Shown in pieces: positions 1-64,000 of a stretch of 64,000 nucleotides of DNA (position 1 is the first letter of the stretch; each line of letters begins with the position of its first letter). The notes below the pieces were generated by a model that was not told the origin of the DNA, made no database searches, and was given only the letters and a program-made list of their open reading frames with translations. The translations under genes were made by a program, and so were the position numbers. The stretch lies in the sequence record PZ445439.1, one strand, 5' to 3'. Source of the stretch: a phage.

Positions 1-32
1 AATATATTAAAGCATATTAAAGAGGATTAAAA

Positions 33-2012
33 ATGACTTTATTATCTCCGGGCATTGAGCTCAAAGAAACCACGGTTCAAAGCACCGTGGTTAATAACTC
101 TACTGGTACAGCAGCTTTGGCCGGTAAATTCCAGTGGGGTCCTGCTTTTCAAATTAAACAGGTTACAAACGAAGTAGATTTAGTTAATACTTTTGGTCAA
201 CCTACGGCTGAAACAGCTGATTACTTTATGTCTGCGATGAATTTCTTGCAGTACGGAAATGATTTACGAGTTGTTCGTGCTGTCGATAGAGATACCGCTA
301 AAAACTCATCTCCGATTGCTGGTAATATTGAATACACGATTTCTACCCCAGGTAGTAACTATGCAGTTGGAGATAAAATCAGTGTCAAGTATGTTTCAGA
401 AGATGTTGAAACAGAAGGTAAAATCACCGAAGTAGATGCTGATGGAAAAATCAAGAAAATTAGTATTCCTACTGCAAAAATTATCGCTAAAGCGAAAGAA
501 GTCGGTGAATATCCGGAATTAGGTTCTAACTGGACCGCTGAAATTTCTTCATCTTCCTCTGGTTTAGCTGCAGTAATAACTCTTGGAAAAATTATTACTG
601 ATTCTGGTATTTTATTAGCTGAAATTGAAAATGCTGAAACTGCTATAACAGCTGTTGATTTTCAGACAAATCTTAAAAAATATGGAATTCCGGGAGTAGT
701 AGCTCTTTATCCAGGCGAATTAGGCGATAAAATCGAAATCGAAATCGTATCTAAAGCTGACTACGCGAAAGGCGCTTCTGCATTACTCCCAATTTATCCA
801 GGTGGTGGTACTCGTGCATCTACTGCTAAGGCAGTGTTTGGATATGGACCGCAGACTGACTCACAGTACGCTATTATAGTTCGTCGAAATGATGCTATTG
901 TTCAAAGCATTGTTCTTTCAACTAAGCGCGGTGAAAAAGATATTTACGATAGTAACATCTATATCGATGACTTTTTCGCAAAAGGTGGTTCAGAATATAT
1001 TTTTGCAACTGCACAAAACTGGCCAGAAGGATTCTCTGGAATTTTAACTCTGTCTGGTGGGTTATCATCAAATGCTGAAGTAACAGCAGGAGATTTGATG
1101 GAAGCATGGGACTTCTTTGCTGACCGTGAATCTGTAGATGTTCAGTTGTTTATTGCTGGTTCTTGTGCCGGTGAATCTCTTGAAACAGCATCTACTGTCC
1201 AAAAACATGTTGTTTCAATTGGTGATGCTCGTCAAGATTGCTTAGTATTGTGCTCTCCTCCACGTGAAACTGTAGTTGGAATTCCTGTAACTCGTGCAGT
1301 AGATAATTTAGTTAACTGGAGAACTGCCGCAGGTTCATATACTGATAATAACTTTAATATCAGTTCAACCTATGCAGCAATTGATGGTAACTACAAATAT
1401 CAGTATGACAAATATAATGATGTGAATCGTTGGGTTCCATTAGCAGCTGATATTGCTGGATTGTGCGCAAGAACTGATAATGTTTCTCAAACTTGGATGT
1501 CACCAGCTGGTTATAACCGTGGTCAAATTCTGAACGTTATTAAACTTGCTATTGAAACTCGCCAAGCTCAGCGTGACCGCTTATATCAAGAAGCTATTAA
1601 CCCTGTAACTGGTACCGGTGGTGATGGTTACGTATTGTATGGTGATAAAACAGCTACTTCTGTTCCTTCTCCGTTTGATCGTATTAACGTTCGCCGTCTG
1701 TTTAATATGTTGAAAACGAATATCGGACGCAGTTCAAAATATCGTTTATTCGAATTGAACAACGCATTTACTCGTTCTTCATTCCGTACAGAAACTGCTC
1801 AGTACCTGCAAGGAATTAAAGCTCTTGGCGGAATTTATGAATATCGTGTAGTTTGCGATACAACAAATAACACTCCGTCAGTAATTGATAGAAATGAGTT
1901 TGTTGCAACATTCTACATCCAACCGGCTAGAAGCATTAACTACATTACCTTGAACTTCGTAGCAACTGCTACTGGTGCAGATTTCGATGAGTTAACTGGT
2001 CTTGCTGGTTAA
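33..2012 (+). CDS. 18: Tail sheath protein gp18 (659 aa)
   Basis: ORF track; length and N-terminal sequence match recalled T4 gp18; AGAGGA Shine-Dalgarno upstream; followed by gene 19. Confidence 0.95.
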   Translation: MTLLSPGIELKETTVQSTVVNNSTGTAALAGKFQWGPAFQIKQVTNEVDLVNTFGQPTAETADYFMSAMNFLQYGNDLRVVRAVDRDTAKNSSPIAGNIEYTISTPGSNYAVGDKISVKYVSEDVETEGKITEVDADGKIKKISIPTAKIIAKAKEVGEYPELGSNWTAEISSSSSGLAAVITLGKIITDSGILLAEIENAETAITAVDFQTNLKKYGIPGVVALYPGELGDKIEIEIVSKADYAKGASALLPIYPGGGTRASTAKAVFGYGPQTDSQYAIIVRRNDAIVQSIVLSTKRGEKDIYDSNIYIDDFFAKGGSEYIFATAQNWPEGFSGILTLSGGLSSNAEVTAGDLMEAWDFFADRESVDVQLFIAGSCAGESLETASTVQKHVVSIGDARQDCLVLCSPPRETVVGIPVTRAVDNLVNWRTAAGSYTDNNFNISSTYAAIDGNYKYQYDKYNDVNRWVPLAADIAGLCARTDNVSQTWMSPAGYNRGQILNVIKLAIETRQAQRDRLYQEAINPVTGTGGDGYVLYGDKTATSVPSPFDRINVRRLFNMLKTNIGRSSKYRLFELNNAFTRSSFRTETAQYLQGIKALGGIYEYRVVCDTTNNTPSVIDRNEFVATFYIQPARSINYITLNFVATATGADFDELTGLAG

Positions 2013-2028
2013 TACGGTGCATTCTAAA

Positions 2029-2046
2029 GGCCTGTTTCGGCAGGCC
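2029..2046 (+). other. GC-rich stem-loop with UUCG loop after gene 18 (no T-run; overlaps late promoter region)
   Basis: ggcctgt-ttcg-gcaggcc inverted repeat. Confidence 0.45.
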
Positions 2047-2047
2047 A

Positions 2048-2055
2048 TATAAATA
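2048..2055 (+). promoter_or_regulatory. T4-type late promoter TATAAATA (distal, gene 19)
   Basis: Exact TATAAATA in intergenic region. Confidence 0.6.
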
Positions 2056-2106
2056 CACTATATCCTTAATTCTTTAATTCTATATGCCCTAGGTTAAACA
2101 TAGGGA

Positions 2107-2114
2107 TATAAATA
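2107..2114 (+). promoter_or_regulatory. T4-type late promoter TATAAATA (proximal, gene 19)
   Basis: Exact TATAAATA 15 nt upstream of gene 19 ATG. Confidence 0.7.
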
Positions 2115-2128
2115 CTACAGAGGCTAAT

Positions 2129-2620
2129 ATGTTTGTAGATGATGTAACACGAGCGTTTGAATCTGGTGATTTTGCGCGACCTAACTTATTCCAAGTAGAG
2201 ATTTCTTATCTTGGCCAAAATTTTACGTTCCAATGTAAAGCTACTGCTTTACCAGCTGGTATTGTAGAAAAAATTCCAGTCGGATTTATGAACCGTAAAA
2301 TTAACGTAGCAGGCGATCGTACATTCGATGACTGGACTGTTACAGTAATGAATGATGAAGCTCATGATGCTCGTCAGAAATTCGTTGATTGGCAAAGCAT
2401 TGCTGCTGGGCAAGGAAACGAAATTACTGGTGGAAAGCCTGCAGAGTATAAAAAGAGCGCTATTGTTCGCCAATATGCTCGTGACGCTAAAACAGTAACA
2501 AAAGAAATTGAAATTAAAGGCTTGTGGCCTACTAACGTGGGTGAACTTCAATTAGATTGGGATTCAAACAATGAAATCCAAACCTTTGAAGTAACTCTCG
2601 CTCTCGATTATTGGGAATAA
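2129..2620 (+). CDS. 19: Tail tube protein gp19 (163 aa)
   Basis: ORF track; T4 gp19 size and synteny; two TATAAATA late promoters upstream. Confidence 0.93.
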   Translation: MFVDDVTRAFESGDFARPNLFQVEISYLGQNFTFQCKATALPAGIVEKIPVGFMNRKINVAGDRTFDDWTVTVMNDEAHDARQKFVDWQSIAAGQGNEITGGKPAEYKKSAIVRQYARDAKTVTKEIEIKGLWPTNVGELQLDWDSNNEIQTFEVTLALDYWE

Positions 2621-2626
2621 AATGAA

Positions 2627-2642
2627 TGGGGAGAAATCCCCA
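2627..2642 (+). other. Stem-loop with GAAA loop after gene 19
   Basis: tgggga-gaaa-tcccca. Confidence 0.4.
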
Positions 2643-2652
2643 TCCTGCTTAA

Positions 2653-4277
<1,625 letters not shown>

Positions 4278-4278
<1 letters not shown>

Positions 4279-4526
4279 TGGAAGGTTTAATTGAAGCTAT
4301 TAAATCAAACGACCTCGTAGCCGCTCGTAAATTCTTTGCTGAAGCCATGGCTGCAAGAACGATTGATTTAATTAAAGAAGAAAAAATCGCTATCGCTCGT
4401 AATTTCTTAATCGAAGGTGAAGAACCTGATGATGAGGATGACGAAGACGAGGATGATGACGAAGATAGCGATGATAAAGACAACAAAAAAGACAAAGACT
4501 CTGACGAAGACGAGGATGATGAATAA
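4278..4526 (+). CDS. 67: Prohead core protein gp67 with acidic D/E-rich C-terminus
   Basis: ORF track; TAATG overlap with gene 20 stop; size and synteny as T4 gene 67. Confidence 0.85.
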
Positions 4527-4951
4527 TGCTTCTGATCCCTGAAACTCATGAATTAGTTCTCGAGAATGTCGAAGCACTTATTCCTGAAGCACAGGGTCGC
4601 TTTGACGAATTGTCTTCTGCTTTAAATAAAGACGATATAAATACAATTATCGAGAATATGCTTGATGATGAAACTGATTTAGCAATTGCATTAGCTTCTA
4701 TTAATGAAGATATGCCGCTAAATGAATTCATCGTTAAACATGTTTCAGCTCGTGGTGAAATTACACGTACTAAAGACCGCAAGACGCGTGAACGTAATGC
4801 ATTTCAAACCACCGGGCTGTCTAAAGCAAAACGTAGACAAATTGCTCGCAAAGCTACCAAAACGAAGATTGCCAATCCAGCAGGTCAATCTCGTGCTCAG
4901 CGTAAGCGTAAAAAAGCTCTTAAACGCCGTAAAGCATTAGGATTAAGCTAA
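4526..4951 (+). CDS. 68: Prohead core protein gp68
   Basis: ORF track; synteny between 67 and 21; basic C-terminus. Confidence 0.8.
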
Positions 4952-5589
4952 TGAATGAACCCCAATTACTAATTGAAACTTGGGGTCAACCTGGCGAAAT
5001 TATTGATGGTGTGCCAATGCTTGAATCCCACGATGGAAAAGACTTAGGTTTAAAACCTGGTTTATACATCGAAGGAATATTCATGCAAGCGGAAGTCGTC
5101 AATAGAAATAAACGTCTTTATCCAAAACGCATATTAGAAAAAGCGGTAAAAGACTATATCAATGAGCAAGTTTTAACTAAACAAGCTCTCGGAGAATTAA
5201 ATCATCCTCCACGCGCTAATGTTGACCCGATGCAAGCCGCTATCATTATAGAAGATATGTGGTGGAAAGGAAATGACGTATACGGACGAGCTCGTGTTAT
5301 TGAAGGTGACCATGGTCCTGGAGATAAATTAGCAGCTAATATTCGTGCCGGATGGATTCCAGGAGTTTCTTCTCGTGGATTAGGTTCATTGACTGACACA
5401 AATAAAGGTTATCGTATCGTAAACGAAGGATTCAAATTAACTGTAGGTGTTGATGCAGTATGGGGTCCAAGTGCTCCAGATGCATGGGTAACTCCTAAGG
5501 AAATTACCGAATCACAGACGGCGGAAGCCGATACAAGTGCCGATGACGCCTATATGGCTCTCGCAGAGGCCATGAAAAAAGCGTTATAA
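4951..5589 (+). CDS. 21: Prohead core protease gp21 (212 aa)
   Basis: ORF track; T4 gp21 size and synteny. Confidence 0.92.
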   Translation: MNEPQLLIETWGQPGEIIDGVPMLESHDGKDLGLKPGLYIEGIFMQAEVVNRNKRLYPKRILEKAVKDYINEQVLTKQALGELNHPPRANVDPMQAAIIIEDMWWKGNDVYGRARVIEGDHGPGDKLAANIRAGWIPGVSSRGLGSLTDTNKGYRIVNEGFKLTVGVDAVWGPSAPDAWVTPKEITESQTAEADTSADDAYMALAEAMKKAL

Positions 5590-5592
5590 ATA
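5585..5592 (+). promoter_or_regulatory. Late promoter TATAAATA for gene 22
   Basis: Exact motif about 28 nt upstream of ATG. Confidence 0.7.
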
Positions 5593-5619
5593 TTATTATC
5601 TAAACAACAGGACTACAAA

Positions 5620-6429
5620 ATGCTTAAAGAACAACTGATTGCTGAAGCGCAAAAAATTGATGCTTCCGTTGCTCTTGATAGTATTTTCGAATCAGTTAAT
5701 ATTTCTCCGGAAGCAAAAGAAACTTTCGGCACTGTATTCGAAGCTACCGTCAAGCAGCACGCCGTTAAATTAGCTGAATCTCATATCGCTAAAATTGCTG
5801 AAAAAGCAGAAGAAGAAGTAGAAAAAAATAAAGAAGAAGCAGAAGAAAAAGCTGAGAAGAAAATCGCTGAGCAAGCTTCTAAATTCCTTGACCATCTTGC
5901 GAAAGAATGGCTCGCTGAAAATAAATTAGCAGTTGATAAAGGCATCAAAGCCGAACTGTTTGAATCCATGCTTGGTGGATTAAAAGAGCTCTTTGTTGAA
6001 CACAACGTTGTTGTTCCAGAAGAATCAGTTGATGTTGTAGCTGAAATGGAAGAAGAGCTGCAAGAACATAAAGAAGAATCAGCTCGTCTGTTCGAAGAAC
6101 TCAATAAGCGTGACGCATATATCAATTATGTGCAGCGTGAAGTGGCATTGAGCGAAAGTACTAAAGATCTGACTGAGTCTCAAAAAGAAAAAGTCTCTGC
6201 TCTGGTCGAAGGTATGGATTATTCAGATGAATTCTCAAATAAATTGAGTGCCATCGTAGAAATGGTGAAGAAATCTAATAAAGATGAAAGCACTATTACT
6301 GAGAGTATAAATACTCCTGATACTGAAGCAGCCGGACTGAATTTCGTCACTGAAGCTGTAGAAGATAAATCTGCATCTGGTGCAGAAGATATTGTAAGTG
6401 TATATGCGAAAGTCGCATCTCGTTTCTAA
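5620..6429 (+). CDS. 22: Prohead scaffolding core protein gp22 (269 aa)
   Basis: ORF track; E/K-rich coiled-coil composition; synteny; late promoter upstream. Confidence 0.92.
   Translation: MLKEQLIAEAQKIDASVALDSIFESVNISPEAKETFGTVFEATVKQHAVKLAESHIAKIAEKAEEEVEKNKEEAEEKAEKKIAEQASKFLDHLAKEWLAENKLAVDKGIKAELFESMLGGLKELFVEHNVVVPEESVDVVAEMEEELQEHKEESARLFEELNKRDAYINYVQREVALSESTKDLTESQKEKVSALVEGMDYSDEFSNKLSAIVEMVKKSNKDESTITESINTPDTEAAGLNFVTEAVEDKSASGAEDIVSVYAKVASRF
6306..6313 (+). promoter_or_regulatory. Late promoter TATAAATA for gene 23, inside the 3-prime end of gene 22
   Basis: Exact motif about 135 nt upstream of gene 23; T4 P23 is known to lie within gene 22. Confidence 0.6.
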
Positions 6430-6447
6430 TTTTAAAGGTTAACACAA

Positions 6448-8013
6448 ATGACTATCAAAACTAAAGCTGAACTTTTGAACAAATGGAAGCCATTACTGGA
6501 AGGTGAAGGTTTACCGGAAATTGCTAATAGCAAACAAGCGATTATCGCTAAAATCTTTGAAAACCAGGAAAAAGATTTCCAGACAGCTCCGGAATATAAA
6601 GACGAAAAAATTGCCCAGGCATTTGGTTCTTTCTTAACAGAAGCTGAAATCGGTGGTGACCACGGTTACAATGCTACTAACATCGCTGCAGGTCAGACTT
6701 CTGGCGCAGTAACTCAGATTGGCCCAGCTGTTATGGGTATGGTACGTCGTGCTATTCCTAACCTGATTGCTTTCGATATTTGCGGTGTTCAGCCGATGAG
6801 CAGCCCAACCGGTCAGGTATTCGCACTCCGCGCGGTATATGGTAAAGACCCAATCGCTGCCGGTGCTAAAGAAGCATTCCACCCAATGTATGGTCCAGAT
6901 GCAATGTTCTCTGGTCAAGGTGCTGCTAAGAAATTCCCAGCTCTGGCTGCTAGCACACAAACCACAGTAGGTGATATCTATACCCACTTCTTCCAGGAAA
7001 CTGGTACCGTATATCTGCAAGCTTCTGCTCAGGTAACAATCGATGCTAGTGCATCTGACGCAGCTAAATTGGATGCTGAAATCAAGAAACAAATGGAAGC
7101 TGGTGTACTGGTAGAAATCGCTGAAGGTATGGCTACTTCTATCGCTGAACTTCAGGAAGGTTTCAATGGTTCTACCGATAACCCATGGAATGAAATGGGC
7201 TTCCGCATCGATAAACAAGTTATCGAAGCTAAATCTCGCCAGCTGAAAGCTGCTTACTCTATCGAATTAGCACAGGACCTCCGCGCTGTTCATGGTATGG
7301 ATGCTGATGCTGAACTGTCTGGTATTCTGGCTACAGAAATTATGCTGGAAATCAACCGTGAAGTTGTTGATTGGATTAACTACTCCGCACAGGTTGGTAA
7401 ATCTGGTATGACCCTGACTCCGGGTTCTAAAGCTGGTGTATTTGACTTCCAGGATCCGATTGATATTCGTGGTGCTCGCTGGGCGGGTGAATCCTTTAAA
7501 GCTCTGTTGTTCCAGATTGATAAAGAAGCAGTTGAAATTGCTCGTCAAACCGGTCGCGGCGAAGGTAACTTCATTATCGCTTCCCGTAACGTAGTTAACG
7601 TTCTGGCTTCAGTTGATACCGGCATTTCTTATGCTGCACAAGGTCTGGCTACCGGCTTTAACACTGATACTACCAAGTCAGTATTTGCTGGCGTTCTGGG
7701 TGGTAAATACCGTGTATATATCGACCAGTATGCTAAACAGGATTATTTCACTGTAGGTTATAAAGGTCCGAACGAAATGGATGCTGGTATTTACTATGCT
7801 CCATATGTAGCTCTGACTCCGCTGCGTGGTTCCGATCCGAAGAACTTCCAACCAGTAATGGGATTCAAAACTCGTTACGGTATCGGTATCAACCCATTCG
7901 CAGAATCCGCTGCTCAGGCTCCGGCTTCTCGCATCCAGAGCGGTATGCCTTCTATTCTGAATAGCCTTGGTAAAAACGCTTACTTCCGCCGTGTATATGT
8001 TAAAGGTATCTAA
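6448..8013 (+). CDS. 23: Major capsid protein gp23 (521 aa)
   Basis: ORF track; sequence recognisable as T4 gp23; followed by strong terminator. Confidence 0.97.
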   Translation: MTIKTKAELLNKWKPLLEGEGLPEIANSKQAIIAKIFENQEKDFQTAPEYKDEKIAQAFGSFLTEAEIGGDHGYNATNIAAGQTSGAVTQIGPAVMGMVRRAIPNLIAFDICGVQPMSSPTGQVFALRAVYGKDPIAAGAKEAFHPMYGPDAMFSGQGAAKKFPALAASTQTTVGDIYTHFFQETGTVYLQASAQVTIDASASDAAKLDAEIKKQMEAGVLVEIAEGMATSIAELQEGFNGSTDNPWNEMGFRIDKQVIEAKSRQLKAAYSIELAQDLRAVHGMDADAELSGILATEIMLEINREVVDWINYSAQVGKSGMTLTPGSKAGVFDFQDPIDIRGARWAGESFKALLFQIDKEAVEIARQTGRGEGNFIIASRNVVNVLASVDTGISYAAQGLATGFNTDTTKSVFAGVLGGKYRVYIDQYAKQDYFTVGYKGPNEMDAGIYYAPYVALTPLRGSDPKNFQPVMGFKTRYGIGINPFAESAAQAPASRIQSGMPSILNSLGKNAYFRRVYVKGI

Positions 8014-8028
8014 TCTTTGACGATTTAA

Positions 8029-8050
8029 GGGACCTTCGGGTCCCTTTAGT
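8029..8050 (+). terminator. Rho-independent terminator after gene 23
   Basis: gggacc-ttcg-ggtccc stem-loop followed by T-rich tract. Confidence 0.8.
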
Positions 8051-8061
8051 TGTTTTTATGG

Positions 8062-8069
8062 TATAAATA
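8062..8069 (+). promoter_or_regulatory. Late promoter TATAAATA for gene 24
   Basis: Exact motif about 28 nt upstream of ATG. Confidence 0.7.
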
Positions 8070-8096
8070 AATCATATAAACCAAAAGGAAAGCGCA

Positions 8097-9380
8097 ATGG
8101 CTAAAATCAACGAACTTCTGCGCGAATCAACCACAACGAATAGCAACTCAATCGGTCGCCCAAATCTCGTTGCTTTGACTCGCGCTACCACTAAATTAAT
8201 ATATTCTGACATTGTAGCAACGCAAAGAACTAATCAACCTGTTGCTGCTTTTTATGGTATCAAATACCTTAACCCAGATAATGAATTTACATTTAAAACT
8301 GGTGCTACTTACGCTGGCGAAGCTGGATACGTAGACCGAGAACAAATCACAGAATTAACAGAAGAGTCTAAATTAACTCTCAATAAAGGCGATTTATTCA
8401 AATATAATAATATCGTTTATAAAGTATTAGAAGATACACCATTTGCTGATATTGAAGAAAGTGATTTAGAATTAGCTCTTCAGATTGCAATTGTTCTTTT
8501 AAAGGTTCGTCTATTTTCTGATGCAGCGTCAACAAGCAAATTTGAAAGCTCTGATAGCGAAATTGCAGATGCTAGATTCCAGATTAATAAATGGCAAACC
8601 GCCGTTAAATCTCGTAAACTTAAAACTGGCATCACAGTTGAATTGGCTCAAGATTTAGAAGCAAATGGATTCGATGCTCCTAATTTCTTAGAAGATTTGC
8701 TTGCAACCGAAATGGCGGATGAAATCAATAAAGATATTTTACAATCTTTGATTACCGTATCAAAACGCTACAAAGTTACAGGAATCACTGACACTGGATT
8801 TATTGATTTGAGTTATGCATCTGCTCCTGAAGCAGGTCGTTCATTATACCGAATGGTATGTGAAATGGTTTCACATATCCAAAAAGAATCAACTTACACA
8901 GCAACATTCTGTGTAGCTTCAGCTCGTGCCGCCGCGATTCTTGCTGCATCAGGTTGGTTAAAACATAAACCAGAAGATGACAAATATCTTTCACAAAATG
9001 CCTACGGGTTCTTAGCTAATGGCTTACCGCTTTATTGTGATACTAACAGCCCATTAGACTATGTAATCGTTGGTGTAGTAGAAAATATCGGTGAAAAAGA
9101 AATTGTTGGTTCAATTTTCTATGCTCCATACACGGAAGGTCTTGACTTAGATGACCCTGAACATGTAGGTGCATTTAAAGTTGTAGTTGATCCAGAAAGC
9201 TTGCAACCATCTATCGGTTTATTAGTTAGATATGCTTTATCAGCAAATCCTTATACCGTAGCAAAAGATGAAAAAGAAGCAAGAATAATTGATGGTGGAG
9301 ACATGGATAAAATGGCGGGTCGTTCAGATTTGTCTGTTTTATTAGGTGTTAAGCTACCAAAAATTATCGTTGATGAATAA
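8097..9380 (+). CDS. 24: Capsid vertex protein gp24 (427 aa)
   Basis: ORF track; T4 gp24 size and synteny; late promoter upstream. Confidence 0.93.
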   Translation: MAKINELLRESTTTNSNSIGRPNLVALTRATTKLIYSDIVATQRTNQPVAAFYGIKYLNPDNEFTFKTGATYAGEAGYVDREQITELTEESKLTLNKGDLFKYNNIVYKVLEDTPFADIEESDLELALQIAIVLLKVRLFSDAASTSKFESSDSEIADARFQINKWQTAVKSRKLKTGITVELAQDLEANGFDAPNFLEDLLATEMADEINKDILQSLITVSKRYKVTGITDTGFIDLSYASAPEAGRSLYRMVCEMVSHIQKESTYTATFCVASARAAAILAASGWLKHKPEDDKYLSQNAYGFLANGLPLYCDTNSPLDYVIVGVVENIGEKEIVGSIFYAPYTEGLDLDDPEHVGAFKVVVDPESLQPSIGLLVRYALSANPYTVAKDEKEARIIDGGDMDKMAGRSDLSVLLGVKLPKIIVDE

Positions 9381-9386
9381 AACAAA

Positions 9387-9408
9387 GGGACCTTTCGGTC
9401 CCTTTTTA
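9387..9408. terminator. Bidirectional terminator between gene 24 (+) and rnlB (-)
   Basis: gggacc-tttc-ggtccc stem-loop flanked by A-run and T-run. Confidence 0.75.
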
Positions 9409-9409
9409 T

Positions 9410-10414
9410 TTAGCTCACCAACTCAATCCAAGCTGGACGAAGTACATCTTGTACCATTTTAACTAATTCCTTTTTAATCAAAGAAGGATTATCTGCTTGA
9501 GTTAGAGTAATACCTTCACGAGAAGTTTCTTCCAAAATATCTTGAACAGTTAGTCCCATCACCTTTCCAAAATCTTTAGGACCAATTTCACCAATTTTAG
9601 AAATAACGTTATTTACTCGGTTCAGTGTAACGTAGCAAGCTAAAATTCCCAGCAATTTATTATCAGCTTCTGATAGCTCAACTTTAGCTTTAATAGGCTT
9701 ATCAGACTTTTTCTTTTCACTAAATTTAGAGTTCTTGCATTTGATTGCTACACGATTGCCATTAGGCATCCAAGAAGGATAACAAGGTTTCAATACATAT
9801 CCTTCAGCGGTAAATACTTCGCCTTTTGCTTCAGCATTCCAAACGCATTTATTTGCATCAACTAATCCAGCATGGTCTACTGTAAAATTATAATCTTGGA
9901 CGACAGAATCTAAATCATTTGGCAATTTAATAAGCTCTTCAAATTTACCGCGACCTAAAAGTGGAGCCATTTTAAATTTGAATGTATTACAGAATGATTC
10001 CATCATATAATCATCGACATAAGTCACGTCACCACTTTCCGTAGTAACAATAATGTCAAATACATAAAAATCTTTATCGCCATAATCAACATTCTTCTGA
10101 ATGCCAGGCCCGGCGAATTCACCAAAGACTTGATAAGATACAACCGCTGAAGTTTCCATAATATCTTGCACTGCTTTAATGGAATCAGCGTAATTCTTTA
10201 AAATAATTTCATACCCAAAGAAATCTTCAGCAGGAAGAATAGGACCAGTACGTTTAGCGCAAGTTACTTTATCACGCTCAATAATCAACGAAAAGTTTGT
10301 TCCATGAATCTTTTCACGAGCTACCCATTCACCACCAGTCAATCCCAGGCTATAAAGTTTTTCAATGAATTTAGAATTGTAATGATTTTCAAGACTGCTA
10401 TACTTTTTAAACAT
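9410..10414 (-). CDS. rnlB: RNA ligase 2 (Rnl2, 334 aa)
   Basis: ORF track; near-identical to recalled T4 Rnl2 sequence; size 334 aa. Confidence 0.93.
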
Positions 10415-10423
10415 AATTAATCC

Positions 10424-10702
10424 TCAAAATGTAATTTCTAACCAATCACCATCACGCTGATCACTATTAACTTTAAAGCTAAATCCTTCTTTTCTCAGCC
10501 AATCACCAATTTCTTCAGTAATCAATTTATCGCGAGCAGTACAATAATAACTAAAATATGTTTTACCTTGTTCAGCTGCTTTATTAGCAAGTTCCGAAAA
10601 ATCTTTAATAAAACACTCTAGTTTAAACTGTTTACTTTTAAGTGCTTTTTCGCGTAATTGATTAGCAAAAGATTCATTTTCATAAAGATCATACTGTTCC
10701 AT
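10424..10702 (-). CDS. Hypothetical protein (T4 24.2 position)
   Basis: ORF track; ATG start; synteny. Confidence 0.7.
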   Translation of the reverse strand: MEQYDLYENESFANQLREKALKSKQFKLECFIKDFSELANKAAEQGKTYFSYYCTARDKLITEEIGDWLRKEGFSFKVNSDQRDGDWLEITF

Positions 10703-10904
10703 TTTTCACCTTTTTATTAATGTGTCTTTTTCTATAGACAACTTTTTCTCGAGTTTCAAATCTATTCTTAGCAGTCATAGCTCGAGCCCATAATACAGCC
10801 ACTTCTTTCGCCTGTAAGTTCAATTCACGAGCAATTTCAATGAATGACTTTCCAGACTCATGAAGAGTAAACACCACAACCTCAGTTCTCATAATCAATC
10901 TCAT
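10689..10904 (-). CDS. Hypothetical small protein (T4 24.3 position)
   Basis: ORF track; ATG start; synteny. Confidence 0.65.
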   Translation of the reverse strand: MRLIMRTEVVVFTLHESGKSFIEIARELNLQAKEVAVLWARAMTAKNRFETREKVVYRKRHINKKVKNGTV

Positions 10905-10973
10905 GTTATCGAGTTGGTGCCATTATATACATCGTTTTCTGATTGTGTTTTGTGTGCTTTCAAAATGAAGAAA

Positions 10974-10987
10974 GGGGCCGAAGCCCC
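10974..10987 (-). terminator. Terminator after hoc (minus strand)
   Basis: ggggc-cgaa-gcccc stem-loop; on minus strand followed by TTTCTTCATTTT. Confidence 0.65.
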
Positions 10988-10992
10988 TACGA

Positions 10993-12411
10993 TTATGGAT
11001 AGGTATAGATGATACCAGTTTCTAAAGCAGTTTTATGAATGATGTATCCATTGCGTGATTCTTGAACATCAACTTCTGGATAATCTTTCATCATCTTCTG
11101 GAGAGTATAACGATGCAGGTAGTATTTACTATCTGGGTCTTCAGTTTTCCAATCTTTACCTTCTTCGGTCATTTTTTGGATTTCATCCATAACCCACCAT
11201 CCGCACCAGATGTAAGCTGAAGTACGATGTGGAAGAGGATGAACATAAGGCAATTCACCTTCTGGTTCTGGAGCAACTTTATCAGTTACCTGAACTTGAC
11301 CTTCTGCTGTAACAGTTTTGCTATCATAATCAGTGGCGGTAACAGTTGCAGTAACTTCAATAGTTTGACTTCCAATAGATGAGGTGTCAACTGTATACAC
11401 ATTAGTCGATCCTTCTACAGGAGAAGAATCTTTCTTCCATGAATAGGTAATTTGCGCTTCTTCTGGAGCATCAGTCACATTAGCAGTAAATGTAGCCGAA
11501 GCATCTTGTTGAACATTAATAGAAGGAGGAGTCAATGTAATCTGTGGATTCATTGTCTTCTTATTAACTGTCAGTGATACTTCATTAGAAGTAACTTCTT
11601 TTGCATTATAATCATCAGCAGTTACTTGGGCTACGCATTTAATTCTTTTGACTCCATTTGTAGTTGGAGTATAGCTAAATGTAGAGTTAGTTTCTCCACT
11701 AACTTGAGAATCATCTACATACCATTGATACGTAGCAGACGCTCCAGCAGGTTGAGAAGCTAAGGCAGCCGTAAATTGAACTGGGGTTCCAATTACTCCA
11801 GCTGAAGGACTAGCAGGAGTTACTGCCAAGGTAGTTGTTTGGGTCTTTTTATTAACAGTCAGTGACACTTCATTAGAAGTAACGGTTTTTGCATCATAAT
11901 CTGTCGCGGTTACTTGAGCTACACACTTAATTGTTTTAACTCCGCTTGTGTCAGGAGTGTAATTGAATGTAGCGCTAGTTGCTTCGCTCACAGGAGAACC
12001 GTCAACGTGCCATTGATACGTAGCAGATGCGCCTGATGGCTGCGAAGCCAAAGCAGCGGTAAATTCAACAGGAGTTCCAATTACTCCTGCGGCAGGGCTA
12101 TCAGGAGTTACGACTAAGGTAGTTGTCTGTGTCTTATTTTGAACTGTGATAGTTGTAGTAGCTTCTGCTGTTTCAGCTTCACTGTCAGGAATAGTATTTG
12201 TTGCAACAACTTTAATTGTTTTTGTTCCAGCAGGTCCTTTTAACACATAACTAAAAGTTGCTTCAGCTCCATCCTGTGGAACATCGTCTACAGTCCAAGC
12301 ATAGGTAATAGTTCCACCTCCAGTTTCACCACTGGGTGTAGCAGTAAACTGCTGAGTCTGATCTATAACTCCAGTAGGTGTTTTAGGAGTTATATCAACT
12401 GTAAAAGCCAT
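10993..12411 (-). CDS. hoc: Highly immunogenic outer capsid protein Hoc, 472 aa, with an extra tandemly duplicated Ig-like domain relative to T4 Hoc (376 aa)
   Basis: N- and C-terminal regions match recalled T4 Hoc; internal 96-aa unit present twice. Confidence 0.92.
   Translation of the reverse strand: MAFTVDITPKTPTGVIDQTQQFTATPSGETGGGTITYAWTVDDVPQDGAEATFSYVLKGPAGTKTIKVVATNTIPDSEAETAEATTTITVQNKTQTTTLVVTPDSPAAGVIGTPVEFTAALASQPSGASATYQWHVDGSPVSEATSATFNYTPDTSGVKTIKCVAQVTATDYDAKTVTSNEVSLTVNKKTQTTTLAVTPASPSAGVIGTPVQFTAALASQPAGASATYQWYVDDSQVSGETNSTFSYTPTTNGVKRIKCVAQVTADDYNAKEVTSNEVSLTVNKKTMNPQITLTPPSINVQQDASATFTANVTDAPEEAQITYSWKKDSSPVEGSTNVYTVDTSSIGSQTIEVTATVTATDYDSKTVTAEGQVQVTDKVAPEPEGELPYVHPLPHRTSAYIWCGWWVMDEIQKMTEEGKDWKTEDPDSKYYLHRYTLQKMMKDYPEVDVQESRNGYIIHKTALETGIIYTYP
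11557..12136 (-). repeat. Tandem direct repeat, 2 x 288 bp, within hoc (duplicated Ig-like domain); about 75-80 percent nucleotide identity by eye
   Basis: Two consecutive 288-bp blocks align by eye; encoded 96-aa units are highly similar. Confidence 0.85.
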
Positions 12412-12420
12412 AAGTTATCC

Positions 12421-13101
12421 TTATTTTAATGTTACGAAAGAAGAATTGCGTGTTTCGCGAATTAGAACTGATCCGTCGCGGTTAATGTAGTAAATTAAGC
12501 TAAATAAAGTTTGGTGTGCCGACGCATGTTCAAAACTAGTTGGGTGAGATTTCCAATCCGGAGTTTCAGCAATCCACTGGTAAATCCACCAAGGAACAGT
12601 ACAGAATCCTGGATTTTTTCCAATCAGCTGAAGATTAGGACTAAAGTTTTCCGGAAGAGTAAATACAGACGGCTTTTCAGATTCAATAATCTCAGCTACA
12701 GCCTGTTCGAACTTTTCTTCAACAAAAGGAGTGTCTTCAATCAAAACATCAGTATTTTCAGGAATTTTATCCATTTCTACTACTTCAATTTTAATGTCAG
12801 ATTTAACCGGAGAATCAATCAGAAGTGCTGCTTCTGGATTGACTTCTTCATCGTCATATTTTAATCCCTCTGCGGCATCAGCAGCATCAATTAAGTCTTT
12901 AATAGATAACCCATCAGTCTCTGGCATAGGTTCACTAGCGAGCTTCTGGAGGGCTTCTTCAATATCAATAACGATATTATCAAAAGATTTATTCTTTTTG
13001 ACCTTTATACCAAACTGTTCAGCATATTCAGCTAATTTAGCTTTAGCTTCTTTATTATCATCAAGAGCCTTCAGCTCTGCAATATAATCTTTATCTATCA
13101 T
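12421..13101 (-). CDS. inh: Putative Inh, inhibitor of prohead protease (226 aa)
   Basis: ORF track; position between hoc and uvsW as in T4; size fits. Confidence 0.65.
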   Translation of the reverse strand: MIDKDYIAELKALDDNKEAKAKLAEYAEQFGIKVKKNKSFDNIVIDIEEALQKLASEPMPETDGLSIKDLIDAADAAEGLKYDDEEVNPEAALLIDSPVKSDIKIEVVEMDKIPENTDVLIEDTPFVEEKFEQAVAEIIESEKPSVFTLPENFSPNLQLIGKNPGFCTVPWWIYQWIAETPDWKSHPTSFEHASAHQTLFSLIYYINRDGSVLIRETRNSSFVTLK

Positions 13102-13114
13102 AATATTTCCTCAG

Positions 13115-13122
13115 TATAAATA
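13115..13122 (+). promoter_or_regulatory. Late promoter TATAAATA for uvsW
   Basis: Exact motif about 30 nt upstream of uvsW ATG. Confidence 0.65.
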
Positions 13123-13151
13123 TAGATATATTTATTACATGGTATTTAGAC

Positions 13152-14663
13152 ATGACTGACATTAAAGTACATTTTTATGATTTTAGTCACGTGAGAATTG
13201 ATTGTGAAGAAAGTACATTTCATGAACTCCGTGATTTCTTTAGCTTTGAAGCTGATGGGTATCGTTTTAATCCGAAGTACAAATATGGTCACTGGGATGG
13301 ACGAATCCGTCTTTTAGATTATAATCGACTTCTTCCATTTGGATTAGTCGGGCAAATTAAAAAGTTCTGCGATAACTTTGGCTATAAAGCCTGGATTGAC
13401 CCACAAATTAACGAAAAGGAAGAACTGTCAAGAAAAGATTTTGATGAATGGCTTTCTAAATTAGAAATCTATTCAGGAAATAAAAGAATTGAACCGCATT
13501 GGTATCAAAAAGATGCAGTGTTCGAAGGATTAGTTAATCGTCGTAGAATTCTTAATCTTCCAACATCCGCAGGTAAATCTTTAATTCAGGCTTTGCTTGC
13601 TCGATATTATTTGGAAAATTATGAAGGTAAAATTCTTATCATTGTTCCAACAACTGCCTTAACAACTCAGATGGCTGATGACTTTGTTGACTATCGTTTA
13701 TTCAGTCATGCAATGATAAAGAAAATCGGTGGTGGAGCATCAAAAGATGATAAATATAAAAATGATGCACCAGTCGTTGTTGGTACATGGCAAACTGTAG
13801 TAAAACAACCGAAAGAATGGTTCTCGCAATTTGGTATGATGATGAATGATGAATGTCATCTTGCTACAGGAAAAAGTATTTCATCTATCATATCTGGTTT
13901 AAATAACTGTATGTTTAAATTTGGTTTGTCTGGTTCATTACGTGATGGCAAAGCCAATATCATGCAGTATGTTGGAATGTTTGGTGAAATATTTAAGCCA
14001 GTAACGACTTCTAAATTAATGGAAGATGGACAAGTAACTGAGCTAAAAATTAATAGTATTTTTCTTCGTTATCCTGATGAGTTCACTACTAAATTAAAGG
14101 GAAAAACTTACCAAGAAGAAATAAAAATTATTACTGGGCTCAGTAAAAGAAATAAATGGATCGCTAAATTAGCTATTAAGCTTGCGCAAAAAGATGAAAA
14201 CGCTTTTGTCATGTTTAAACATGTATCGCATGGTAAAGCTATTTTCGATTTAATTAAAAATGAATACGATAAAGTTTATTACGTATCAGGGGAAGTTGAT
14301 ACCGAAACACGCAATATAATGAAAACCTTAGCTGAAAACGGTAAAGGAATAATTATAGTAGCTAGTTATGGTGTATTTTCTACTGGTATTTCAGTTAAAA
14401 ATCTGCATCACGTTGTTTTAGCACATGGTGTTAAATCTAAAATTATCGTATTGCAAACAATAGGTCGCGTATTACGTAAGCATGGTTCTAAAACAATCGC
14501 AACAGTCTGGGATCTTATAGATGATTGTGGTGTTAAGCCAAAATCTGCTAATACTAAAAAGAAATATGTTCATTTGAACTATCTTTTAAAACACGGTATT
14601 GATCGCATTCAGCGTTATGCAGATGAAAAATTTAATTACGTAATGAAAACAGTTAATTTATAA
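13152..14663 (+). CDS. uvsW: UvsW RNA-DNA and DNA-DNA helicase (503 aa)
   Basis: ORF track; SF2 helicase motifs; T4 UvsW size; late promoter upstream. Confidence 0.92.
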   Translation: MTDIKVHFYDFSHVRIDCEESTFHELRDFFSFEADGYRFNPKYKYGHWDGRIRLLDYNRLLPFGLVGQIKKFCDNFGYKAWIDPQINEKEELSRKDFDEWLSKLEIYSGNKRIEPHWYQKDAVFEGLVNRRRILNLPTSAGKSLIQALLARYYLENYEGKILIIVPTTALTTQMADDFVDYRLFSHAMIKKIGGGASKDDKYKNDAPVVVGTWQTVVKQPKEWFSQFGMMMNDECHLATGKSISSIISGLNNCMFKFGLSGSLRDGKANIMQYVGMFGEIFKPVTTSKLMEDGQVTELKINSIFLRYPDEFTTKLKGKTYQEEIKIITGLSKRNKWIAKLAIKLAQKDENAFVMFKHVSHGKAIFDLIKNEYDKVYYVSGEVDTETRNIMKTLAENGKGIIIVASYGVFSTGISVKNLHHVVLAHGVKSKIIVLQTIGRVLRKHGSKTIATVWDLIDDCGVKPKSANTKKKYVHLNYLLKHGIDRIQRYADEKFNYVMKTVNL

Positions 14664-14676
14664 GGGCTTCGGCCCT
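14663..14676 (+). other. Short stem-loop with UUCG loop between uvsW and uvsW.1
   Basis: agggc-ttcg-gccct. Confidence 0.4.
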
Positions 14677-14688
14677 TTGGAGAAAAAG

Positions 14689-14919
14689 ATGTTACTAGAA
14701 TTTAAACAATTTCTTTATGAAGCTTCTATTGATGAATTTATGGGTAAAATTGCCTCTTGCCAAACATTAGAAGGTTTAGAAGAACTTGAAGCTTATTATA
14801 AGAAAAGAGTTAAAGAAACTGAATTAAAAGATACTGATGACATCTCTGTGAGAGATGCTTTGGCAGGAAAAAGAGCTGAATTAGAAGATTCAGACGATGA
14901 AGTAGAAGAAAGCTTTTAA
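14689..14919 (+). CDS. uvsW.1: UvsW.1 (76 aa from ATG at 14689; track ORF begins at TTG 14677)
   Basis: Matches recalled T4 UvsW.1 from MLLEFKQF; GGAG upstream. Confidence 0.85.
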   Translation: MLLEFKQFLYEASIDEFMGKIASCQTLEGLEELEAYYKKRVKETELKDTDDISVRDALAGKRAELEDSDDEVEESF

Positions 14920-14974
14920 ATCAAAAAAGGCCCAACCAAAAAGGAAGGGCCAAAACTATAGACTAAAGGTCACA

Positions 14975-15142
14975 CTATAGCAAAAGTTGTGTTTCATTTA
15001 ATTGTTCTTCCGAACTTTCTGAAACTGGTAGTTCTTTAATGTAATTATAGCAAGGCCCAGGATGTACAGGACCTTTGTCTGTTTCAACAACCAATGCAGA
15101 ATCGATTGGAGTTTTACAGACAACACAAATCTTATCTGACAT
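14975..15142 (-). CDS. Small Cys-containing protein, 55 aa (T4 uvsY.-2 position); below the ORF-track size cutoff
   Basis: Manual translation: MSDKICVVCKTPIDSALVVETDKGPVHPGPCYNYIKELPVSESSEEQLNETQLLL; late promoter immediately upstream. Confidence 0.55.
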   Translation of the reverse strand: MSDKICVVCKTPIDSALVVETDKGPVHPGPCYNYIKELPVSESSEEQLNETQLLL

Positions 15143-15167
15143 GATTGTCTCCTCTAAATTATATATC

Positions 15168-15175
15168 TATTTATA
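15168..15175 (-). promoter_or_regulatory. Late promoter TATAAATA (minus strand) upstream of the small uvsY.-2-position ORF
   Basis: Plus-strand tatttata = minus-strand TATAAATA, 26 nt upstream of the ATG at 15142. Confidence 0.55.
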
Positions 15176-15395
15176 TAACTCTCATATGCATATCAATGCC
15201 CATATCTTTAGAATAAAAATATTCATCGAGATATCCGGCAAATTTTCCTTTAATATAAAGGACATCTTCACCGCATGGATGGTCGGCCAGGATACGAATA
15301 TCCTGACGCTTGAGATTATGCTTTTTCATTAAAAATTGAATCTCAGTTTCAAATTCTTCTTCATAATTAAAAGCATCATCAATATTATATCTCAT
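15171..15395 (-). CDS. Hypothetical protein (T4 uvsY.-1 position), 74 aa
   Basis: ORF track; ATG start overlaps uvsY stop. Confidence 0.7.
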   Translation of the reverse strand: MRYNIDDAFNYEEEFETEIQFLMKKHNLKRQDIRILADHPCGEDVLYIKGKFAGYLDEYFYSKDMGIDMHMRVI

Positions 15396-15808
15396 TATTT
15401 TCCAGCCTCAAATGCCCGCATGTCTTGAATATGCTTAATAGCAAATCCTCGTGATTTGATAGCATCAAGAGCTCCACTACAGAAATCTAATAAAATCCCC
15501 CAATACTGCAGCGAGGTATCAACCTTTAAAACATCCTTATCCGCTGATAGAACTGTCTTCATTTCTGATTTCTCATAACGGTCCATACTAAATTCATCAC
15601 CATCTCCTCGTCCCGAGTAGTAGTCTAATTTAGCTTTAAGAGCAACTTTTTTCTGTGCTTCAATTCTAAGCATTTCCTTTTTAATACTTGAATGCTTATT
15701 AAGCCATTTACTATATAGCATTACATTGTTAGCTGCTTCATACTGTAATTTAGTCGAATCTATAAACACATCTTTCTTCAATTCTTCTTGAAGATCTTCT
15801 AATTTCAT
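15395..15808 (-). CDS. uvsY: UvsY recombination mediator protein (137 aa)
   Basis: ORF track; matches recalled T4 UvsY; middle promoter upstream. Confidence 0.93.
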   Translation of the reverse strand: MKLEDLQEELKKDVFIDSTKLQYEAANNVMLYSKWLNKHSSIKKEMLRIEAQKKVALKAKLDYYSGRGDGDEFSMDRYEKSEMKTVLSADKDVLKVDTSLQYWGILLDFCSGALDAIKSRGFAIKHIQDMRAFEAGK

Positions 15809-15845
15809 GTTGTTCTCTATTCAATTGTTATTGGATGGACTTAGA

Positions 15846-15876
15846 TTCATTATACCACGTTTATACGTGAAGCATT
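15846..15876 (-). promoter_or_regulatory. MotA-dependent middle promoter for uvsY (MotA box aaTGCTTcA, 13-bp spacer, -10 TATAAT)
   Basis: Minus-strand reading AATGCTTCACGTATAAACGTGGTATAATGAA; matches T4 middle promoter consensus. Confidence 0.7.
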
Positions 15877-16273
15877 ATACTCTGTTACTGGAAGCCAGTT
15901 GCAGTTTTATCTGCTCAATATCATCAGGGTTATCGATGACCGAAAAGCGTATTTCTACTATCAGAGTATAATCATCATAAACTGGTATCACATTAACTGC
16001 TAATTTGTCAATACGCGGCTCGTAGTTTCTTACTGCGCTTTCGATGTTACGCTCAACCGTATCAGCAGTAAGAGGAGTCATATTTTCAAAAAGCTGATCT
16101 GATAAATCACATCCAAATTCAGGGTCAAACGGTCTTGAACCTTTTCTTGTTGTAATAATTCCCAAAAGACTGTTTTTAATTGACCTTAATCCAAGTGATC
16201 TGGAAACGTCTTTGTTCCAATCCATTTTCATTTCCGGGTCAATGTCAGAATAAAGCTTATTAATATTTGACAT
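15875..16273 (-). CDS. 25: Baseplate wedge protein gp25 (132 aa)
   Basis: ORF track; T4 gp25 size and synteny. Confidence 0.9.
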   Translation of the reverse strand: MSNINKLYSDIDPEMKMDWNKDVSRSLGLRSIKNSLLGIITTRKGSRPFDPEFGCDLSDQLFENMTPLTADTVERNIESAVRNYEPRIDKLAVNVIPVYDDYTLIVEIRFSVIDNPDDIEQIKLQLASSNRV

Positions 16274-16899
16274 TATAGTAACTCAAAGAACTCTTTGAGG
16301 CCTCTTATTACGTGAGCATGGGTTTTTCCACACTCTGGACACTTAATTGGAACAGCCAAATAAACAGTAGGCTTTAAAAGCATATCTTTTATAGCTACAA
16401 TATCTGACTCTGTGATGATAGAATATAAATCTTCCAGCTCTTTTTCATTTAAGTCTTCAACTGGAATGCTTTCCCCGTTAGCGTGTATCGTTTCTATACA
16501 CGATACTATCATGTGGGCTATATTTTTATCATCAAAAATTTTAGGGTAATGGAACTTAATTTTAATGTCGCCTAGTGTATACCAGAGGTCTTCTGGTGCA
16601 TCTATTTGTGTATGTAATAGATTTATATGGGTTGGTATTTCAGTTCCACAGGTGCACTTCCAGGAGTTTTCGTGATTAACTTCACCGAGAGAATGTGCCC
16701 ATAAATGAATCAGTAATAGTTCTGATTCTTGGCGGTTTAAATCTTTTGCATTTGTGCAGTCTTTGATTAGCTTTTTAACAATTTCTTCTACGGAACCATT
16801 ATTTTTGGCAGTAATAAGTTCTAGGTATTCTTTAAGCGTGAATGCGCGACAATTGATTATTTTAGAACCAACTCTCACATCAAATTTGTATTCATACAT
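16273..16899 (-). CDS. 26: Baseplate hub assembly protein gp26 (208 aa)
   Basis: ORF track; synteny; divergent late promoter with gene 51. Confidence 0.88.
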
Positions 16900-16921
16900 A
16901 TTTTAGCTCCTTTATTTATCA

Positions 16922-16933
16922 TATTTATAAATA
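16922..16933. promoter_or_regulatory. Overlapping divergent late promoters for gene 26 (minus) and gene 51 (plus) within palindromic TATTTATAAATA
   Basis: tatttataaata contains TATAAATA on both strands. Confidence 0.65.
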
Positions 16934-16950
16934 GAATAAAAGGAGCATCT

Positions 16951-17700
16951 ATGGCAAACATTATTCGTTGTAAATTACCAGATGGTGTTCATCGTTTTAA
17001 ACCATTTACGGTAGAAGATTATCGAGATTTTTTGTTAGTTCGAAACGATATAGAACATCGGTCACCACAAGAACAAAAAGAAATAATTACTGATTTAATT
17101 GATGATTATTTTGGAGACTATCCGAAGACTTGGCAACCATTTATATTTTTGCAGGTATTTGTAGGGTCAATAGGTAAAACAAAAGTACCAGTCACATTCG
17201 TATGTCCAAAATGTAAAAAAGAAAAGACAGTTCCATTTGAAATATACCAAAAAGAATTAAAGGAACCTGTTTTTGATGTAGCTAATGTTAAAATTAAATT
17301 AAAGTTTCCTTCTGAGTTTTATGAAAATAAAGCAAAGATGATTACTGAAAATATTCATTCTGTTCAAGTAGATGAAATTTGGTATGATTGGAAGGAAATT
17401 AGCGAGTCTAGTCAAATAGAACTCGTTGACGCCATCGAGATAGAAACATTAGAACAAATTCTCGATGCAATGAATCCTATTAATTTAACTCTACATATGT
17501 CATGCTGTAATAAGTACATTAAAAAATACACTGATATAGTAGACGTGTTTAAGCTATTAGTTAACCCAGATGAGATATTTACTTTTTATCAAATTAATCA
17601 CACACTCGTAAAAAGTAATTATAGCTTAAATTCAATAATGAAAATGATTCCTGCTGAGCGCGGATTCGTATTAAAACTGATTGAGAAGGATAAACAATAA
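16951..17700 (+). CDS. 51: Baseplate hub assembly catalyst gp51 (249 aa)
   Basis: ORF track; synteny; late promoter upstream. Confidence 0.88.
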
Positions 17701-18875
17701 TGAGTATGTTGCAACGCCCCGGATATCCAAATCTCAGCGTTAAATTATTTGATAGCTACGACGCTTGGAGTAATAATAGATTTGTTGAATTAGCTGCTAC
17801 TATTACTACATTAACTATGCGGGATTCTCTTTATGGCCGAAATGAAGGAATGCTGCAGTTTTATGATTCTAAAAACATCCATACAAAAATGGATGGAAAT
17901 GAAATAATTCAGATTTCTGTAGCTAATGCAAATGATATTAATAATGTTAAAACACGAATTTATGGATGTAAGCATTTTTCAGTGTCAGTAGATTCAAAAG
18001 GTGATAACATCATTGCTATTGAATTGGGAACTATTCATTCTATAGAAAATCTTAAATTTGGTAGACCATTTTTCCCTGATGCAGGTGAATCTATAAAAGA
18101 AATGCTTGGTGTCATTTATCAGGATCGCACATTATTAACTCCAGCAATAAATGCTATAAATGCTTATGTTCCTGATATTCCATGGACTAGCACATTTGAA
18201 AACTATTTGTCATATGTAAGAGAAGTTGCTCTAGCTGTAGGAAGCGACAAATTTGTATTTGTATGGCAAGACATCATGGGAGTTAACATGATGGACTATG
18301 ATATGATGATAAATCAAGAACCATATCCAATGATTGTCGGTGAGCCATCTTTAATAGGTCAATTTGTCCAAGAATTAAAATACCCATTAGCATATGATTT
18401 TGTTTGGTTGACTAAATCGAATCCTCACAAACGTGACCCAATGAAAAATGCTACTATCTATGCTCATTCATTTTTAGATTCTTCACTGCCAATGATTACT
18501 ACAGGAAAGGGCGAAAACTCTATTGTAGTGTCAAGGTCAGGTGCTTATTCTGAAATGACTTATAGGAATGGATATGAAGAAGCTATTCGTCTTCAAACTA
18601 TGGCACAATATGACGGCTATGCTAAATGTTCTACTGTCGGTAATTTTAACTTGACTCCTGGTGTTAAAATTATTTTTAATGATAGTAAAAACCAATTTAA
18701 AACAGAATTTTACGTTGATGAAGTTATCCATGAATTATCAAATAATAATTCAGTAACTCATCTTTATATGTTCACTAATGCAACGAAACTGGAAACAATA
18801 GACCCAGTTAAGGTTAAAAATGAATTTAAATCTGATACTACCACTGAAGAAAGTAGTTCTTCCAATAAGCAATAA
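17700..18875 (+). CDS. 27: Baseplate hub protein gp27 (391 aa)
   Basis: ORF track; T4 gp27 size and synteny. Confidence 0.92.
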
Positions 18876-19353
18876 AGAAGTTTCTATTCCTAAAATGGGT
18901 CTTAAACATTATAACATTTTAAAGGATGTTAAAGGTCCTGATGAAAATTTAAAACTTCTTATTGATTCTATTTGTCCGAATTTATCACCGGCAGAAGTTG
19001 ATTTCGTTTCTATTCATTTATTGGAATTTAATGGAAAGATTAAATCTCGTAAAGAAATAGATGGCTATACTTATGACATTAATGATGTCTATGTATGCCA
19101 AAGATTGGAATTTCAATACCAAGGAAATACATTTTATTTTAGACCTCCTGGAAAATTTGAACAATTTTTAACGGTGAGCGATATGTTATCTAAATGCTTA
19201 CTTAAGGTCAATGATGAAGTTAAAGAAATTAATTTTCTTGAGATGCCAGCATTCGTTTTAAAATGGGCAAATGATATTTTTACAACTTTAGCAATTCCTG
19301 GCCCTAATGGTCCAATAACTGGAATTGGCAATATTATTGGATTATTTGAATGA
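18820..19353 (+). CDS. 28: Baseplate hub distal subunit gp28 (177 aa)
   Basis: ORF track; size and synteny; overlaps gene 27 3-prime end. Confidence 0.85.
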
Positions 19354-21122
19354 AAAAGCCACAAGAAATGCAAACGATGCGTAGAAAAGTTATTTCAGAT
19401 AATAAACCAACACAGGAAGCGGCTAAATCTGCTTCTAACACTTTATCTGGACTTAATGATATATCTACGAAATTGGATGATACTCAAGCTGCTTCTGAAT
19501 TAATAGCTCAAACTGTCGAAGAAAAATCGAATGAAATAGTTGGAGCAATTGGTAACGTAGAAAGCGCAGTGAGTGATACTACTGCCGGTTCTGAGTTAAT
19601 TGCTGAAACTGTCGAAATTGGCAACAATATTAATAAAGAAATCGGTGAATCACTCGGAAGCAAATTAGATAAATTAACGAGTTTATTAGAACAAAAAATT
19701 CAGACAGCTGGAATTCAACAGACTGGGACTAGTTTAGCTACAGTTGAAAGCGCTATTCCTGTTAAAGTCGTTGAGGATGATACTGCTGAATCTGTGGGTC
19801 CTTTATTACCGGCTCCCGAAGCAGTTAATAATGATCCTGATGCTGATTTTTTCCCTACTCCTCAGCCAGTTGAGCCAAAGCAAGAATCACCAGAAGAAAA
19901 ACAGAAAAAAGAAGCATTTAACTTAAAATTATCTCAAGCTTTAGATAAATTAACAAAGACAGTTGATTTTGGATTTAAGAAATCCATTTCAATTACTGAT
20001 AAAATATCAAGCATGCTATTTAAGTACACCGTCAGTGCTGCTATTGAAGCTGCTAAAATGACTGCAATGATACTGGCTGTTGTTGTTGGAATAGACCTTT
20101 TGATGGTTCACTTTAAATACTGGTCAGATAAATTTTCGCAGGCTTGGGATTTGTTTAGTTCAAACTTTACTAAATTCTCTAGCGAAACCGGAACATGGGG
20201 TCCTTTATTACAGAGCATCTTTAGTTCTATTGATGAAATTAAAAAATTCTGGGAAGAGGGAGATTGGGGTGGTTTGACGGTAGCTATTGTAGAAGGGCTT
20301 GGAAAGGTTCTTTATAATTTAGGAGAACTTATTCAGCTTGGAATGGCTAAATTATCTGCTGCAATTCTTCGAGTCATTCCTGGCATGAAAGACACTGCTG
20401 ATGAAGTAGAAGGGAGAGCATTGGAAAATTTCCAAAATTCTACCGGAGCGTCTCTCAATAAAGAAGACCAGGAAAAAGTTGCAAATTATCAAGATAAAAG
20501 AATGAATGGAGACCTTGGTCCGATAGCAAAAGGATTAGACAAAATTGCAAACTGGAAAACTCGTGCATCTAACTGGATTCGTGGTGTTGATAATAAAGAA
20601 GCACTGACTACCGACGAAGAGCGTGCGGCAGAAGAAGAAAAATTAAAGCAACTTTCGCCTGAAGAAAGAAAAAATGCTTTAATGAAGGCTAATGAAGCCC
20701 GCGCTGCGATGATTCGTTTTGAAAAATATGCTGATTCAGCTGATATGAGTAAAGACTCAACGGTTAAATCTGTTGAATCTGCCTATGAAGACCTTAAAAA
20801 ACGGATGGATGACCCGGATTTAAATAATTCACCGGCAGTTAAAAAAGAACTTGCTGCTAGATTTTCTAAAATTGATGCTACTTATCAAGAGCTCAAGAAA
20901 AATCAGCCTAATGCCAAACCTGAAACTTCTGCTAAATCGCCAGAAGCGAAACAGGTCCAGGTTATTGAAAAGAACAAAGCACAGCAAACTCCTGTTCAGC
21001 AAGCATCTCCTTCAATCAATAATACTAATAATGTTATTAAGAAAAATACTGTCGTTCATAATATGACACCTGTCACAAGCACAACTGCTCCTGGTGTATT
21101 TGATGCGACTGGAGTTAATTAA
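19350..21122 (+). CDS. 29: Baseplate hub / tail length determinator gp29 (590 aa)
   Basis: ORF track; T4 gp29 size and synteny. Confidence 0.92.
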   Translation: MKKPQEMQTMRRKVISDNKPTQEAAKSASNTLSGLNDISTKLDDTQAASELIAQTVEEKSNEIVGAIGNVESAVSDTTAGSELIAETVEIGNNINKEIGESLGSKLDKLTSLLEQKIQTAGIQQTGTSLATVESAIPVKVVEDDTAESVGPLLPAPEAVNNDPDADFFPTPQPVEPKQESPEEKQKKEAFNLKLSQALDKLTKTVDFGFKKSISITDKISSMLFKYTVSAAIEAAKMTAMILAVVVGIDLLMVHFKYWSDKFSQAWDLFSSNFTKFSSETGTWGPLLQSIFSSIDEIKKFWEEGDWGGLTVAIVEGLGKVLYNLGELIQLGMAKLSAAILRVIPGMKDTADEVEGRALENFQNSTGASLNKEDQEKVANYQDKRMNGDLGPIAKGLDKIANWKTRASNWIRGVDNKEALTTDEERAAEEEKLKQLSPEERKNALMKANEARAAMIRFEKYADSADMSKDSTVKSVESAYEDLKKRMDDPDLNNSPAVKKELAARFSKIDATYQELKKNQPNAKPETSAKSPEAKQVQVIEKNKAQQTPVQQASPSINNTNNVIKKNTVVHNMTPVTSTTAPGVFDATGVN

Positions 21123-21130
21123 GGAATAAT

Positions 21131-22225
21131 ATGGCAATTGTTAAAGAAATAACTACTGATTTAATTAAAAAGTCCGGTGAGAAAATTTCAGCCGGACAGA
21201 GCACTAAATCAGAAGTAGTAACTAAAACATACACAGCCCAGTTTCCAACTGGGCGTGCTAGTGGTAATGACACTACAGGGGACTTCCAGGTAACAGATCT
21301 ATATAAGAATGGATTATTATTTACTGCATACAATATGTCATCTAGGGATTCTGGAAGTCTTAGATCGATGAGATCTAACTACTCTTCTTCATCTTCGAGT
21401 ATTTTAAGTACAGCTAGAAACACTATTAGTAGTACAGTATCAAAACTATCAAATGGATTAATATCAAATAATAATTCAGGAACAATAAGTAAAGCTCCTG
21501 TCGCAAACATTCTTTTACCGAGATCTAAATCTGATGTTGATACATCATCACATAGATTTAATGATGTTCAAGAAAGTCTTATCAGCAGAGGCGGAGGTAC
21601 TGCTACTGGTGTGTTAAGTAATATTGCTTCAACTGCAGTATTTGGGGCACTGGAAAGTATAACGCAAGGTATAATGGCTGATAATAATGAACAGATTTAT
21701 ACGACAGCCAGAAGTATGTACGGCGGTGCTGAAAATAGAACTAAAGTGTTTACATGGGATTTGACTCCACGTTCCACAGAAGATTTAATGGCTATTATTA
21801 ATATCTATCAGTATTTTAACTATTTTTCTTATGGTGAAACAGGTAAATCTCAATATGCTGCTGAAATAAAGGGGTATTTAGATGATTGGTATCGTTCTAC
21901 GTTAATTGAACCTTTATCTCCGGAAGACGCAGCTAAAAATAAAACACTATTTGAGAAAATGACAGCAAGTTTAACGAACGTTCTTGTAGTTTCAAACCCG
22001 ACGATTTGGATGGTGAAAAACTTTGGTGCAACATCTAAGTTTGATGGAAAAACTGAAATATTTGGTCCATGCCAAATACAAAGTATCAGATTTGATAAAA
22101 CACCTAATGGTAACTTTAACGGATTAGCTATTGCTCCAAACCTCCCTAGTACATTTACTCTCGAGATTACTATGAGAGAAATTATCACGTTAAACCGTGC
22201 TTCTTTATATGCGGGGACTTTCTAA
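21131..22225 (+). CDS. 48: Baseplate-tail tube junction protein gp48 (364 aa)
   Basis: ORF track; size and synteny. Confidence 0.92.
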   Translation: MAIVKEITTDLIKKSGEKISAGQSTKSEVVTKTYTAQFPTGRASGNDTTGDFQVTDLYKNGLLFTAYNMSSRDSGSLRSMRSNYSSSSSSILSTARNTISSTVSKLSNGLISNNNSGTISKAPVANILLPRSKSDVDTSSHRFNDVQESLISRGGGTATGVLSNIASTAVFGALESITQGIMADNNEQIYTTARSMYGGAENRTKVFTWDLTPRSTEDLMAIINIYQYFNYFSYGETGKSQYAAEIKGYLDDWYRSTLIEPLSPEDAAKNKTLFEKMTASLTNVLVVSNPTIWMVKNFGATSKFDGKTEIFGPCQIQSIRFDKTPNGNFNGLAIAPNLPSTFTLEITMREIITLNRASLYAGTF

Positions 22226-23190
22226 TGTATTCTTTAGAGGAATTTAATAATCAAGCAATAAACGCAGATTTCCAGCGTAATAATATGTTTAGCTGCGTTT
22301 TTGCGACAACTCCATCAACTAAAAGCTCTTCGTTGATAAGTTCAATTAGCAACTTTTCTTATAATAACTTGGGCCTAAATTCAGATTGGTTAGGATTGAC
22401 TCAAGGCGATATTAATCAGGGAATTACCACGCTAATTACTGCTGGCACACAAAAACTAATAAGAAAATCGGGAGTCAGTAAATATCTTATTGGTGCCATG
22501 AGCCAGCGTACCGTTCAGAGTTTATTGGGCTCATTTACAGTTGGTACATATTTAATCGATTTCTTTAATATGGCGTATAATTCATCTGGATTGATGATAT
22601 ATTCTGTAAAAATGCCAGAGAATAGATTATCTTATGAAACTGACTGGAACTATAACTCTCCTAATATTCGCATAACCGGGAGAGAATTAGACCCTTTGGT
22701 TATTTCATTCAGAATGGATTCAGAAGCTTGTAACTATCGTGCAATGCAAGACTGGGTTAACGCTGTTCAAGACCCAGTAACTGGACTGCGTGCTTTGCCA
22801 CAAGATGTCGAGGCAGATATTCAGGTTAATCTTCATGCTCGTAATGGATTACCTCATACTGCGGTGATGTTCACCGGATGCATTCCAGTGTCAGTGAGCG
22901 CTCCTGAGTTATCATATGATGGAGATAACCAAATAACTACATTTGATGTTACTTTTGCGTATAGAGTCATGCAGGCTGGGTCGGTTGATAGACAAGCTGC
23001 GCTTGAATGGCTTGAATCTGCTGCTATAAATGGTATTCAAAGCGTTCTTGGAAATAGTGGAGGTGTTACTGGATTATCTAATTCGCTTTCACGACTTAGT
23101 AGATTAGGAGGAACTGCTGGAAGCATTTCAAACATTAATACTATGACAGGAATTGTCAATTCGCAAAGTAAAATATTAGGAGCAATATAA
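22225..23190 (+). CDS. 54: Baseplate-tail tube initiator gp54 (321 aa)
   Basis: ORF track; size and synteny; terminator follows. Confidence 0.92.
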   Translation: MYSLEEFNNQAINADFQRNNMFSCVFATTPSTKSSSLISSISNFSYNNLGLNSDWLGLTQGDINQGITTLITAGTQKLIRKSGVSKYLIGAMSQRTVQSLLGSFTVGTYLIDFFNMAYNSSGLMIYSVKMPENRLSYETDWNYNSPNIRITGRELDPLVISFRMDSEACNYRAMQDWVNAVQDPVTGLRALPQDVEADIQVNLHARNGLPHTAVMFTGCIPVSVSAPELSYDGDNQITTFDVTFAYRVMQAGSVDRQAALEWLESAAINGIQSVLGNSGGVTGLSNSLSRLSRLGGTAGSISNINTMTGIVNSQSKILGAI

Positions 23191-23194
23191 CAAT

Positions 23195-23215
23195 GGGGAC
23201 CTTTCGGTCCCCATA
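23195..23215 (+). terminator. Rho-independent terminator after gene 54
   Basis: ggggacc-tttc-ggtcccc followed by atattttttt. Confidence 0.75.
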
Positions 23216-23219
23216 TTTT

Positions 23220-23510
23220 TTATTTACGGAATGAAATAAAAGCAGCAACTGAAGCAACTAAACTGTCTTCAATATAAACTTCAATTTTTACCGGAGCTTC
23301 TGACTCAAATTTACCTGTTACTACACCCTGAAAAATACTTTCAGTCTGTTCTGGCTTTGAAAAATTTTCAGAAGGAAAAATTCCGAACTTTTTATCTGTT
23401 CCAAAAATTTTGATAAATTCATCATAAACTGCTTCATTGAAAGCATTATCAGTGGGAATAACGCCTTCAACTACAAGTTCTTGACCTAAAAAGCGCAAAG
23501 AAGATTTCAT
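23220..23510 (-). CDS. Hypothetical protein (T4 alt.-3 position), 96 aa
   Basis: ORF track; ATG with GAGGA Shine-Dalgarno; early promoter upstream. Confidence 0.7.
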   Translation of the reverse strand: MKSSLRFLGQELVVEGVIPTDNAFNEAVYDEFIKIFGTDKKFGIFPSENFSKPEQTESIFQGVVTGKFESEAPVKIEVYIEDSLVASVAAFISFRK

Positions 23511-23533
23511 TTTGTGTTCCTCATGTTATGTCA

Positions 23534-23572
23534 GTAAGACTACTATAACATAACACGAGGGACTTGTAAACT
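23534..23572 (-). promoter_or_regulatory. T4-type early promoter (-35 GTTTAC, -10 TATAGT) driving the alt.-3-position gene
   Basis: Minus strand GTTTACaagtccctcgtgttatgtTATAGT; matches T4 early promoter -35 consensus. Confidence 0.6.
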
Positions 23573-25628
23573 ACATTTTGAACTTTTTAGACATTCCGTT
23601 GATGTTAACCAAAGAAGCCAAGATTTGAGAAACTTCGTTTTCCTCTTCTTTTGATTCTTCTACAAGGAATTGATTAAATCCAGCCATTGGACGAACTTCA
23701 CCAGTTTCCATTAGATGGTCGCCATCATATACCGATTCCTCTAATTGTTCAGAAGGAGGAACGATTGTACCTTCTATTAGATACTTGTTATAAGCAGTTT
23801 CTTTCATAAAGTACGTACTTACTTTATTAATCTTTAGTAAAATTCCACGCGGTAGAATAACTTCAGCTTCTGATGGAAATCCTGATAAATGACCTGGAAC
23901 GATAACTTTGATTCGCTCAGCTCCTTTAATTACCATACCCACGCTAGTTTCAGCATCTTCATTAGCATATGTAGAATGACTACCCATATGCATCAAATCT
24001 TCTGCATCAACGGAACCTTCTCCTTCACCAGAAAATACTGCGCCGGAATCATCTAGAGCCATATAGTTTTTACCATGCTCACCGAAGATATTTGGTTTAA
24101 GCGATGTGGATACGAAGTTCTTGAAATAGAACATTTTGTTTTCAATGTTATGACGCAAAGTTTTAAAGGTAACTTCTTGTCCACGGTAAAGTGTAGTTCC
24201 TGGAGGAAGAACTGATCCTTTGGCAAAGGCAGAATCCAACGTCTCGATGTGCTTAATAGCTCGTTCCATATATTCTTCACGGGTAGAATCTGGTTTACCC
24301 AAAAGGAACGAGTTCATTTCAACATATGAATCTGCACAATACTCTTCAATTACATCAGACTCAGCCTGAGTTAATCCTTTTGGAGTTACTTCGGTGCTTG
24401 CGTATTCGTATGCCTGGGCAGCAGATTCATTAATCAATTTATAAATGCCATTCATTACAAATTGAACAATAGCTGTCTTTTCATCTGGTGTAGCTTTAGA
24501 ACCTTTAACTAAATCATTGACAATTTTCTTAATAACATCAAAGCTATTAGAAATATTAATGTCAGCAAGATCGCTTAAAATTTTATCAGTTTTATAATCA
24601 AAGAATTCTTTATTCTTTAAATATTCTTGAGAACCTTGATATGTTATATCGCTCTGCAACTTGATAGATGGATCACGTAAACGCGCATGAGCCAGTGCAA
24701 TATGATTTCGGAAACTTTCTAGTTCATAATCGTTAGATTTAAAACGAGAAGCACTCCTCATACCACCGATAGCTCCTTTGCTGAAGTTTGACCCAACTTG
24801 AATAACACCAGAGTTCATTGGTCCTTCTGCTTTATATACCGGAACTTTAGATTCAAATTCCTGATACTTCTTAGCAGCGAAGCTATCGCCCTGAAGTGAA
24901 GCATCGACAGTAGAATATTGAGCTTGTGCTGCTAATCGACGACTGATTTTAGTTTTCTGAATAACAGCTTGATCAGTACGTTTATCATTTTCTAAAGCAA
25001 TAGAAGCAGCAACTGCGACAGCTTTAGGAACCGCGTCTCCTGTTTTAACGTCTACATAAACATCACCGACCTTTGATTCAACTTTTGTGAATAGCTCTGT
25101 TGAAATAGGAGGTACACCTGGAATGTCTTCTAATTTAGCATTTTTACGGTAAACCATAATATATGCATACTTTTTATCATAGTCCCAAATTTCCTTTAAG
25201 AGAACATATCGACCTGCTCCTTTAGTACGTACTAAACGGTCAGCAATAACTTGCATTTGACGAGCTGCGCCATTTGTTTTACTTTTTAGTACGCGGAATA
25301 AGCATGCGTCGATTTTATACTGTTTCATTGTTTGAAGAGCAGTATCAAAAACAGCATTAATGACGCCAATTGGATTTCCACCCAAGTTTCTAAGCTTAAC
25401 CAGCGATAATTTCTCGTTGACACCTATCATTACGATATGCATCATTTTGTCGCCTGGCTTAACGTTTTTATTTGTATCACCGCCAGAGGTGTATGTACAA
25501 AATCTAAATCCAGGAAGCACGCTTTCTTCGCCGGCTTGAATAGCAAAAATTTGTGGTATTTTATGCTTAGGATTTAAGTTAACAACCGGCGCCGAAGCGC
25601 CGTCAAATAATTCTGTAATAAGTTCCAT
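23571..25628 (-). CDS. Alt-like ADP-ribosyltransferase paralogue (685 aa)
   Basis: N-terminal ~230 aa highly similar to Alt; C-terminal region retains R (LYRGQ), STS (VSTSL) and E-x-E (EAEVILP) motifs. Confidence 0.85.
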   Translation of the reverse strand: MELITELFDGASAPVVNLNPKHKIPQIFAIQAGEESVLPGFRFCTYTSGGDTNKNVKPGDKMMHIVMIGVNEKLSLVKLRNLGGNPIGVINAVFDTALQTMKQYKIDACLFRVLKSKTNGAARQMQVIADRLVRTKGAGRYVLLKEIWDYDKKYAYIMVYRKNAKLEDIPGVPPISTELFTKVESKVGDVYVDVKTGDAVPKAVAVAASIALENDKRTDQAVIQKTKISRRLAAQAQYSTVDASLQGDSFAAKKYQEFESKVPVYKAEGPMNSGVIQVGSNFSKGAIGGMRSASRFKSNDYELESFRNHIALAHARLRDPSIKLQSDITYQGSQEYLKNKEFFDYKTDKILSDLADINISNSFDVIKKIVNDLVKGSKATPDEKTAIVQFVMNGIYKLINESAAQAYEYASTEVTPKGLTQAESDVIEEYCADSYVEMNSFLLGKPDSTREEYMERAIKHIETLDSAFAKGSVLPPGTTLYRGQEVTFKTLRHNIENKMFYFKNFVSTSLKPNIFGEHGKNYMALDDSGAVFSGEGEGSVDAEDLMHMGSHSTYANEDAETSVGMVIKGAERIKVIVPGHLSGFPSEAEVILPRGILLKINKVSTYFMKETAYNKYLIEGTIVPPSEQLEESVYDGDHLMETGEVRPMAGFNQFLVEESKEEENEVSQILASLVNINGMSKKFKM

Positions 25629-25631
25629 GAT

Positions 25632-27725
25632 TTATCCTTGAACGAACTTGTAAGGCATGTTTGTAATATCTATGCAAGACGCAATAATTCCAAGAGATGA
25701 TTCTACTTTCTGTTTAACGTTTGATGAAACAAATGATGCAAAGTCAACTCTGTCTTCTATTTCAATATCACCTGTCATTGCAACCAATTCACCAGTTTCC
25801 ATTAAATGGTCTCCATCATAGATTACCGATTCGGTGAGCTCTTCCGTGGTCATAACTTCAGCTTGAATGAGTTTTGTATTATTAGATGTTGTTCCGTCAT
25901 TATTAGAAGCATCAGTTATTTTATTAACTTTGACCATCAATCCACGCGGTAGAATAACTTCAGCTTCTGTTGCTATTCCGAGACTTCCTGGATATACAAC
26001 ATTAACTTTATGAGCTCCATCAATTGCCCATCCTATTTGAACTTTAACGTATTCAGGATTTTCTTTATACGCTCTTATTTCGTTTGGATTAATAGTTATT
26101 CCTTCTTCATTTTTATCAACTGTTAATTCATTGCGAGCTTCTGGTTCTAAAAGACCAATACCAGCATGTGTAATTCCAAAACGTCCAAAAATGATAGGAG
26201 TTAAAGAAGTAGATACAAAATTTCTGAAGTAGAACACTTTATTTTTAACTAGTGCTTCGTATATAGGAGCAGTCATACTTTGAGCACGATAAACTGTAAT
26301 GCCTTCCGGTATGCGGTCACCATTTTCAAAAGCTGAATCTAAATTATTTATAGCAGATTCAATTTCTTTTTCACTCATTACATCATATCGTTCTGGATTG
26401 TAACGACCTAAAAGAAGATTATTGATGTCAGTATATCCTGAACCACAATACTCTCTAATGCCGCGCTTTTGTGATGGAGTATATTTAGAACCATCACGGG
26501 CAATAGTAATATCAATCATTGGACCTGCACCAATTCCAGAAAAACTATAAATCATTCTTTTGAGGAATTTAGTTTTTGCTGCGTTCCAGGAATTTTTAGT
26601 CATTTCTTCCCAGACTTCATCTGGCTGCCCTTTACGAGTTTTATTATGTTTATCAAGCCAATTATCTTTATATTCTTCAAAGAGTTGATTAACAGCTGCT
26701 GCGTATTTCTCTAAACATTTTATTGAAGTAGTTGGTTCATTTTTAATCGCATTAAGAATTACATCTTTAATTTTTTCAGAAACTTCATTAACCTCACTTT
26801 TTGAAAAGAATTTATAGTCATAATGAAGTTCATCTGCGGTTCCTTCGGCAATAATTTTTGCTGCCTTAGTTTTAGAAGCTAATGAATTAATTCCAAGTTT
26901 CATTTCTTCTGCTTCGGGAATTAAAGGAGCGGTAGCAGGTTTATTGAAATTAGCTGCGGTAGATTCATATTTCTGGAATAATTCACTTTCAAATCTAGAA
27001 GATTCCAATGACTGACTTTGTGCAATTGCTCTACGGGAAATTTTAACTTTAACGATTACAGCTTGGTCAGAACGTTTATCATTTTCTTGTGCAATAGATG
27101 CAGCAATTGCCTCATTTTTAGTTACTTGAGCTCCAGTATCTTTATTGATATAAACATCACCGACCTTCGATTCAACTTTAGTAAAGAGCTCGGTGCTAAT
27201 TTCCGGAACTCCTGGAATGTCTTCTAGTGATACATTTTTGCGATGTATAAGAATATATGCATACTTTTTATCGTAATCCCAGAGTTCCTTAAGAAGGACG
27301 TATCTGCCACCTGAACGACTGCGGATAAGTCTATCAGCAATAAGTTGAATTTGACGAGCTTGACCAGCAGTTTTAGACTTAAGAATACGGAGCATACAGG
27401 CATCAATTTTATACTGACGCATCGTCTGCATCGCAACAGTAAAAACTGAATTGATGTAATTAATTGGGCTTGGACCGAGACCTTTTAATTTAGCAATTGA
27501 ACCTTTAGCAGTTAATGTAAAAGGAACAATATGCATCATTTTATCGCCCATCTTTAAATCGCGATTAGTATCACCTCCAGATGTATAGGTACATAAACGA
27601 AAGCCTGGTTGTTCAATTGCGTCATCAACATGAACTGAAAAAATTTGTGGTATTTTCTTCTTTGGATTTAAGTTTGTAATCGGAAGAGTAGTATCTTCGT
27701 CAAATAATTCTGTAATGAGTTCCAT
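25632..27725 (-). CDS. alt: Alt, capsid-packaged ADP-ribosyltransferase (about 697 aa from second ATG)
   Basis: N-terminus MELITELFDEDTTLPITNL matches recalled T4 Alt; R-STS-ExE motifs present; late promoter upstream. Confidence 0.92.
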   Translation of the reverse strand: MELITELFDEDTTLPITNLNPKKKIPQIFSVHVDDAIEQPGFRLCTYTSGGDTNRDLKMGDKMMHIVPFTLTAKGSIAKLKGLGPSPINYINSVFTVAMQTMRQYKIDACMLRILKSKTAGQARQIQLIADRLIRSRSGGRYVLLKELWDYDKKYAYILIHRKNVSLEDIPGVPEISTELFTKVESKVGDVYINKDTGAQVTKNEAIAASIAQENDKRSDQAVIVKVKISRRAIAQSQSLESSRFESELFQKYESTAANFNKPATAPLIPEAEEMKLGINSLASKTKAAKIIAEGTADELHYDYKFFSKSEVNEVSEKIKDVILNAIKNEPTTSIKCLEKYAAAVNQLFEEYKDNWLDKHNKTRKGQPDEVWEEMTKNSWNAAKTKFLKRMIYSFSGIGAGPMIDITIARDGSKYTPSQKRGIREYCGSGYTDINNLLLGRYNPERYDVMSEKEIESAINNLDSAFENGDRIPEGITVYRAQSMTAPIYEALVKNKVFYFRNFVSTSLTPIIFGRFGITHAGIGLLEPEARNELTVDKNEEGITINPNEIRAYKENPEYVKVQIGWAIDGAHKVNVVYPGSLGIATEAEVILPRGLMVKVNKITDASNNDGTTSNNTKLIQAEVMTTEELTESVIYDGDHLMETGELVAMTGDIEIEDRVDFASFVSSNVKQKVESSLGIIASCIDITNMPYKFVQG

Positions 27726-27748
27726 CATATCCTCTCTAGTGTTTATTC

Positions 27749-27756
27749 TATTTATA
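27749..27756 (-). promoter_or_regulatory. Late promoter TATAAATA (minus strand) upstream of alt
   Basis: Plus tatttata; about 24 nt upstream of alt ATG. Confidence 0.6.
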
Positions 27757-27761
27757 AAATT

Positions 27762-27779
27762 AAAGGCCCGAAGGCCTTT
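27762..27779 (-). terminator. Terminator after the gene 30 transcription unit (minus strand)
   Basis: aaaggcc-cgaa-ggccttt stem-loop; minus strand followed by AATTTTAT. Confidence 0.65.
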
Positions 27780-27966
27780 AATAATCTATTGGTAAGAGAG
27801 TACGATATATTTCAAACTTTGGACCTTTTTCATAGGCATCAAATGTTTCTGTGAATTTATTATAAGCATATGCATCTATAAATTCAATCATAATTTGTGA
27901 TACAGAAGTAGAAACATCTCCACCTTCTTTTTGAGCAACGACAATTGTTTCTAAGTAAGCTTTCAT
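27778..27966 (-). CDS. Hypothetical 62-aa protein between DNA ligase and alt
   Basis: ORF track; ATG overlaps gene 30 stop (ATGA); terminator hairpin at its 3-prime end. Confidence 0.55.
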   Translation of the reverse strand: MKAYLETIVVAQKEGGDVSTSVSQIMIEFIDAYAYNKFTETFDAYEKGPKFEIYRTLLPIDY

Positions 27967-29426
27967 AGACCAGTTACCTCATGAAAATCACCAAATACAT
28001 CCTCGAATGTATTAGCTTTAGTTTTATCTTCACGTAAACGAATCGCAATCGGAAGAAATAATTTAACGTAATCAGTGCGGCCATCAGATTTTAGCCAACC
28101 GTTGCATTCGCACTCTAGAATTTTTCCAATATAATAATTTTGGTTTTCCATAATGCGAGTACGGTCAAGTTCATGTGATTTTACACCGGCTTTATCTTTT
28201 AAGCCTGAACCAGCATTTACTTTAATTTTTCCACACTCTGATTCAAGAATAAATCCACCTGCTTTAGTAGGGTCTTTACGGTGAGGATAAATTCCTACAA
28301 TTTTTAAATCAACATCAATTACTTCTTTAAATTTATAGAGATTTTTTGAACGAGCATTTTCCCACAATCCATCGGTATTTTTGAGAATAATACCTTCAAG
28401 ACCTTGGTCAATATATTTTTTATAAATTACCTTAGCTTCATCTAGGTTATTTACTACCTGGTTTTCAATTAAAATTACTTTATCATATCCTGATGTCATT
28501 TGTTCTAGTTTAGAAAAACGTACATCATATTTTAAACGAAACGCCGGAAGACCGTATATTTCTACCAACGGGACATAATCCCAGACCTGAAACTTCATGC
28601 ATTTGGCTTCTTTTTCGGAAATGGTTCCTTTTAAGGATTTATTGGCGATTCCATTAGAAGCAGTACGAGATTCCGCTACTTCGGCGAATTCTTTAGCTTT
28701 ACTAATTTCAGGATAAGCATCAAAAAGAAAATCTAGGCCTTCTGGTTCCTTTTTAACTTGCTCATGGTATACCAATTCGCCATCAATTAACACACCTTCT
28801 GGATGAATCTGGCGGGCTTCAGCGGTCATTTTGATTAACTCTTCCTTAAGAAGATCTAATCCTAAATATTCATTGCCAGCTCGTGATAAAAGACGAACAT
28901 CATCTAATTCATCACCTCTAACTTCAGCAAAACACCGAGCCCCATCAGCTTTTAACTGGGCAAAGGCTGGAAATTTGATATTCTTATTAATGCCCTTTTC
29001 ATCATAAGAACTTGCGAGCATTTGAGGTTGTTCAGGAATTAAACCTGGCCAAACTTTGTTTGCAATAGATACTGAAGCACCGCATTCAAGGTCTCGCATC
29101 ATCACCCGACGCAAAACTTCAACATCATCTTTTTTACCGTCAGTAATATATCCAGTTAATTCCTCAATTGCCGCATTTCCAGTCAATTTCCGAGTAGCTA
29201 ACGTGAATTCAATGAAGTCGAGCATATCTGTAAGAGTCAACATTCCAAAACTCTGGGTAGCAATACCAGGTTTAGGCCATTTCTTGATATAATACTGTAA
29301 CCCACGAGAATAAGTCAGACGATATACTCGTTTAAGCAATTCATTATCTTTATTCTTTTCAAGAATTGCTTGCTTCTGCTTAGTTGAACCAATAGATGCT
29401 ATTTCGTTCAGAATTTTAAGAATCAT
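27963..29426 (-). CDS. 30: ATP-dependent DNA ligase gp30 (487 aa)
   Basis: ORF track; N-terminus and size match recalled T4 DNA ligase. Confidence 0.95.
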   Translation of the reverse strand: MILKILNEIASIGSTKQKQAILEKNKDNELLKRVYRLTYSRGLQYYIKKWPKPGIATQSFGMLTLTDMLDFIEFTLATRKLTGNAAIEELTGYITDGKKDDVEVLRRVMMRDLECGASVSIANKVWPGLIPEQPQMLASSYDEKGINKNIKFPAFAQLKADGARCFAEVRGDELDDVRLLSRAGNEYLGLDLLKEELIKMTAEARQIHPEGVLIDGELVYHEQVKKEPEGLDFLFDAYPEISKAKEFAEVAESRTASNGIANKSLKGTISEKEAKCMKFQVWDYVPLVEIYGLPAFRLKYDVRFSKLEQMTSGYDKVILIENQVVNNLDEAKVIYKKYIDQGLEGIILKNTDGLWENARSKNLYKFKEVIDVDLKIVGIYPHRKDPTKAGGFILESECGKIKVNAGSGLKDKAGVKSHELDRTRIMENQNYYIGKILECECNGWLKSDGRTDYVKLFLPIAIRLREDKTKANTFEDVFGDFHEVTGL

Positions 29427-29692
29427 TGTTCATCCTTTAGAGTTTGGTTTACAGCTCTATTATAAATCAATTCATCATTAAGCTCAGTCAAAGACCTGTG
29501 GTACGTGGTTCTAACTTTATTTCCTTGCATCCAGTGCTTGACGTAAATGAAACCTTGCTCTACACATTTTTTAAAAATTCGTTCGTCTTTTTGAGCTCGG
29601 AATTCTGGATTGCATCTAAAAAATTGATTTACGTGACCGTAATCACGTGTAGTATTACCTTCATTTTCATAAATAGTATGAACGACAAACAT
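29423..29692 (-). CDS. Hypothetical protein (T4 30.1 position)
   Basis: ORF track; ATG start; overlaps ligase start. Confidence 0.7.
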   Translation of the reverse strand: MFVVHTIYENEGNTTRDYGHVNQFFRCNPEFRAQKDERIFKKCVEQGFIYVKHWMQGNKVRTTYHRSLTELNDELIYNRAVNQTLKDEQ

Positions 29693-30537
29693 TAGAATGC
29701 TCCTTGGAAAATATTATCACCACTAGTAGGTCTATTATACAAATACTCTATGCCACCGGGTTTAATATAATTCCATGTCTGAAACGGATGTGTATAATAT
29801 GGATGATATGGATGATATGGATTATAAGGATTAAATCCAGGAGTTCTCCAGGTAGTGTTCCAACGAAAAGAATCATTTTTAATCATCTTTTCAATTACAT
29901 CTTTTATAGCTTTTTCACTATCAAAACTTTCTTTATTTTCCTTTGGTGAAAAAAGCTTATTCTCTACATCGTTCCATGTATAAACTCGCTGAGCGGTTTT
30001 TGGAATACTGTCACGTTCCCCTCGAGCCATCCAATACACAGGAACACGTAATATTTCACTCGCATGATCGCAGTGGTGAGCGAGATCGTCAATATAACAA
30101 ATTACGTTATATTTCTCTTTTGCCTTTTTGAACAACTCTTCTTTTGAAGAATCATGACCACACATCATTACTTCTGAGAAGGCACCAGGAAAAAGAGCAT
30201 TCAAATTAAATTGACGATTCAGCAGAGCGTCAATAGAATCACCCAATGCTGTAACAGCTACAAAATTATAATCTTCTTTTAATTTGTTAATTACACACAG
30301 GGCATCTTTATATGGAGACAAGTAACGAATAAAATCTGAACGATTGTATTTTTCAATTAGCTTAACGCCAAGCTCTTCATCGCAATTAAATAGTTTACCT
30401 GGAGAGATAAATTTCTCATCTTGGATCATTTTTAAAATATGTTCCAACGGAAGATTATATTTCTGAGCAAAATAAGGAAGACCTGATTGCCAGCTTAAAC
30501 ATACTCCATCAATATCAGTTAAAATAGTAGGCTTCAT
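29692..30537 (-). CDS. HAD-superfamily phosphatase-like protein (T4 30.2 position), DIDGV motif near N-terminus
   Basis: ORF track; DxDGx motif; synteny. Confidence 0.7.
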   Translation of the reverse strand: MKPTILTDIDGVCLSWQSGLPYFAQKYNLPLEHILKMIQDEKFISPGKLFNCDEELGVKLIEKYNRSDFIRYLSPYKDALCVINKLKEDYNFVAVTALGDSIDALLNRQFNLNALFPGAFSEVMMCGHDSSKEELFKKAKEKYNVICYIDDLAHHCDHASEILRVPVYWMARGERDSIPKTAQRVYTWNDVENKLFSPKENKESFDSEKAIKDVIEKMIKNDSFRWNTTWRTPGFNPYNPYHPYHPYYTHPFQTWNYIKPGGIEYLYNRPTSGDNIFQGAF

Positions 30538-30992
30538 AGAGAGTCTCTTAATAGGTTTAACACATCAATAAATTCAGCTTCGGTTAGTATTGTATCATCT
30601 TTTGTTAGACCACTAGCCATGCTGTGCTTCAAAACTTTTCCTTTCGAGGCTTGTAATGCATCACGAAAGCCCTTGTTTTGGATCGCTGCTTCAAAATATG
30701 CATTTGTGTATAATTCTTTCCACGCCGGGGAGTATCTTGAAAACGGAACTCCAAGCCAGAAGAGGGTCCCACGGTCCTGAGCTCTAGCATAAGACCTTCC
30801 AGCTTGTTGGGCGGCAAGCCCGGATAACCCAAATATACGACGTTGTTGTTCAACATTTTTCACCTTACACCCTTGGAGGAATCCTTCAAGACCTCCAAAT
30901 TGAATACCATCCATAACGAAAGGCCATTGGGCGAAATTACTTAATGCACATGATGGCCACCTAAAATTACTTCTAATCTCTAACTCAGACAT
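30534..30992 (-). CDS. Hypothetical protein (T4 30.3 position), start set to ATG at 30992 (track ORF begins at TTG)
   Basis: ORF track; ATG two codons inside the TTG; synteny. Confidence 0.65.
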   Translation of the reverse strand: MSELEIRSNFRWPSCALSNFAQWPFVMDGIQFGGLEGFLQGCKVKNVEQQRRIFGLSGLAAQQAGRSYARAQDRGTLFWLGVPFSRYSPAWKELYTNAYFEAAIQNKGFRDALQASKGKVLKHSMASGLTKDDTILTEAEFIDVLNLLRDSL

Positions 30993-31191
30993 TTTCAATG
31001 CTTATAATTTCAACATCAGCCCAATGACCATAGCAAGGAAGACGAAATTCAACTGGCCAGTTAGGGTCCTTTTCTAATATAATAGACTTAACTTGTGGTT
31101 CTTCGTGTTCATCAGTATACGGATTTTTATCTGTTACTTTATATGTGACCTTAATGTACTGAATTCCAAAAATCTTATTAATTATATTCAT
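30985..31191 (-). CDS. Hypothetical small early protein
   Basis: ORF track; ATG start; gene overlaps typical of the T4 30.x cluster. Confidence 0.6.
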   Translation of the reverse strand: MNIINKIFGIQYIKVTYKVTDKNPYTDEHEEPQVKSIILEKDPNWPVEFRLPCYGHWADVEIISIENV

Positions 31192-31385
31192 ACTAATTCC
31201 TTTAATCCGTAGATAGGAGATAATTCATCACCCATACGAAGGTCTTCATTTCCATCTACCCAGGAAACAATATAAGCCTCTTTTATTTGAATACCACTCC
31301 ATTTAAATGGAGGTAGAACCTTAGAAATTAATCCAGGTATACCAACTCCCTTTAATTCAACGGTTTGACCTAAAAAGAATTTCAT
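31188..31385 (-). CDS. Hypothetical small early protein
   Basis: ORF track; ATG start; overlaps neighbours. Confidence 0.6.
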   Translation of the reverse strand: MKFFLGQTVELKGVGIPGLISKVLPPFKWSGIQIKEAYIVSWVDGNEDLRMGDELSPIYGLKELV

Positions 31386-31672
31386 TAAAACCTCATCTGA
31401 AAACCATGCGATTTAACGTTACCACCGCCAATATCAGAAATATTAATTTCACGCGCAATTGAAGGGTCAATGTCAATTTCACGATTGAGTTTAGTGATAG
31501 CTAAAGTATCGCGCCCATTTACAGTACGGAACTCTAAAGGACAAACCACATCAACGTAGTTTTTAATCGATTCGCTAGTAGGTTGCAAATGAGCAGGAAG
31601 GTCTTTGGGCGCCTTTGAGAAAACCACTTCACAGAAATTTTTGCGGGTATCAAAATAAGTAGTCATAAACAT
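31385..31672 (-). CDS. Hypothetical small early protein
   Basis: ORF track; ATG start. Confidence 0.6.
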   Translation of the reverse strand: MFMTTYFDTRKNFCEVVFSKAPKDLPAHLQPTSESIKNYVDVVCPLEFRTVNGRDTLAITKLNREIDIDPSIAREINISDIGGGNVKSHGFQMRF

Positions 31673-31714
31673 AATATTTTCCTCAGTAAGGGGCCGAAGC
31701 CCCTCATTTTATTT

Positions 31715-32080
31715 TTAAATATCAAATTCGTTAAGAACTACATCAAAGATTGCTTCCAAGTGCTCAGGTTTAGCTTTGTTACTCAGAATATGACGAATCC
31801 AAGTTTTAACTAAGAGTTTACGATTAGCACCATTCCAGCAAGGATGAGTCCCTAAATCGCGTTGGCGGAAATCATCATCCAGAGCGATTTTGAAGTTGGA
31901 ACCTTTCATCGTGATTGAAACCGTGATACCGTTTTCAAATCGCATATAAACGTAGTTAGGAGTCATATACTGTTCAATTTCGCATACTGATCCGTTTTGA
32001 TGTTTCCAGAGGCAAATAGTATCAATAGAACCTGCAATACCATTAGAAACATATTTACGTTCAAAGTTGATGTAGTTCAT
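31715..32080 (-). CDS. Hypothetical protein, start set to ATG at 32080 (GGAG Shine-Dalgarno; track ORF begins at TTG 32092)
   Basis: ORF track; manual start check. Confidence 0.6.
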   Translation of the reverse strand: MNYINFERKYVSNGIAGSIDTICLWKHQNGSVCEIEQYMTPNYVYMRFENGITVSITMKGSNFKIALDDDFRQRDLGTHPCWNGANRKLLVKTWIRHILSNKAKPEHLEAIFDVVLNEFDI

Positions 32081-32147
32081 TTTATTCTCCAAGATGTTTA
32101 ATTGCGGTACAGGTATATAATATCATATCCTGTACCAAAGTAAACAA

Positions 32148-32480
32148 TTATTTTACTACTTTCCAATGCTGCATGTCAAGTTTACCAACTTTTTTCATCT
32201 TCTCAATTAAGCGTTCTGCACGTTGGCGAGCTGTAACATAATGCCATTCGCCTAATTCATTTTGTTCAATTTTTCCAACGATTACTGTATTCAATTCATA
32301 AATCCAACCAGTAAAGAAATTATGAACTTGAATTGTAAAGGTGAAATCTGTTCCCATACCTTCTGTTGTTTCTACTTCAATAATATCACCTTCAACTGCC
32401 ATTAAGAACCACATAGTTTCATTATATTTACCATTGAAGCATTTAGTTTTAACTGCAGCGTTCAGATTAATCGTTTTCAT
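32148..32480 (-). CDS. Hypothetical protein, 110 aa
   Basis: ORF track; ATG start; early-promoter-like GTTTAC box upstream. Confidence 0.6.
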   Translation of the reverse strand: MKTINLNAAVKTKCFNGKYNETMWFLMAVEGDIIEVETTEGMGTDFTFTIQVHNFFTGWIYELNTVIVGKIEQNELGEWHYVTARQRAERLIEKMKKVGKLDMQHWKVVK

Positions 32481-32530
32481 TTTATTCTCCTTTGTTTGTG
32501 TAAGATAATACTATCACAAAGGAACCATAC

Positions 32531-32537
32531 TGTAAAC
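32531..32537 (-). promoter_or_regulatory. Early-promoter-like -35 box GTTTACA (minus strand) upstream of the gene starting at 32480
   Basis: Plus tgtaaac; TA-rich -10 candidate about 18 nt downstream on minus strand. Confidence 0.45.
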
Positions 32538-32567
32538 AACTTTGTGCAATCTTTGGAAAATAAAAAA

Positions 32568-32585
32568 GGACTCCCGAAGGAGTCC
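32568..32585 (-). terminator. Rho-independent terminator after the small basic-protein gene (minus strand)
   Basis: ggactcc-cgaa-ggagtcc; minus strand followed by TTTTTTATTTT. Confidence 0.75.
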
Positions 32586-32590
32586 TCAAC

Positions 32591-32767
32591 TTATGCTTTC
32601 TGCTTACCAAAACGAGAAGCATCATCTCGAAGAACCGCACGTGCTCGGCGCATGATCTTCTCAACAGTTTGATTGATACGAGAGTTCGACCCACGCTTGT
32701 AGCCAGCGCGTTTAGAATCACCAACTTTCTTTTCAACTGCTTTCTTTGCTTTAGCTTGTTTTGCCAT
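32591..32767 (-). CDS. Small basic Lys/Arg-rich protein (58 aa from ATG 32767; a longer 72-aa form from ATG 32809 is possible)
   Basis: ORF track; strong hairpin-plus-T-run terminator directly after stop. Confidence 0.5.
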   Translation of the reverse strand: MAKQAKAKKAVEKKVGDSKRAGYKRGSNSRINQTVEKIMRRARAVLRDDASRFGKQKA

Positions 32768-33055
32768 TATAAATTCTCTTTTAAATGAAAATGCAGGACT
32801 TATTGGCATTGCCTGCGAAAGCCCTCAAAGGGGTACTTAGGTTTTGAATATTTACCGACAGGATAACCATAAACCCGTCATCATACCACCAAGACTTACA
32901 CAGATAACACTTTTCTGACGCATGATAGTAACATTCAAGAGGTACACCATAAAACTGCCGGGGTCTTAAAACTATAATGATTCGCAAATCATTAATCAGA
33001 CAGTTCGACGGCTCCTCGTTTTAACTTCACACTAAGGCAGTGACTCTCCAATAAA

Positions 33056-33304
33056 TTACTTCAGTGTTACCACAAAGTGACGAACTGCTTTTCGTGCGGC
33101 AGAAGCCAGAGGCTTAGCATATTTAAGTTCATCTTTTTCCTGAAGCTCAGCAGCTAATGCAGTTTGAGCAGGATTCAGATGTTTGAAATAACGCAGGATT
33201 TCAAGAGCTTCGGCTTCAACATCAATAGATGCGCCATAGTTTTCGTGACCATTATTCCATGCGTTTCGTTGCAGTTCAAGAGCGTGTTGTAATTGTTTAA
33301 TCAT
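33056..33304 (-). CDS. rIII: rIII lysis inhibition accessory protein (82 aa)
   Basis: ORF track; size and sequence match recalled T4 rIII; synteny next to gene 31. Confidence 0.88.
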   Translation of the reverse strand: MIKQLQHALELQRNAWNNGHENYGASIDVEAEALEILRYFKHLNPAQTALAAELQEKDELKYAKPLASAARKAVRHFVVTLK

Positions 33305-33443
33305 TTAAAAATTCTCGTTAGAGATTAAAACTCGGTAGTCACGTTCTTCTGAATTTCATCTTCTTTCGACAGATCTCTCAGTTGTAGACTACCACATAGA
33401 ATTGTTCGGTTAACTTATTATTCCGACACCCAATTCATATTAT

Positions 33444-33451
33444 TATTTATA
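33444..33451 (-). promoter_or_regulatory. Late promoter TATAAATA (minus strand) between gene 31 and rIII
   Basis: Plus tatttata abutting gene 31 stop. Confidence 0.5.
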
Positions 33452-33787
33452 TCACTTATAAAGACACGGAATAGCTTTATAATGACAGGTAACGAATTTT
33501 TGTTTAATTTCTTTTGGCTGCTTAAGACCCAGAGCTACAAAAGGATGCGGAACATTTCGAATTTGACCAACTGGAAGAGAAGTCAAATCACCAACTTCAC
33601 AAAAACCTTCAGGAACATCAGGACCGACAGAGTGAATTACGCACAGTTCAGGAACTTCACCTTGAACACGTTTACCGATAATAAGCCCTGATTCTGTAAC
33701 TTCTTCATCACCGGCTTGTGCAGGTTCAGAAACTAAAATAACATATTCACCGACAGCACGAATTGGTAGCTGTTGTACTTCAGACAT
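33452..33787 (-). CDS. 31: gp31 co-chaperonin (GroES analogue, 111 aa)
   Basis: ORF track; matches recalled T4 gp31; middle promoter upstream. Confidence 0.92.
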
Positions 33788-33811
33788 CGTTTTTCCTTTT
33801 TGTTAACAGAT

Positions 33812-33845
33812 GAGTTAATAATAACAAATAATTCTTAAAGCATTT
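33812..33845 (-). promoter_or_regulatory. MotA-dependent middle promoter for gene 31 (aaaTGCTTtA, 12-bp spacer, TATTAT)
   Basis: Minus strand AAATGCTTTAAGAATTATTTGTTATTAT. Confidence 0.65.
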
Positions 33846-34152
33846 ATTTACCAATAAATTGGAGCAAATGCTCAACTTTCATACCATTAACTGAAATCAA
33901 TTTGTCAATAGAAAAACCTCGCCATGCACCGAGTTCAACATCAAATACTGGAATCATATCAGTAGATTCTTTCCGAGTAGATTCAGTCAATTTACCGGTT
34001 TGCATGGTTGGCATAAAGTCAGCATCACGAGTACCTTTCATAGTACGAATAGTACCATCAGACTTTTCAAAAACTACGTTTGAAATACCCATGGACAATT
34101 TAGTTTTCAAAATTTCGCGAATTGCTACTTTCTGGTCAGTCGTCAGTTTCAT
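33844..34152 (-). CDS. Hypothetical protein (T4 31.1 position)
   Basis: ORF track; ATG start; synteny. Confidence 0.65.
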   Translation of the reverse strand: MKLTTDQKVAIREILKTKLSMGISNVVFEKSDGTIRTMKGTRDADFMPTMQTGKLTESTRKESTDMIPVFDVELGAWRGFSIDKLISVNGMKVEHLLQFIGK

Positions 34153-34389
34153 TTATTTACCTATTACAGTTTTAATATGAGTTGTTCCACGTTCTTTAAG
34201 AGTGGAAAGTAATTTTTGGCATTTTTCTAAATCAGATTTCCAACTGTGTGGTCTATCAATACAAACCCAGCTTGTCTTATAATACTGCTTCCATTTAGAG
34301 AAAAAATATTTCTTATACTCTACAGCAAATGCAATGTTCTCATTAGAATAAGAACTGATTGCTGTGAGCTGTACCAAACGAAATTTCAT
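34153..34389 (-). CDS. Hypothetical protein (T4 31.2 position)
   Basis: ORF track; ATG start; synteny. Confidence 0.6.
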   Translation of the reverse strand: MKFRLVQLTAISSYSNENIAFAVEYKKYFFSKWKQYYKTSWVCIDRPHSWKSDLEKCQKLLSTLKERGTTHIKTVIGK

Positions 34390-34970
34390 TATTCACCACA
34401 GAATTCGTTGATATTTTCCCAGTTTAACTTATTCAAGTTTTTCTTAGGAACATTAAACACTTCAATACCTGCATTTCGCAGAATATCATCCCAGCCGGGT
34501 TTATTTTTATCGTATGTTTCACAATAAACCAGCTTTTTAATACCGGATTGAGCTATCGCTTTTGCGCAATCTGGACAAGGAGAAAGTGTTACATACATAG
34601 TAGCACCTTCAATTGAAGAACCATTTCGTGCAGCAAACAAAATTGCATTTAGTTCAGCATGAATTTCATTTTTAGACGACCATTCAGAGTGAGCACTGCG
34701 ATGTTCTTTCGCCAAGACAAAGCGATCAGTTGAACCAAACGATACACATTCAGGCTTATGACCTTGAATGATAGTATGTTTAGGCTTATTCAGCAACCAA
34801 CCTTGCTCAGCAGCATAATCGCAGCAATTCACACCGCCTGCAGGCGAACCGTTATATCCAGTAGAAATAATACGTCCATTCTTTTCAATTACTGCTCCTA
34901 CCTTCCAAGAGCAACATTTTGATTCTTGTGATACTAAATATGCAATTTGAAGTACTGTACTCGCTTTCAT
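34389..34970 (-). CDS. cd: dCMP deaminase (193 aa)
   Basis: ORF track; zinc-binding cytidine/dCMP deaminase motifs; T4 Cd size. Confidence 0.92.
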   Translation of the reverse strand: MKASTVLQIAYLVSQESKCCSWKVGAVIEKNGRIISTGYNGSPAGGVNCCDYAAEQGWLLNKPKHTIIQGHKPECVSFGSTDRFVLAKEHRSAHSEWSSKNEIHAELNAILFAARNGSSIEGATMYVTLSPCPDCAKAIAQSGIKKLVYCETYDKNKPGWDDILRNAGIEVFNVPKKNLNKLNWENINEFCGE

Positions 34971-35305
34971 TTCATAATCACCAGATAAGCAGATTTAGCA
35001 GTTTCAACACGATAAATTTCGTGACGAAGTTTAGTTATACTTTTAATAACAGAACTAATTATATTCTGCCCATCTTTAAAGCGGTTTTTCTTATCAATAA
35101 AAATTGCACCAGCCATCTTTTTGTGAAGCTCAACTGGATACTTCGTCACAATAATAGCATCATACACAGAAGGATGAATACTATTCACTAGAGTATCATT
35201 CATTAAAGTTATTCTAATGAACTGTGCTGTTTCAGAATCAAGCGCTCTATGATCGCCAGTATCATTTTCAAGACAATTATCAATTATATCAGTTAAATTC
35301 ATCAT
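34967..35305 (-). CDS. Hypothetical protein (cd-pseT interval)
   Basis: ORF track; ATG start; overlaps cd. Confidence 0.6.
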   Translation of the reverse strand: MMNLTDIIDNCLENDTGDHRALDSETAQFIRITLMNDTLVNSIHPSVYDAIIVTKYPVELHKKMAGAIFIDKKNRFKDGQNIISSVIKSITKLRHEIYRVETAKSAYLVIMK

Positions 35306-35538
35306 AGTACGCCATACACCCTTTGTGCTTCAACTAATCCATCAAAATCCAGTTTAAGATGTGTTATTTGGTCACCATCGCCTGGATTCACAATTACTAA
35401 TACTGAACGAGGAGTTTCGGTAATAACACGAACCGATGTTTCAGGAAATCGTTCAGAAACCTTATTTACCAATTCCTGAGCAAATAGTTTAACTTTTTCT
35501 TGGAATTCTTTAGTAGTAATTGGTTTTTCACTTAGCAT
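35302..35538 (-). CDS. Hypothetical protein (cd-pseT interval)
   Basis: ORF track; ATG start. Confidence 0.6.
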   Translation of the reverse strand: MLSEKPITTKEFQEKVKLFAQELVNKVSERFPETSVRVITETPRSVLVIVNPGDGDQITHLKLDFDGLVEAQRVYGVL

Positions 35539-35789
35539 GTTGATCCCAGCTCCTTACTTTCAACGTTTTTAACTAATTTGACAGAAACTAATTCGGCATC
35601 TTGGGTAATCATTACCGGGCCTTCTTCATATTTTTCAAGATATTCTAGAGCTTTCTTTTTAGCTTCTTCCTTCGTATCAGTTTGAGCATAGATATAAAAC
35701 ATGCAACCAGTAATACCTACTACTTTCCACTTAATTTCTTTATCAGTTTTAAAGCGATAAACCTTATCTTCTTCAAACCATTCGCTCAT
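35532..35789 (-). CDS. Hypothetical protein (cd-pseT interval)
   Basis: ORF track; ATG start. Confidence 0.6.
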   Translation of the reverse strand: MSEWFEEDKVYRFKTDKEIKWKVVGITGCMFYIYAQTDTKEEAKKKALEYLEKYEEGPVMITQDAELVSVKLVKNVESKELGSTC

Positions 35790-35851
35790 TTCAATTTCCT
35801 CATTTGTTTTGGTAGAGCTATAATATCACAACTCTACCGTAAAGTAAACTA

Positions 35852-36127
35852 TTAAATCGCTTTGAATTCTGACGTCTGTGATTCAAAGCGAATGTCGCCT
35901 TTGATAACTAACTCAGCATCAAGACCAAATACAACAATGATATGCGCGGAACCTGGATACAGCGTAATGGCAACAGAATCCACCTGGTCTGGAAGCAAAG
36001 TGTTTAATACATGAGTCACTTGAGCATGGATTCGAAGTTCGGCTGCGTTATCAAGCTTTTCAAACATATTATTAGCGATAATTTGACTAAACACTACTTC
36101 TACGATTTTAGAATAAGTCGGAAACAT
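35852..36127 (-). CDS. Hypothetical protein (cd-pseT interval)
   Basis: ORF track; ATG start. Confidence 0.6.
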   Translation of the reverse strand: MFPTYSKIVEVVFSQIIANNMFEKLDNAAELRIHAQVTHVLNTLLPDQVDSVAITLYPGSAHIIVVFGLDAELVIKGDIRFESQTSEFKAI

Positions 36128-36129
36128 AT

Positions 36130-36330
36130 TTACCTCACATAATTTTCTTCAAGCCAATCAATAACATCCAAAGCGTTATCAAAAGTTGAACCATCTACTT
36201 TGTCTTCTGTTTCATAATCAAGAACATCTAAGCCTACTCTTCCGTCAACAATAGGCCATAAACAAAATAGATATTTCTTTTCTTTTTCAATTTTATCACA
36301 AAGACGATAAATCTTTTCTATGTTATTCAT
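36130..36330 (-). CDS. Hypothetical protein (cd-pseT interval)
   Basis: ORF track; ATG start. Confidence 0.55.
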   Translation of the reverse strand: MNNIEKIYRLCDKIEKEKKYLFCLWPIVDGRVGLDVLDYETEDKVDGSTFDNALDVIDWLEENYVR

Positions 36331-36519
36331 AAGTTTTCCATGGTAAAGGCAGTTTAGTTTTCTTTACTGTTAGTTCAACATCAGGATTCTTTTCTCTCAA
36401 TTTAAGACATTCCTCCCAAGCTCTGATTTCACTAGTGAATACACAAAATTGCCCATTACTAGTACCGACTAAACCACTATTTACAATAACAATAGCCCAA
36501 GTTTCATGATGCCACGCCA

Positions 36520-36520
<1 letters not shown>
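36323..36520 (-). CDS. Hypothetical protein, start set to ATG at 36520 (TAATG overlap with pseT stop); track start 36550 would overlap pseT by 31 nt
   Basis: ORF track; manual start check. Confidence 0.5.
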
Positions 36521-37723
<1,203 letters not shown>

Positions 37724-37727
<4 letters not shown>

Positions 37728-37954
37728 TTATTTTTCTCAACCAATGATTGAATATAATCATGCAGGTCTTTAGATGCTTTACCCCACTTATTTTGGTATT
37801 CATTTTTAAGATTAGCACGTGATTGAGCTAATAAAACATCATTAGTTGGAGGTAAAGATTCTAATCGTTGAATCTGACGTCCATAAATCATTGCTGCCAT
37901 CTCTGATTCATAAATCAATCCTTTGAGATGTTCAAATTGATGCCATGAAATCAT
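37724..37954 (-). CDS. Hypothetical protein, 76 aa
   Basis: ORF track; ATG start. Confidence 0.6.
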
Positions 37955-38250
37955 TTACATTTATCCTCTTTTAACTCTTGACGATAATAACATATCATAG
38001 TTTTCTGGTCATGTACATATCGTTTTACATCATTAAGCCAAATACGAAATTCCTGAGAATCTTCAAATGGCATACCGACCCAAGCTTTACCATCGATAAC
38101 TTTAACTTGCCAAGATAGTTTAGCTTCGTCATATGACTTTATTTGCACAGGCCAATTAGGATGAACTGTTTCTTTCTTTACTTCTAGAGGCTTTGTCGAA
38201 CAACCAACTAGAAGACCAATAGATAATATTACTGCTGATAGTTTAATCAT
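37951..38250 (-). CDS. pseT.2: Outer-membrane spanin lipoprotein (o-spanin; T4 PseT.2 equivalent)
   Basis: N-terminal signal with lipobox LVGC; small size; directly downstream of an i-spanin-like gene. Confidence 0.75.
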   Translation of the reverse strand: MIKLSAVILSIGLLVGCSTKPLEVKKETVHPNWPVQIKSYDEAKLSWQVKVIDGKAWVGMPFEDSQEFRIWLNDVKRYVHDQKTMICYYRQELKEDKCK

Positions 38251-38600
38251 TTAGAAAGGTCCTGGATGTCTTCTGCGAACTTGTTGAAGGAGTTGTTGAT
38301 TTGTTTTTCAACCAATCCTGGCTTATGAGCCACCACATCCGCCTTCTTTGCGTCTTTGCGCAGCTTTTCATTTTCACGCTCAATTGCAGCAATTGATTCA
38401 CGATTTTTATTATTCATTGCATCAATATAATTATATTGATTTTTTAAATCATTTAATGCTAAGGCGTTTTCATTGGCCGTTTTTGTAATTTCTACAACAG
38501 ACGTTTCTAATCTTTCAATTTTATTTTTTAAAATTAAAGAAGTTCCGCCCAATGCAATTACAATTAATAACAAGCCTGCTGTCGTATTACTTAATTGCAT
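38247..38600 (-). CDS. pseT.3: Inner-membrane spanin (i-spanin; T4 PseT.3 equivalent)
   Basis: N-terminal transmembrane segment followed by coiled-coil-like region; paired with lipoprotein gene. Confidence 0.75.
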   Translation of the reverse strand: MQLSNTTAGLLLIVIALGGTSLILKNKIERLETSVVEITKTANENALALNDLKNQYNYIDAMNNKNRESIAAIERENEKLRKDAKKADVVAHKPGLVEKQINNSFNKFAEDIQDLSK

Positions 38601-39097
38601 AAAGTTTTAATAACCTCTATAATATCGTCTTGAGAAAGACCGTTAATTAAAATATGATGTTCCGCCGGAGATTTAGAAATTTTAAAGCATGCCGCAACAT
38701 CTTCTGCCATATCTGATGCGCTACGATTTGGATTACTAATTCCAAGACGATGTTTTCCCGTTAAAGGATTAACGATAATATAGCATTTACAGCTATTGAT
38801 ATGAACATTAGGTTGAGTCTGATTAATGAACACTTCACAATCATACTTAGCGAGTTGATTTTCTAAAAAGACTTTCATCTCCTCAACCGCATCAGGAAGC
38901 ATATCACGGGCTTGCTCAAGACGACGATTTCGATATTCTTTAATGGTCGTTTTCCGCTTGACTTGCTTAGCTAAATCTTTCTTAAGATCGGTGATATATC
39001 CAACTCGACGATTTCCTTTGAATACAGAAATCCCATCTGTAGTATCACCGTATGCTTCAACGACCATTTCAGTAGTAATAAGCTGTAAATCCATCAT
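38591..39097 (-). CDS. alc: Alc, inhibitor of host transcription on cytosine-containing DNA (167-168 aa)
   Basis: ORF track; size and synteny as T4 alc; early promoter upstream. Confidence 0.85.
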   Translation of the reverse strand: MMDLQLITTEMVVEAYGDTTDGISVFKGNRRVGYITDLKKDLAKQVKRKTTIKEYRNRRLEQARDMLPDAVEEMKVFLENQLAKYDCEVFINQTQPNVHINSCKCYIIVNPLTGKHRLGISNPNRSASDMAEDVAACFKISKSPAEHHILINGLSQDDIIEVIKTLCN

Positions 39098-39117
39098 AAA
39101 GTCCTCATGTTATGTCA

Positions 39118-39156
39118 GTAAGACTACTGTAACACAACATGAGGGACTTGTAAACA
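39118..39156 (-). promoter_or_regulatory. T4-type early promoter (-35 GTTTAC, -10 TACAGT) driving alc; near-identical to the element at 23516-23572
   Basis: Minus strand GTTTACaagtccctcatgttgtgtTACAGT. Confidence 0.6.
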
Positions 39157-39158
39157 GC

Positions 39159-40746
<1,588 letters not shown>

Positions 40747-40754
40747 AATAAAAT

Positions 40755-40768
40755 GGGCCTTGCGGCCC
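40755..40768 (-). terminator. Stem-loop/terminator between nrdB and denA (minus strand)
   Basis: gggcc-ttgc-ggccc; minus strand followed by ATTTTATT. Confidence 0.55.
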
Positions 40769-40773
40769 ACTCC

Positions 40774-41276
40774 TTAAAAATATTTTTTAAAACTCATCAT
40801 AACTTTATCATCAACATCATTATCAATCTGTGCAACAAGATAAGATGACAGTTCTACTTCTTGTGGCGCGGATTGAACATTATCAGAATTAAGATATTCA
40901 CGAATCCAAGGATATGGGTGTTTAACCGGAGCATCGGTAATTGGGCATGGAAGACCACACTGTTTCATACGAGATACAGTTAAGTAATCAATAAAGCTCC
41001 ACATGTTATTTGTATTTAATCCAGGAACATCGCCATCTTTAAATAAATGAACTGCCCAATCTTTTTCTTGGCGGTTAACTTCCATGAAAATATCAACTGC
41101 TTCTTGTTCACACTCTTGAGCAATTTTAACCCATTCATCGCCATCAGTGCCAAGTTGAAGTTGACGAATAATATATTGAGTGCCTTTAAGGTGAAGCTGT
41201 TCATCACGTGCAATGAACTTCATAATCTTGGCATTGCCTTCCATGATTTCCATATTCTTGTGGAAGTTAAAGGTAC
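40774..41276 (-). CDS. nrdB: Ribonucleotide reductase small subunit NrdB, exon 2
   Basis: C-terminal half aligns to class Ia R2 (E. coli NrdB ...[23 protein letters not shown]...); junction codon TGT (Cys) is formed across the splice. Confidence 0.85.
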
Positions 41277-42367
41277 CGTTATGTTCGATTGAGCTCGCTA
41301 ATTCTCAACCCGTTCTCTTATGAACTGCTACATATTACTATGCAGACCAGACTATATCACAATCCCAGAGGGATTCTCCCCATTTCGAGTCGCTTGACCC
41401 TACGTCCGAAGACTAGTCGTTGAACCTTGCTTTGCAATTGTCGCCGTGCCATCGTTTATATGTTGATGGTGATAAATCTTTCTTATCACAATATGGACAA
41501 TTCAATTGAATTCTATTTGGATTTAATTTACATCTGTCATTATGTTTTAGATAAAATCCAGGACCTTTACCAATGTGACCACAAAAATCACATGTGATTT
41601 CTTTTTGTGCAGGATGGGTCCCGTTCTTAACCATTTCTAATGTTTTTGCTGATGTTCTTTTCTTATGGTCTTCTGATAAGAAATGATGTGAACCGTCATT
41701 TACCCGTTTTGATTGAGTTTCTGACTGCATTTTACCACCGCAAAATACATGAGTACCTTCTTTTATAGCTGCAATATTGCGTTCTTTAACTTTTGCAATA
41801 TGCTCAGCTTGTTGAAAATTATGTATACCTAATGCAACTCTATTTAAATTAGATTTACGCTGTATTTCACCGTCTAAAAGATGAAATGTACCATTTTCTA
41901 TCTTAGATTTAATAGAGGCAATATTTTTAGCTCGTACTTCAGGGATATTAAAAATCTGGATTTCTCTAGATTTTGCGGCTTTAGAAGCTAATTCAGAAAT
42001 TTCTTCAGGAGAATATTTCATTCTAAGCTTTATAGCATGACAAGCCTGGTAATCTTTTTGAGCTAAATGTATATCATAATGTTCCTGTATAGAAAGGCAC
42101 ATCAAATTATCTAAATCATTATTTTCACGGTTACCGTCTTTATGATGGATTTCGTATGTTCTTCCATCAGAATCTTTAGGTATAGGTCCGTTAGCATCTA
42201 TCCAAATTTTTCTATAGTTCAATTGTGCATCCTCTTAAAAGTATAATCATATTTATATTATACTAATTAAAGGTGCAAGCAAAACCTTGGCTGCTAGTTT
42301 TCCTATAAAGGACTTTCCAGCAATTAAAGGAGTTTTCGATAAACGTTACCGTTTAAAGGCGCATTTT
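41277..42367 (-). mobile_element. Group I self-splicing intron in nrdB (about 1091 nt) carrying an intact HNH homing endonuclease ORF
   Basis: nrdB reading frame interrupted by in-frame TAA after ...YVSFA; exon ends in U, intron ends in G; spliced frame restores conserved YVSFAC; internal 269-codon ORF. Confidence 0.85.
41413..42222 (-). CDS. Intron-encoded HNH homing endonuclease (I-TevIII-like, 269 aa; apparent non-ATG start)
   Basis: N-terminal HNH motif (EIHHKDGNRENNDLDNL) and C-terminal Cys clusters; 269 aa as recalled for full-length I-TevIII of phage RB3. Confidence 0.85.
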   Translation of the reverse strand: MNYRKIWIDANGPIPKDSDGRTYEIHHKDGNRENNDLDNLMCLSIQEHYDIHLAQKDYQACHAIKLRMKYSPEEISELASKAAKSREIQIFNIPEVRAKNIASIKSKIENGTFHLLDGEIQRKSNLNRVALGIHNFQQAEHIAKVKERNIAAIKEGTHVFCGGKMQSETQSKRVNDGSHHFLSEDHKKRTSAKTLEMVKNGTHPAQKEITCDFCGHIGKGPGFYLKHNDRCKLNPNRIQLNCPYCDKKDLSPSTYKRWHGDNCKARFND

Positions 42368-43043
42368 ACGCAAAAGATACATAAAAACGAATTGCTTCTA
42401 AGGCATTAATAACGTGCAAACAGAGGTAAAGAGATTTCATTAGCTCACGCTTCCAATATGTCTCATGCTCAATAGCATCTTCAATAACGTCTTCGTCTGC
42501 ATTAATTTCTTTTTGGTATTCGATATCAGCTTTAGCGTTTTCCCAATAACGAGCTTTAACCAGAACATCATCATAATATCGTCCGATAGATTCGGCACGC
42601 TTCATAATAGCTTCATCTAATACAATCTCATCAAACACCTTCGATGGATCGGTATAAAGATTTCGCATAATATGAGTGTACGAACGAGAGTGAATAGTTT
42701 CACTGAATGTCCATGTTGCAACCCACGTATCTAATGAAGGGTCGGAAATCAGTGCCATAAGTACCGCAGATGGGGCCCTGCCTTGGATAGAATCTAATAA
42801 TGATTGATACTTAAGATTGTTTGTAAAGATGTCCTGTTGGAACTGAGGAAGCTTATTGAACTGCGCAGAGTCCAACATCAAGTTTACCTCTTCTGGGCGC
42901 CAGAAAAATGACAATTGCTTTTCAATAAGTTCTTCAAAAACTTTATGTCGCTGAATATCATAACGTGCGAGGCCAAGACCAGAACCAAAGAACATTGGTT
43001 CATTCAAAACATCGACTTGTTGTGTGTTAAAAACTGTACTCAT
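42368..43043 (-). CDS. nrdB: Ribonucleotide reductase small subunit NrdB, exon 1
   Basis: N-terminal half; ends ...LEAIRFYVSFA, which aligns with E. coli NrdB immediately before the intron. Confidence 0.85.
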
Positions 43044-43098
43044 TATATTTTCTCACTTAGTTATTAACTCATCCATGAGTAAATTATAATCAAAAGTC

Positions 43099-45354
43099 TT
43101 AAAGCTTACAAGCAGAACAATCTTCAGCTTTAGGTGTTTCTAATTCATAGTCATCTGTACCTGACCCATCACGAGTGTTATGATAGTAGAGGTTTTTTCC
43201 GCCAAAGTACCAGAAGTAAAGCAGATCGTCAAGCATTACTGACATTGGCACTTTACCTTTCTCAAATACTGCAGGGTCATAGTAAGTATTAGCAGAAGCA
43301 GATTGGCACACCCATTTCAACATGATAGCAACTTGGGTTAAATAAGGTTTATTACCTTTCTTAGCAAGTTTCCACGCGTAGTCGTAAAGACCTATGTTAT
43401 GTTCTATATTAGGAACAACCTGACGGAAGTTGCCTTCTTTAGATTCTTTAATACTCACTGGACCCCGCGGCGGTTCAATCCCGTTTGTAGAGTTTGATAC
43501 TTGACTGCTTGACTCACAAGGCATGAGTGCAGACAACGTTGAGTTACGAATTCCATGTTCTTTGAGTTCAGCTCGAAGTTCTTCCCAATCACATACGTAG
43601 TTCGGGGCTGCGATTTGGTCAATCTTTTTATTGTACCAGTCGATAGGTAATTCGCCTCTAGACCATTTAGTGTCTGAATAATACTCGCAACATCCTTTTT
43701 CTTTGGCGAGTTTGATTGATGCTTTGATAAGGCCATATTGCAATCTCTCAAACAATTCATGAGTCAAATCGTTAGCGTCTTCATATGAAGCGAAGTTAGA
43801 AGCTAACCATGCAGCATAGTTCGTAACACCAACACCAAGATTACGACGCTTTTTGGCTTTTAAAGCTTCTGGAACCGGATAATCTTGATAGTCTAACAGG
43901 TTATCAAGTGCACGTACTTGTACTTCAGCAAGTTCATTAATTTTATCTTGGTCTTGCCAATCAAATTTATCTAACACGAATGCAGATAACGTGCATAAAC
44001 CAATTTCAGCATCAGGACCATTCACATCATTAGTTGGAATAGCGATTTCACAACATAAGTTACTCTGACGAATTGGAGCTTTTTCACGAATAAACGGAGT
44101 GTAGTTATTCGTGTTATCAACGAATTGCGGATAAATTCGAGCGGTGCCAGAACGTTCAGTCATGAACAATTCAAAGAGTTCTAGTGCTTTGATTCTTTTC
44201 TTTCTGATTGTTGGGTCTTTTTCAGCTTTCTCATAAAGCTCACGGAATTTATCTTGATCTTCAAAGAACGAGTAGTATAGTTCGCCTGACATTTCGTGAG
44301 GGCTAAATAAAGTAATATAATCATTTTTACCAAGGCGTTCCATCATAAGGTCATTAATCTGAATTCCGTAGTCCATATGTCGAATACGGTTTTCATCCAC
44401 GCCTTTGTTATTTTTCAGAACTAATAGGTTCTCTACTTCTAAGTGCCACATCGGATAATACGCTGTAGCAGCACCACCACGAATACCACCTTGAGAACAA
44501 GATTTTACTGCAGTTTGGAAATGTTTCCAGAATGGAATAACACCCGTATGTCGAACTTCACCCATACCGATCTTAGAACCTTCTGCACGAAGCATACCAA
44601 CGTTGATACCAATACCAGCTCGTTTAGAAATATATTCAATAATTGATGCTGAAGTTTTGTTAATAGATTTTAACGAATCACCGGCTTCAATAACTACACA
44701 ACTAGAGAACTGGCGAGTTGGAGTACGAGCACCTGCCATAATTGGAGTAGGCAATGAAACTTGATGAGTAGAAACGGCATCATAAAAACGAATAATATGT
44801 TTCAAACGGTCGTGAGTTTCGTCTTGATGTAAGGCCATGCCAATAGCCATGATAGCAAACTGGGGAGTTTCATAAATCTTCCCAGTTGTTTTATCTTTAA
44901 CTAGATATTTTTCTTTAAGCTGCATAGCACCAGCATAAGTCAGGTCAAAGTCTCGTTCATGTTTAATCTGTGAATCGAGATAAATGATTTCTTCTGCTGA
45001 ATATTGAGACAACAGCTCAGGGTCATATTTGCCTTCATTAACACAATAAGAAATATGGTCGATAAAAGCAGGCGGTTCAAACTGCCCATATACATCTTTA
45101 CGAAGTGCAAACATTAGCCCTTTGGCGGCGACATACTGATAATCAGGTTCTTCGACAGAAATCGAGTTAGCTGCAACTTTAATACAAATCTTCTGGATAT
45201 CTTTGGTGCTCATCCCGTCGACAAGATGGGTCTTAATTTCTTCGTACAATTCATATGGGTCAATTTGTGTTCCTTCACATTGCCAAGTTAAGACTTGAAT
45301 AATTTTCTGTGCATCAAAATTTTGGGATACACCACTGCTCTTAGTTACTTGCAT
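43099..45354 (-). CDS. nrdA: Ribonucleotide reductase large subunit NrdA (751 aa)
   Basis: ORF track; class Ia R1 sequence; C-terminal Cys pair; matches recalled T4 NrdA. Confidence 0.95.
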   Translation of the reverse strand: MQVTKSSGVSQNFDAQKIIQVLTWQCEGTQIDPYELYEEIKTHLVDGMSTKDIQKICIKVAANSISVEEPDYQYVAAKGLMFALRKDVYGQFEPPAFIDHISYCVNEGKYDPELLSQYSAEEIIYLDSQIKHERDFDLTYAGAMQLKEKYLVKDKTTGKIYETPQFAIMAIGMALHQDETHDRLKHIIRFYDAVSTHQVSLPTPIMAGARTPTRQFSSCVVIEAGDSLKSINKTSASIIEYISKRAGIGINVGMLRAEGSKIGMGEVRHTGVIPFWKHFQTAVKSCSQGGIRGGAATAYYPMWHLEVENLLVLKNNKGVDENRIRHMDYGIQINDLMMERLGKNDYITLFSPHEMSGELYYSFFEDQDKFRELYEKAEKDPTIRKKRIKALELFELFMTERSGTARIYPQFVDNTNNYTPFIREKAPIRQSNLCCEIAIPTNDVNGPDAEIGLCTLSAFVLDKFDWQDQDKINELAEVQVRALDNLLDYQDYPVPEALKAKKRRNLGVGVTNYAAWLASNFASYEDANDLTHELFERLQYGLIKASIKLAKEKGCCEYYSDTKWSRGELPIDWYNKKIDQIAAPNYVCDWEELRAELKEHGIRNSTLSALMPCESSSQVSNSTNGIEPPRGPVSIKESKEGNFRQVVPNIEHNIGLYDYAWKLAKKGNKPYLTQVAIMLKWVCQSASANTYYDPAVFEKGKVPMSVMLDDLLYFWYFGGKNLYYHNTRDGSGTDDYELETPKAEDCSACKL

Positions 45355-45441
45355 ATATTCCTCAGTATAGGTTGATAGACATTACTCCAAACGGGATAGT
45401 ATTTATCCCGTTAATTTATTATACACTTTTAAACTGAAGCG

Positions 45442-45696
45442 TTAATTATCCTCGGCAATAATTTCTTCGTATTCTTTAGGTGTCAAGACTGTGATATTGA
45501 AATAAACCAACGGTTCTTTTTCTATACCGAATCCACCACAAAATTCACGATATTCATAAATTCGTTCATGTGAATAACAAATGAATCGTTCACCTTTAAC
45601 TGTGATTTCACTATTTGGTGAAGGGATATCCAGTTCACTTGGATTTTTCATTTCAAAAATTGTGGTGCCATATGAATTAATAAAACGTAAAATCAT
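45442..45696 (-). CDS. Hypothetical protein between nrdA and td (T4 nrdA.1/nrdA.2 position)
   Basis: ORF track; ATG start. Confidence 0.6.
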   Translation of the reverse strand: MILRFINSYGTTIFEMKNPSELDIPSPNSEITVKGERFICYSHERIYEYREFCGGFGIEKEPLVYFNITVLTPKEYEEIIAEDN

Positions 45697-45697
45697 T

Positions 45698-46558
45698 TTA
45701 TACCGCCATTTTAGCTTTGATAGCTGGATGAGATTCGTAATTTTTAAGAACGAAATCAGAATGTGTCATCGTTCCAGTAACCCAGTCCATTTGGATTTTT
45801 GTAGGCCAATTCTCAAAATTACTAGGCCAATTAATTTCAAGAGAACATAACTCTTTAGGTTCACGACGAAGAACTTCTTTGCATTGTTCTACATGATTGC
45901 TGTAGATATGCGTGTTGCCGCCTGAGAACACTAAATCACCTGGGATAAGGTTACACATCTTCGCTACAATATGCGTCAAGGCAGCGTACGAGGCAATGTT
46001 GAATGGCAGGCCCAAGAAAACATCTACACTGCGTTGATACCATTGTAAATCAAGATGCCCATTACGCACATTAAATTGATAGAACATATGACAAGGAGGA
46101 AGAGCCATTTGGTCAATTTCTGCAGGGTTCCATGCAGAAACTATTTGACGACGATCATTAGGAAGAGCTTTAATACGGTCGATAGTTTTGACCAATTGGT
46201 CTACACCACCAAAATCACGCCATTGCTTACCATAAATAGGACCAAGTTCGCCGCTATGATATCCAAGGTCTTTTGCCTGATTTTCATAGTTGTCGTCCCA
46301 AATAGTTTTACCTTGAATAAGACTACCATGAGTACGAATACGCAAATCATTAACATTGGTAGAACCAGACATGAACCACAGTAACTCGGCAATACAAGCT
46401 TTCCATGCTAATTTCTTAGTTGTTACTGCAGGGAATCCTTTAGTCAGATCCCAACGTAATTTAGTTCCGAACAGGGCAATAGTGCCGGTGCCTGTACGGT
46501 CGTCTGTTTCGTAGCCATTTTCTAGGATATCATTAATCAGGTATTGGTATTGTTTCAT
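45698..46558 (-). CDS. td: Thymidylate synthase, uninterrupted (286 aa)
   Basis: ORF track; continuous 286-aa ORF the same length as spliced T4 Td; no intron. Confidence 0.95.
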   Translation of the reverse strand: MKQYQYLINDILENGYETDDRTGTGTIALFGTKLRWDLTKGFPAVTTKKLAWKACIAELLWFMSGSTNVNDLRIRTHGSLIQGKTIWDDNYENQAKDLGYHSGELGPIYGKQWRDFGGVDQLVKTIDRIKALPNDRRQIVSAWNPAEIDQMALPPCHMFYQFNVRNGHLDLQWYQRSVDVFLGLPFNIASYAALTHIVAKMCNLIPGDLVFSGGNTHIYSNHVEQCKEVLRREPKELCSLEINWPSNFENWPTKIQMDWVTGTMTHSDFVLKNYESHPAIKAKMAV

Positions 46559-47142
46559 TTATAAACGCTCTCAGTAATTTCGGTGAGTTCATCGATTCTG
46601 TAGTAATGAGATTCTACCATAGAACGTTGAAGCATAATATCTTGGACGAAATCTTTATCAAGTTGAACATCGGAATTAACACGACATTTCTTAATGATTT
46701 TAGTCATCACGATTTCATCGGCATAAGGCAGTGCTTGTTTAAGTAGAGCAGGACCGCCGATAACAGATACATTAACATGTTCAGTAGAAAGTTTAAACGG
46801 TACATCAGTTGCAGGGCTAAACAGGTTAATTTCACCACCTGTTACCAAGGTAATAAATTCAGATTGGGTGATATAGAACCGTGCAAGTTCATCAGTTTTA
46901 GTCCTAGGCAGTTTTCTGGCCATATCAGTGACAACCACATGAGTACGATCTGGGAGTAGACGAGGTAATGATGCAAAAGTCTTAGCACCCATAACCATTA
47001 CAGTGTTTTTAGTGCGAGCAACAAAGTTACTCATATCTTGTTTGATATGCTTCCATGGAAGTCCATCACCTAATCCAAAAGCATATTCCAGTTTATCATC
47101 AACTGTTTTAGATGGTGCGCATGCGAATACTAATTTAAGCAT
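46555..47142 (-). CDS. frd: Dihydrofolate reductase (195 aa)
   Basis: ORF track; DHFR-like, about 60 percent similar to recalled T4 Frd; ATGA overlap with td. Confidence 0.9.
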   Translation of the reverse strand: MLKLVFACAPSKTVDDKLEYAFGLGDGLPWKHIKQDMSNFVARTKNTVMVMGAKTFASLPRLLPDRTHVVVTDMARKLPRTKTDELARFYITQSEFITLVTGGEINLFSPATDVPFKLSTEHVNVSVIGGPALLKQALPYADEIVMTKIIKKCRVNSDVQLDKDFVQDIMLQRSMVESHYYRIDELTEITESVYK

Positions 47143-47383
47143 TTTTAAGTCCTTTAATAACTTTTTGGATTTGTGATTTAGACGAAACTAGTTCTGTCTG
47201 AATTTCCAAACCATCGGTTTGGTCAAATGTTGTAACACAAACGCGAGGTTTTGTTGTGTATCGCCCAGACAAATCAAATGCGTCGCCAATGAATTCGGCC
47301 AAATCCGAATGGTCTAAATTAACTGAAGTATAAACTTCATATCCGACATCAGCGCCTTGAGAGTATTCAACAACAACATTCAT
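47135..47383 (-). CDS. Hypothetical protein (T4 frd.1 position)
   Basis: ORF track; ATG start. Confidence 0.6.
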   Translation of the reverse strand: MNVVVEYSQGADVGYEVYTSVNLDHSDLAEFIGDAFDLSGRYTTKPRVCVTTFDQTDGLEIQTELVSSKSQIQKVIKGLKNA

Positions 47384-47385
47384 AA

Positions 47386-47635
47386 TTATTTCCTCAGATT
47401 TTTCTTAACAACTTTCCAATCAACTTTAAACGATTCAACATCAGAGTGGTGAATCCAGAATCCTGCACTTTCACCATCTTCGTAGAGTGGACATCCATCA
47501 CATTCTTCGTTCCAACCCATTTCACGTAAAGCTTCTTCAGCTTGTTCAAGGAGTTCAGCGTCTTTACCGACGATGTTGAAGTACCATTTACCTCTAACTT
47601 CAGAATCTTTGATGCTCTGACGTTGCAATCTCATT
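47386..47635 (-). CDS. Hypothetical protein (T4 frd.2 position), start set to ATG 47635 with AGGAG Shine-Dalgarno (track ORF begins at GTG 47697)
   Basis: ORF track; manual start check. Confidence 0.6.
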
Positions 47636-47696
47636 TTATTCTCCTTCACTTTTGATTTGATAGGGCTACTATAACATAACCCTATCTGATTGTACA

Positions 47697-48089
47697 CTAC
47701 TTTTTAAAAGTTTTTTGCAAAAGTTCGATGATTTCGTCGACGTTGGTTTCATCTACGATACAATGGATTTTTGTTACACCTAAAGCTATACCTTCGTTAG
47801 TAGGTTGAGGCTTTACTATATCTACCTCAGTAAAGTATTTGAACTCGTCAGGATAAATCTCAAAATAAGTTTCAATTTCACCACCGGCAGAACATACAGT
47901 ACCATCTTCCATAGTTACACTTACTACGTTTGACGTATCGCTATCATAATCAGGTTCCATTCCGTTTACAACAAAACTAGGCCCGTGGAGTTCAATCAAT
48001 TTTAACATCTTAGCGTTATTGTGTGGTGCTTCTTGAACAAAGTCATCTTTAAATAAAGGGTTAATGATATAAGATTTTCCGATTTCCAT
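47697..48089 (-). CDS. Hypothetical protein (T4 frd.3 position)
   Basis: ORF track; ATG start; early-promoter-like element upstream. Confidence 0.65.
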   Translation of the reverse strand: MEIGKSYIINPLFKDDFVQEAPHNNAKMLKLIELHGPSFVVNGMEPDYDSDTSNVVSVTMEDGTVCSAGGEIETYFEIYPDEFKYFTEVDIVKPQPTNEGIALGVTKIHCIVDETNVDEIIELLQKTFKK

Positions 48090-48141
48090 TTTGATTTCCT
48101 CATGTTGTTGATAGGTCTATACTAACACATCCAGGGAAGAA

Positions 48142-48147
48142 GTAAAC
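48142..48147 (-). promoter_or_regulatory. Early-promoter -35 box GTTTAC (minus strand) upstream of the frd.3-position gene
   Basis: Plus gtaaac; TAGTAT -10 candidate 17 nt downstream on minus strand. Confidence 0.45.
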
Positions 48148-48178
48148 AACTTTTTCGGCAATTTACAGATACTCAAAA

Positions 48179-48196
48179 GGGAGACCGAAGTCTCCC
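48179..48196 (-). terminator. Rho-independent terminator after gene 32 (minus strand)
   Basis: gggagac-cgaa-gtctccc; minus strand followed by TTTTGAGTATC. Confidence 0.75.
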
Positions 48197-48202
48197 AATT
48201 TA

Positions 48203-49105
48203 TTATAAACCAGCTAACAGGTCATCGAGGTCGCCATCATCAGAGGATGAGGTAGAGCTCATGAAGTCATCTTCAGTTTTTGCAGAACTAAAGGCTTCCA
48301 TGTCTTTATCAAAATCGTCAAGGTCAGAAGCAACTTTATCTGCAACAGAAGCTGCTGCGGCTGCTGCACCACCAAGAGCGGCAGTACCAAGAACCTTAGC
48401 GAAAGATTCATTTAATTTTTCAAAGGATTTGAACTGGTCTTTAGCCGTCAAAGTAGTAAGGTCTACCATCTGGTCATATAGTTCTTTCTGGAATGCTTCA
48501 TCATTAATACGAGGAATTTCAGATTGACCCAAGAATTTAGATTCGTCATAGTTGCTAAAACCGGAAACCTGCTTAGCTTTCAGAACGAAGTTGGCACCTT
48601 CAAACGGACAAGTAACATCAACTGGAGTTTCACCCATTTCGGTATCAACAGCAATCATTGCATTGATTTTGTCCCAAATCTTTTTACCGAAACGATATTT
48701 AAATACTTTACCTTCGTTATCTGGAGCTTGAGGGTCTTTAACAACCAGAATATTAGCCCAATAAGAAGTTTTACGTTTCAGTTGAGAATATTCATTTTTG
48801 TTGGTATTGTACAGGTCATTTTTACTAATGTACTGACATACAGGACAAGAGTCATAATCACCATGTGTAGAAGAGCAATTTTCAATATACCATTTACCAT
48901 TTTTCTTGAAACCATGGTTAACAAGAATTGCAAATGGTAGTGCATCATCAGTTTTTGCTGGCAAGAAACGAATTACCGCTTGACCATTACCGGATGCATC
49001 TAGCTTCAGCTTCCATTCGCCTTTATCTTCTGAAGAGAAACCTTTGTTACCATTCAGTTTAGCCATTTGAGCAGCGAGGTCAGCAGTAGATTTACGTTTA
49101 AACAT
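48203..49105 (-). CDS. 32: Single-stranded DNA-binding protein gp32 (300 aa)
   Basis: ORF track; near-identical to recalled T4 gp32; acidic C-terminus; terminator downstream. Confidence 0.97.
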
Positions 49106-49194
49106 GGATTATTACCTTTTATTTAGATTATTTAATTTATTTACAGTTGGTTGCTACGACACTTATACCTCGTAGCTGGTATGATTTATTTATA
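49106..49194 (-). promoter_or_regulatory. Gene 32 leader: late promoter TATAAATA (plus 49187-49194), conserved hairpin (49153-49176) and AU-rich unstructured tract, i.e. the gp32 translational operator region
   Basis: gctacga...tcgtagc hairpin followed on the mRNA by repeated UAAAUA-type AU-rich sequence up to the AUG; gp32 autoregulation is established for T4. Confidence 0.65.
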
Positions 49195-49223
49195 AAGTAA
49201 TTTTAACACACAAGAAATAAAGC

Positions 49224-49877
49224 TTAATACTTACATGATTTGATTGTTTCTATGAACAATTTCTTAGCAACATTTCCATCGATTTGAAGTATTTTTCGAT
49301 ATGCCTTTAATTTGGTAGAATAATTTTGCCAGACTAAGTTATCGGTGAGTTCGTCGTGCTTATCTATAATATTCAAAAACGAGTCCAACAATAAGAAAGT
49401 CTCAAATGAAATTATATTGCTTTGTAACAATTTAAATATGTAGCTCGACTGAACTTTATTATTATAATCAAATATCTCTTGAAGCGCACTAACTTCCACT
49501 TTCTTACTGAAATAGTAGATGTTACGTACGTCTTCAGCAAACGTCTCTTTAGCTTGTTTGAGACGTCCAATATATTCCCTATAGAAAACTAATGCATCAG
49601 CGTCTGATATCTCACCAATCCATGCGTCTTGGTTAGCAACTAAGTTGCTTATGAATATCAAGGTGAGTTCCTTCAATTTATATTTCTCTGCTAGTTTTTC
49701 AAAGAAATATTTATCTCGGCGTTTTTGATACGCATTATCCGAAACACGCATGCGCCAGTTATATTTGATTACGTCATACCGACCACCAAAGTGGTTTTTG
49801 CACATCAAGTATAGTTTATATACTGATTTACCGTTAATATAACGTTCTCCGTCAGGAGGCATGCGTATTTTAATCAT
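49224..49877 (-). CDS. 59: gp59 helicase loader (217 aa)
   Basis: ORF track; highly similar to recalled T4 gp59. Confidence 0.93.
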   Translation of the reverse strand: MIKIRMPPDGERYINGKSVYKLYLMCKNHFGGRYDVIKYNWRMRVSDNAYQKRRDKYFFEKLAEKYKLKELTLIFISNLVANQDAWIGEISDADALVFYREYIGRLKQAKETFAEDVRNIYYFSKKVEVSALQEIFDYNNKVQSSYIFKLLQSNIISFETFLLLDSFLNIIDKHDELTDNLVWQNYSTKLKAYRKILQIDGNVAKKLFIETIKSCKY

Positions 49878-50553
49878 AGTTCCATCCAGGCCATTTTGAA
49901 GATTTAAGTCTATACGTAACTAGAGATGCAGAAATATTAAAAACATCCGAAACTTCTGTGCATGATGAGTATTTTATACCATCAATAATTATAGGTTTTT
50001 GTTTTTTAATAGTTCTTTCTTTAGAATGCGGCTTTGAATTTGCTATTCTAAGAGCTTCTTTGGTTGAATCAGGCATCGGCTTATTCGTTTTTCGCCCTTT
50101 TCGGACTTTACTCAAAGCTAATTTATGAGCTTCAGATAGTTTCTTACCCTTATTAGGGGATGGTATTTTTCTTTCTAATCTGGTTTTAGATACTTTAGCC
50201 TTAGTCTCTTCAGATCTAGGTTTCCCTATTTTAGAAAGTGAAATAGCCCTTTTAGCTTCATCACTTTGTTTTTTACCAGGGCCACCTTTACCACCTGGAA
50301 CCAGGTTATAAGTATCAGTTCGCAAAACAAAATCTTCATTAACCAATTCTGCTTCTTTTTTATAGGCGTCCTTGTCATTATCATATTCATAAAGAACTTC
50401 AGTATAAAAATTTTTTAGCCCGTATTTAGCTTTGGCCGCTAATATAGCGCGACCAGACCCAATATACCAATCTTTCTCTTTATGTTTTTTGTGTACGCCT
50501 ATATAAATTTTACCATTTATTTTATTGGTAGTTTTATACACAACGTATTTCAT
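49870..50553 (-). CDS. GIY-YIG homing endonuclease, Seg-type (227 aa)
   Basis: N-terminal GIY-YIG module (YVVYKTTNKINGKIYIGV); Lys-rich linker with repeated S-x-x-x-K-x-A-x-S-like (NUMOD3-type) motifs; overlaps genes 59 and 33 by a few nt. Confidence 0.8.
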   Translation of the reverse strand: MKYVVYKTTNKINGKIYIGVHKKHKEKDWYIGSGRAILAAKAKYGLKNFYTEVLYEYDNDKDAYKKEAELVNEDFVLRTDTYNLVPGGKGGPGKKQSDEAKRAISLSKIGKPRSEETKAKVSKTRLERKIPSPNKGKKLSEAHKLALSKVRKGRKTNKPMPDSTKEALRIANSKPHSKERTIKKQKPIIIDGIKYSSCTEVSDVFNISASLVTYRLKSSKWPGWNYD

Positions 50554-50888
50554 AATAAGAAATCTAACGTATTAGTTTTTTCACCACGAGCAACTGATGG
50601 GCGAAGCATGTTTTCGTCAATTGCTTCGCTTGTAATTTTTTCAATAATTCCTGTAGGAATAAATTTAGCAAATTGTGTTTCTGGAATAGAATTTTCTTCC
50701 AAGAAAGCAGTTGTTGCTTCTAAATAAGACATACCGAATTGTTCAACCATGGATTCGATAATGAATCCGTTTTCTTGTCTGTCAAGCAATTTAGCGATAT
50801 CATCTTTATCGTGTTTTACTGCTAATTCTTGTTCAGATAAACCGGCCTCATCAACCGGTTTAATATCACTTAGTGAAAACTGTGTCAT
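50550..50888 (-). CDS. 33: gp33 late transcription co-activator (112 aa)
   Basis: ORF track; near-identical to recalled T4 gp33. Confidence 0.92.
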   Translation of the reverse strand: MTQFSLSDIKPVDEAGLSEQELAVKHDKDDIAKLLDRQENGFIIESMVEQFGMSYLEATTAFLEENSIPETQFAKFIPTGIIEKITSEAIDENMLRPSVARGEKTNTLDFLL

Positions 50889-51135
50889 AAAGCTCGACTA
50901 CCTCTTCGTTTTCAGCTTCAAATTGGTCACGAGCGTCTTTATGATAAAGAGCTAACAAACGATTAAACATTTTTCCATCGACACCAAGCTCTTCTTTAGC
51001 ACGAGTACGAATGTCTTTAATCAGTTCATTATAACCAGAAATTTTAAGTTTGTTATCGGAAGCTTCCTTGACTAGTTTAGCCAGTTCTTCACCATGCACA
51101 TCTTGATTAAATTCAACTGCTTCTTTCTTAGCCAT
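50866..51135 (-). CDS. dsbA: DsbA double-stranded DNA-binding protein (89 aa from ATG 51135 with GAGG Shine-Dalgarno)
   Basis: ORF track; T4 DsbA size; synteny between rnh and 33. Confidence 0.8.
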   Translation of the reverse strand: MAKKEAVEFNQDVHGEELAKLVKEASDNKLKISGYNELIKDIRTRAKEELGVDGKMFNRLLALYHKDARDQFEAENEEVVELYDTVFTK

Positions 51136-51142
51136 GTTTACC

Positions 51143-52060
51143 TCAGAATTCATTAATTACACTTGTTAATTTAGAAAGACCAGATTTTACAAAGTATGAA
51201 TAAATCTTGCCTTTAGGTTGTTGTTTATATGAGTTATAATACTCTATAATGGTTGAAGCAATATTATCAGGGATATAATCAAAATCAATGAGAACCAAAT
51301 TTTCTTGATACCGTTTATATTCTTCTGCACTTAATAATACTTCAGCTTGAGAACGGTCATTGGCAATTGCTTCAATAATCGTTGTTTTCATGCTCGGAGT
51401 TCGTTCACCATCAACTCTGGTAAACCAGAAGTCGCCACGAACTCGAACAGATGCAACACCATCCTTACGGTCACCTTTAAGAATTTTAGTCATGCAATCA
51501 ATTTCAGCAGAACCATTCTTAATTTTAACCCATTTTTTCTGTGGTGGCGACCACTGTTTAACGTTAGGATATTTGTGTAATTGTGTAAAGTCACCATCTG
51601 ATGCAACAATACATACTTTATGTCCAGCTAATGACAAATATTTAGTTAATACACCGATATGGTCATCCGCTTCATACTTGTCAATATCCATTACAACGTA
51701 TGGCATGTATTTCTTAATCTCATCAACAACTTGATGGAGTGCAGTAAAATATCCTTCCCAATCCCACTTTGAAGCTTCACGATCGGTTTTACGATTTTTC
51801 TTGTAATAGTAAGCAAAGTCACGACGCCAATAACCCGAAGTAGCATTATCCATACATAATACAAATTTTGTATAGCCTTGCTTACGGAACATCACTACGT
51901 TTTTACGAATTGAATTCAAGATTACATGGCGAACCATCGGAACGGTAATTTTATCGCCGTCTTCAAAGTTGTTTAATGCGGCTGCCAATGCAATGTTACT
52001 AAAGTCAGCAAGTGCAATACCTTCTTTGTAATCTTCATCTAACATCATTTCTAAATCCAT
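51143..52060 (-). CDS. rnh: RNase H / 5-prime-3-prime exonuclease (305 aa)
   Basis: ORF track; FEN-family features; T4 Rnh size; synteny upstream of gene 34. Confidence 0.92.
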   Translation of the reverse strand: MDLEMMLDEDYKEGIALADFSNIALAAALNNFEDGDKITVPMVRHVILNSIRKNVVMFRKQGYTKFVLCMDNATSGYWRRDFAYYYKKNRKTDREASKWDWEGYFTALHQVVDEIKKYMPYVVMDIDKYEADDHIGVLTKYLSLAGHKVCIVASDGDFTQLHKYPNVKQWSPPQKKWVKIKNGSAEIDCMTKILKGDRKDGVASVRVRGDFWFTRVDGERTPSMKTTIIEAIANDRSQAEVLLSAEEYKRYQENLVLIDFDYIPDNIASTIIEYYNSYKQQPKGKIYSYFVKSGLSKLTSVINEF

Positions 52061-52115
52061 ATGAACCTCTTGTTCAGTTAGTCAACTTGTCTATAGTAAC
52101 ACACTCATTTGAAAG

Positions 52116-52121
52116 CGTAAA
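52116..52121 (-). promoter_or_regulatory. Early-promoter -35 box GTTTAC (minus strand) upstream of rnh
   Basis: Plus gtaaac; TACTAT -10 candidate 18 nt downstream on minus strand. Confidence 0.45.
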
Positions 52122-52125
52122 CTGG

Positions 52126-52133
52126 TATAAATA
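52126..52133 (+). promoter_or_regulatory. Late promoter TATAAATA for gene 34
   Basis: Exact motif about 30 nt upstream of ATG. Confidence 0.7.
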
Positions 52134-52163
52134 AGTATTATTGAAACAATAAAGGAAAAACGA

Positions 52164-55100
52164 ATGGCCGACATCAAACGTAAGTTCAGAGCCGAAGACG
52201 GTCTGGACGCCGGTGGCGACAAGATTGTTAACGTAGCATTAGCCGACCGTACAGTAGGTACTGATGGCGTAAACGTTGACTTCCTGGTACAAGAAAACAC
52301 CGTTCAAGTATATGATTCTACGCGTGGATATAACAAAGGATTTGTTGTTCTTTATGACAACCGTTTATATCAAGCAATAAATGATATCGTGTCTCCTTCC
52401 GGGGCATTTAACCTTTTACAATGGCGTGCAGTTCGTACCGATGCACAATGGATAACTGTCGCTTCTGGGACTTATCAACTTTCTTCAGGTGAATCGATTT
52501 CGGTTAACACTGGTGCCGGCAATGATATGGTTTTCACGTTGCCAAATACGCCGGTTGATGGTGATACTGTTGTTTTGGCTGATATTGGTGGAAGAACCGG
52601 GACAGTTAAAGTACAGATTAACGCGTCTGTGCAGAGTATTTTAAACTTTAGAGGTGAACAAGTTCGTACAGTTTTAATGACGCGCCCACGTTCACAACTA
52701 TTGTTTGTGTTTAGTAATCGTTTGTGGCAGATGTATATTACCGATTATGGTAAAGAATCAATCACTGTTACACCTGCGACACCATATCAAGCACAAGCAA
52801 ATGATTTTATCGTTCGTCGTTTTACTAGTGCAGCACCAATCAACATTACACTTCCACGTAATGCTAACAATGGTGATATAATCAGCCTAGTCGATTTAGA
52901 TAGATTAAACCCACTATATCATACAATTGTTAAAACATTTGATGATACAACGTCTATTGGTGAAGTCGGGACTCATATTGCCGAAGGCAGAAATGACTCT
53001 GACGCGTTTTTTGTTTTTGATGCTGCAAATAGTTTATGGCGTATATGGGAAGGCGACCAGAAATCGCGTCTTCGTATTATCCGTGCGGATTCAAATATTC
53101 GTCCAAATGAAGAAGTTCTTATTTTTGGCACAAATAACGCTACAGCCGGAACTATTAATCTTACGCTGCCTTCCGGAATTTTGAGTGGTGACACTGTTAA
53201 AATTTCAATGAACTACATGCGTAAAGGCCAAACAGTAAAAATTAAAGCTGCCGAAGGTGATACAATTGCTTCTTCTGTTGCATTGCTTCAGTTCCCTAAA
53301 CGTTCTGAATATCCACCTGATGCTCAATGGGTCTCTGTTACTGAACTAGAATTCAATGGCACTACTTCATATGTTCCTGTATTAAAATTAGCATATATCG
53401 AAGACACCGTTGCTGGTACACGTTATTGGGTTGTTCAACAAAACGTCCCAACTGTAGAACGTGTTGATGCTGGAACTGATGCTACACGAGCTCGTTTAGG
53501 TGTTATTGCTCTTGCTACTCAAGCGCAAGCAAATGTTGATTTAGAGAATACTCCAGCTAAAGAAGTTGCTATTACTCCGGAAACATTGGCAAATCGTACA
53601 GCAACTGAAGCTCGACGTGGTATCGCTAAAATTGCCACAACAGCACAAGTTAACCAGAATTCCACAGCATCATTTGTGGACGATACTATTGTTACGCCTA
53701 AAAAACTAAATGAGCGTACAGCAACTGAAACTCGTCGCGGTCTTGCTGAAATTGCTACTCAGGCCGAAACCGATGCCGGTCTTGATGACACAACGATTAT
53801 TACACCTAAGAAATTGCAGGCACGTCAGGGCTCTGAAACACTATCTGGTATAGTTAAATATGTATCAACTACTTCTGCTACTCCTGCTGAAACTCGTGGA
53901 ACCGCAGGCACTAACGTTTATAATAAAACCGTAAATAATTTAACTATTTCTCCTAAAGCCCTTGACCAATATAAAGCAACTTATGCTCAACAAGGTGCGG
54001 TAATTTTAGCTGTTGATAGTGAAGTAATTGCTGGTCAATCACAAGCAGGTTATTCTCATGCTGTAGTAACTCCTGAAACACTACATAAGAAAACTTCTAC
54101 TGATGGACGTATTGGTTTAATTGAAATTGCTACGCAAGCAGAAACTAATGCTGGGACTGATTATACACGCGCAGTAACACCTAAGACGTTAAATGATAGG
54201 AAAGCTACGGAAGGATTATCCGGCATAGCCGAACTTGCTACGCAAGTTGAATTTGATACTGGAACTGATGATACTCGTATCTCGACTCCACTGAAAATTA
54301 AAACTCATTTTGATTCTTCTGACCGTACCAGTGTTAATTCTGATTCCGGACTTATTGAAGAAGGAACCTTGTGGAACCATTATACTCTTGATATTTCTAA
54401 AGCAAATGAAACACAACGCGGTACACTTCGCGTAGCGACACAGGCAGAATCTAATGCAGGAACTTTAGATGATGTTCTTATTACTCCTAAAAAGCTTTTA
54501 GGGACTAAGTCCACTGAAACGTCTGAAGGCGTAATTAAGGTTGCTACTCAGGCTGAAACTGTAACAGGAACTTCTGCTAATACTGCTGTATCTCCTAAGA
54601 ATTTAAAATGGATTGTCCAGAAAGAACCAACATGGGCTGCTACTACAGCAATTCGCGGATTCGTTAAAACTTCATCCGGTTCTATTACATTCGTTGGTAA
54701 TGATACAGTCGGTTCTACACAACCTTTAGAATCATATGAGAAAAATAGCTATGCAGTATCACCATATGAATTAAACCGTGTACTTGCTAACTATTTGCCA
54801 TTGAAAGCTAAAGCCGTAGATAGTAATTTATTAGATGGCCTAGATTCATCTCAGTTCATTCGTAGGGACATTGCACAGACGGTTAATGGTTCACTATCCT
54901 TAACCCAACAAACGAATCTGAGTGCCCCTCTTGTATCAACTAGTACTGCTACGTTTGGTGGTTCAGTTTCGGCAAATAGTACATTAACTATTTCTAACTC
55001 TGGAACAGCTACTCGTCTGATTTTTGAAAAAGGACCTCAAACTGGAACTAACCCAGCACAGACGATGACTATCAGAGTTTGGGGAAATGAATTTGGCGGT

Positions 55101-56039
55101 GGTTCAGATACAACACGTTCTACTGTATTTGAAGTTGGCGATGAAACATCTAATCACTTTTATTCTCAACGTAATAAAGCCGGGAATATAACGTTTAGTA
55201 TCAATGGTACTGTGATGCCAATAAATGTTAACGCTTCAGGCACGTTAAATGCGAATGGCGTTGCAACATTTGGTCGTTCAGTTACAGCCAATGGCGAATT
55301 CATTAGCAAGTCTGCAAATGCTTTCAGAGCAATTAGTGGTGATTACGGATTCTTTATTCGCAATGATGCTACTAACACCTATTTTATGCTTACTGCATCA
55401 GGTGACCAGACTGGCGGATTTAATGGATTACGTCCTTTAGCTATTAACAATGCATCTGGTCAAGTAACGATTGGTGAAAGCTTAATCATTGCTAAAGGTG
55501 CTACTATAAATTCAGGTGGTTTAACAGTTAACTCAAGAATTCGTTCTCAGGGTTCTAAAACTGCTGATTTATACACTCGTGCTCCTACTGCTGATACAGT
55601 CGGATTCTGGTCAATTGACGTCAATGATTCAGCTACATATAACCAATTCCCGGGTTATTTTAAAATGGTTGAAAAAACTAATGAAGTGACTGGACTTCCA
55701 TACTTAGAGCGCGGTGAAGAAGTTAAATCTCCTGGTACGCTGACTCAGTTTGGTAACACACTTGATTCGCTTTACCAAGATTGGATTACTTATCCAACGA
55801 CGCCAGAAGCGCGTACCACTCGCTGGACACGTACATGGCAGAAAACCAAAAACTCTTGGTCAAGTTTTGTTCAGGTATTTGATGGAGGTAACCCTCCTCA
55901 GCCGTCTGATATCGGTGCTTTACCATCTGATAATGCTACAATGGGGAATCTTACTATTCGTGATTTCTTACGAATTGGTAATGTTCGCATTGTTCCTGAC
56001 CCAGTGAATAAAACTGTTAAATTTGAATGGGTTGAATAA
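52164..56039 (+). CDS. 34: Long tail fibre proximal subunit gp34 (1291 aa)
   Basis: ORF track; size and N-terminus as T4 gp34; late promoter upstream. Confidence 0.95.
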   Translation: MADIKRKFRAEDGLDAGGDKIVNVALADRTVGTDGVNVDFLVQENTVQVYDSTRGYNKGFVVLYDNRLYQAINDIVSPSGAFNLLQWRAVRTDAQWITVASGTYQLSSGESISVNTGAGNDMVFTLPNTPVDGDTVVLADIGGRTGTVKVQINASVQSILNFRGEQVRTVLMTRPRSQLLFVFSNRLWQMYITDYGKESITVTPATPYQAQANDFIVRRFTSAAPINITLPRNANNGDIISLVDLDRLNPLYHTIVKTFDDTTSIGEVGTHIAEGRNDSDAFFVFDAANSLWRIWEGDQKSRLRIIRADSNIRPNEEVLIFGTNNATAGTINLTLPSGILSGDTVKISMNYMRKGQTVKIKAAEGDTIASSVALLQFPKRSEYPPDAQWVSVTELEFNGTTSYVPVLKLAYIEDTVAGTRYWVVQQNVPTVERVDAGTDATRARLGVIALATQAQANVDLENTPAKEVAITPETLANRTATEARRGIAKIATTAQVNQNSTASFVDDTIVTPKKLNERTATETRRGLAEIATQAETDAGLDDTTIITPKKLQARQGSETLSGIVKYVSTTSATPAETRGTAGTNVYNKTVNNLTISPKALDQYKATYAQQGAVILAVDSEVIAGQSQAGYSHAVVTPETLHKKTSTDGRIGLIEIATQAETNAGTDYTRAVTPKTLNDRKATEGLSGIAELATQVEFDTGTDDTRISTPLKIKTHFDSSDRTSVNSDSGLIEEGTLWNHYTLDISKANETQRGTLRVATQAESNAGTLDDVLITPKKLLGTKSTETSEGVIKVATQAETVTGTSANTAVSPKNLKWIVQKEPTWAATTAIRGFVKTSSGSITFVGNDTVGSTQPLESYEKNSYAVSPYELNRVLANYLPLKAKAVDSNLLDGLDSSQFIRRDIAQTVNGSLSLTQQTNLSAPLVSTSTATFGGSVSANSTLTISNSGTATRLIFEKGPQTGTNPAQTMTIRVWGNEFGGGSDTTRSTVFEVGDETSNHFYSQRNKAGNITFSINGTVMPINVNASGTLNANGVATFGRSVTANGEFISKSANAFRAISGDYGFFIRNDATNTYFMLTASGDQTGGFNGLRPLAINNASGQVTIGESLIIAKGATINSGGLTVNSRIRSQGSKTADLYTRAPTADTVGFWSIDVNDSATYNQFPGYFKMVEKTNEVTGLPYLERGEEVKSPGTLTQFGNTLDSLYQDWITYPTTPEARTTRWTRTWQKTKNSWSSFVQVFDGGNPPQPSDIGALPSDNATMGNLTIRDFLRIGNVRIVPDPVNKTVKFEWVE

Positions 56040-56047
56040 GAGGTATT

Positions 56048-57163
56048 ATGGAAAAATTTATGGCAGAGTTTGGACAAGGATATGTCCAAACGCCATTTTT
56101 ATCGGAAAGTAATTCAGTAAGATATAAAATAAGTATAGCGGGTTCTTGCCCGCTTTCTACCTCAGGACCATATGTTAAATTTCAGGATAATCCTGTAGGA
56201 AGTCAAACATTTAGCGCAGGTCTTCATTTAAGAGTTTTTGACCCTTCAACAGGAGCATTGGTTGATAGTAAGTCATATGCTTTTTCGACTTCAAATGATA
56301 CTACATCAGCGGCTTTTGTTAGTTTCATGAATTCTTTTTCAAGCAATAGACTTGTTGCTATATTAACTAGCGGAAAGGTTAATTTTCCTCCTGAAGTAGT
56401 ATCTTGGCTAAGAGCTGCAGGAACGTCTGCTTTTCCATCTGATTCTATATTGTCAAGATTCGACGTATCATATGCTGCTTTTTATACTTCTTCTAAAAGA
56501 GCTATCGCACTAGAACATGTTAAACTGAGTAATAGAAAAAGCACAGATGATTATCAAACTATTTTAGATGTTGTATTTGACAGTTTAGAAGATGTTGGAG
56601 CTACCGGGTTTCCAAGAAGAACGTATGAAAGCGTTGAGCAATTTATGTCAGCGGTTGGTGGAACTAATAACGAAATTGCGAGATTACCAACTTCATCCGC
56701 GATAAGTAAACTATCTGACTACAATTTAATTCCTGGCGATGTTCTTTATCTTAAAGCACAACTATACGCTGATGCTGATTTACTTGCTCTTGGAACTACG
56801 AATATATCCATTCGTTTTTATAATGCATCTAATGGATATATTTCCTCGACACAAGCTGAGTTTACCGGAAAAGCTGGGTCTTGGGAATTAAAAGAAGATT
56901 ATGTAGTTGTTCCAGAAAACGCCGTGGGATTTACGATATATGCGCAAAGAACTGCAAAAGCAGGTCAAGGTGGTATGAGAAATTTAAGCTTTTCTGAAGT
57001 GTCAAGAAATGGAGGTATTTCGAAACCTGCTGAGTTTGGCGTCAACGGCATTCGAGTTAATTATGTCTGTGAATCCGCTTCACCTCCGGATATAATGGTA
57101 CTTCCTACGCAATCATCGTCTAAAACTGGTAAAGTATTTGGGCAAGAATTTAGAGAAGTTTAA
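56048..57163 (+). CDS. 35: Long tail fibre hinge protein gp35 (371 aa)
   Basis: ORF track; size and synteny. Confidence 0.9.
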   Translation: MEKFMAEFGQGYVQTPFLSESNSVRYKISIAGSCPLSTSGPYVKFQDNPVGSQTFSAGLHLRVFDPSTGALVDSKSYAFSTSNDTTSAAFVSFMNSFSSNRLVAILTSGKVNFPPEVVSWLRAAGTSAFPSDSILSRFDVSYAAFYTSSKRAIALEHVKLSNRKSTDDYQTILDVVFDSLEDVGATGFPRRTYESVEQFMSAVGGTNNEIARLPTSSAISKLSDYNLIPGDVLYLKAQLYADADLLALGTTNISIRFYNASNGYISSTQAEFTGKAGSWELKEDYVVVPENAVGFTIYAQRTAKAGQGGMRNLSFSEVSRNGGISKPAEFGVNGIRVNYVCESASPPDIMVLPTQSSSKTGKVFGQEFREV

Positions 57164-57168
57164 ATTGA

Positions 57169-57190
57169 GGGAGCCTTCGGGTTCCCTTTT
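57169..57190 (+). terminator. Rho-independent terminator after gene 35
   Basis: gggagcc-ttcg-ggttccc with one G-U pair, followed by tttttcttt. Confidence 0.7.
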
Positions 57191-57194
57191 TCTT

Positions 57195-57202
57195 TATAAA
57201 TA
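57195..57202 (+). promoter_or_regulatory. Late promoter TATAAATA for gene 36
   Basis: Exact motif about 24 nt upstream of ATG. Confidence 0.7.
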
Positions 57203-57225
57203 CTATTAAAATAAAGGGGCATACA

Positions 57226-57888
57226 ATGGCTGATTTAAAAGTAGGTTCAACAACTGGAGGCTCTGTCATTTGGCATCAAGGAAATTTTCCATTGAATCCA
57301 GCCGGTGACGATGTACTCTATAAATCATTTAAAATATATTCAGAATACAATAAACCACAAGCAGCTGATAACGATTTCGTTTCTAAAGCTAATGGTGGTA
57401 CTTACGCCGCGACTGTTCGATTTAATGGAGGCGTACATGTTCCTACTATAGGTAGTAGTCAACAGTGCGGCGTTTATCCAGGCAACGGTGATGCAGCTAC
57501 TTTTGCTATGGCAAATATTGACATCGTTTCGTGGAATGGTATTGGTTTTAAATCATCACAAGGTTCAGCAGACCGAACTGTTGTAATTAATGCACGTAAT
57601 GGTGATATTAGTACAAAAGGCGTCGTGACAGCAGTAGGTCAAATAAGAAGTAATGCAGTTTCTCCTGTAGCAGCGAATGACCTAACTCGCAAAGATTATG
57701 TTGATGGAGCAATAAATACTGTTACAGCAAATGCGAACTCTAGAGTGTTACGATCTGGCGACACTATGACGGGTAACTTAACCGCACCAAACTTTTTTTC
57801 GCAGAATCCTGCATCTCAACCTTCACACGTTCCACGATTTGACCAAATCGTAATTAAGGATTCTGTTCAAGATTTCGGCTATTATTAA
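57226..57888 (+). CDS. 36: Long tail fibre distal connector gp36 (220 aa)
   Basis: ORF track; size and synteny; late promoter upstream. Confidence 0.9.
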
Positions 57889-57896
57889 GAGGACTT

Positions 57897-60800
57897 ATGG
57901 CTACTTTAAAACAAATACAATTTAAAAGAAGCAAAACCGCAGGTGCACGTCCTGCTGCTTCAGTATTAGCCGAAGGTGAATTGGCTATAAACTTAAAAGA
58001 TAGAACACTTTTTACTAAAGATGATTCAGGAAATATCATCGACTTAAGCATTTCTGCTGGCGGTAGTATCAGTGGAAATATCACTCAAACTGGTGATTAT
58101 TTACAAAATGGAACATATAATCTTAATGGAAACCAGTTTGTTTATGCAGGAAAATATATTGAATTTTTACCTAAAACTGCTGGTAATGGTGCTTGGGCAA
58201 ATCAACACCTAAATAAAGCTCCTATTTTTACGGATTTAAGTTCAACTACTTCCGTTTCAGAATACCATCCGCTAATTAAGCAGCGTTATAAAGATGGGAC
58301 TTTTTCAGCGGGTACATTGGTTGCTGAAGGAAGTTTTAAGATTCATTACATCAATGAATCTGGGGATTCGAAATATTGGACTTTTAATCGTAATGGTAAT
58401 TTCCAAGTTGACACAGGCGATTTATTTGTCAGCAAAGGTAATATTTCCGCTTCAGGCAATATTAATTCAGCTACTGGAATAGTTTCTGCTCCACAGATTA
58501 ATACAAAAACCATAGTTTTTGATACAAAGGCATTCGGACAATACGATTCGCAGTCATTAGTTCAATATGTTTATCCTGGAACAGGTGAAGAAAATGGTAT
58601 AAACTATCTTCGTAAAGTTCGAGCTAAATCAGGCGGAACTATTTACCATGAAATCGCTTCAGCTCAAACCGGTAAGAATGATGAAATTTCTTGGTGGACT
58701 GGAAATTCGCTTACTACTAAATTAATGGGTCTTCGTAATGATGGCGCAATGGTATTACGTCGTTCACTTGCTATTGGCACAATTACCGCTGATGAAAATA
58801 CTAACAACTATGGTTCTCCTACTCCAATGGGAGAAAGATATATTGCTTTGGGTGATGCTGCAACCGGTTTAAAATATATTAAGCAAGGTGTTTATGATTT
58901 AGTAGGTAATTGGAATTCTGTTGCTTCTATTACTCCTGACAGTTTCCGCAGTACTCGCAAAGGTTTATTTGGACGTTCAGAAGACCAAGGCGGAACCTGG
59001 ACAATGCCTGGAACGAACGCTGCTCTCTTGTCTGTTCAAACCCAGGCAGATGTGAATAACGCAGGCGATGGTCAAACCCACATTGGATATAATTCTGGCG
59101 GTAAATTTTCCCATTATTTCCGCGGTAAAGGCCAAACCAACATTAATACGCAGGAAGGTATGGAAATTAACCCTGGTATTTTGAAATTGGTAACTGGCTC
59201 TAATAACGTACAGTTTTATGCTAATGGAACAGTATCTTCAATACAAAGAATTAAATTTGATAACGGATTAGTTCTTACTGGTGCTAGACCTGATGGTATT
59301 CAACTTGATGCGCCTACATCAGTAGATGGCACTAAAACTATACTGTGGGCTGGTGGTACTCGCGCAGGTCAGAATAAAAGTTATGTATCTATTAAAGCGT
59401 GGGGTAATTCATTTAACGCATCTGGCGATCGCACTCGTGAATCAGTTTTTGAAGTAGCTGATGGACAAGGTTATTATTTTTATGCGCAACGTATAGCTCC
59501 TGCACCAGGTTCAACAACTGGAGTAATTCAATTTAGAGTTGCTGGAGCATTATTAACCGGTGGTGGTATTACATCATCTGGTTCTATTGTTACTGAATCA
59601 AGTTTAGTTGCAAATAATGGATTATCTGTAAATGGTCAGGCTAAATTTGGTGGAACGGCAGATGCATTAAGAATTTGGAACGCTGAATATGGTGCTATTT
59701 TCCGTCGTTCAGAAGCATCATTACATATTATCCCGACTCCTAAAGATGCTGGTGAAAGTGGTGGAATAAGTAATCTCCGCCCGCTTAGTATTAGCCTTAA
59801 TAATGGTATGGTGCAAATGCGTCATTCTGTTACGTTAGGCGATGATGGTGCAGGCGGTAATATGGTGACGGTTGATAATGATTCTAAAGTTATGGTAATG
59901 ACGACTAATAGCCGTATTAGTCCTAACTTCCGTATGCAAATTGGACAGTCGTCTTATATTGATGCTGAATGTACTAATGCTGTTAGACCGGCTGGCGCAG
60001 GTTCTTTTGCTTCGCAAAATAATGAAAATGTTCGTGCTCCGTTCTATATGAATATTGATAGAACTGATACTAGTACATATGTTCCAATTGTTAAACAGAG
60101 ATATGTGCAAAATAATAGTTGCTATTCTATCGGTACTTTAATTAATGGTGGTAATTTTAGAGTTCATTATCATGAAGGTGGTGATGGCGGTTCTACTGGC
60201 GCGATTATAAAGGATTTAGGTTGGGAATTTAATAAAAACGGTGATTTTTACTCTCCTGGTAAATTAGGTGCTGGTAATGTTCGTATTGGTACTGATGGTA
60301 ATATCACGGGGGGTTCATTACCTAACTTTGCTAACTTGAACTTGACATTAGATCGTAAAGTCAATACCCGAATGGTTTCTTATTCAGGTACTGGCGGTTG
60401 GTACAAATTAGCCACTGTAACAATGCCACAATCCACTTCAACCGTCACATTCGAAATTGCTGGTGGTAATGGCTATAATGTTAACACCCCACACCAATGC
60501 GTTACTTCGAAAATTGTTTTAAGAACTTCGAACAATAACCCGAAAGGTATTAATGCTGTTGTTTGGTCGATGGATACCGATCAGGGTATTAAGAATGTTG
60601 CAACGGTTAATACATCAGGCGATGTTTATGACATCTATGTAAACGTTGGTACTTATGCTCAGGCGTTAGCAGTTTCTTATTATGCTACTCCTAATGCTAC
60701 CATTAACCAGGTATTTGCAACGGACCAACCGGGTGCAACAGAAACTGCGGTTGAACTTCCTGAGACGGCTATTCAAGGACAGGTTGCTAGTGTTCTGAAT

Positions 60801-61805
60801 AACTTGGCTCTTACCCCGAACGGTGTAAAACGTTATGAAGCCGATTCTGAAATAGCTATTAATAGCCAAACTGGCATTCGTATTAGAAGCAACAGCGATA
60901 AAACTGGTTCTGTTGCTACAATGCTACGAAATGATGGTGGTAGTTTTTATATTCTGTTTACAGATAAAAATGCCACCGATGGCGCAGCAACTGTTAATGG
61001 TGATTGGAATAGTAAACGTCCTTTCGCAATTAACTTAACAACCGGCGAAGTGCTAATGAATAACGGCATAGCTGTTCGCAGCGCTGCTTTATTCTATAAT
61101 AGCATAAACGTCAAAGATAATGGTTCTATTAACTTTGATAAGTCCGGAGCTAACCCAAGAAATATGAGAATATTTCATGCTGGCGATGGCACTCGTGGTA
61201 ATCGCATTGAAATTGCCGATGAAACTAACTATATTGCTTACTTCCAAAAATTACCTGGTGGTCAAAACCAAGTTTCATTCAATAGCGCTACACTTTCTGG
61301 ATTAACACAGTGTAATCAATTTGGTGTTAACACAACAAACGCACTTGGTGGAAACAGTATAACATTTGGTGATACCGATACTGGTATTAAGCAAAATGGC
61401 GATGGATTATTAGACATATATGCGAACAACGTACAAGTGTTCCGTTTCCAAAACGGTGATTTGTACTCATACAAAAATATAAATGCTCCAAACGTTTATA
61501 TTCGTTCTGATATTCGTTTAAAATCCAACTTTAAGCCTATCGAAAATGCACTTGATAAAGTTGAAAAACTTAACGGTGTCATTTACGATAAGGCTGAATA
61601 CATCGGTGGAGATGCAATTGAAACTGAAGCGGGTATTGTGGCTCAAACGTTACAAGACGTTTTACCAGAAGCTGTCCGTGAAACAGAAGACAGTAAGGGT
61701 AATAAAATACTCACTGTTTCTTCTCAAGCCCAGATTGCTCTTCTAGTTGAAGCTGTGAAAACACTTTCTGCTCGTGTAAAAGAACTCGAATCTAAACTTA
61801 TGTAA
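57897..61805 (+). CDS. 37: Long tail fibre distal subunit gp37 (1302 aa), T2/T6 type with C-terminal intramolecular chaperone (autoproteolytic) domain
   Basis: ORF track; C-terminal ~100 aa (...[29 protein letters not shown]...ELESKLM) resembles the chaperone domain of fibre/endosialidase proteins. Confidence 0.9.
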
Positions 61806-61806
61806 A

Positions 61807-61824
61807 AGAGGGCTTCGTCCCTCT
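61807..61824 (+). other. Stem-loop after gene 37 (weak terminator candidate)
   Basis: agaggg-cttcgt-ccctct; T-run begins 5 nt downstream. Confidence 0.4.
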
Positions 61825-61835
61825 AAGGATTTTTA

Positions 61836-62618
61836 ATGGCAATTGTAGGTGTTCCTGGCTGGATTGGTGAATCTGCCGTGAATGAAACTGGACAACGTTG
61901 GATGGATGCTGCAATGAGAGCAGTCCGTGTTTCAGTTCCTGGTTGGATGAGCTCAATGGCTGGGCAATCTAAAGAGATTCATTATAGCATTGGTGCTAGT
62001 AATTCTTATAATAAAGACACATTAATAAACTGGATAAAAGCCCAAGGAAGTACTCCTGTTGTTATTACTATTACAGGAAATATTGTTTCTCAATCTACTG
62101 GTGTTCCGTGTCTGGATTTCCCTAGTTCGTTGACCAATGCATATGTTACGTTGATCATTAACTCTGGCGTGACTGTCTATGGACGTGGGGGTAATGGTGG
62201 TAGTAACGCTGCCGGTGCTGCTGGTGGTAACGCAATTAATAATGGCATCGGTACACGCTTGCGTATTACGAATAATGGTGCAATCGCTGGCGGCGGCGGC
62301 GGCGGTGGCGGCGGTAACAGGGGTAAACTAATATTTGGTGGTGGCGGTGGTCGCCCATTCGGTGCTGGTGGGTCTTCCTCTCATATGAGTTCCGGTGCAA
62401 CTGCTGGTACTATTTCCGCTCCTGGTAAAGGATCTGTTGGTGAGGGGTCTCTTAGCGCATATACAGGCGGTGCGGGCGGTAACGTTGGTGCTGCTGGAGG
62501 AAGATGTAATACCCAAGGTAACGGTACAGAATATAACGGCGGCGCAGCTGGTAAAGCTGTTACCGGTAATGCTCCAACTTGGACTAAAGTTGGTACAATA
62601 TATGGTTCAAGAGTATAA
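61836..62618 (+). CDS. 38: gp38 receptor-recognising adhesin, T2/T6 type with glycine-rich motifs (260 aa)
   Basis: ORF track; conserved N-terminal region plus C-terminal poly-Gly segments separated by variable stretches. Confidence 0.88.
   Translation: MAIVGVPGWIGESAVNETGQRWMDAAMRAVRVSVPGWMSSMAGQSKEIHYSIGASNSYNKDTLINWIKAQGSTPVVITITGNIVSQSTGVPCLDFPSSLTNAYVTLIINSGVTVYGRGGNGGSNAAGAAGGNAINNGIGTRLRITNNGAIAGGGGGGGGGNRGKLIFGGGGGRPFGAGGSSSHMSSGATAGTISAPGKGSVGEGSLSAYTGGAGGNVGAAGGRCNTQGNGTEYNGGAAGKAVTGNAPTWTKVGTIYGSRV
62289..62315 (+). repeat. (GGC/GGT)9 trinucleotide tract encoding nine consecutive glycines in gp38
   Basis: Direct reading of ggcggcggcggcggcggtggcggcggt. Confidence 0.9.
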
Positions 62619-62649
62619 TTTTGAATAAATATCCTTAAAAGGAGGGTCT

Positions 62650-63306
62650 ATGGCAGCACCTAGAATATCATTTTCGCCCTCTGATATTCTGTTTGGTGTT
62701 CTAGATCGCTTGTTCAAAGATAACGCTACCGGGAAAGTTCTTGCTTCCCGGGTAGCTGTCGTAATTCTTTTGTTTATAATGGCGATTGTTTGGTATAGGG
62801 GAGATAGTTTCTTTGAGTACTATAAGCAATCAAAGTATGAAACATACAGTGAAATTATTGAAAAGGAAAGAAATGCACGCTTTGAATCTGTCGCCCTGGA
62901 ACAACTCCAGATAGTTCATATATCATCTGAGGCAGACTTTAGTGCGGTGTATTCTTTCCGCCCTAAAAACTTAAACTATTTTGTCGATATTATAGCATAT
63001 GAAGGAAAATTACCTTCAACAATAAGTGAAAAATCACTTGGAGGATATCCTGTTGATAAAACTATGGATGAATATACAGTTCATTTAAATGGACGTCATT
63101 ATTATTCTGACTCAAAATTTGCTTTTTTACCAACTAAAAAGCCTACTCCCGAAATAAACTACATGTACAGTTGTCCATATTTTAATTTGGATAATATCTA
63201 TGCTGGAACGATAACCATGTACTGGTATAGAAATGATCATATAAGTAATGACCGCCTTGAATCAATATGTTCACAGGCGGCCAGAATATTAGGAAGGGCT
63301 AAATAA
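62650..63306 (+). CDS. t: Holin T (218 aa)
   Basis: ORF track; near-identical to recalled T4 holin; single N-terminal transmembrane segment. Confidence 0.95.
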   Translation: MAAPRISFSPSDILFGVLDRLFKDNATGKVLASRVAVVILLFIMAIVWYRGDSFFEYYKQSKYETYSEIIEKERNARFESVALEQLQIVHISSEADFSAVYSFRPKNLNYFVDIIAYEGKLPSTISEKSLGGYPVDKTMDEYTVHLNGRHYYSDSKFAFLPTKKPTPEINYMYSCPYFNLDNIYAGTITMYWYRNDHISNDRLESICSQAARILGRAK

Positions 63307-63579
63307 TTATTTGTTCGTATACATCTCTAGATATCGATATACACCCTCAAAACCCTCGTTGAATTCGTCGATGAGGGTTTTCTTATCTTCTTTGGTTAAT
63401 TCAGAAACAATTTTACGGAATGAATTCTGATTTAATTTTCTACCTTCATGCGTTACTCCAATCTCATTCAGAAATGCAATAAAATTAGCACGATTCTCAA
63501 CAATATCTTCTCTGGAAAATTTAATCAAAATAGACGCAACAGTAATAATTTCACGAACTGTATCAATATTTTTATTCAT
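63307..63579 (-). CDS. asiA: AsiA anti-sigma-70 factor (90 aa)
   Basis: ORF track; near-identical to recalled T4 AsiA. Confidence 0.95.
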   Translation of the reverse strand: MNKNIDTVREIITVASILIKFSREDIVENRANFIAFLNEIGVTHEGRKLNQNSFRKIVSELTKEDKKTLIDEFNEGFEGVYRYLEMYTNK

Positions 63580-63591
63580 TAACTATACCAC

Positions 63592-63744
63592 TCAATTAGT
63601 TGACTTTGTTATAATATCATCAGACGCTTGATTTGTAAACTGGTCTGTGGTATTTTCTTCAAAAATTTTTTCTACGAATTCCTTGAACGACTCACGTTCC
63701 TGAGCTACATTATGCTCGATTACTTTTTCAAGATTATGACTCAT
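63592..63744 (-). CDS. Small hypothetical protein (50 aa), below the ORF-track cutoff; start overlaps arn stop (ATGA)
   Basis: Manual translation MSHNLEKVIEHNVAQERESFKEFVEKIFEENTTDQFTNQASDDIITKSTN. Confidence 0.45.
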   Translation of the reverse strand: MSHNLEKVIEHNVAQERESFKEFVEKIFEENTTDQFTNQASDDIITKSTN

Positions 63745-64000
63745 TCGAAATAATCCTCAATTTCATAATCATGGACATAAATCATTATAGTTTTTAATAC
63801 ATCATCAATACTTTTTCCTGGAACTGGAATTACGTAGAAATATCCTGCTTTTGAGAGGTCTTTATAAGTTCCAATCAAGAAATCATTATTCTCAAGATGT
63901 AATTCTTCAACTAATTCATTAACAATTGAATGGTATAGGTTTGGTAGAAACTTATATAGCTTTTCTAGAATATCAATTTTGATTGTGTATTGAACCACAG
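63741..64000 (-). CDS. arn: Arn anti-restriction nuclease, 5-prime end probably truncated by the window edge
   Basis: ORF track (GTG-initiated as given); position after asiA as in T4; acidic protein. Confidence 0.6.
   Translation of the reverse strand, partial: VVQYTIKIDILEKLYKFLPNLYHSIVNELVEELHLENNDFLIGTYKDLSKAGYFYVIPVPGKSIDDVLKTIMIYVHDYEIEDYFE

Follow-up and report, generated by a model that had tools for sequence, protein, structure and literature searches.

The distal tip of the long tail fibre encoded in this phage DNA (the window, a stretch of 64,000 nucleotides of sequence record PZ445439.1) is almost certainly the two-protein tip common to most T-even phages besides T4. We hold with equal confidence that it consists of a self-trimming fibre protein, gp37, capped by a small, glycine-rich, OmpA-recognising gp38. 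The latter is a K3-type, OmpA-specific adhesin, and not one of T2 (FadL) or T6 (Tsx) specificity. The tip arrangement has already been described: the initial annotation had observed and interpreted it correctly, and nothing in it is new. Because it has been published for Bas45 (BASEL) and for the near-twin K3, the present work is confirmation rather than discovery, adding a precise annotation of which bond is predicted to be cleaved (R1203|S1204), where the segments begin and end, and where the mosaic parts join. The finding shows which protein, and which roughly 110 of its residues, set the primary receptor (OmpA), and this knowledge helps to predict host range and to guide engineering through gp38 swaps.

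The interval 61400-62618 holds the last ~135 amino acids of gp37 and the entire gene 38. Gene 37 (57897..61805, + strand) is an open reading frame whose product, of 1302 aa and 139 kDa, is the precursor of the distal subunit of the long tail fibre and matches PHROG 1699 'long tail fiber protein distal subunit' over aa 1-1302 (E=0). Gene 38 (61836..62618, + strand) encodes 260 aa, annotated as a monomeric receptor-binding adhesin of the K3 type, and the gene order 37-38-t is held in common with T4. Thus both proteins lie where the initial annotation had placed them and have the lengths that it gave, 1302 aa for gp37 (1026 aa in T4) and 260 aa for gp38. An exact-sequence look-up returned identical (100%) proteins from Escherichia phage PaulHMueller (Bas45), QXV83448.1 for gp37 and QXV83449.1 for gp38, the second annotated as 'adhesin tip for distal long tail fiber'. 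At the nucleotide level, the best match of the 37-38 region in the 'phages' collection was vB_Eco_Solly, with 87.8% identity. No NCBIfam family model matched gp37 or gp38, and scans of the whole window for tRNAs and, at gathering level, for Rfam families found nothing.

The gp38 adhesin and its receptor

Two Pfam families cover gp38 almost end to end: Gp38_N (PF21721) on aa 1-42 (64.6 bits, E=8.1e-18) and GP38 (PF05268) on aa 47-260 (240 bits, E=2.8e-71). The protein also matches PHROG 2056 'tail fiber protein; host specificity' (E=4.9e-100), the solved gp38 of S16 (6F45_D, with aa 8-258, E=4.6e-49) and that of PP01 (9v85, E=3.8e-35). The profile scores of gp38, like those of gp37, greatly exceed what chance would give. 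Full-length homology to a solved structure, together with the exact database match, settles that gp38 is an adhesin. Like S16 gp38, it would join an attachment domain with Trp prongs to a beta-helix and a polyglycine-II sandwich, the sandwich domain being expected to fold as in 6F45.

The attachment domain (aa 1-42, 61836..61961, + strand) carries W9, W22 and W37, which align with the Trp residues of S16 gp38, all three conserved, for which a docking role into gp37 has been described (PMC6851490). The subtypes of gp37 C-termini and gp38 N-termini are known to be paired in a lock-and-key manner (PMC3157838), and such a pairing is found here, with a T2-like gp37 tip and a gp38 that shares 98% identity with T2 (100% with JK38) over aa 1-45. 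The same stretch is only 44% identical to FL18 and 62% to RB49, the N-terminal domains following each phage's gp37 type. Unlike the window phage, Krischvirus has its gene 38 far from gene 37.

The specificity region (aa 116-239, 62181..62552, + strand) consists of glycine-rich motifs alternating with variable segments, and glycine rises from 23% of the whole protein to 38% within it. Runs of nine (G9, aa 152-160, 62289..62315) and five glycines (aa 168-172) have variable stretches between them. With operational bounds, as for G9, the hypervariable segments on the same strand are HVS1 (aa 123-151, 62202-62288), HVS2 (aa 161-167, 62316-62336), HVS3 (aa 176-214, 62361-62477) and HVS4 (aa 223-234, 62502-62537). 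Among 12 adhesins the glycine runs are invariant, while the intervening segments differ by receptor class. The architecture initially described, an N-terminal attachment region followed by glycine-rich motifs, is thus recovered by Gp38_N, GP38 and the analysis of glycine runs. Two open reading frames overlapping gene 38, at 62395-62628 (+) and 62328-62516 (-), were set aside as by-products of the GGN-rich sequence.

The assignment to the K3/OmpA type is made because gp38 is identical to K3 gp38 (P07876), the classical OmpA-specific T-even adhesin, at 259 of 260 positions and exactly matches Bas45, both phages being OmpA-dependent. The sole difference from K3, A29 here for E29 there, lies in the attachment domain. 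The requirement of Bas45 for OmpA has been established by knockout and complementation (PMC8594841), and RB-TnSeq likewise returned ompA for this phage (bioRxiv 10.64898/2026.04.02.716166). For Bas45 and K3, OmpA is the primary receptor and Kdo the secondary one. OmpA is also the receptor of K3, RB49 and EV240 (bioRxiv 10.64898/2026.04.02.716166), of AV108 (PMC10844046) and of FL12, FL18 and FL20 (PMC12032242). The last three, which are members of Tequatrovirus, Mosigvirus and Krischvirus, respectively, carry 'Type 2' OmpA adhesins (Lutz et al. 2025), and they share OmpA dependence with RB49, AV108 and the K3-type adhesin of the window.

A T2 (FadL/OmpF) or T6 (Tsx) specificity in place of OmpA would be in keeping with the first 45 residues of gp38, 98% identical to T2 and wholly identical to the Tsx-binding JK38, and with the T2-like tip of gp37; we nevertheless regard it as very improbable, since the residues of the specificity region point the other way. 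Over aa 116-239 identity is 51% to T2, 66% to T6 and 71% to JK38, as against 82-95% to six OmpA binders; for the specificity half of gp38 the values are 56% to T2 and 64% to T6. In HVS2-4 identity reaches 100% with FL18 and 71-100% with RB49, AV108, FL20, FL12 and EV240 (all OmpA), compared with 29-62% for JK38 and T6 (Tsx) and 0-32% for T2 (FadL). In the Tsx binders T6 and JK38, HVS2 contains YYSPF..M.LTF and HVS3 is without a 4-residue stretch, unlike in the gp38 of the window, where segment comparison found no Tsx-type HVS2 (YYSPF..). The near-identity to K3 gp38 and the experimental OmpA dependence of Bas45 also stand against a T2 or T6 specificity.

Exchange of gp38 from HVS2 to its end changes the receptor of a phage from Tsx to OmpA. 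A single HVS substitution can also alter which porin is recognised, as shown by Q206L in RB68, and therefore sequence similarity alone would be inconclusive for the receptor; this doubt is removed by the exact match to Bas45, with which the independent indication of OmpA from the similarity to RB49, AV108 and the FL phages agrees. The proposed encoding of host range in gp38 is accordingly backed by the published OmpA dependence of a phage with identical proteins. The alignment of gp38 with those of T2, T6 and K3, suggested at the outset, delimited the variable segments and assigned the receptor class. The label 'T2/T6-type' given to the tip holds for its two-protein architecture and for the S74 domain, which T2 and T6 gp37 also have, but not for the specificity, which is that of K3 (OmpA). 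T2 and T6 share the gene order as well with the window phage, and T6 gp37 (994 aa) has little in common with the window gp37 outside the chaperone domain.

The C-terminus of gp37 and assembly of the tip

The extreme C-terminus of gp37, from residue 1204 of 1302, is a Peptidase_S74 intramolecular chaperone (IMC) domain of 10.8 kDa (aa 1204-1302; 61506..61805 with the stop codon, + strand). The Pfam profile PF13884 is matched on aa 1204-1261 over its whole length (1-58/58), with E=2.4e-15 and a score of 57 bits, the curated threshold being 22 bits. The ~100-aa chaperone-like segment anticipated in the initial annotation, whose quoted peptide begins at residue 1204, is thus one of 99 aa, and the profile search that had been proposed as a check gave a full-profile match in place of the refuting outcome. 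The Ser-Lys motif is intact (SDIRLK, residues 1204-1209, of the form S-D-x-x-x-K, in the context NVYIR|SDIRLK), and therefore release of a 99-aa fragment is predicted. The role of the Ser/Lys dyad is known from endosialidase IMC domains.

In a PDB search, the C-terminal 153 aa of gp37 aligned with the S16 gp37 construct 6F45_A (E=4e-12), the S-D-x-x-x-K motif falling on the S16 cleavage position. S16 gp37 is cut just before the Ser (DLNVS^SDRRIKK), which exposes the docking surface for gp38 (PMC7917993). By analogy, autocleavage is predicted at R1203|S1204, between nt 61505 and 61506, with Ser1204 and Lys1209 as catalytic residues. The two phages differ in the residues before the cleavage site (DLNVS in S16, NVYIR here), in the length of the released piece (113 residues in S16, 99 predicted here) and in the variable loops of gp38. 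The same search also matched the C-terminal 153 aa to the ICA domain of myelin regulatory factor (E=0.002), a genuine S74 relative, and to many influenza HA2 entries (E=0.03-0.6), regarded as coiled-coil noise.

Upstream of the predicted cut, mature gp37 ends distally in aa 1151-1203 (61347..61505, + strand), a stretch closing with ...NAPNVYIR that aligns with the S16 gp37 tip (6F45_A) and is 96% identical to T2 gp37. It is predicted to be the gp38 docking surface, by comparison with the S16 structure (PMC6851490, PMC7917993). Tip and IMC together show 94-100% identity to T2, and T2 and T6 gp37 have been reported to be processed. For T2, an old estimate puts the removed piece at about 120 residues, a looser figure than the 99 aa predicted here.

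The assembly of the tip, pieced together from S16 and T2, would then proceed as follows. gp37 would be made as a 1302-aa precursor, in which the IMC (aa 1204-1302) would drive the beta-helical fibre to trimerise and fold, before cutting itself off at Arg1203/Ser1204, Ser1204 acting as the nucleophile and Lys1209 as the base. What would remain is a mature gp37 of 1203 aa, ending ...NAPNVYIR, with the end surface of the trimer exposed. A single gp38 would dock there through its N-terminal three-helix domain, Trp9, Trp22 and Trp37 entering pockets of gp37. In its C-terminal half, the glycine-rich motifs would form a polyglycine-II sandwich with the variable loops at the tip, where they would bind E. 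coli OmpA by its extracellular loops. The S16 tip (6F45) has the organisation proposed for the window pair, a gp37 trimer whose IMC cleaves itself off and which carries one gp38 as its cap; the same stoichiometry and a cut at exactly this bond would be expected in the window phage. Nothing contradicts the combined gp37/gp38 model, in which we are confident to a degree approaching certainty.

The S74 domain might instead be a non-cleaving relic kept on gp37, with gp38 attaching elsewhere or needing other chaperones, given that Pfam attests homology rather than activity and that cleavage here is a prediction. This is highly unlikely: the Ser and Lys of S-D-x-x-x-K are intact, all 58 profile positions are matched, identity to T2 gp37, which is reported to be processed, amounts to 96-100% over the last 150 residues, and in S16 it is cleavage that exposes the docking surface (PMC7917993).

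Least probable of all, to the point of being negligible, is an organisation as in T4, with gp38 serving only as a chaperone in assembly and missing from the virion, and the receptor bound by the C-terminal tip of gp37: it has only the shared 37-38-t order for it, whereas the full length of gp38 is matched by the adhesin family and gp37 is without the Collar and Phage_fiber tip domains and ends in S74. T4 agrees with the window phage in the position of the locus and in the proximal parts of the fibre (gp34-gp36 and the N-terminus of gp37). Its gp37, which itself binds the receptor (PMC6851490), carries Collar and Phage_fiber domains and no S74, unlike the window gp37, in which Pfam found neither of these domains of the T4-type needle tip. 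The T4 gp38 chaperone (183 aa) is unrelated to gp38 here, BLASTP giving no meaningful alignment (E=40, against E=4.6e-49 for 6F45_D), and the adhesin-type gp38 of the initial annotation, as opposed to a T4 chaperone, was therefore the right reading.

Mosaicism of genes 37 and 38 and expression signals

Judged by their sequences, genes 37 and 38 are both mosaics. gp37 is Solly-like in aa 1-400 and 600-1100 and T2-like in aa 200-500 and 1151-1302. Besides S74, the only Pfam match in gp37 is a Gp34_trimer-like segment (PF21446, E=1.1e-10; aa 509-632, 59421..59792, + strand), which also matches the gp34 fragments 5nxf/4uxe in the PDB (E=1.4e-13). Since aa 431-648 of gp37 align with aa 889-1110 of the window's own gp34 (28% identity, E=6e-15), this segment is, by alignment, paralogous to the C-terminal region of gp34.

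In gp38, aa 152-260 are identical to those of Mosigvirus FL18 (about 97% in DNA), and the gene's 5' half is of a type unrelated to that of FL18. Mismatches to FL18 number 197 in 61836-62250, form a dense cluster up to 62288 and fall to 11 in 62290-62618, so that the junction of the FL18-like 3' cassette coincides with the G9 run (62289..62315). The HVS1 region matches RB49 and AV108 (Krischvirus) at 97% identity. A recent natural exchange of a receptor-specificity cassette among three genera, by recombination at glycine-rich motifs, is a likely origin of this pattern. The genera compared are Tequatrovirus (the window phage), Mosigvirus (FL18) and Krischvirus (RB49 type HVS1). A mechanism of recombination at such motifs was reportedly proposed by Tetart et al. 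in 1998, a work to which PMC3157838 refers. If true, the cassette exchange would be a clean natural example, usable to date or map such exchanges.

With regard to expression, an exact T4-type late promoter motif, TATAAATA, lies at 57195..57202 (+ strand), 24 nt before the ATG of gene 36 (57226). The motif has 19 matches in the window, compared with 8.1 expected, and from what is known of T4 this copy is probably the start of a 36-37-38 late transcript. Between genes 37 and 38, a terminator-like scan found a GC-rich hairpin with a UUCG loop, AGAGGGCTTCGTCCCTCT (61807..61824, + strand), with a putative role in RNA stability or partial termination. It is followed by a Shine-Dalgarno sequence, AAGGA (61825..61829, + strand), read directly from the letters 6 nt before the ATG of gene 38.

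The long tail fibre module and the tip of gp37

ORF calling placed a complete T-even long tail fibre module at the 3' end of the window, on the + strand: gene 34 (52164-56039, 1291 aa), gene 35 (56048-57163), gene 36 (57226-57888, Pfam Phage_T4_gp36), gene 37 (57897-61805, 1302 aa) and gene 38 (61836-62618, 260 aa), followed by the holin gene t (62650-63306, +; Pfam Phage_holin_T, E=6e-118) and by asiA on the minus strand. A T4-type late promoter motif (TATAAATA) lies directly 5' of gene 34 (52126) and gene 36 (57195), and the 37/38 gap contains a GC-rich hairpin with a UUCG loop (61807-61824) and an AAGGA ribosome-binding site. A second GC-rich hairpin with a UUCG-type loop is found between genes 35 and 36 (57167-57188), and terminator-like sites in 56000-64000 are commoner than in shuffles (14 vs 5.0 +/- 2.5).

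The initial annotation had assigned a chaperone domain of about 100 aa to the C-terminus of gp37, and this has been borne out. Since the peptide it quoted starts at residue 1204, the segment comprises 99 aa; it matches the entire Pfam Peptidase_S74 profile ('chaperone of endosialidase') with 57 bits (E=2.4e-15; cut-off, 22 bits). Moreover, the C-terminal region of gp37 can be aligned with the gp37 construct of S16 (PDB 6F45, E=4e-12), which puts NVYIR|SDIRLK opposite DLNVS^SDRRIKK, the site at which S16 gp37 cuts off its own chaperone and uncovers the surface on which gp38 docks (PMC7917993). Both Ser1204 and Lys1209 are preserved, and a mature subunit of 128.6 kDa and a released fragment of 10.8 kDa are therefore predicted. 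Domain searches detected the same S74 domain in gp37 of T2 and T6 and none in T4 gp37, which carries Collar and Phage_fiber tip domains in its place. Separately, a stretch of about 220 aa in gp37 (aa 431-648, 59187-59840) is paralogous to one in gp34 (aa 889-1110, 54828-55493), with 28% identity (E=6e-15). It corresponds to Gp34_trimer, a domain whose structure has been determined in T4 gp34, and is also present in gp37 of T4, T2 and T6.

The gp38 adhesin and its receptor

The 260-aa gp38 had been described as an attachment region followed by glycine-rich motifs and variable segments, and as an adhesin unlike its T4 counterpart. It matches Pfam Gp38_N (aa 1-42, E=8e-18) and GP38 (aa 47-260, E=2.8e-71), as well as PHROG 2056 ('tail fiber protein; host specificity'). 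Glycine accounts for 23% of the protein and 38% of residues 116-239, including runs of nine (G9) and five (G5). An alignment of 12 sequences shows these runs unchanged throughout and the intervening segments variable. Residues 8-258 match the solved S16 adhesin (E=4.6e-49), the PP01 adhesin is also matched (E=3.8e-35), and W9, W22 and W37, the three residues that plug into gp37 (PMC6851490), are conserved. A T4-type chaperone is ruled out, as gp38 shows no similarity to T4 gp38 (E=40). All features listed in the initial annotation are present, and with both the chaperone domain and the adhesin type recovered, the original interpretation stands.

The run of GGN glycine codons explains a local rise in GC (up to 0.49 in 62000-62499 vs about 0.38 in the flanks) and two spurious out-of-frame ORFs overlapping gene 38 (62395-62628, +, 77 aa; 62328-62516, -, 62 aa). 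In the Krischvirus adhesins of RB49 (sequence L004, 2986-3762) and AV108 (sequence L008, 1486-2262), the third docking Trp is replaced by Tyr (PAYMS vs PGWMS) and gene 38 is distant from gene 37, amid small hypothetical genes, which points to a gp37 docking surface of another shape in this genus.

As regards the receptor, the nearest matches of whole gp38 are two Tequatrovirus records (97% and 93.5%), followed by adhesins of the Krischvirus RB49 group (about 90%); typical Tequatrovirus adhesins of the Tsx type, for example that of JK38, show about 84% identity overall, 75% over the specificity half (aa 107-260) and 71% over aa 116-239. The variable segments HVS2 (NRGKLIF), HVS3 (containing GEGSLSAYTGG) and HVS4 (RCNTQGNGTEY) are 100% identical to those of FL18, and 71-100% identical to those of RB49, AV108, FL20, FL12 and EV240; all six phages are OmpA-dependent by experiment (PMC12032242; PMC10844046; bioRxiv 10.64898/2026.04.02.716166). 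Unlike gp38 here, the Tsx binders T6 and JK38 carry YYSPF..M.LTF in HVS2 and are four residues short in HVS3, and gp38 of T2, which uses FadL, differs throughout HVS2-HVS4. Exchange of gp38 from HVS2 onwards has been reported to suffice for converting a Tsx phage to OmpA. These sequence comparisons suggest OmpA as the receptor.

The question is settled by an exact-sequence look-up, in which gp37 and gp38 proved identical to proteins deposited in GenBank for Escherichia phage PaulHMueller (Bas45; genome, 170,053 bp), where gp37 is annotated as 'long tail fiber distal subunit' and gp38 as 'adhesin tip for distal long tail fiber'. Bas45 is ompA-dependent, as established by genetic complementation (PMC8594841), and ompA is the RB-TnSeq hit, with Kdo as secondary receptor, for both Bas45 and K3 (bioRxiv 10.64898/2026.04.02.716166). 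The gp38 of K3 (P07876) is identical to the present one at 259/260 positions. The tip is a textbook system, and the phage that carries it has been published and characterised by experiment. The proposed T2/T6-type tip holds for the architecture; the specificity is of the K3/OmpA type, not that of T2 or T6, which is the sole refinement.

Mosaic composition and proposed mechanism

The best nucleotide match of genes 37-38 in the 'phages' BLAST collection is 87.8%, and the remainder of the window shares 97-98% DNA identity with Tequatrovirus genomes. gp37 is nearly identical to that of vB_Eco_Solly over aa 1-400 and 600-1100, and T2-like over aa 200-500 and again over the last 150 residues; in these last residues identity to T2 is 94-100%, and identity to Solly falls to 66-92%. 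Residues 1-45 of gp38 share 98% identity with T2 and 100% with JK38; a T2-like N-terminus with a T2-like gp37 tip agrees with the lock-and-key rule of Trojet et al., by which the two types are paired (PMC3157838).

Further along gp38, the HVS1 region is RB49-like (97%), and from aa 152 to 260 the protein is the same as in Mosigvirus FL18. DNA mismatches to FL18 number 197 in 61836-62250 but drop to 11 over 62290-62618, so that the junction falls in or beside the G9 run (62289-62315). The idea of glycine-rich motifs as recombination points was reportedly put forward by Tetart et al. in 1998. This long-standing idea is cited in PMC3157838, and the position of the junction fits such motifs serving to swap specificity cassettes. 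Gene 38 is probably a clean cassette mosaic across three genera, an example of a known mechanism.

Domains, motifs and identities come directly from this analysis; the literature has shown OmpA dependence, the processing of T2 and S16 gp37, the structure of the (gp37)3-gp38 complex and the transfer of specificity via gp38 swaps. In this phage, gp37 would be folded and trimerised by its own C-terminal chaperone and would cleave itself between R1203 and S1204, a single gp38 would dock through its Trp prongs, and the distal variable loops of its polyglycine sandwich would recognise the OmpA loops.

Other features of the window

On the minus strand, nrdB is seemingly split (40774-43043) into parts covering Ribonuc_red_sm positions 9-141 (42366-43043) and 177-271 (40774-41253), with a 269-aa HNH_3 endonuclease ORF (41413-42222) between them. 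The arrangement resembles the T4 nrdB intron carrying an I-TevIII-like gene of full length; the group I intron match (RF00028, 41328-41568, E=1.4e-6) reaches 33.9 bits, below the gathering score of 50, and was not picked up by the whole-window Rfam scan at gathering level.

Two Alt-like ADP-ribosyltransferase genes lie in tandem, also on the minus strand (23571-25628, 685 aa, ADPrib_exo_Tox E=4.5e-20; 25632-27728, 698 aa, E=1.6e-37). Finally, a free-standing homing-endonuclease-like ORF (49870-50553, -, 227 aa) matches the I-TevI DNA-binding domain (E=5.7e-11) and, weakly, NUMOD3 and SegE GIY-YIG, and overlaps the start of gene 59 (49224-49877) by 8 nt.
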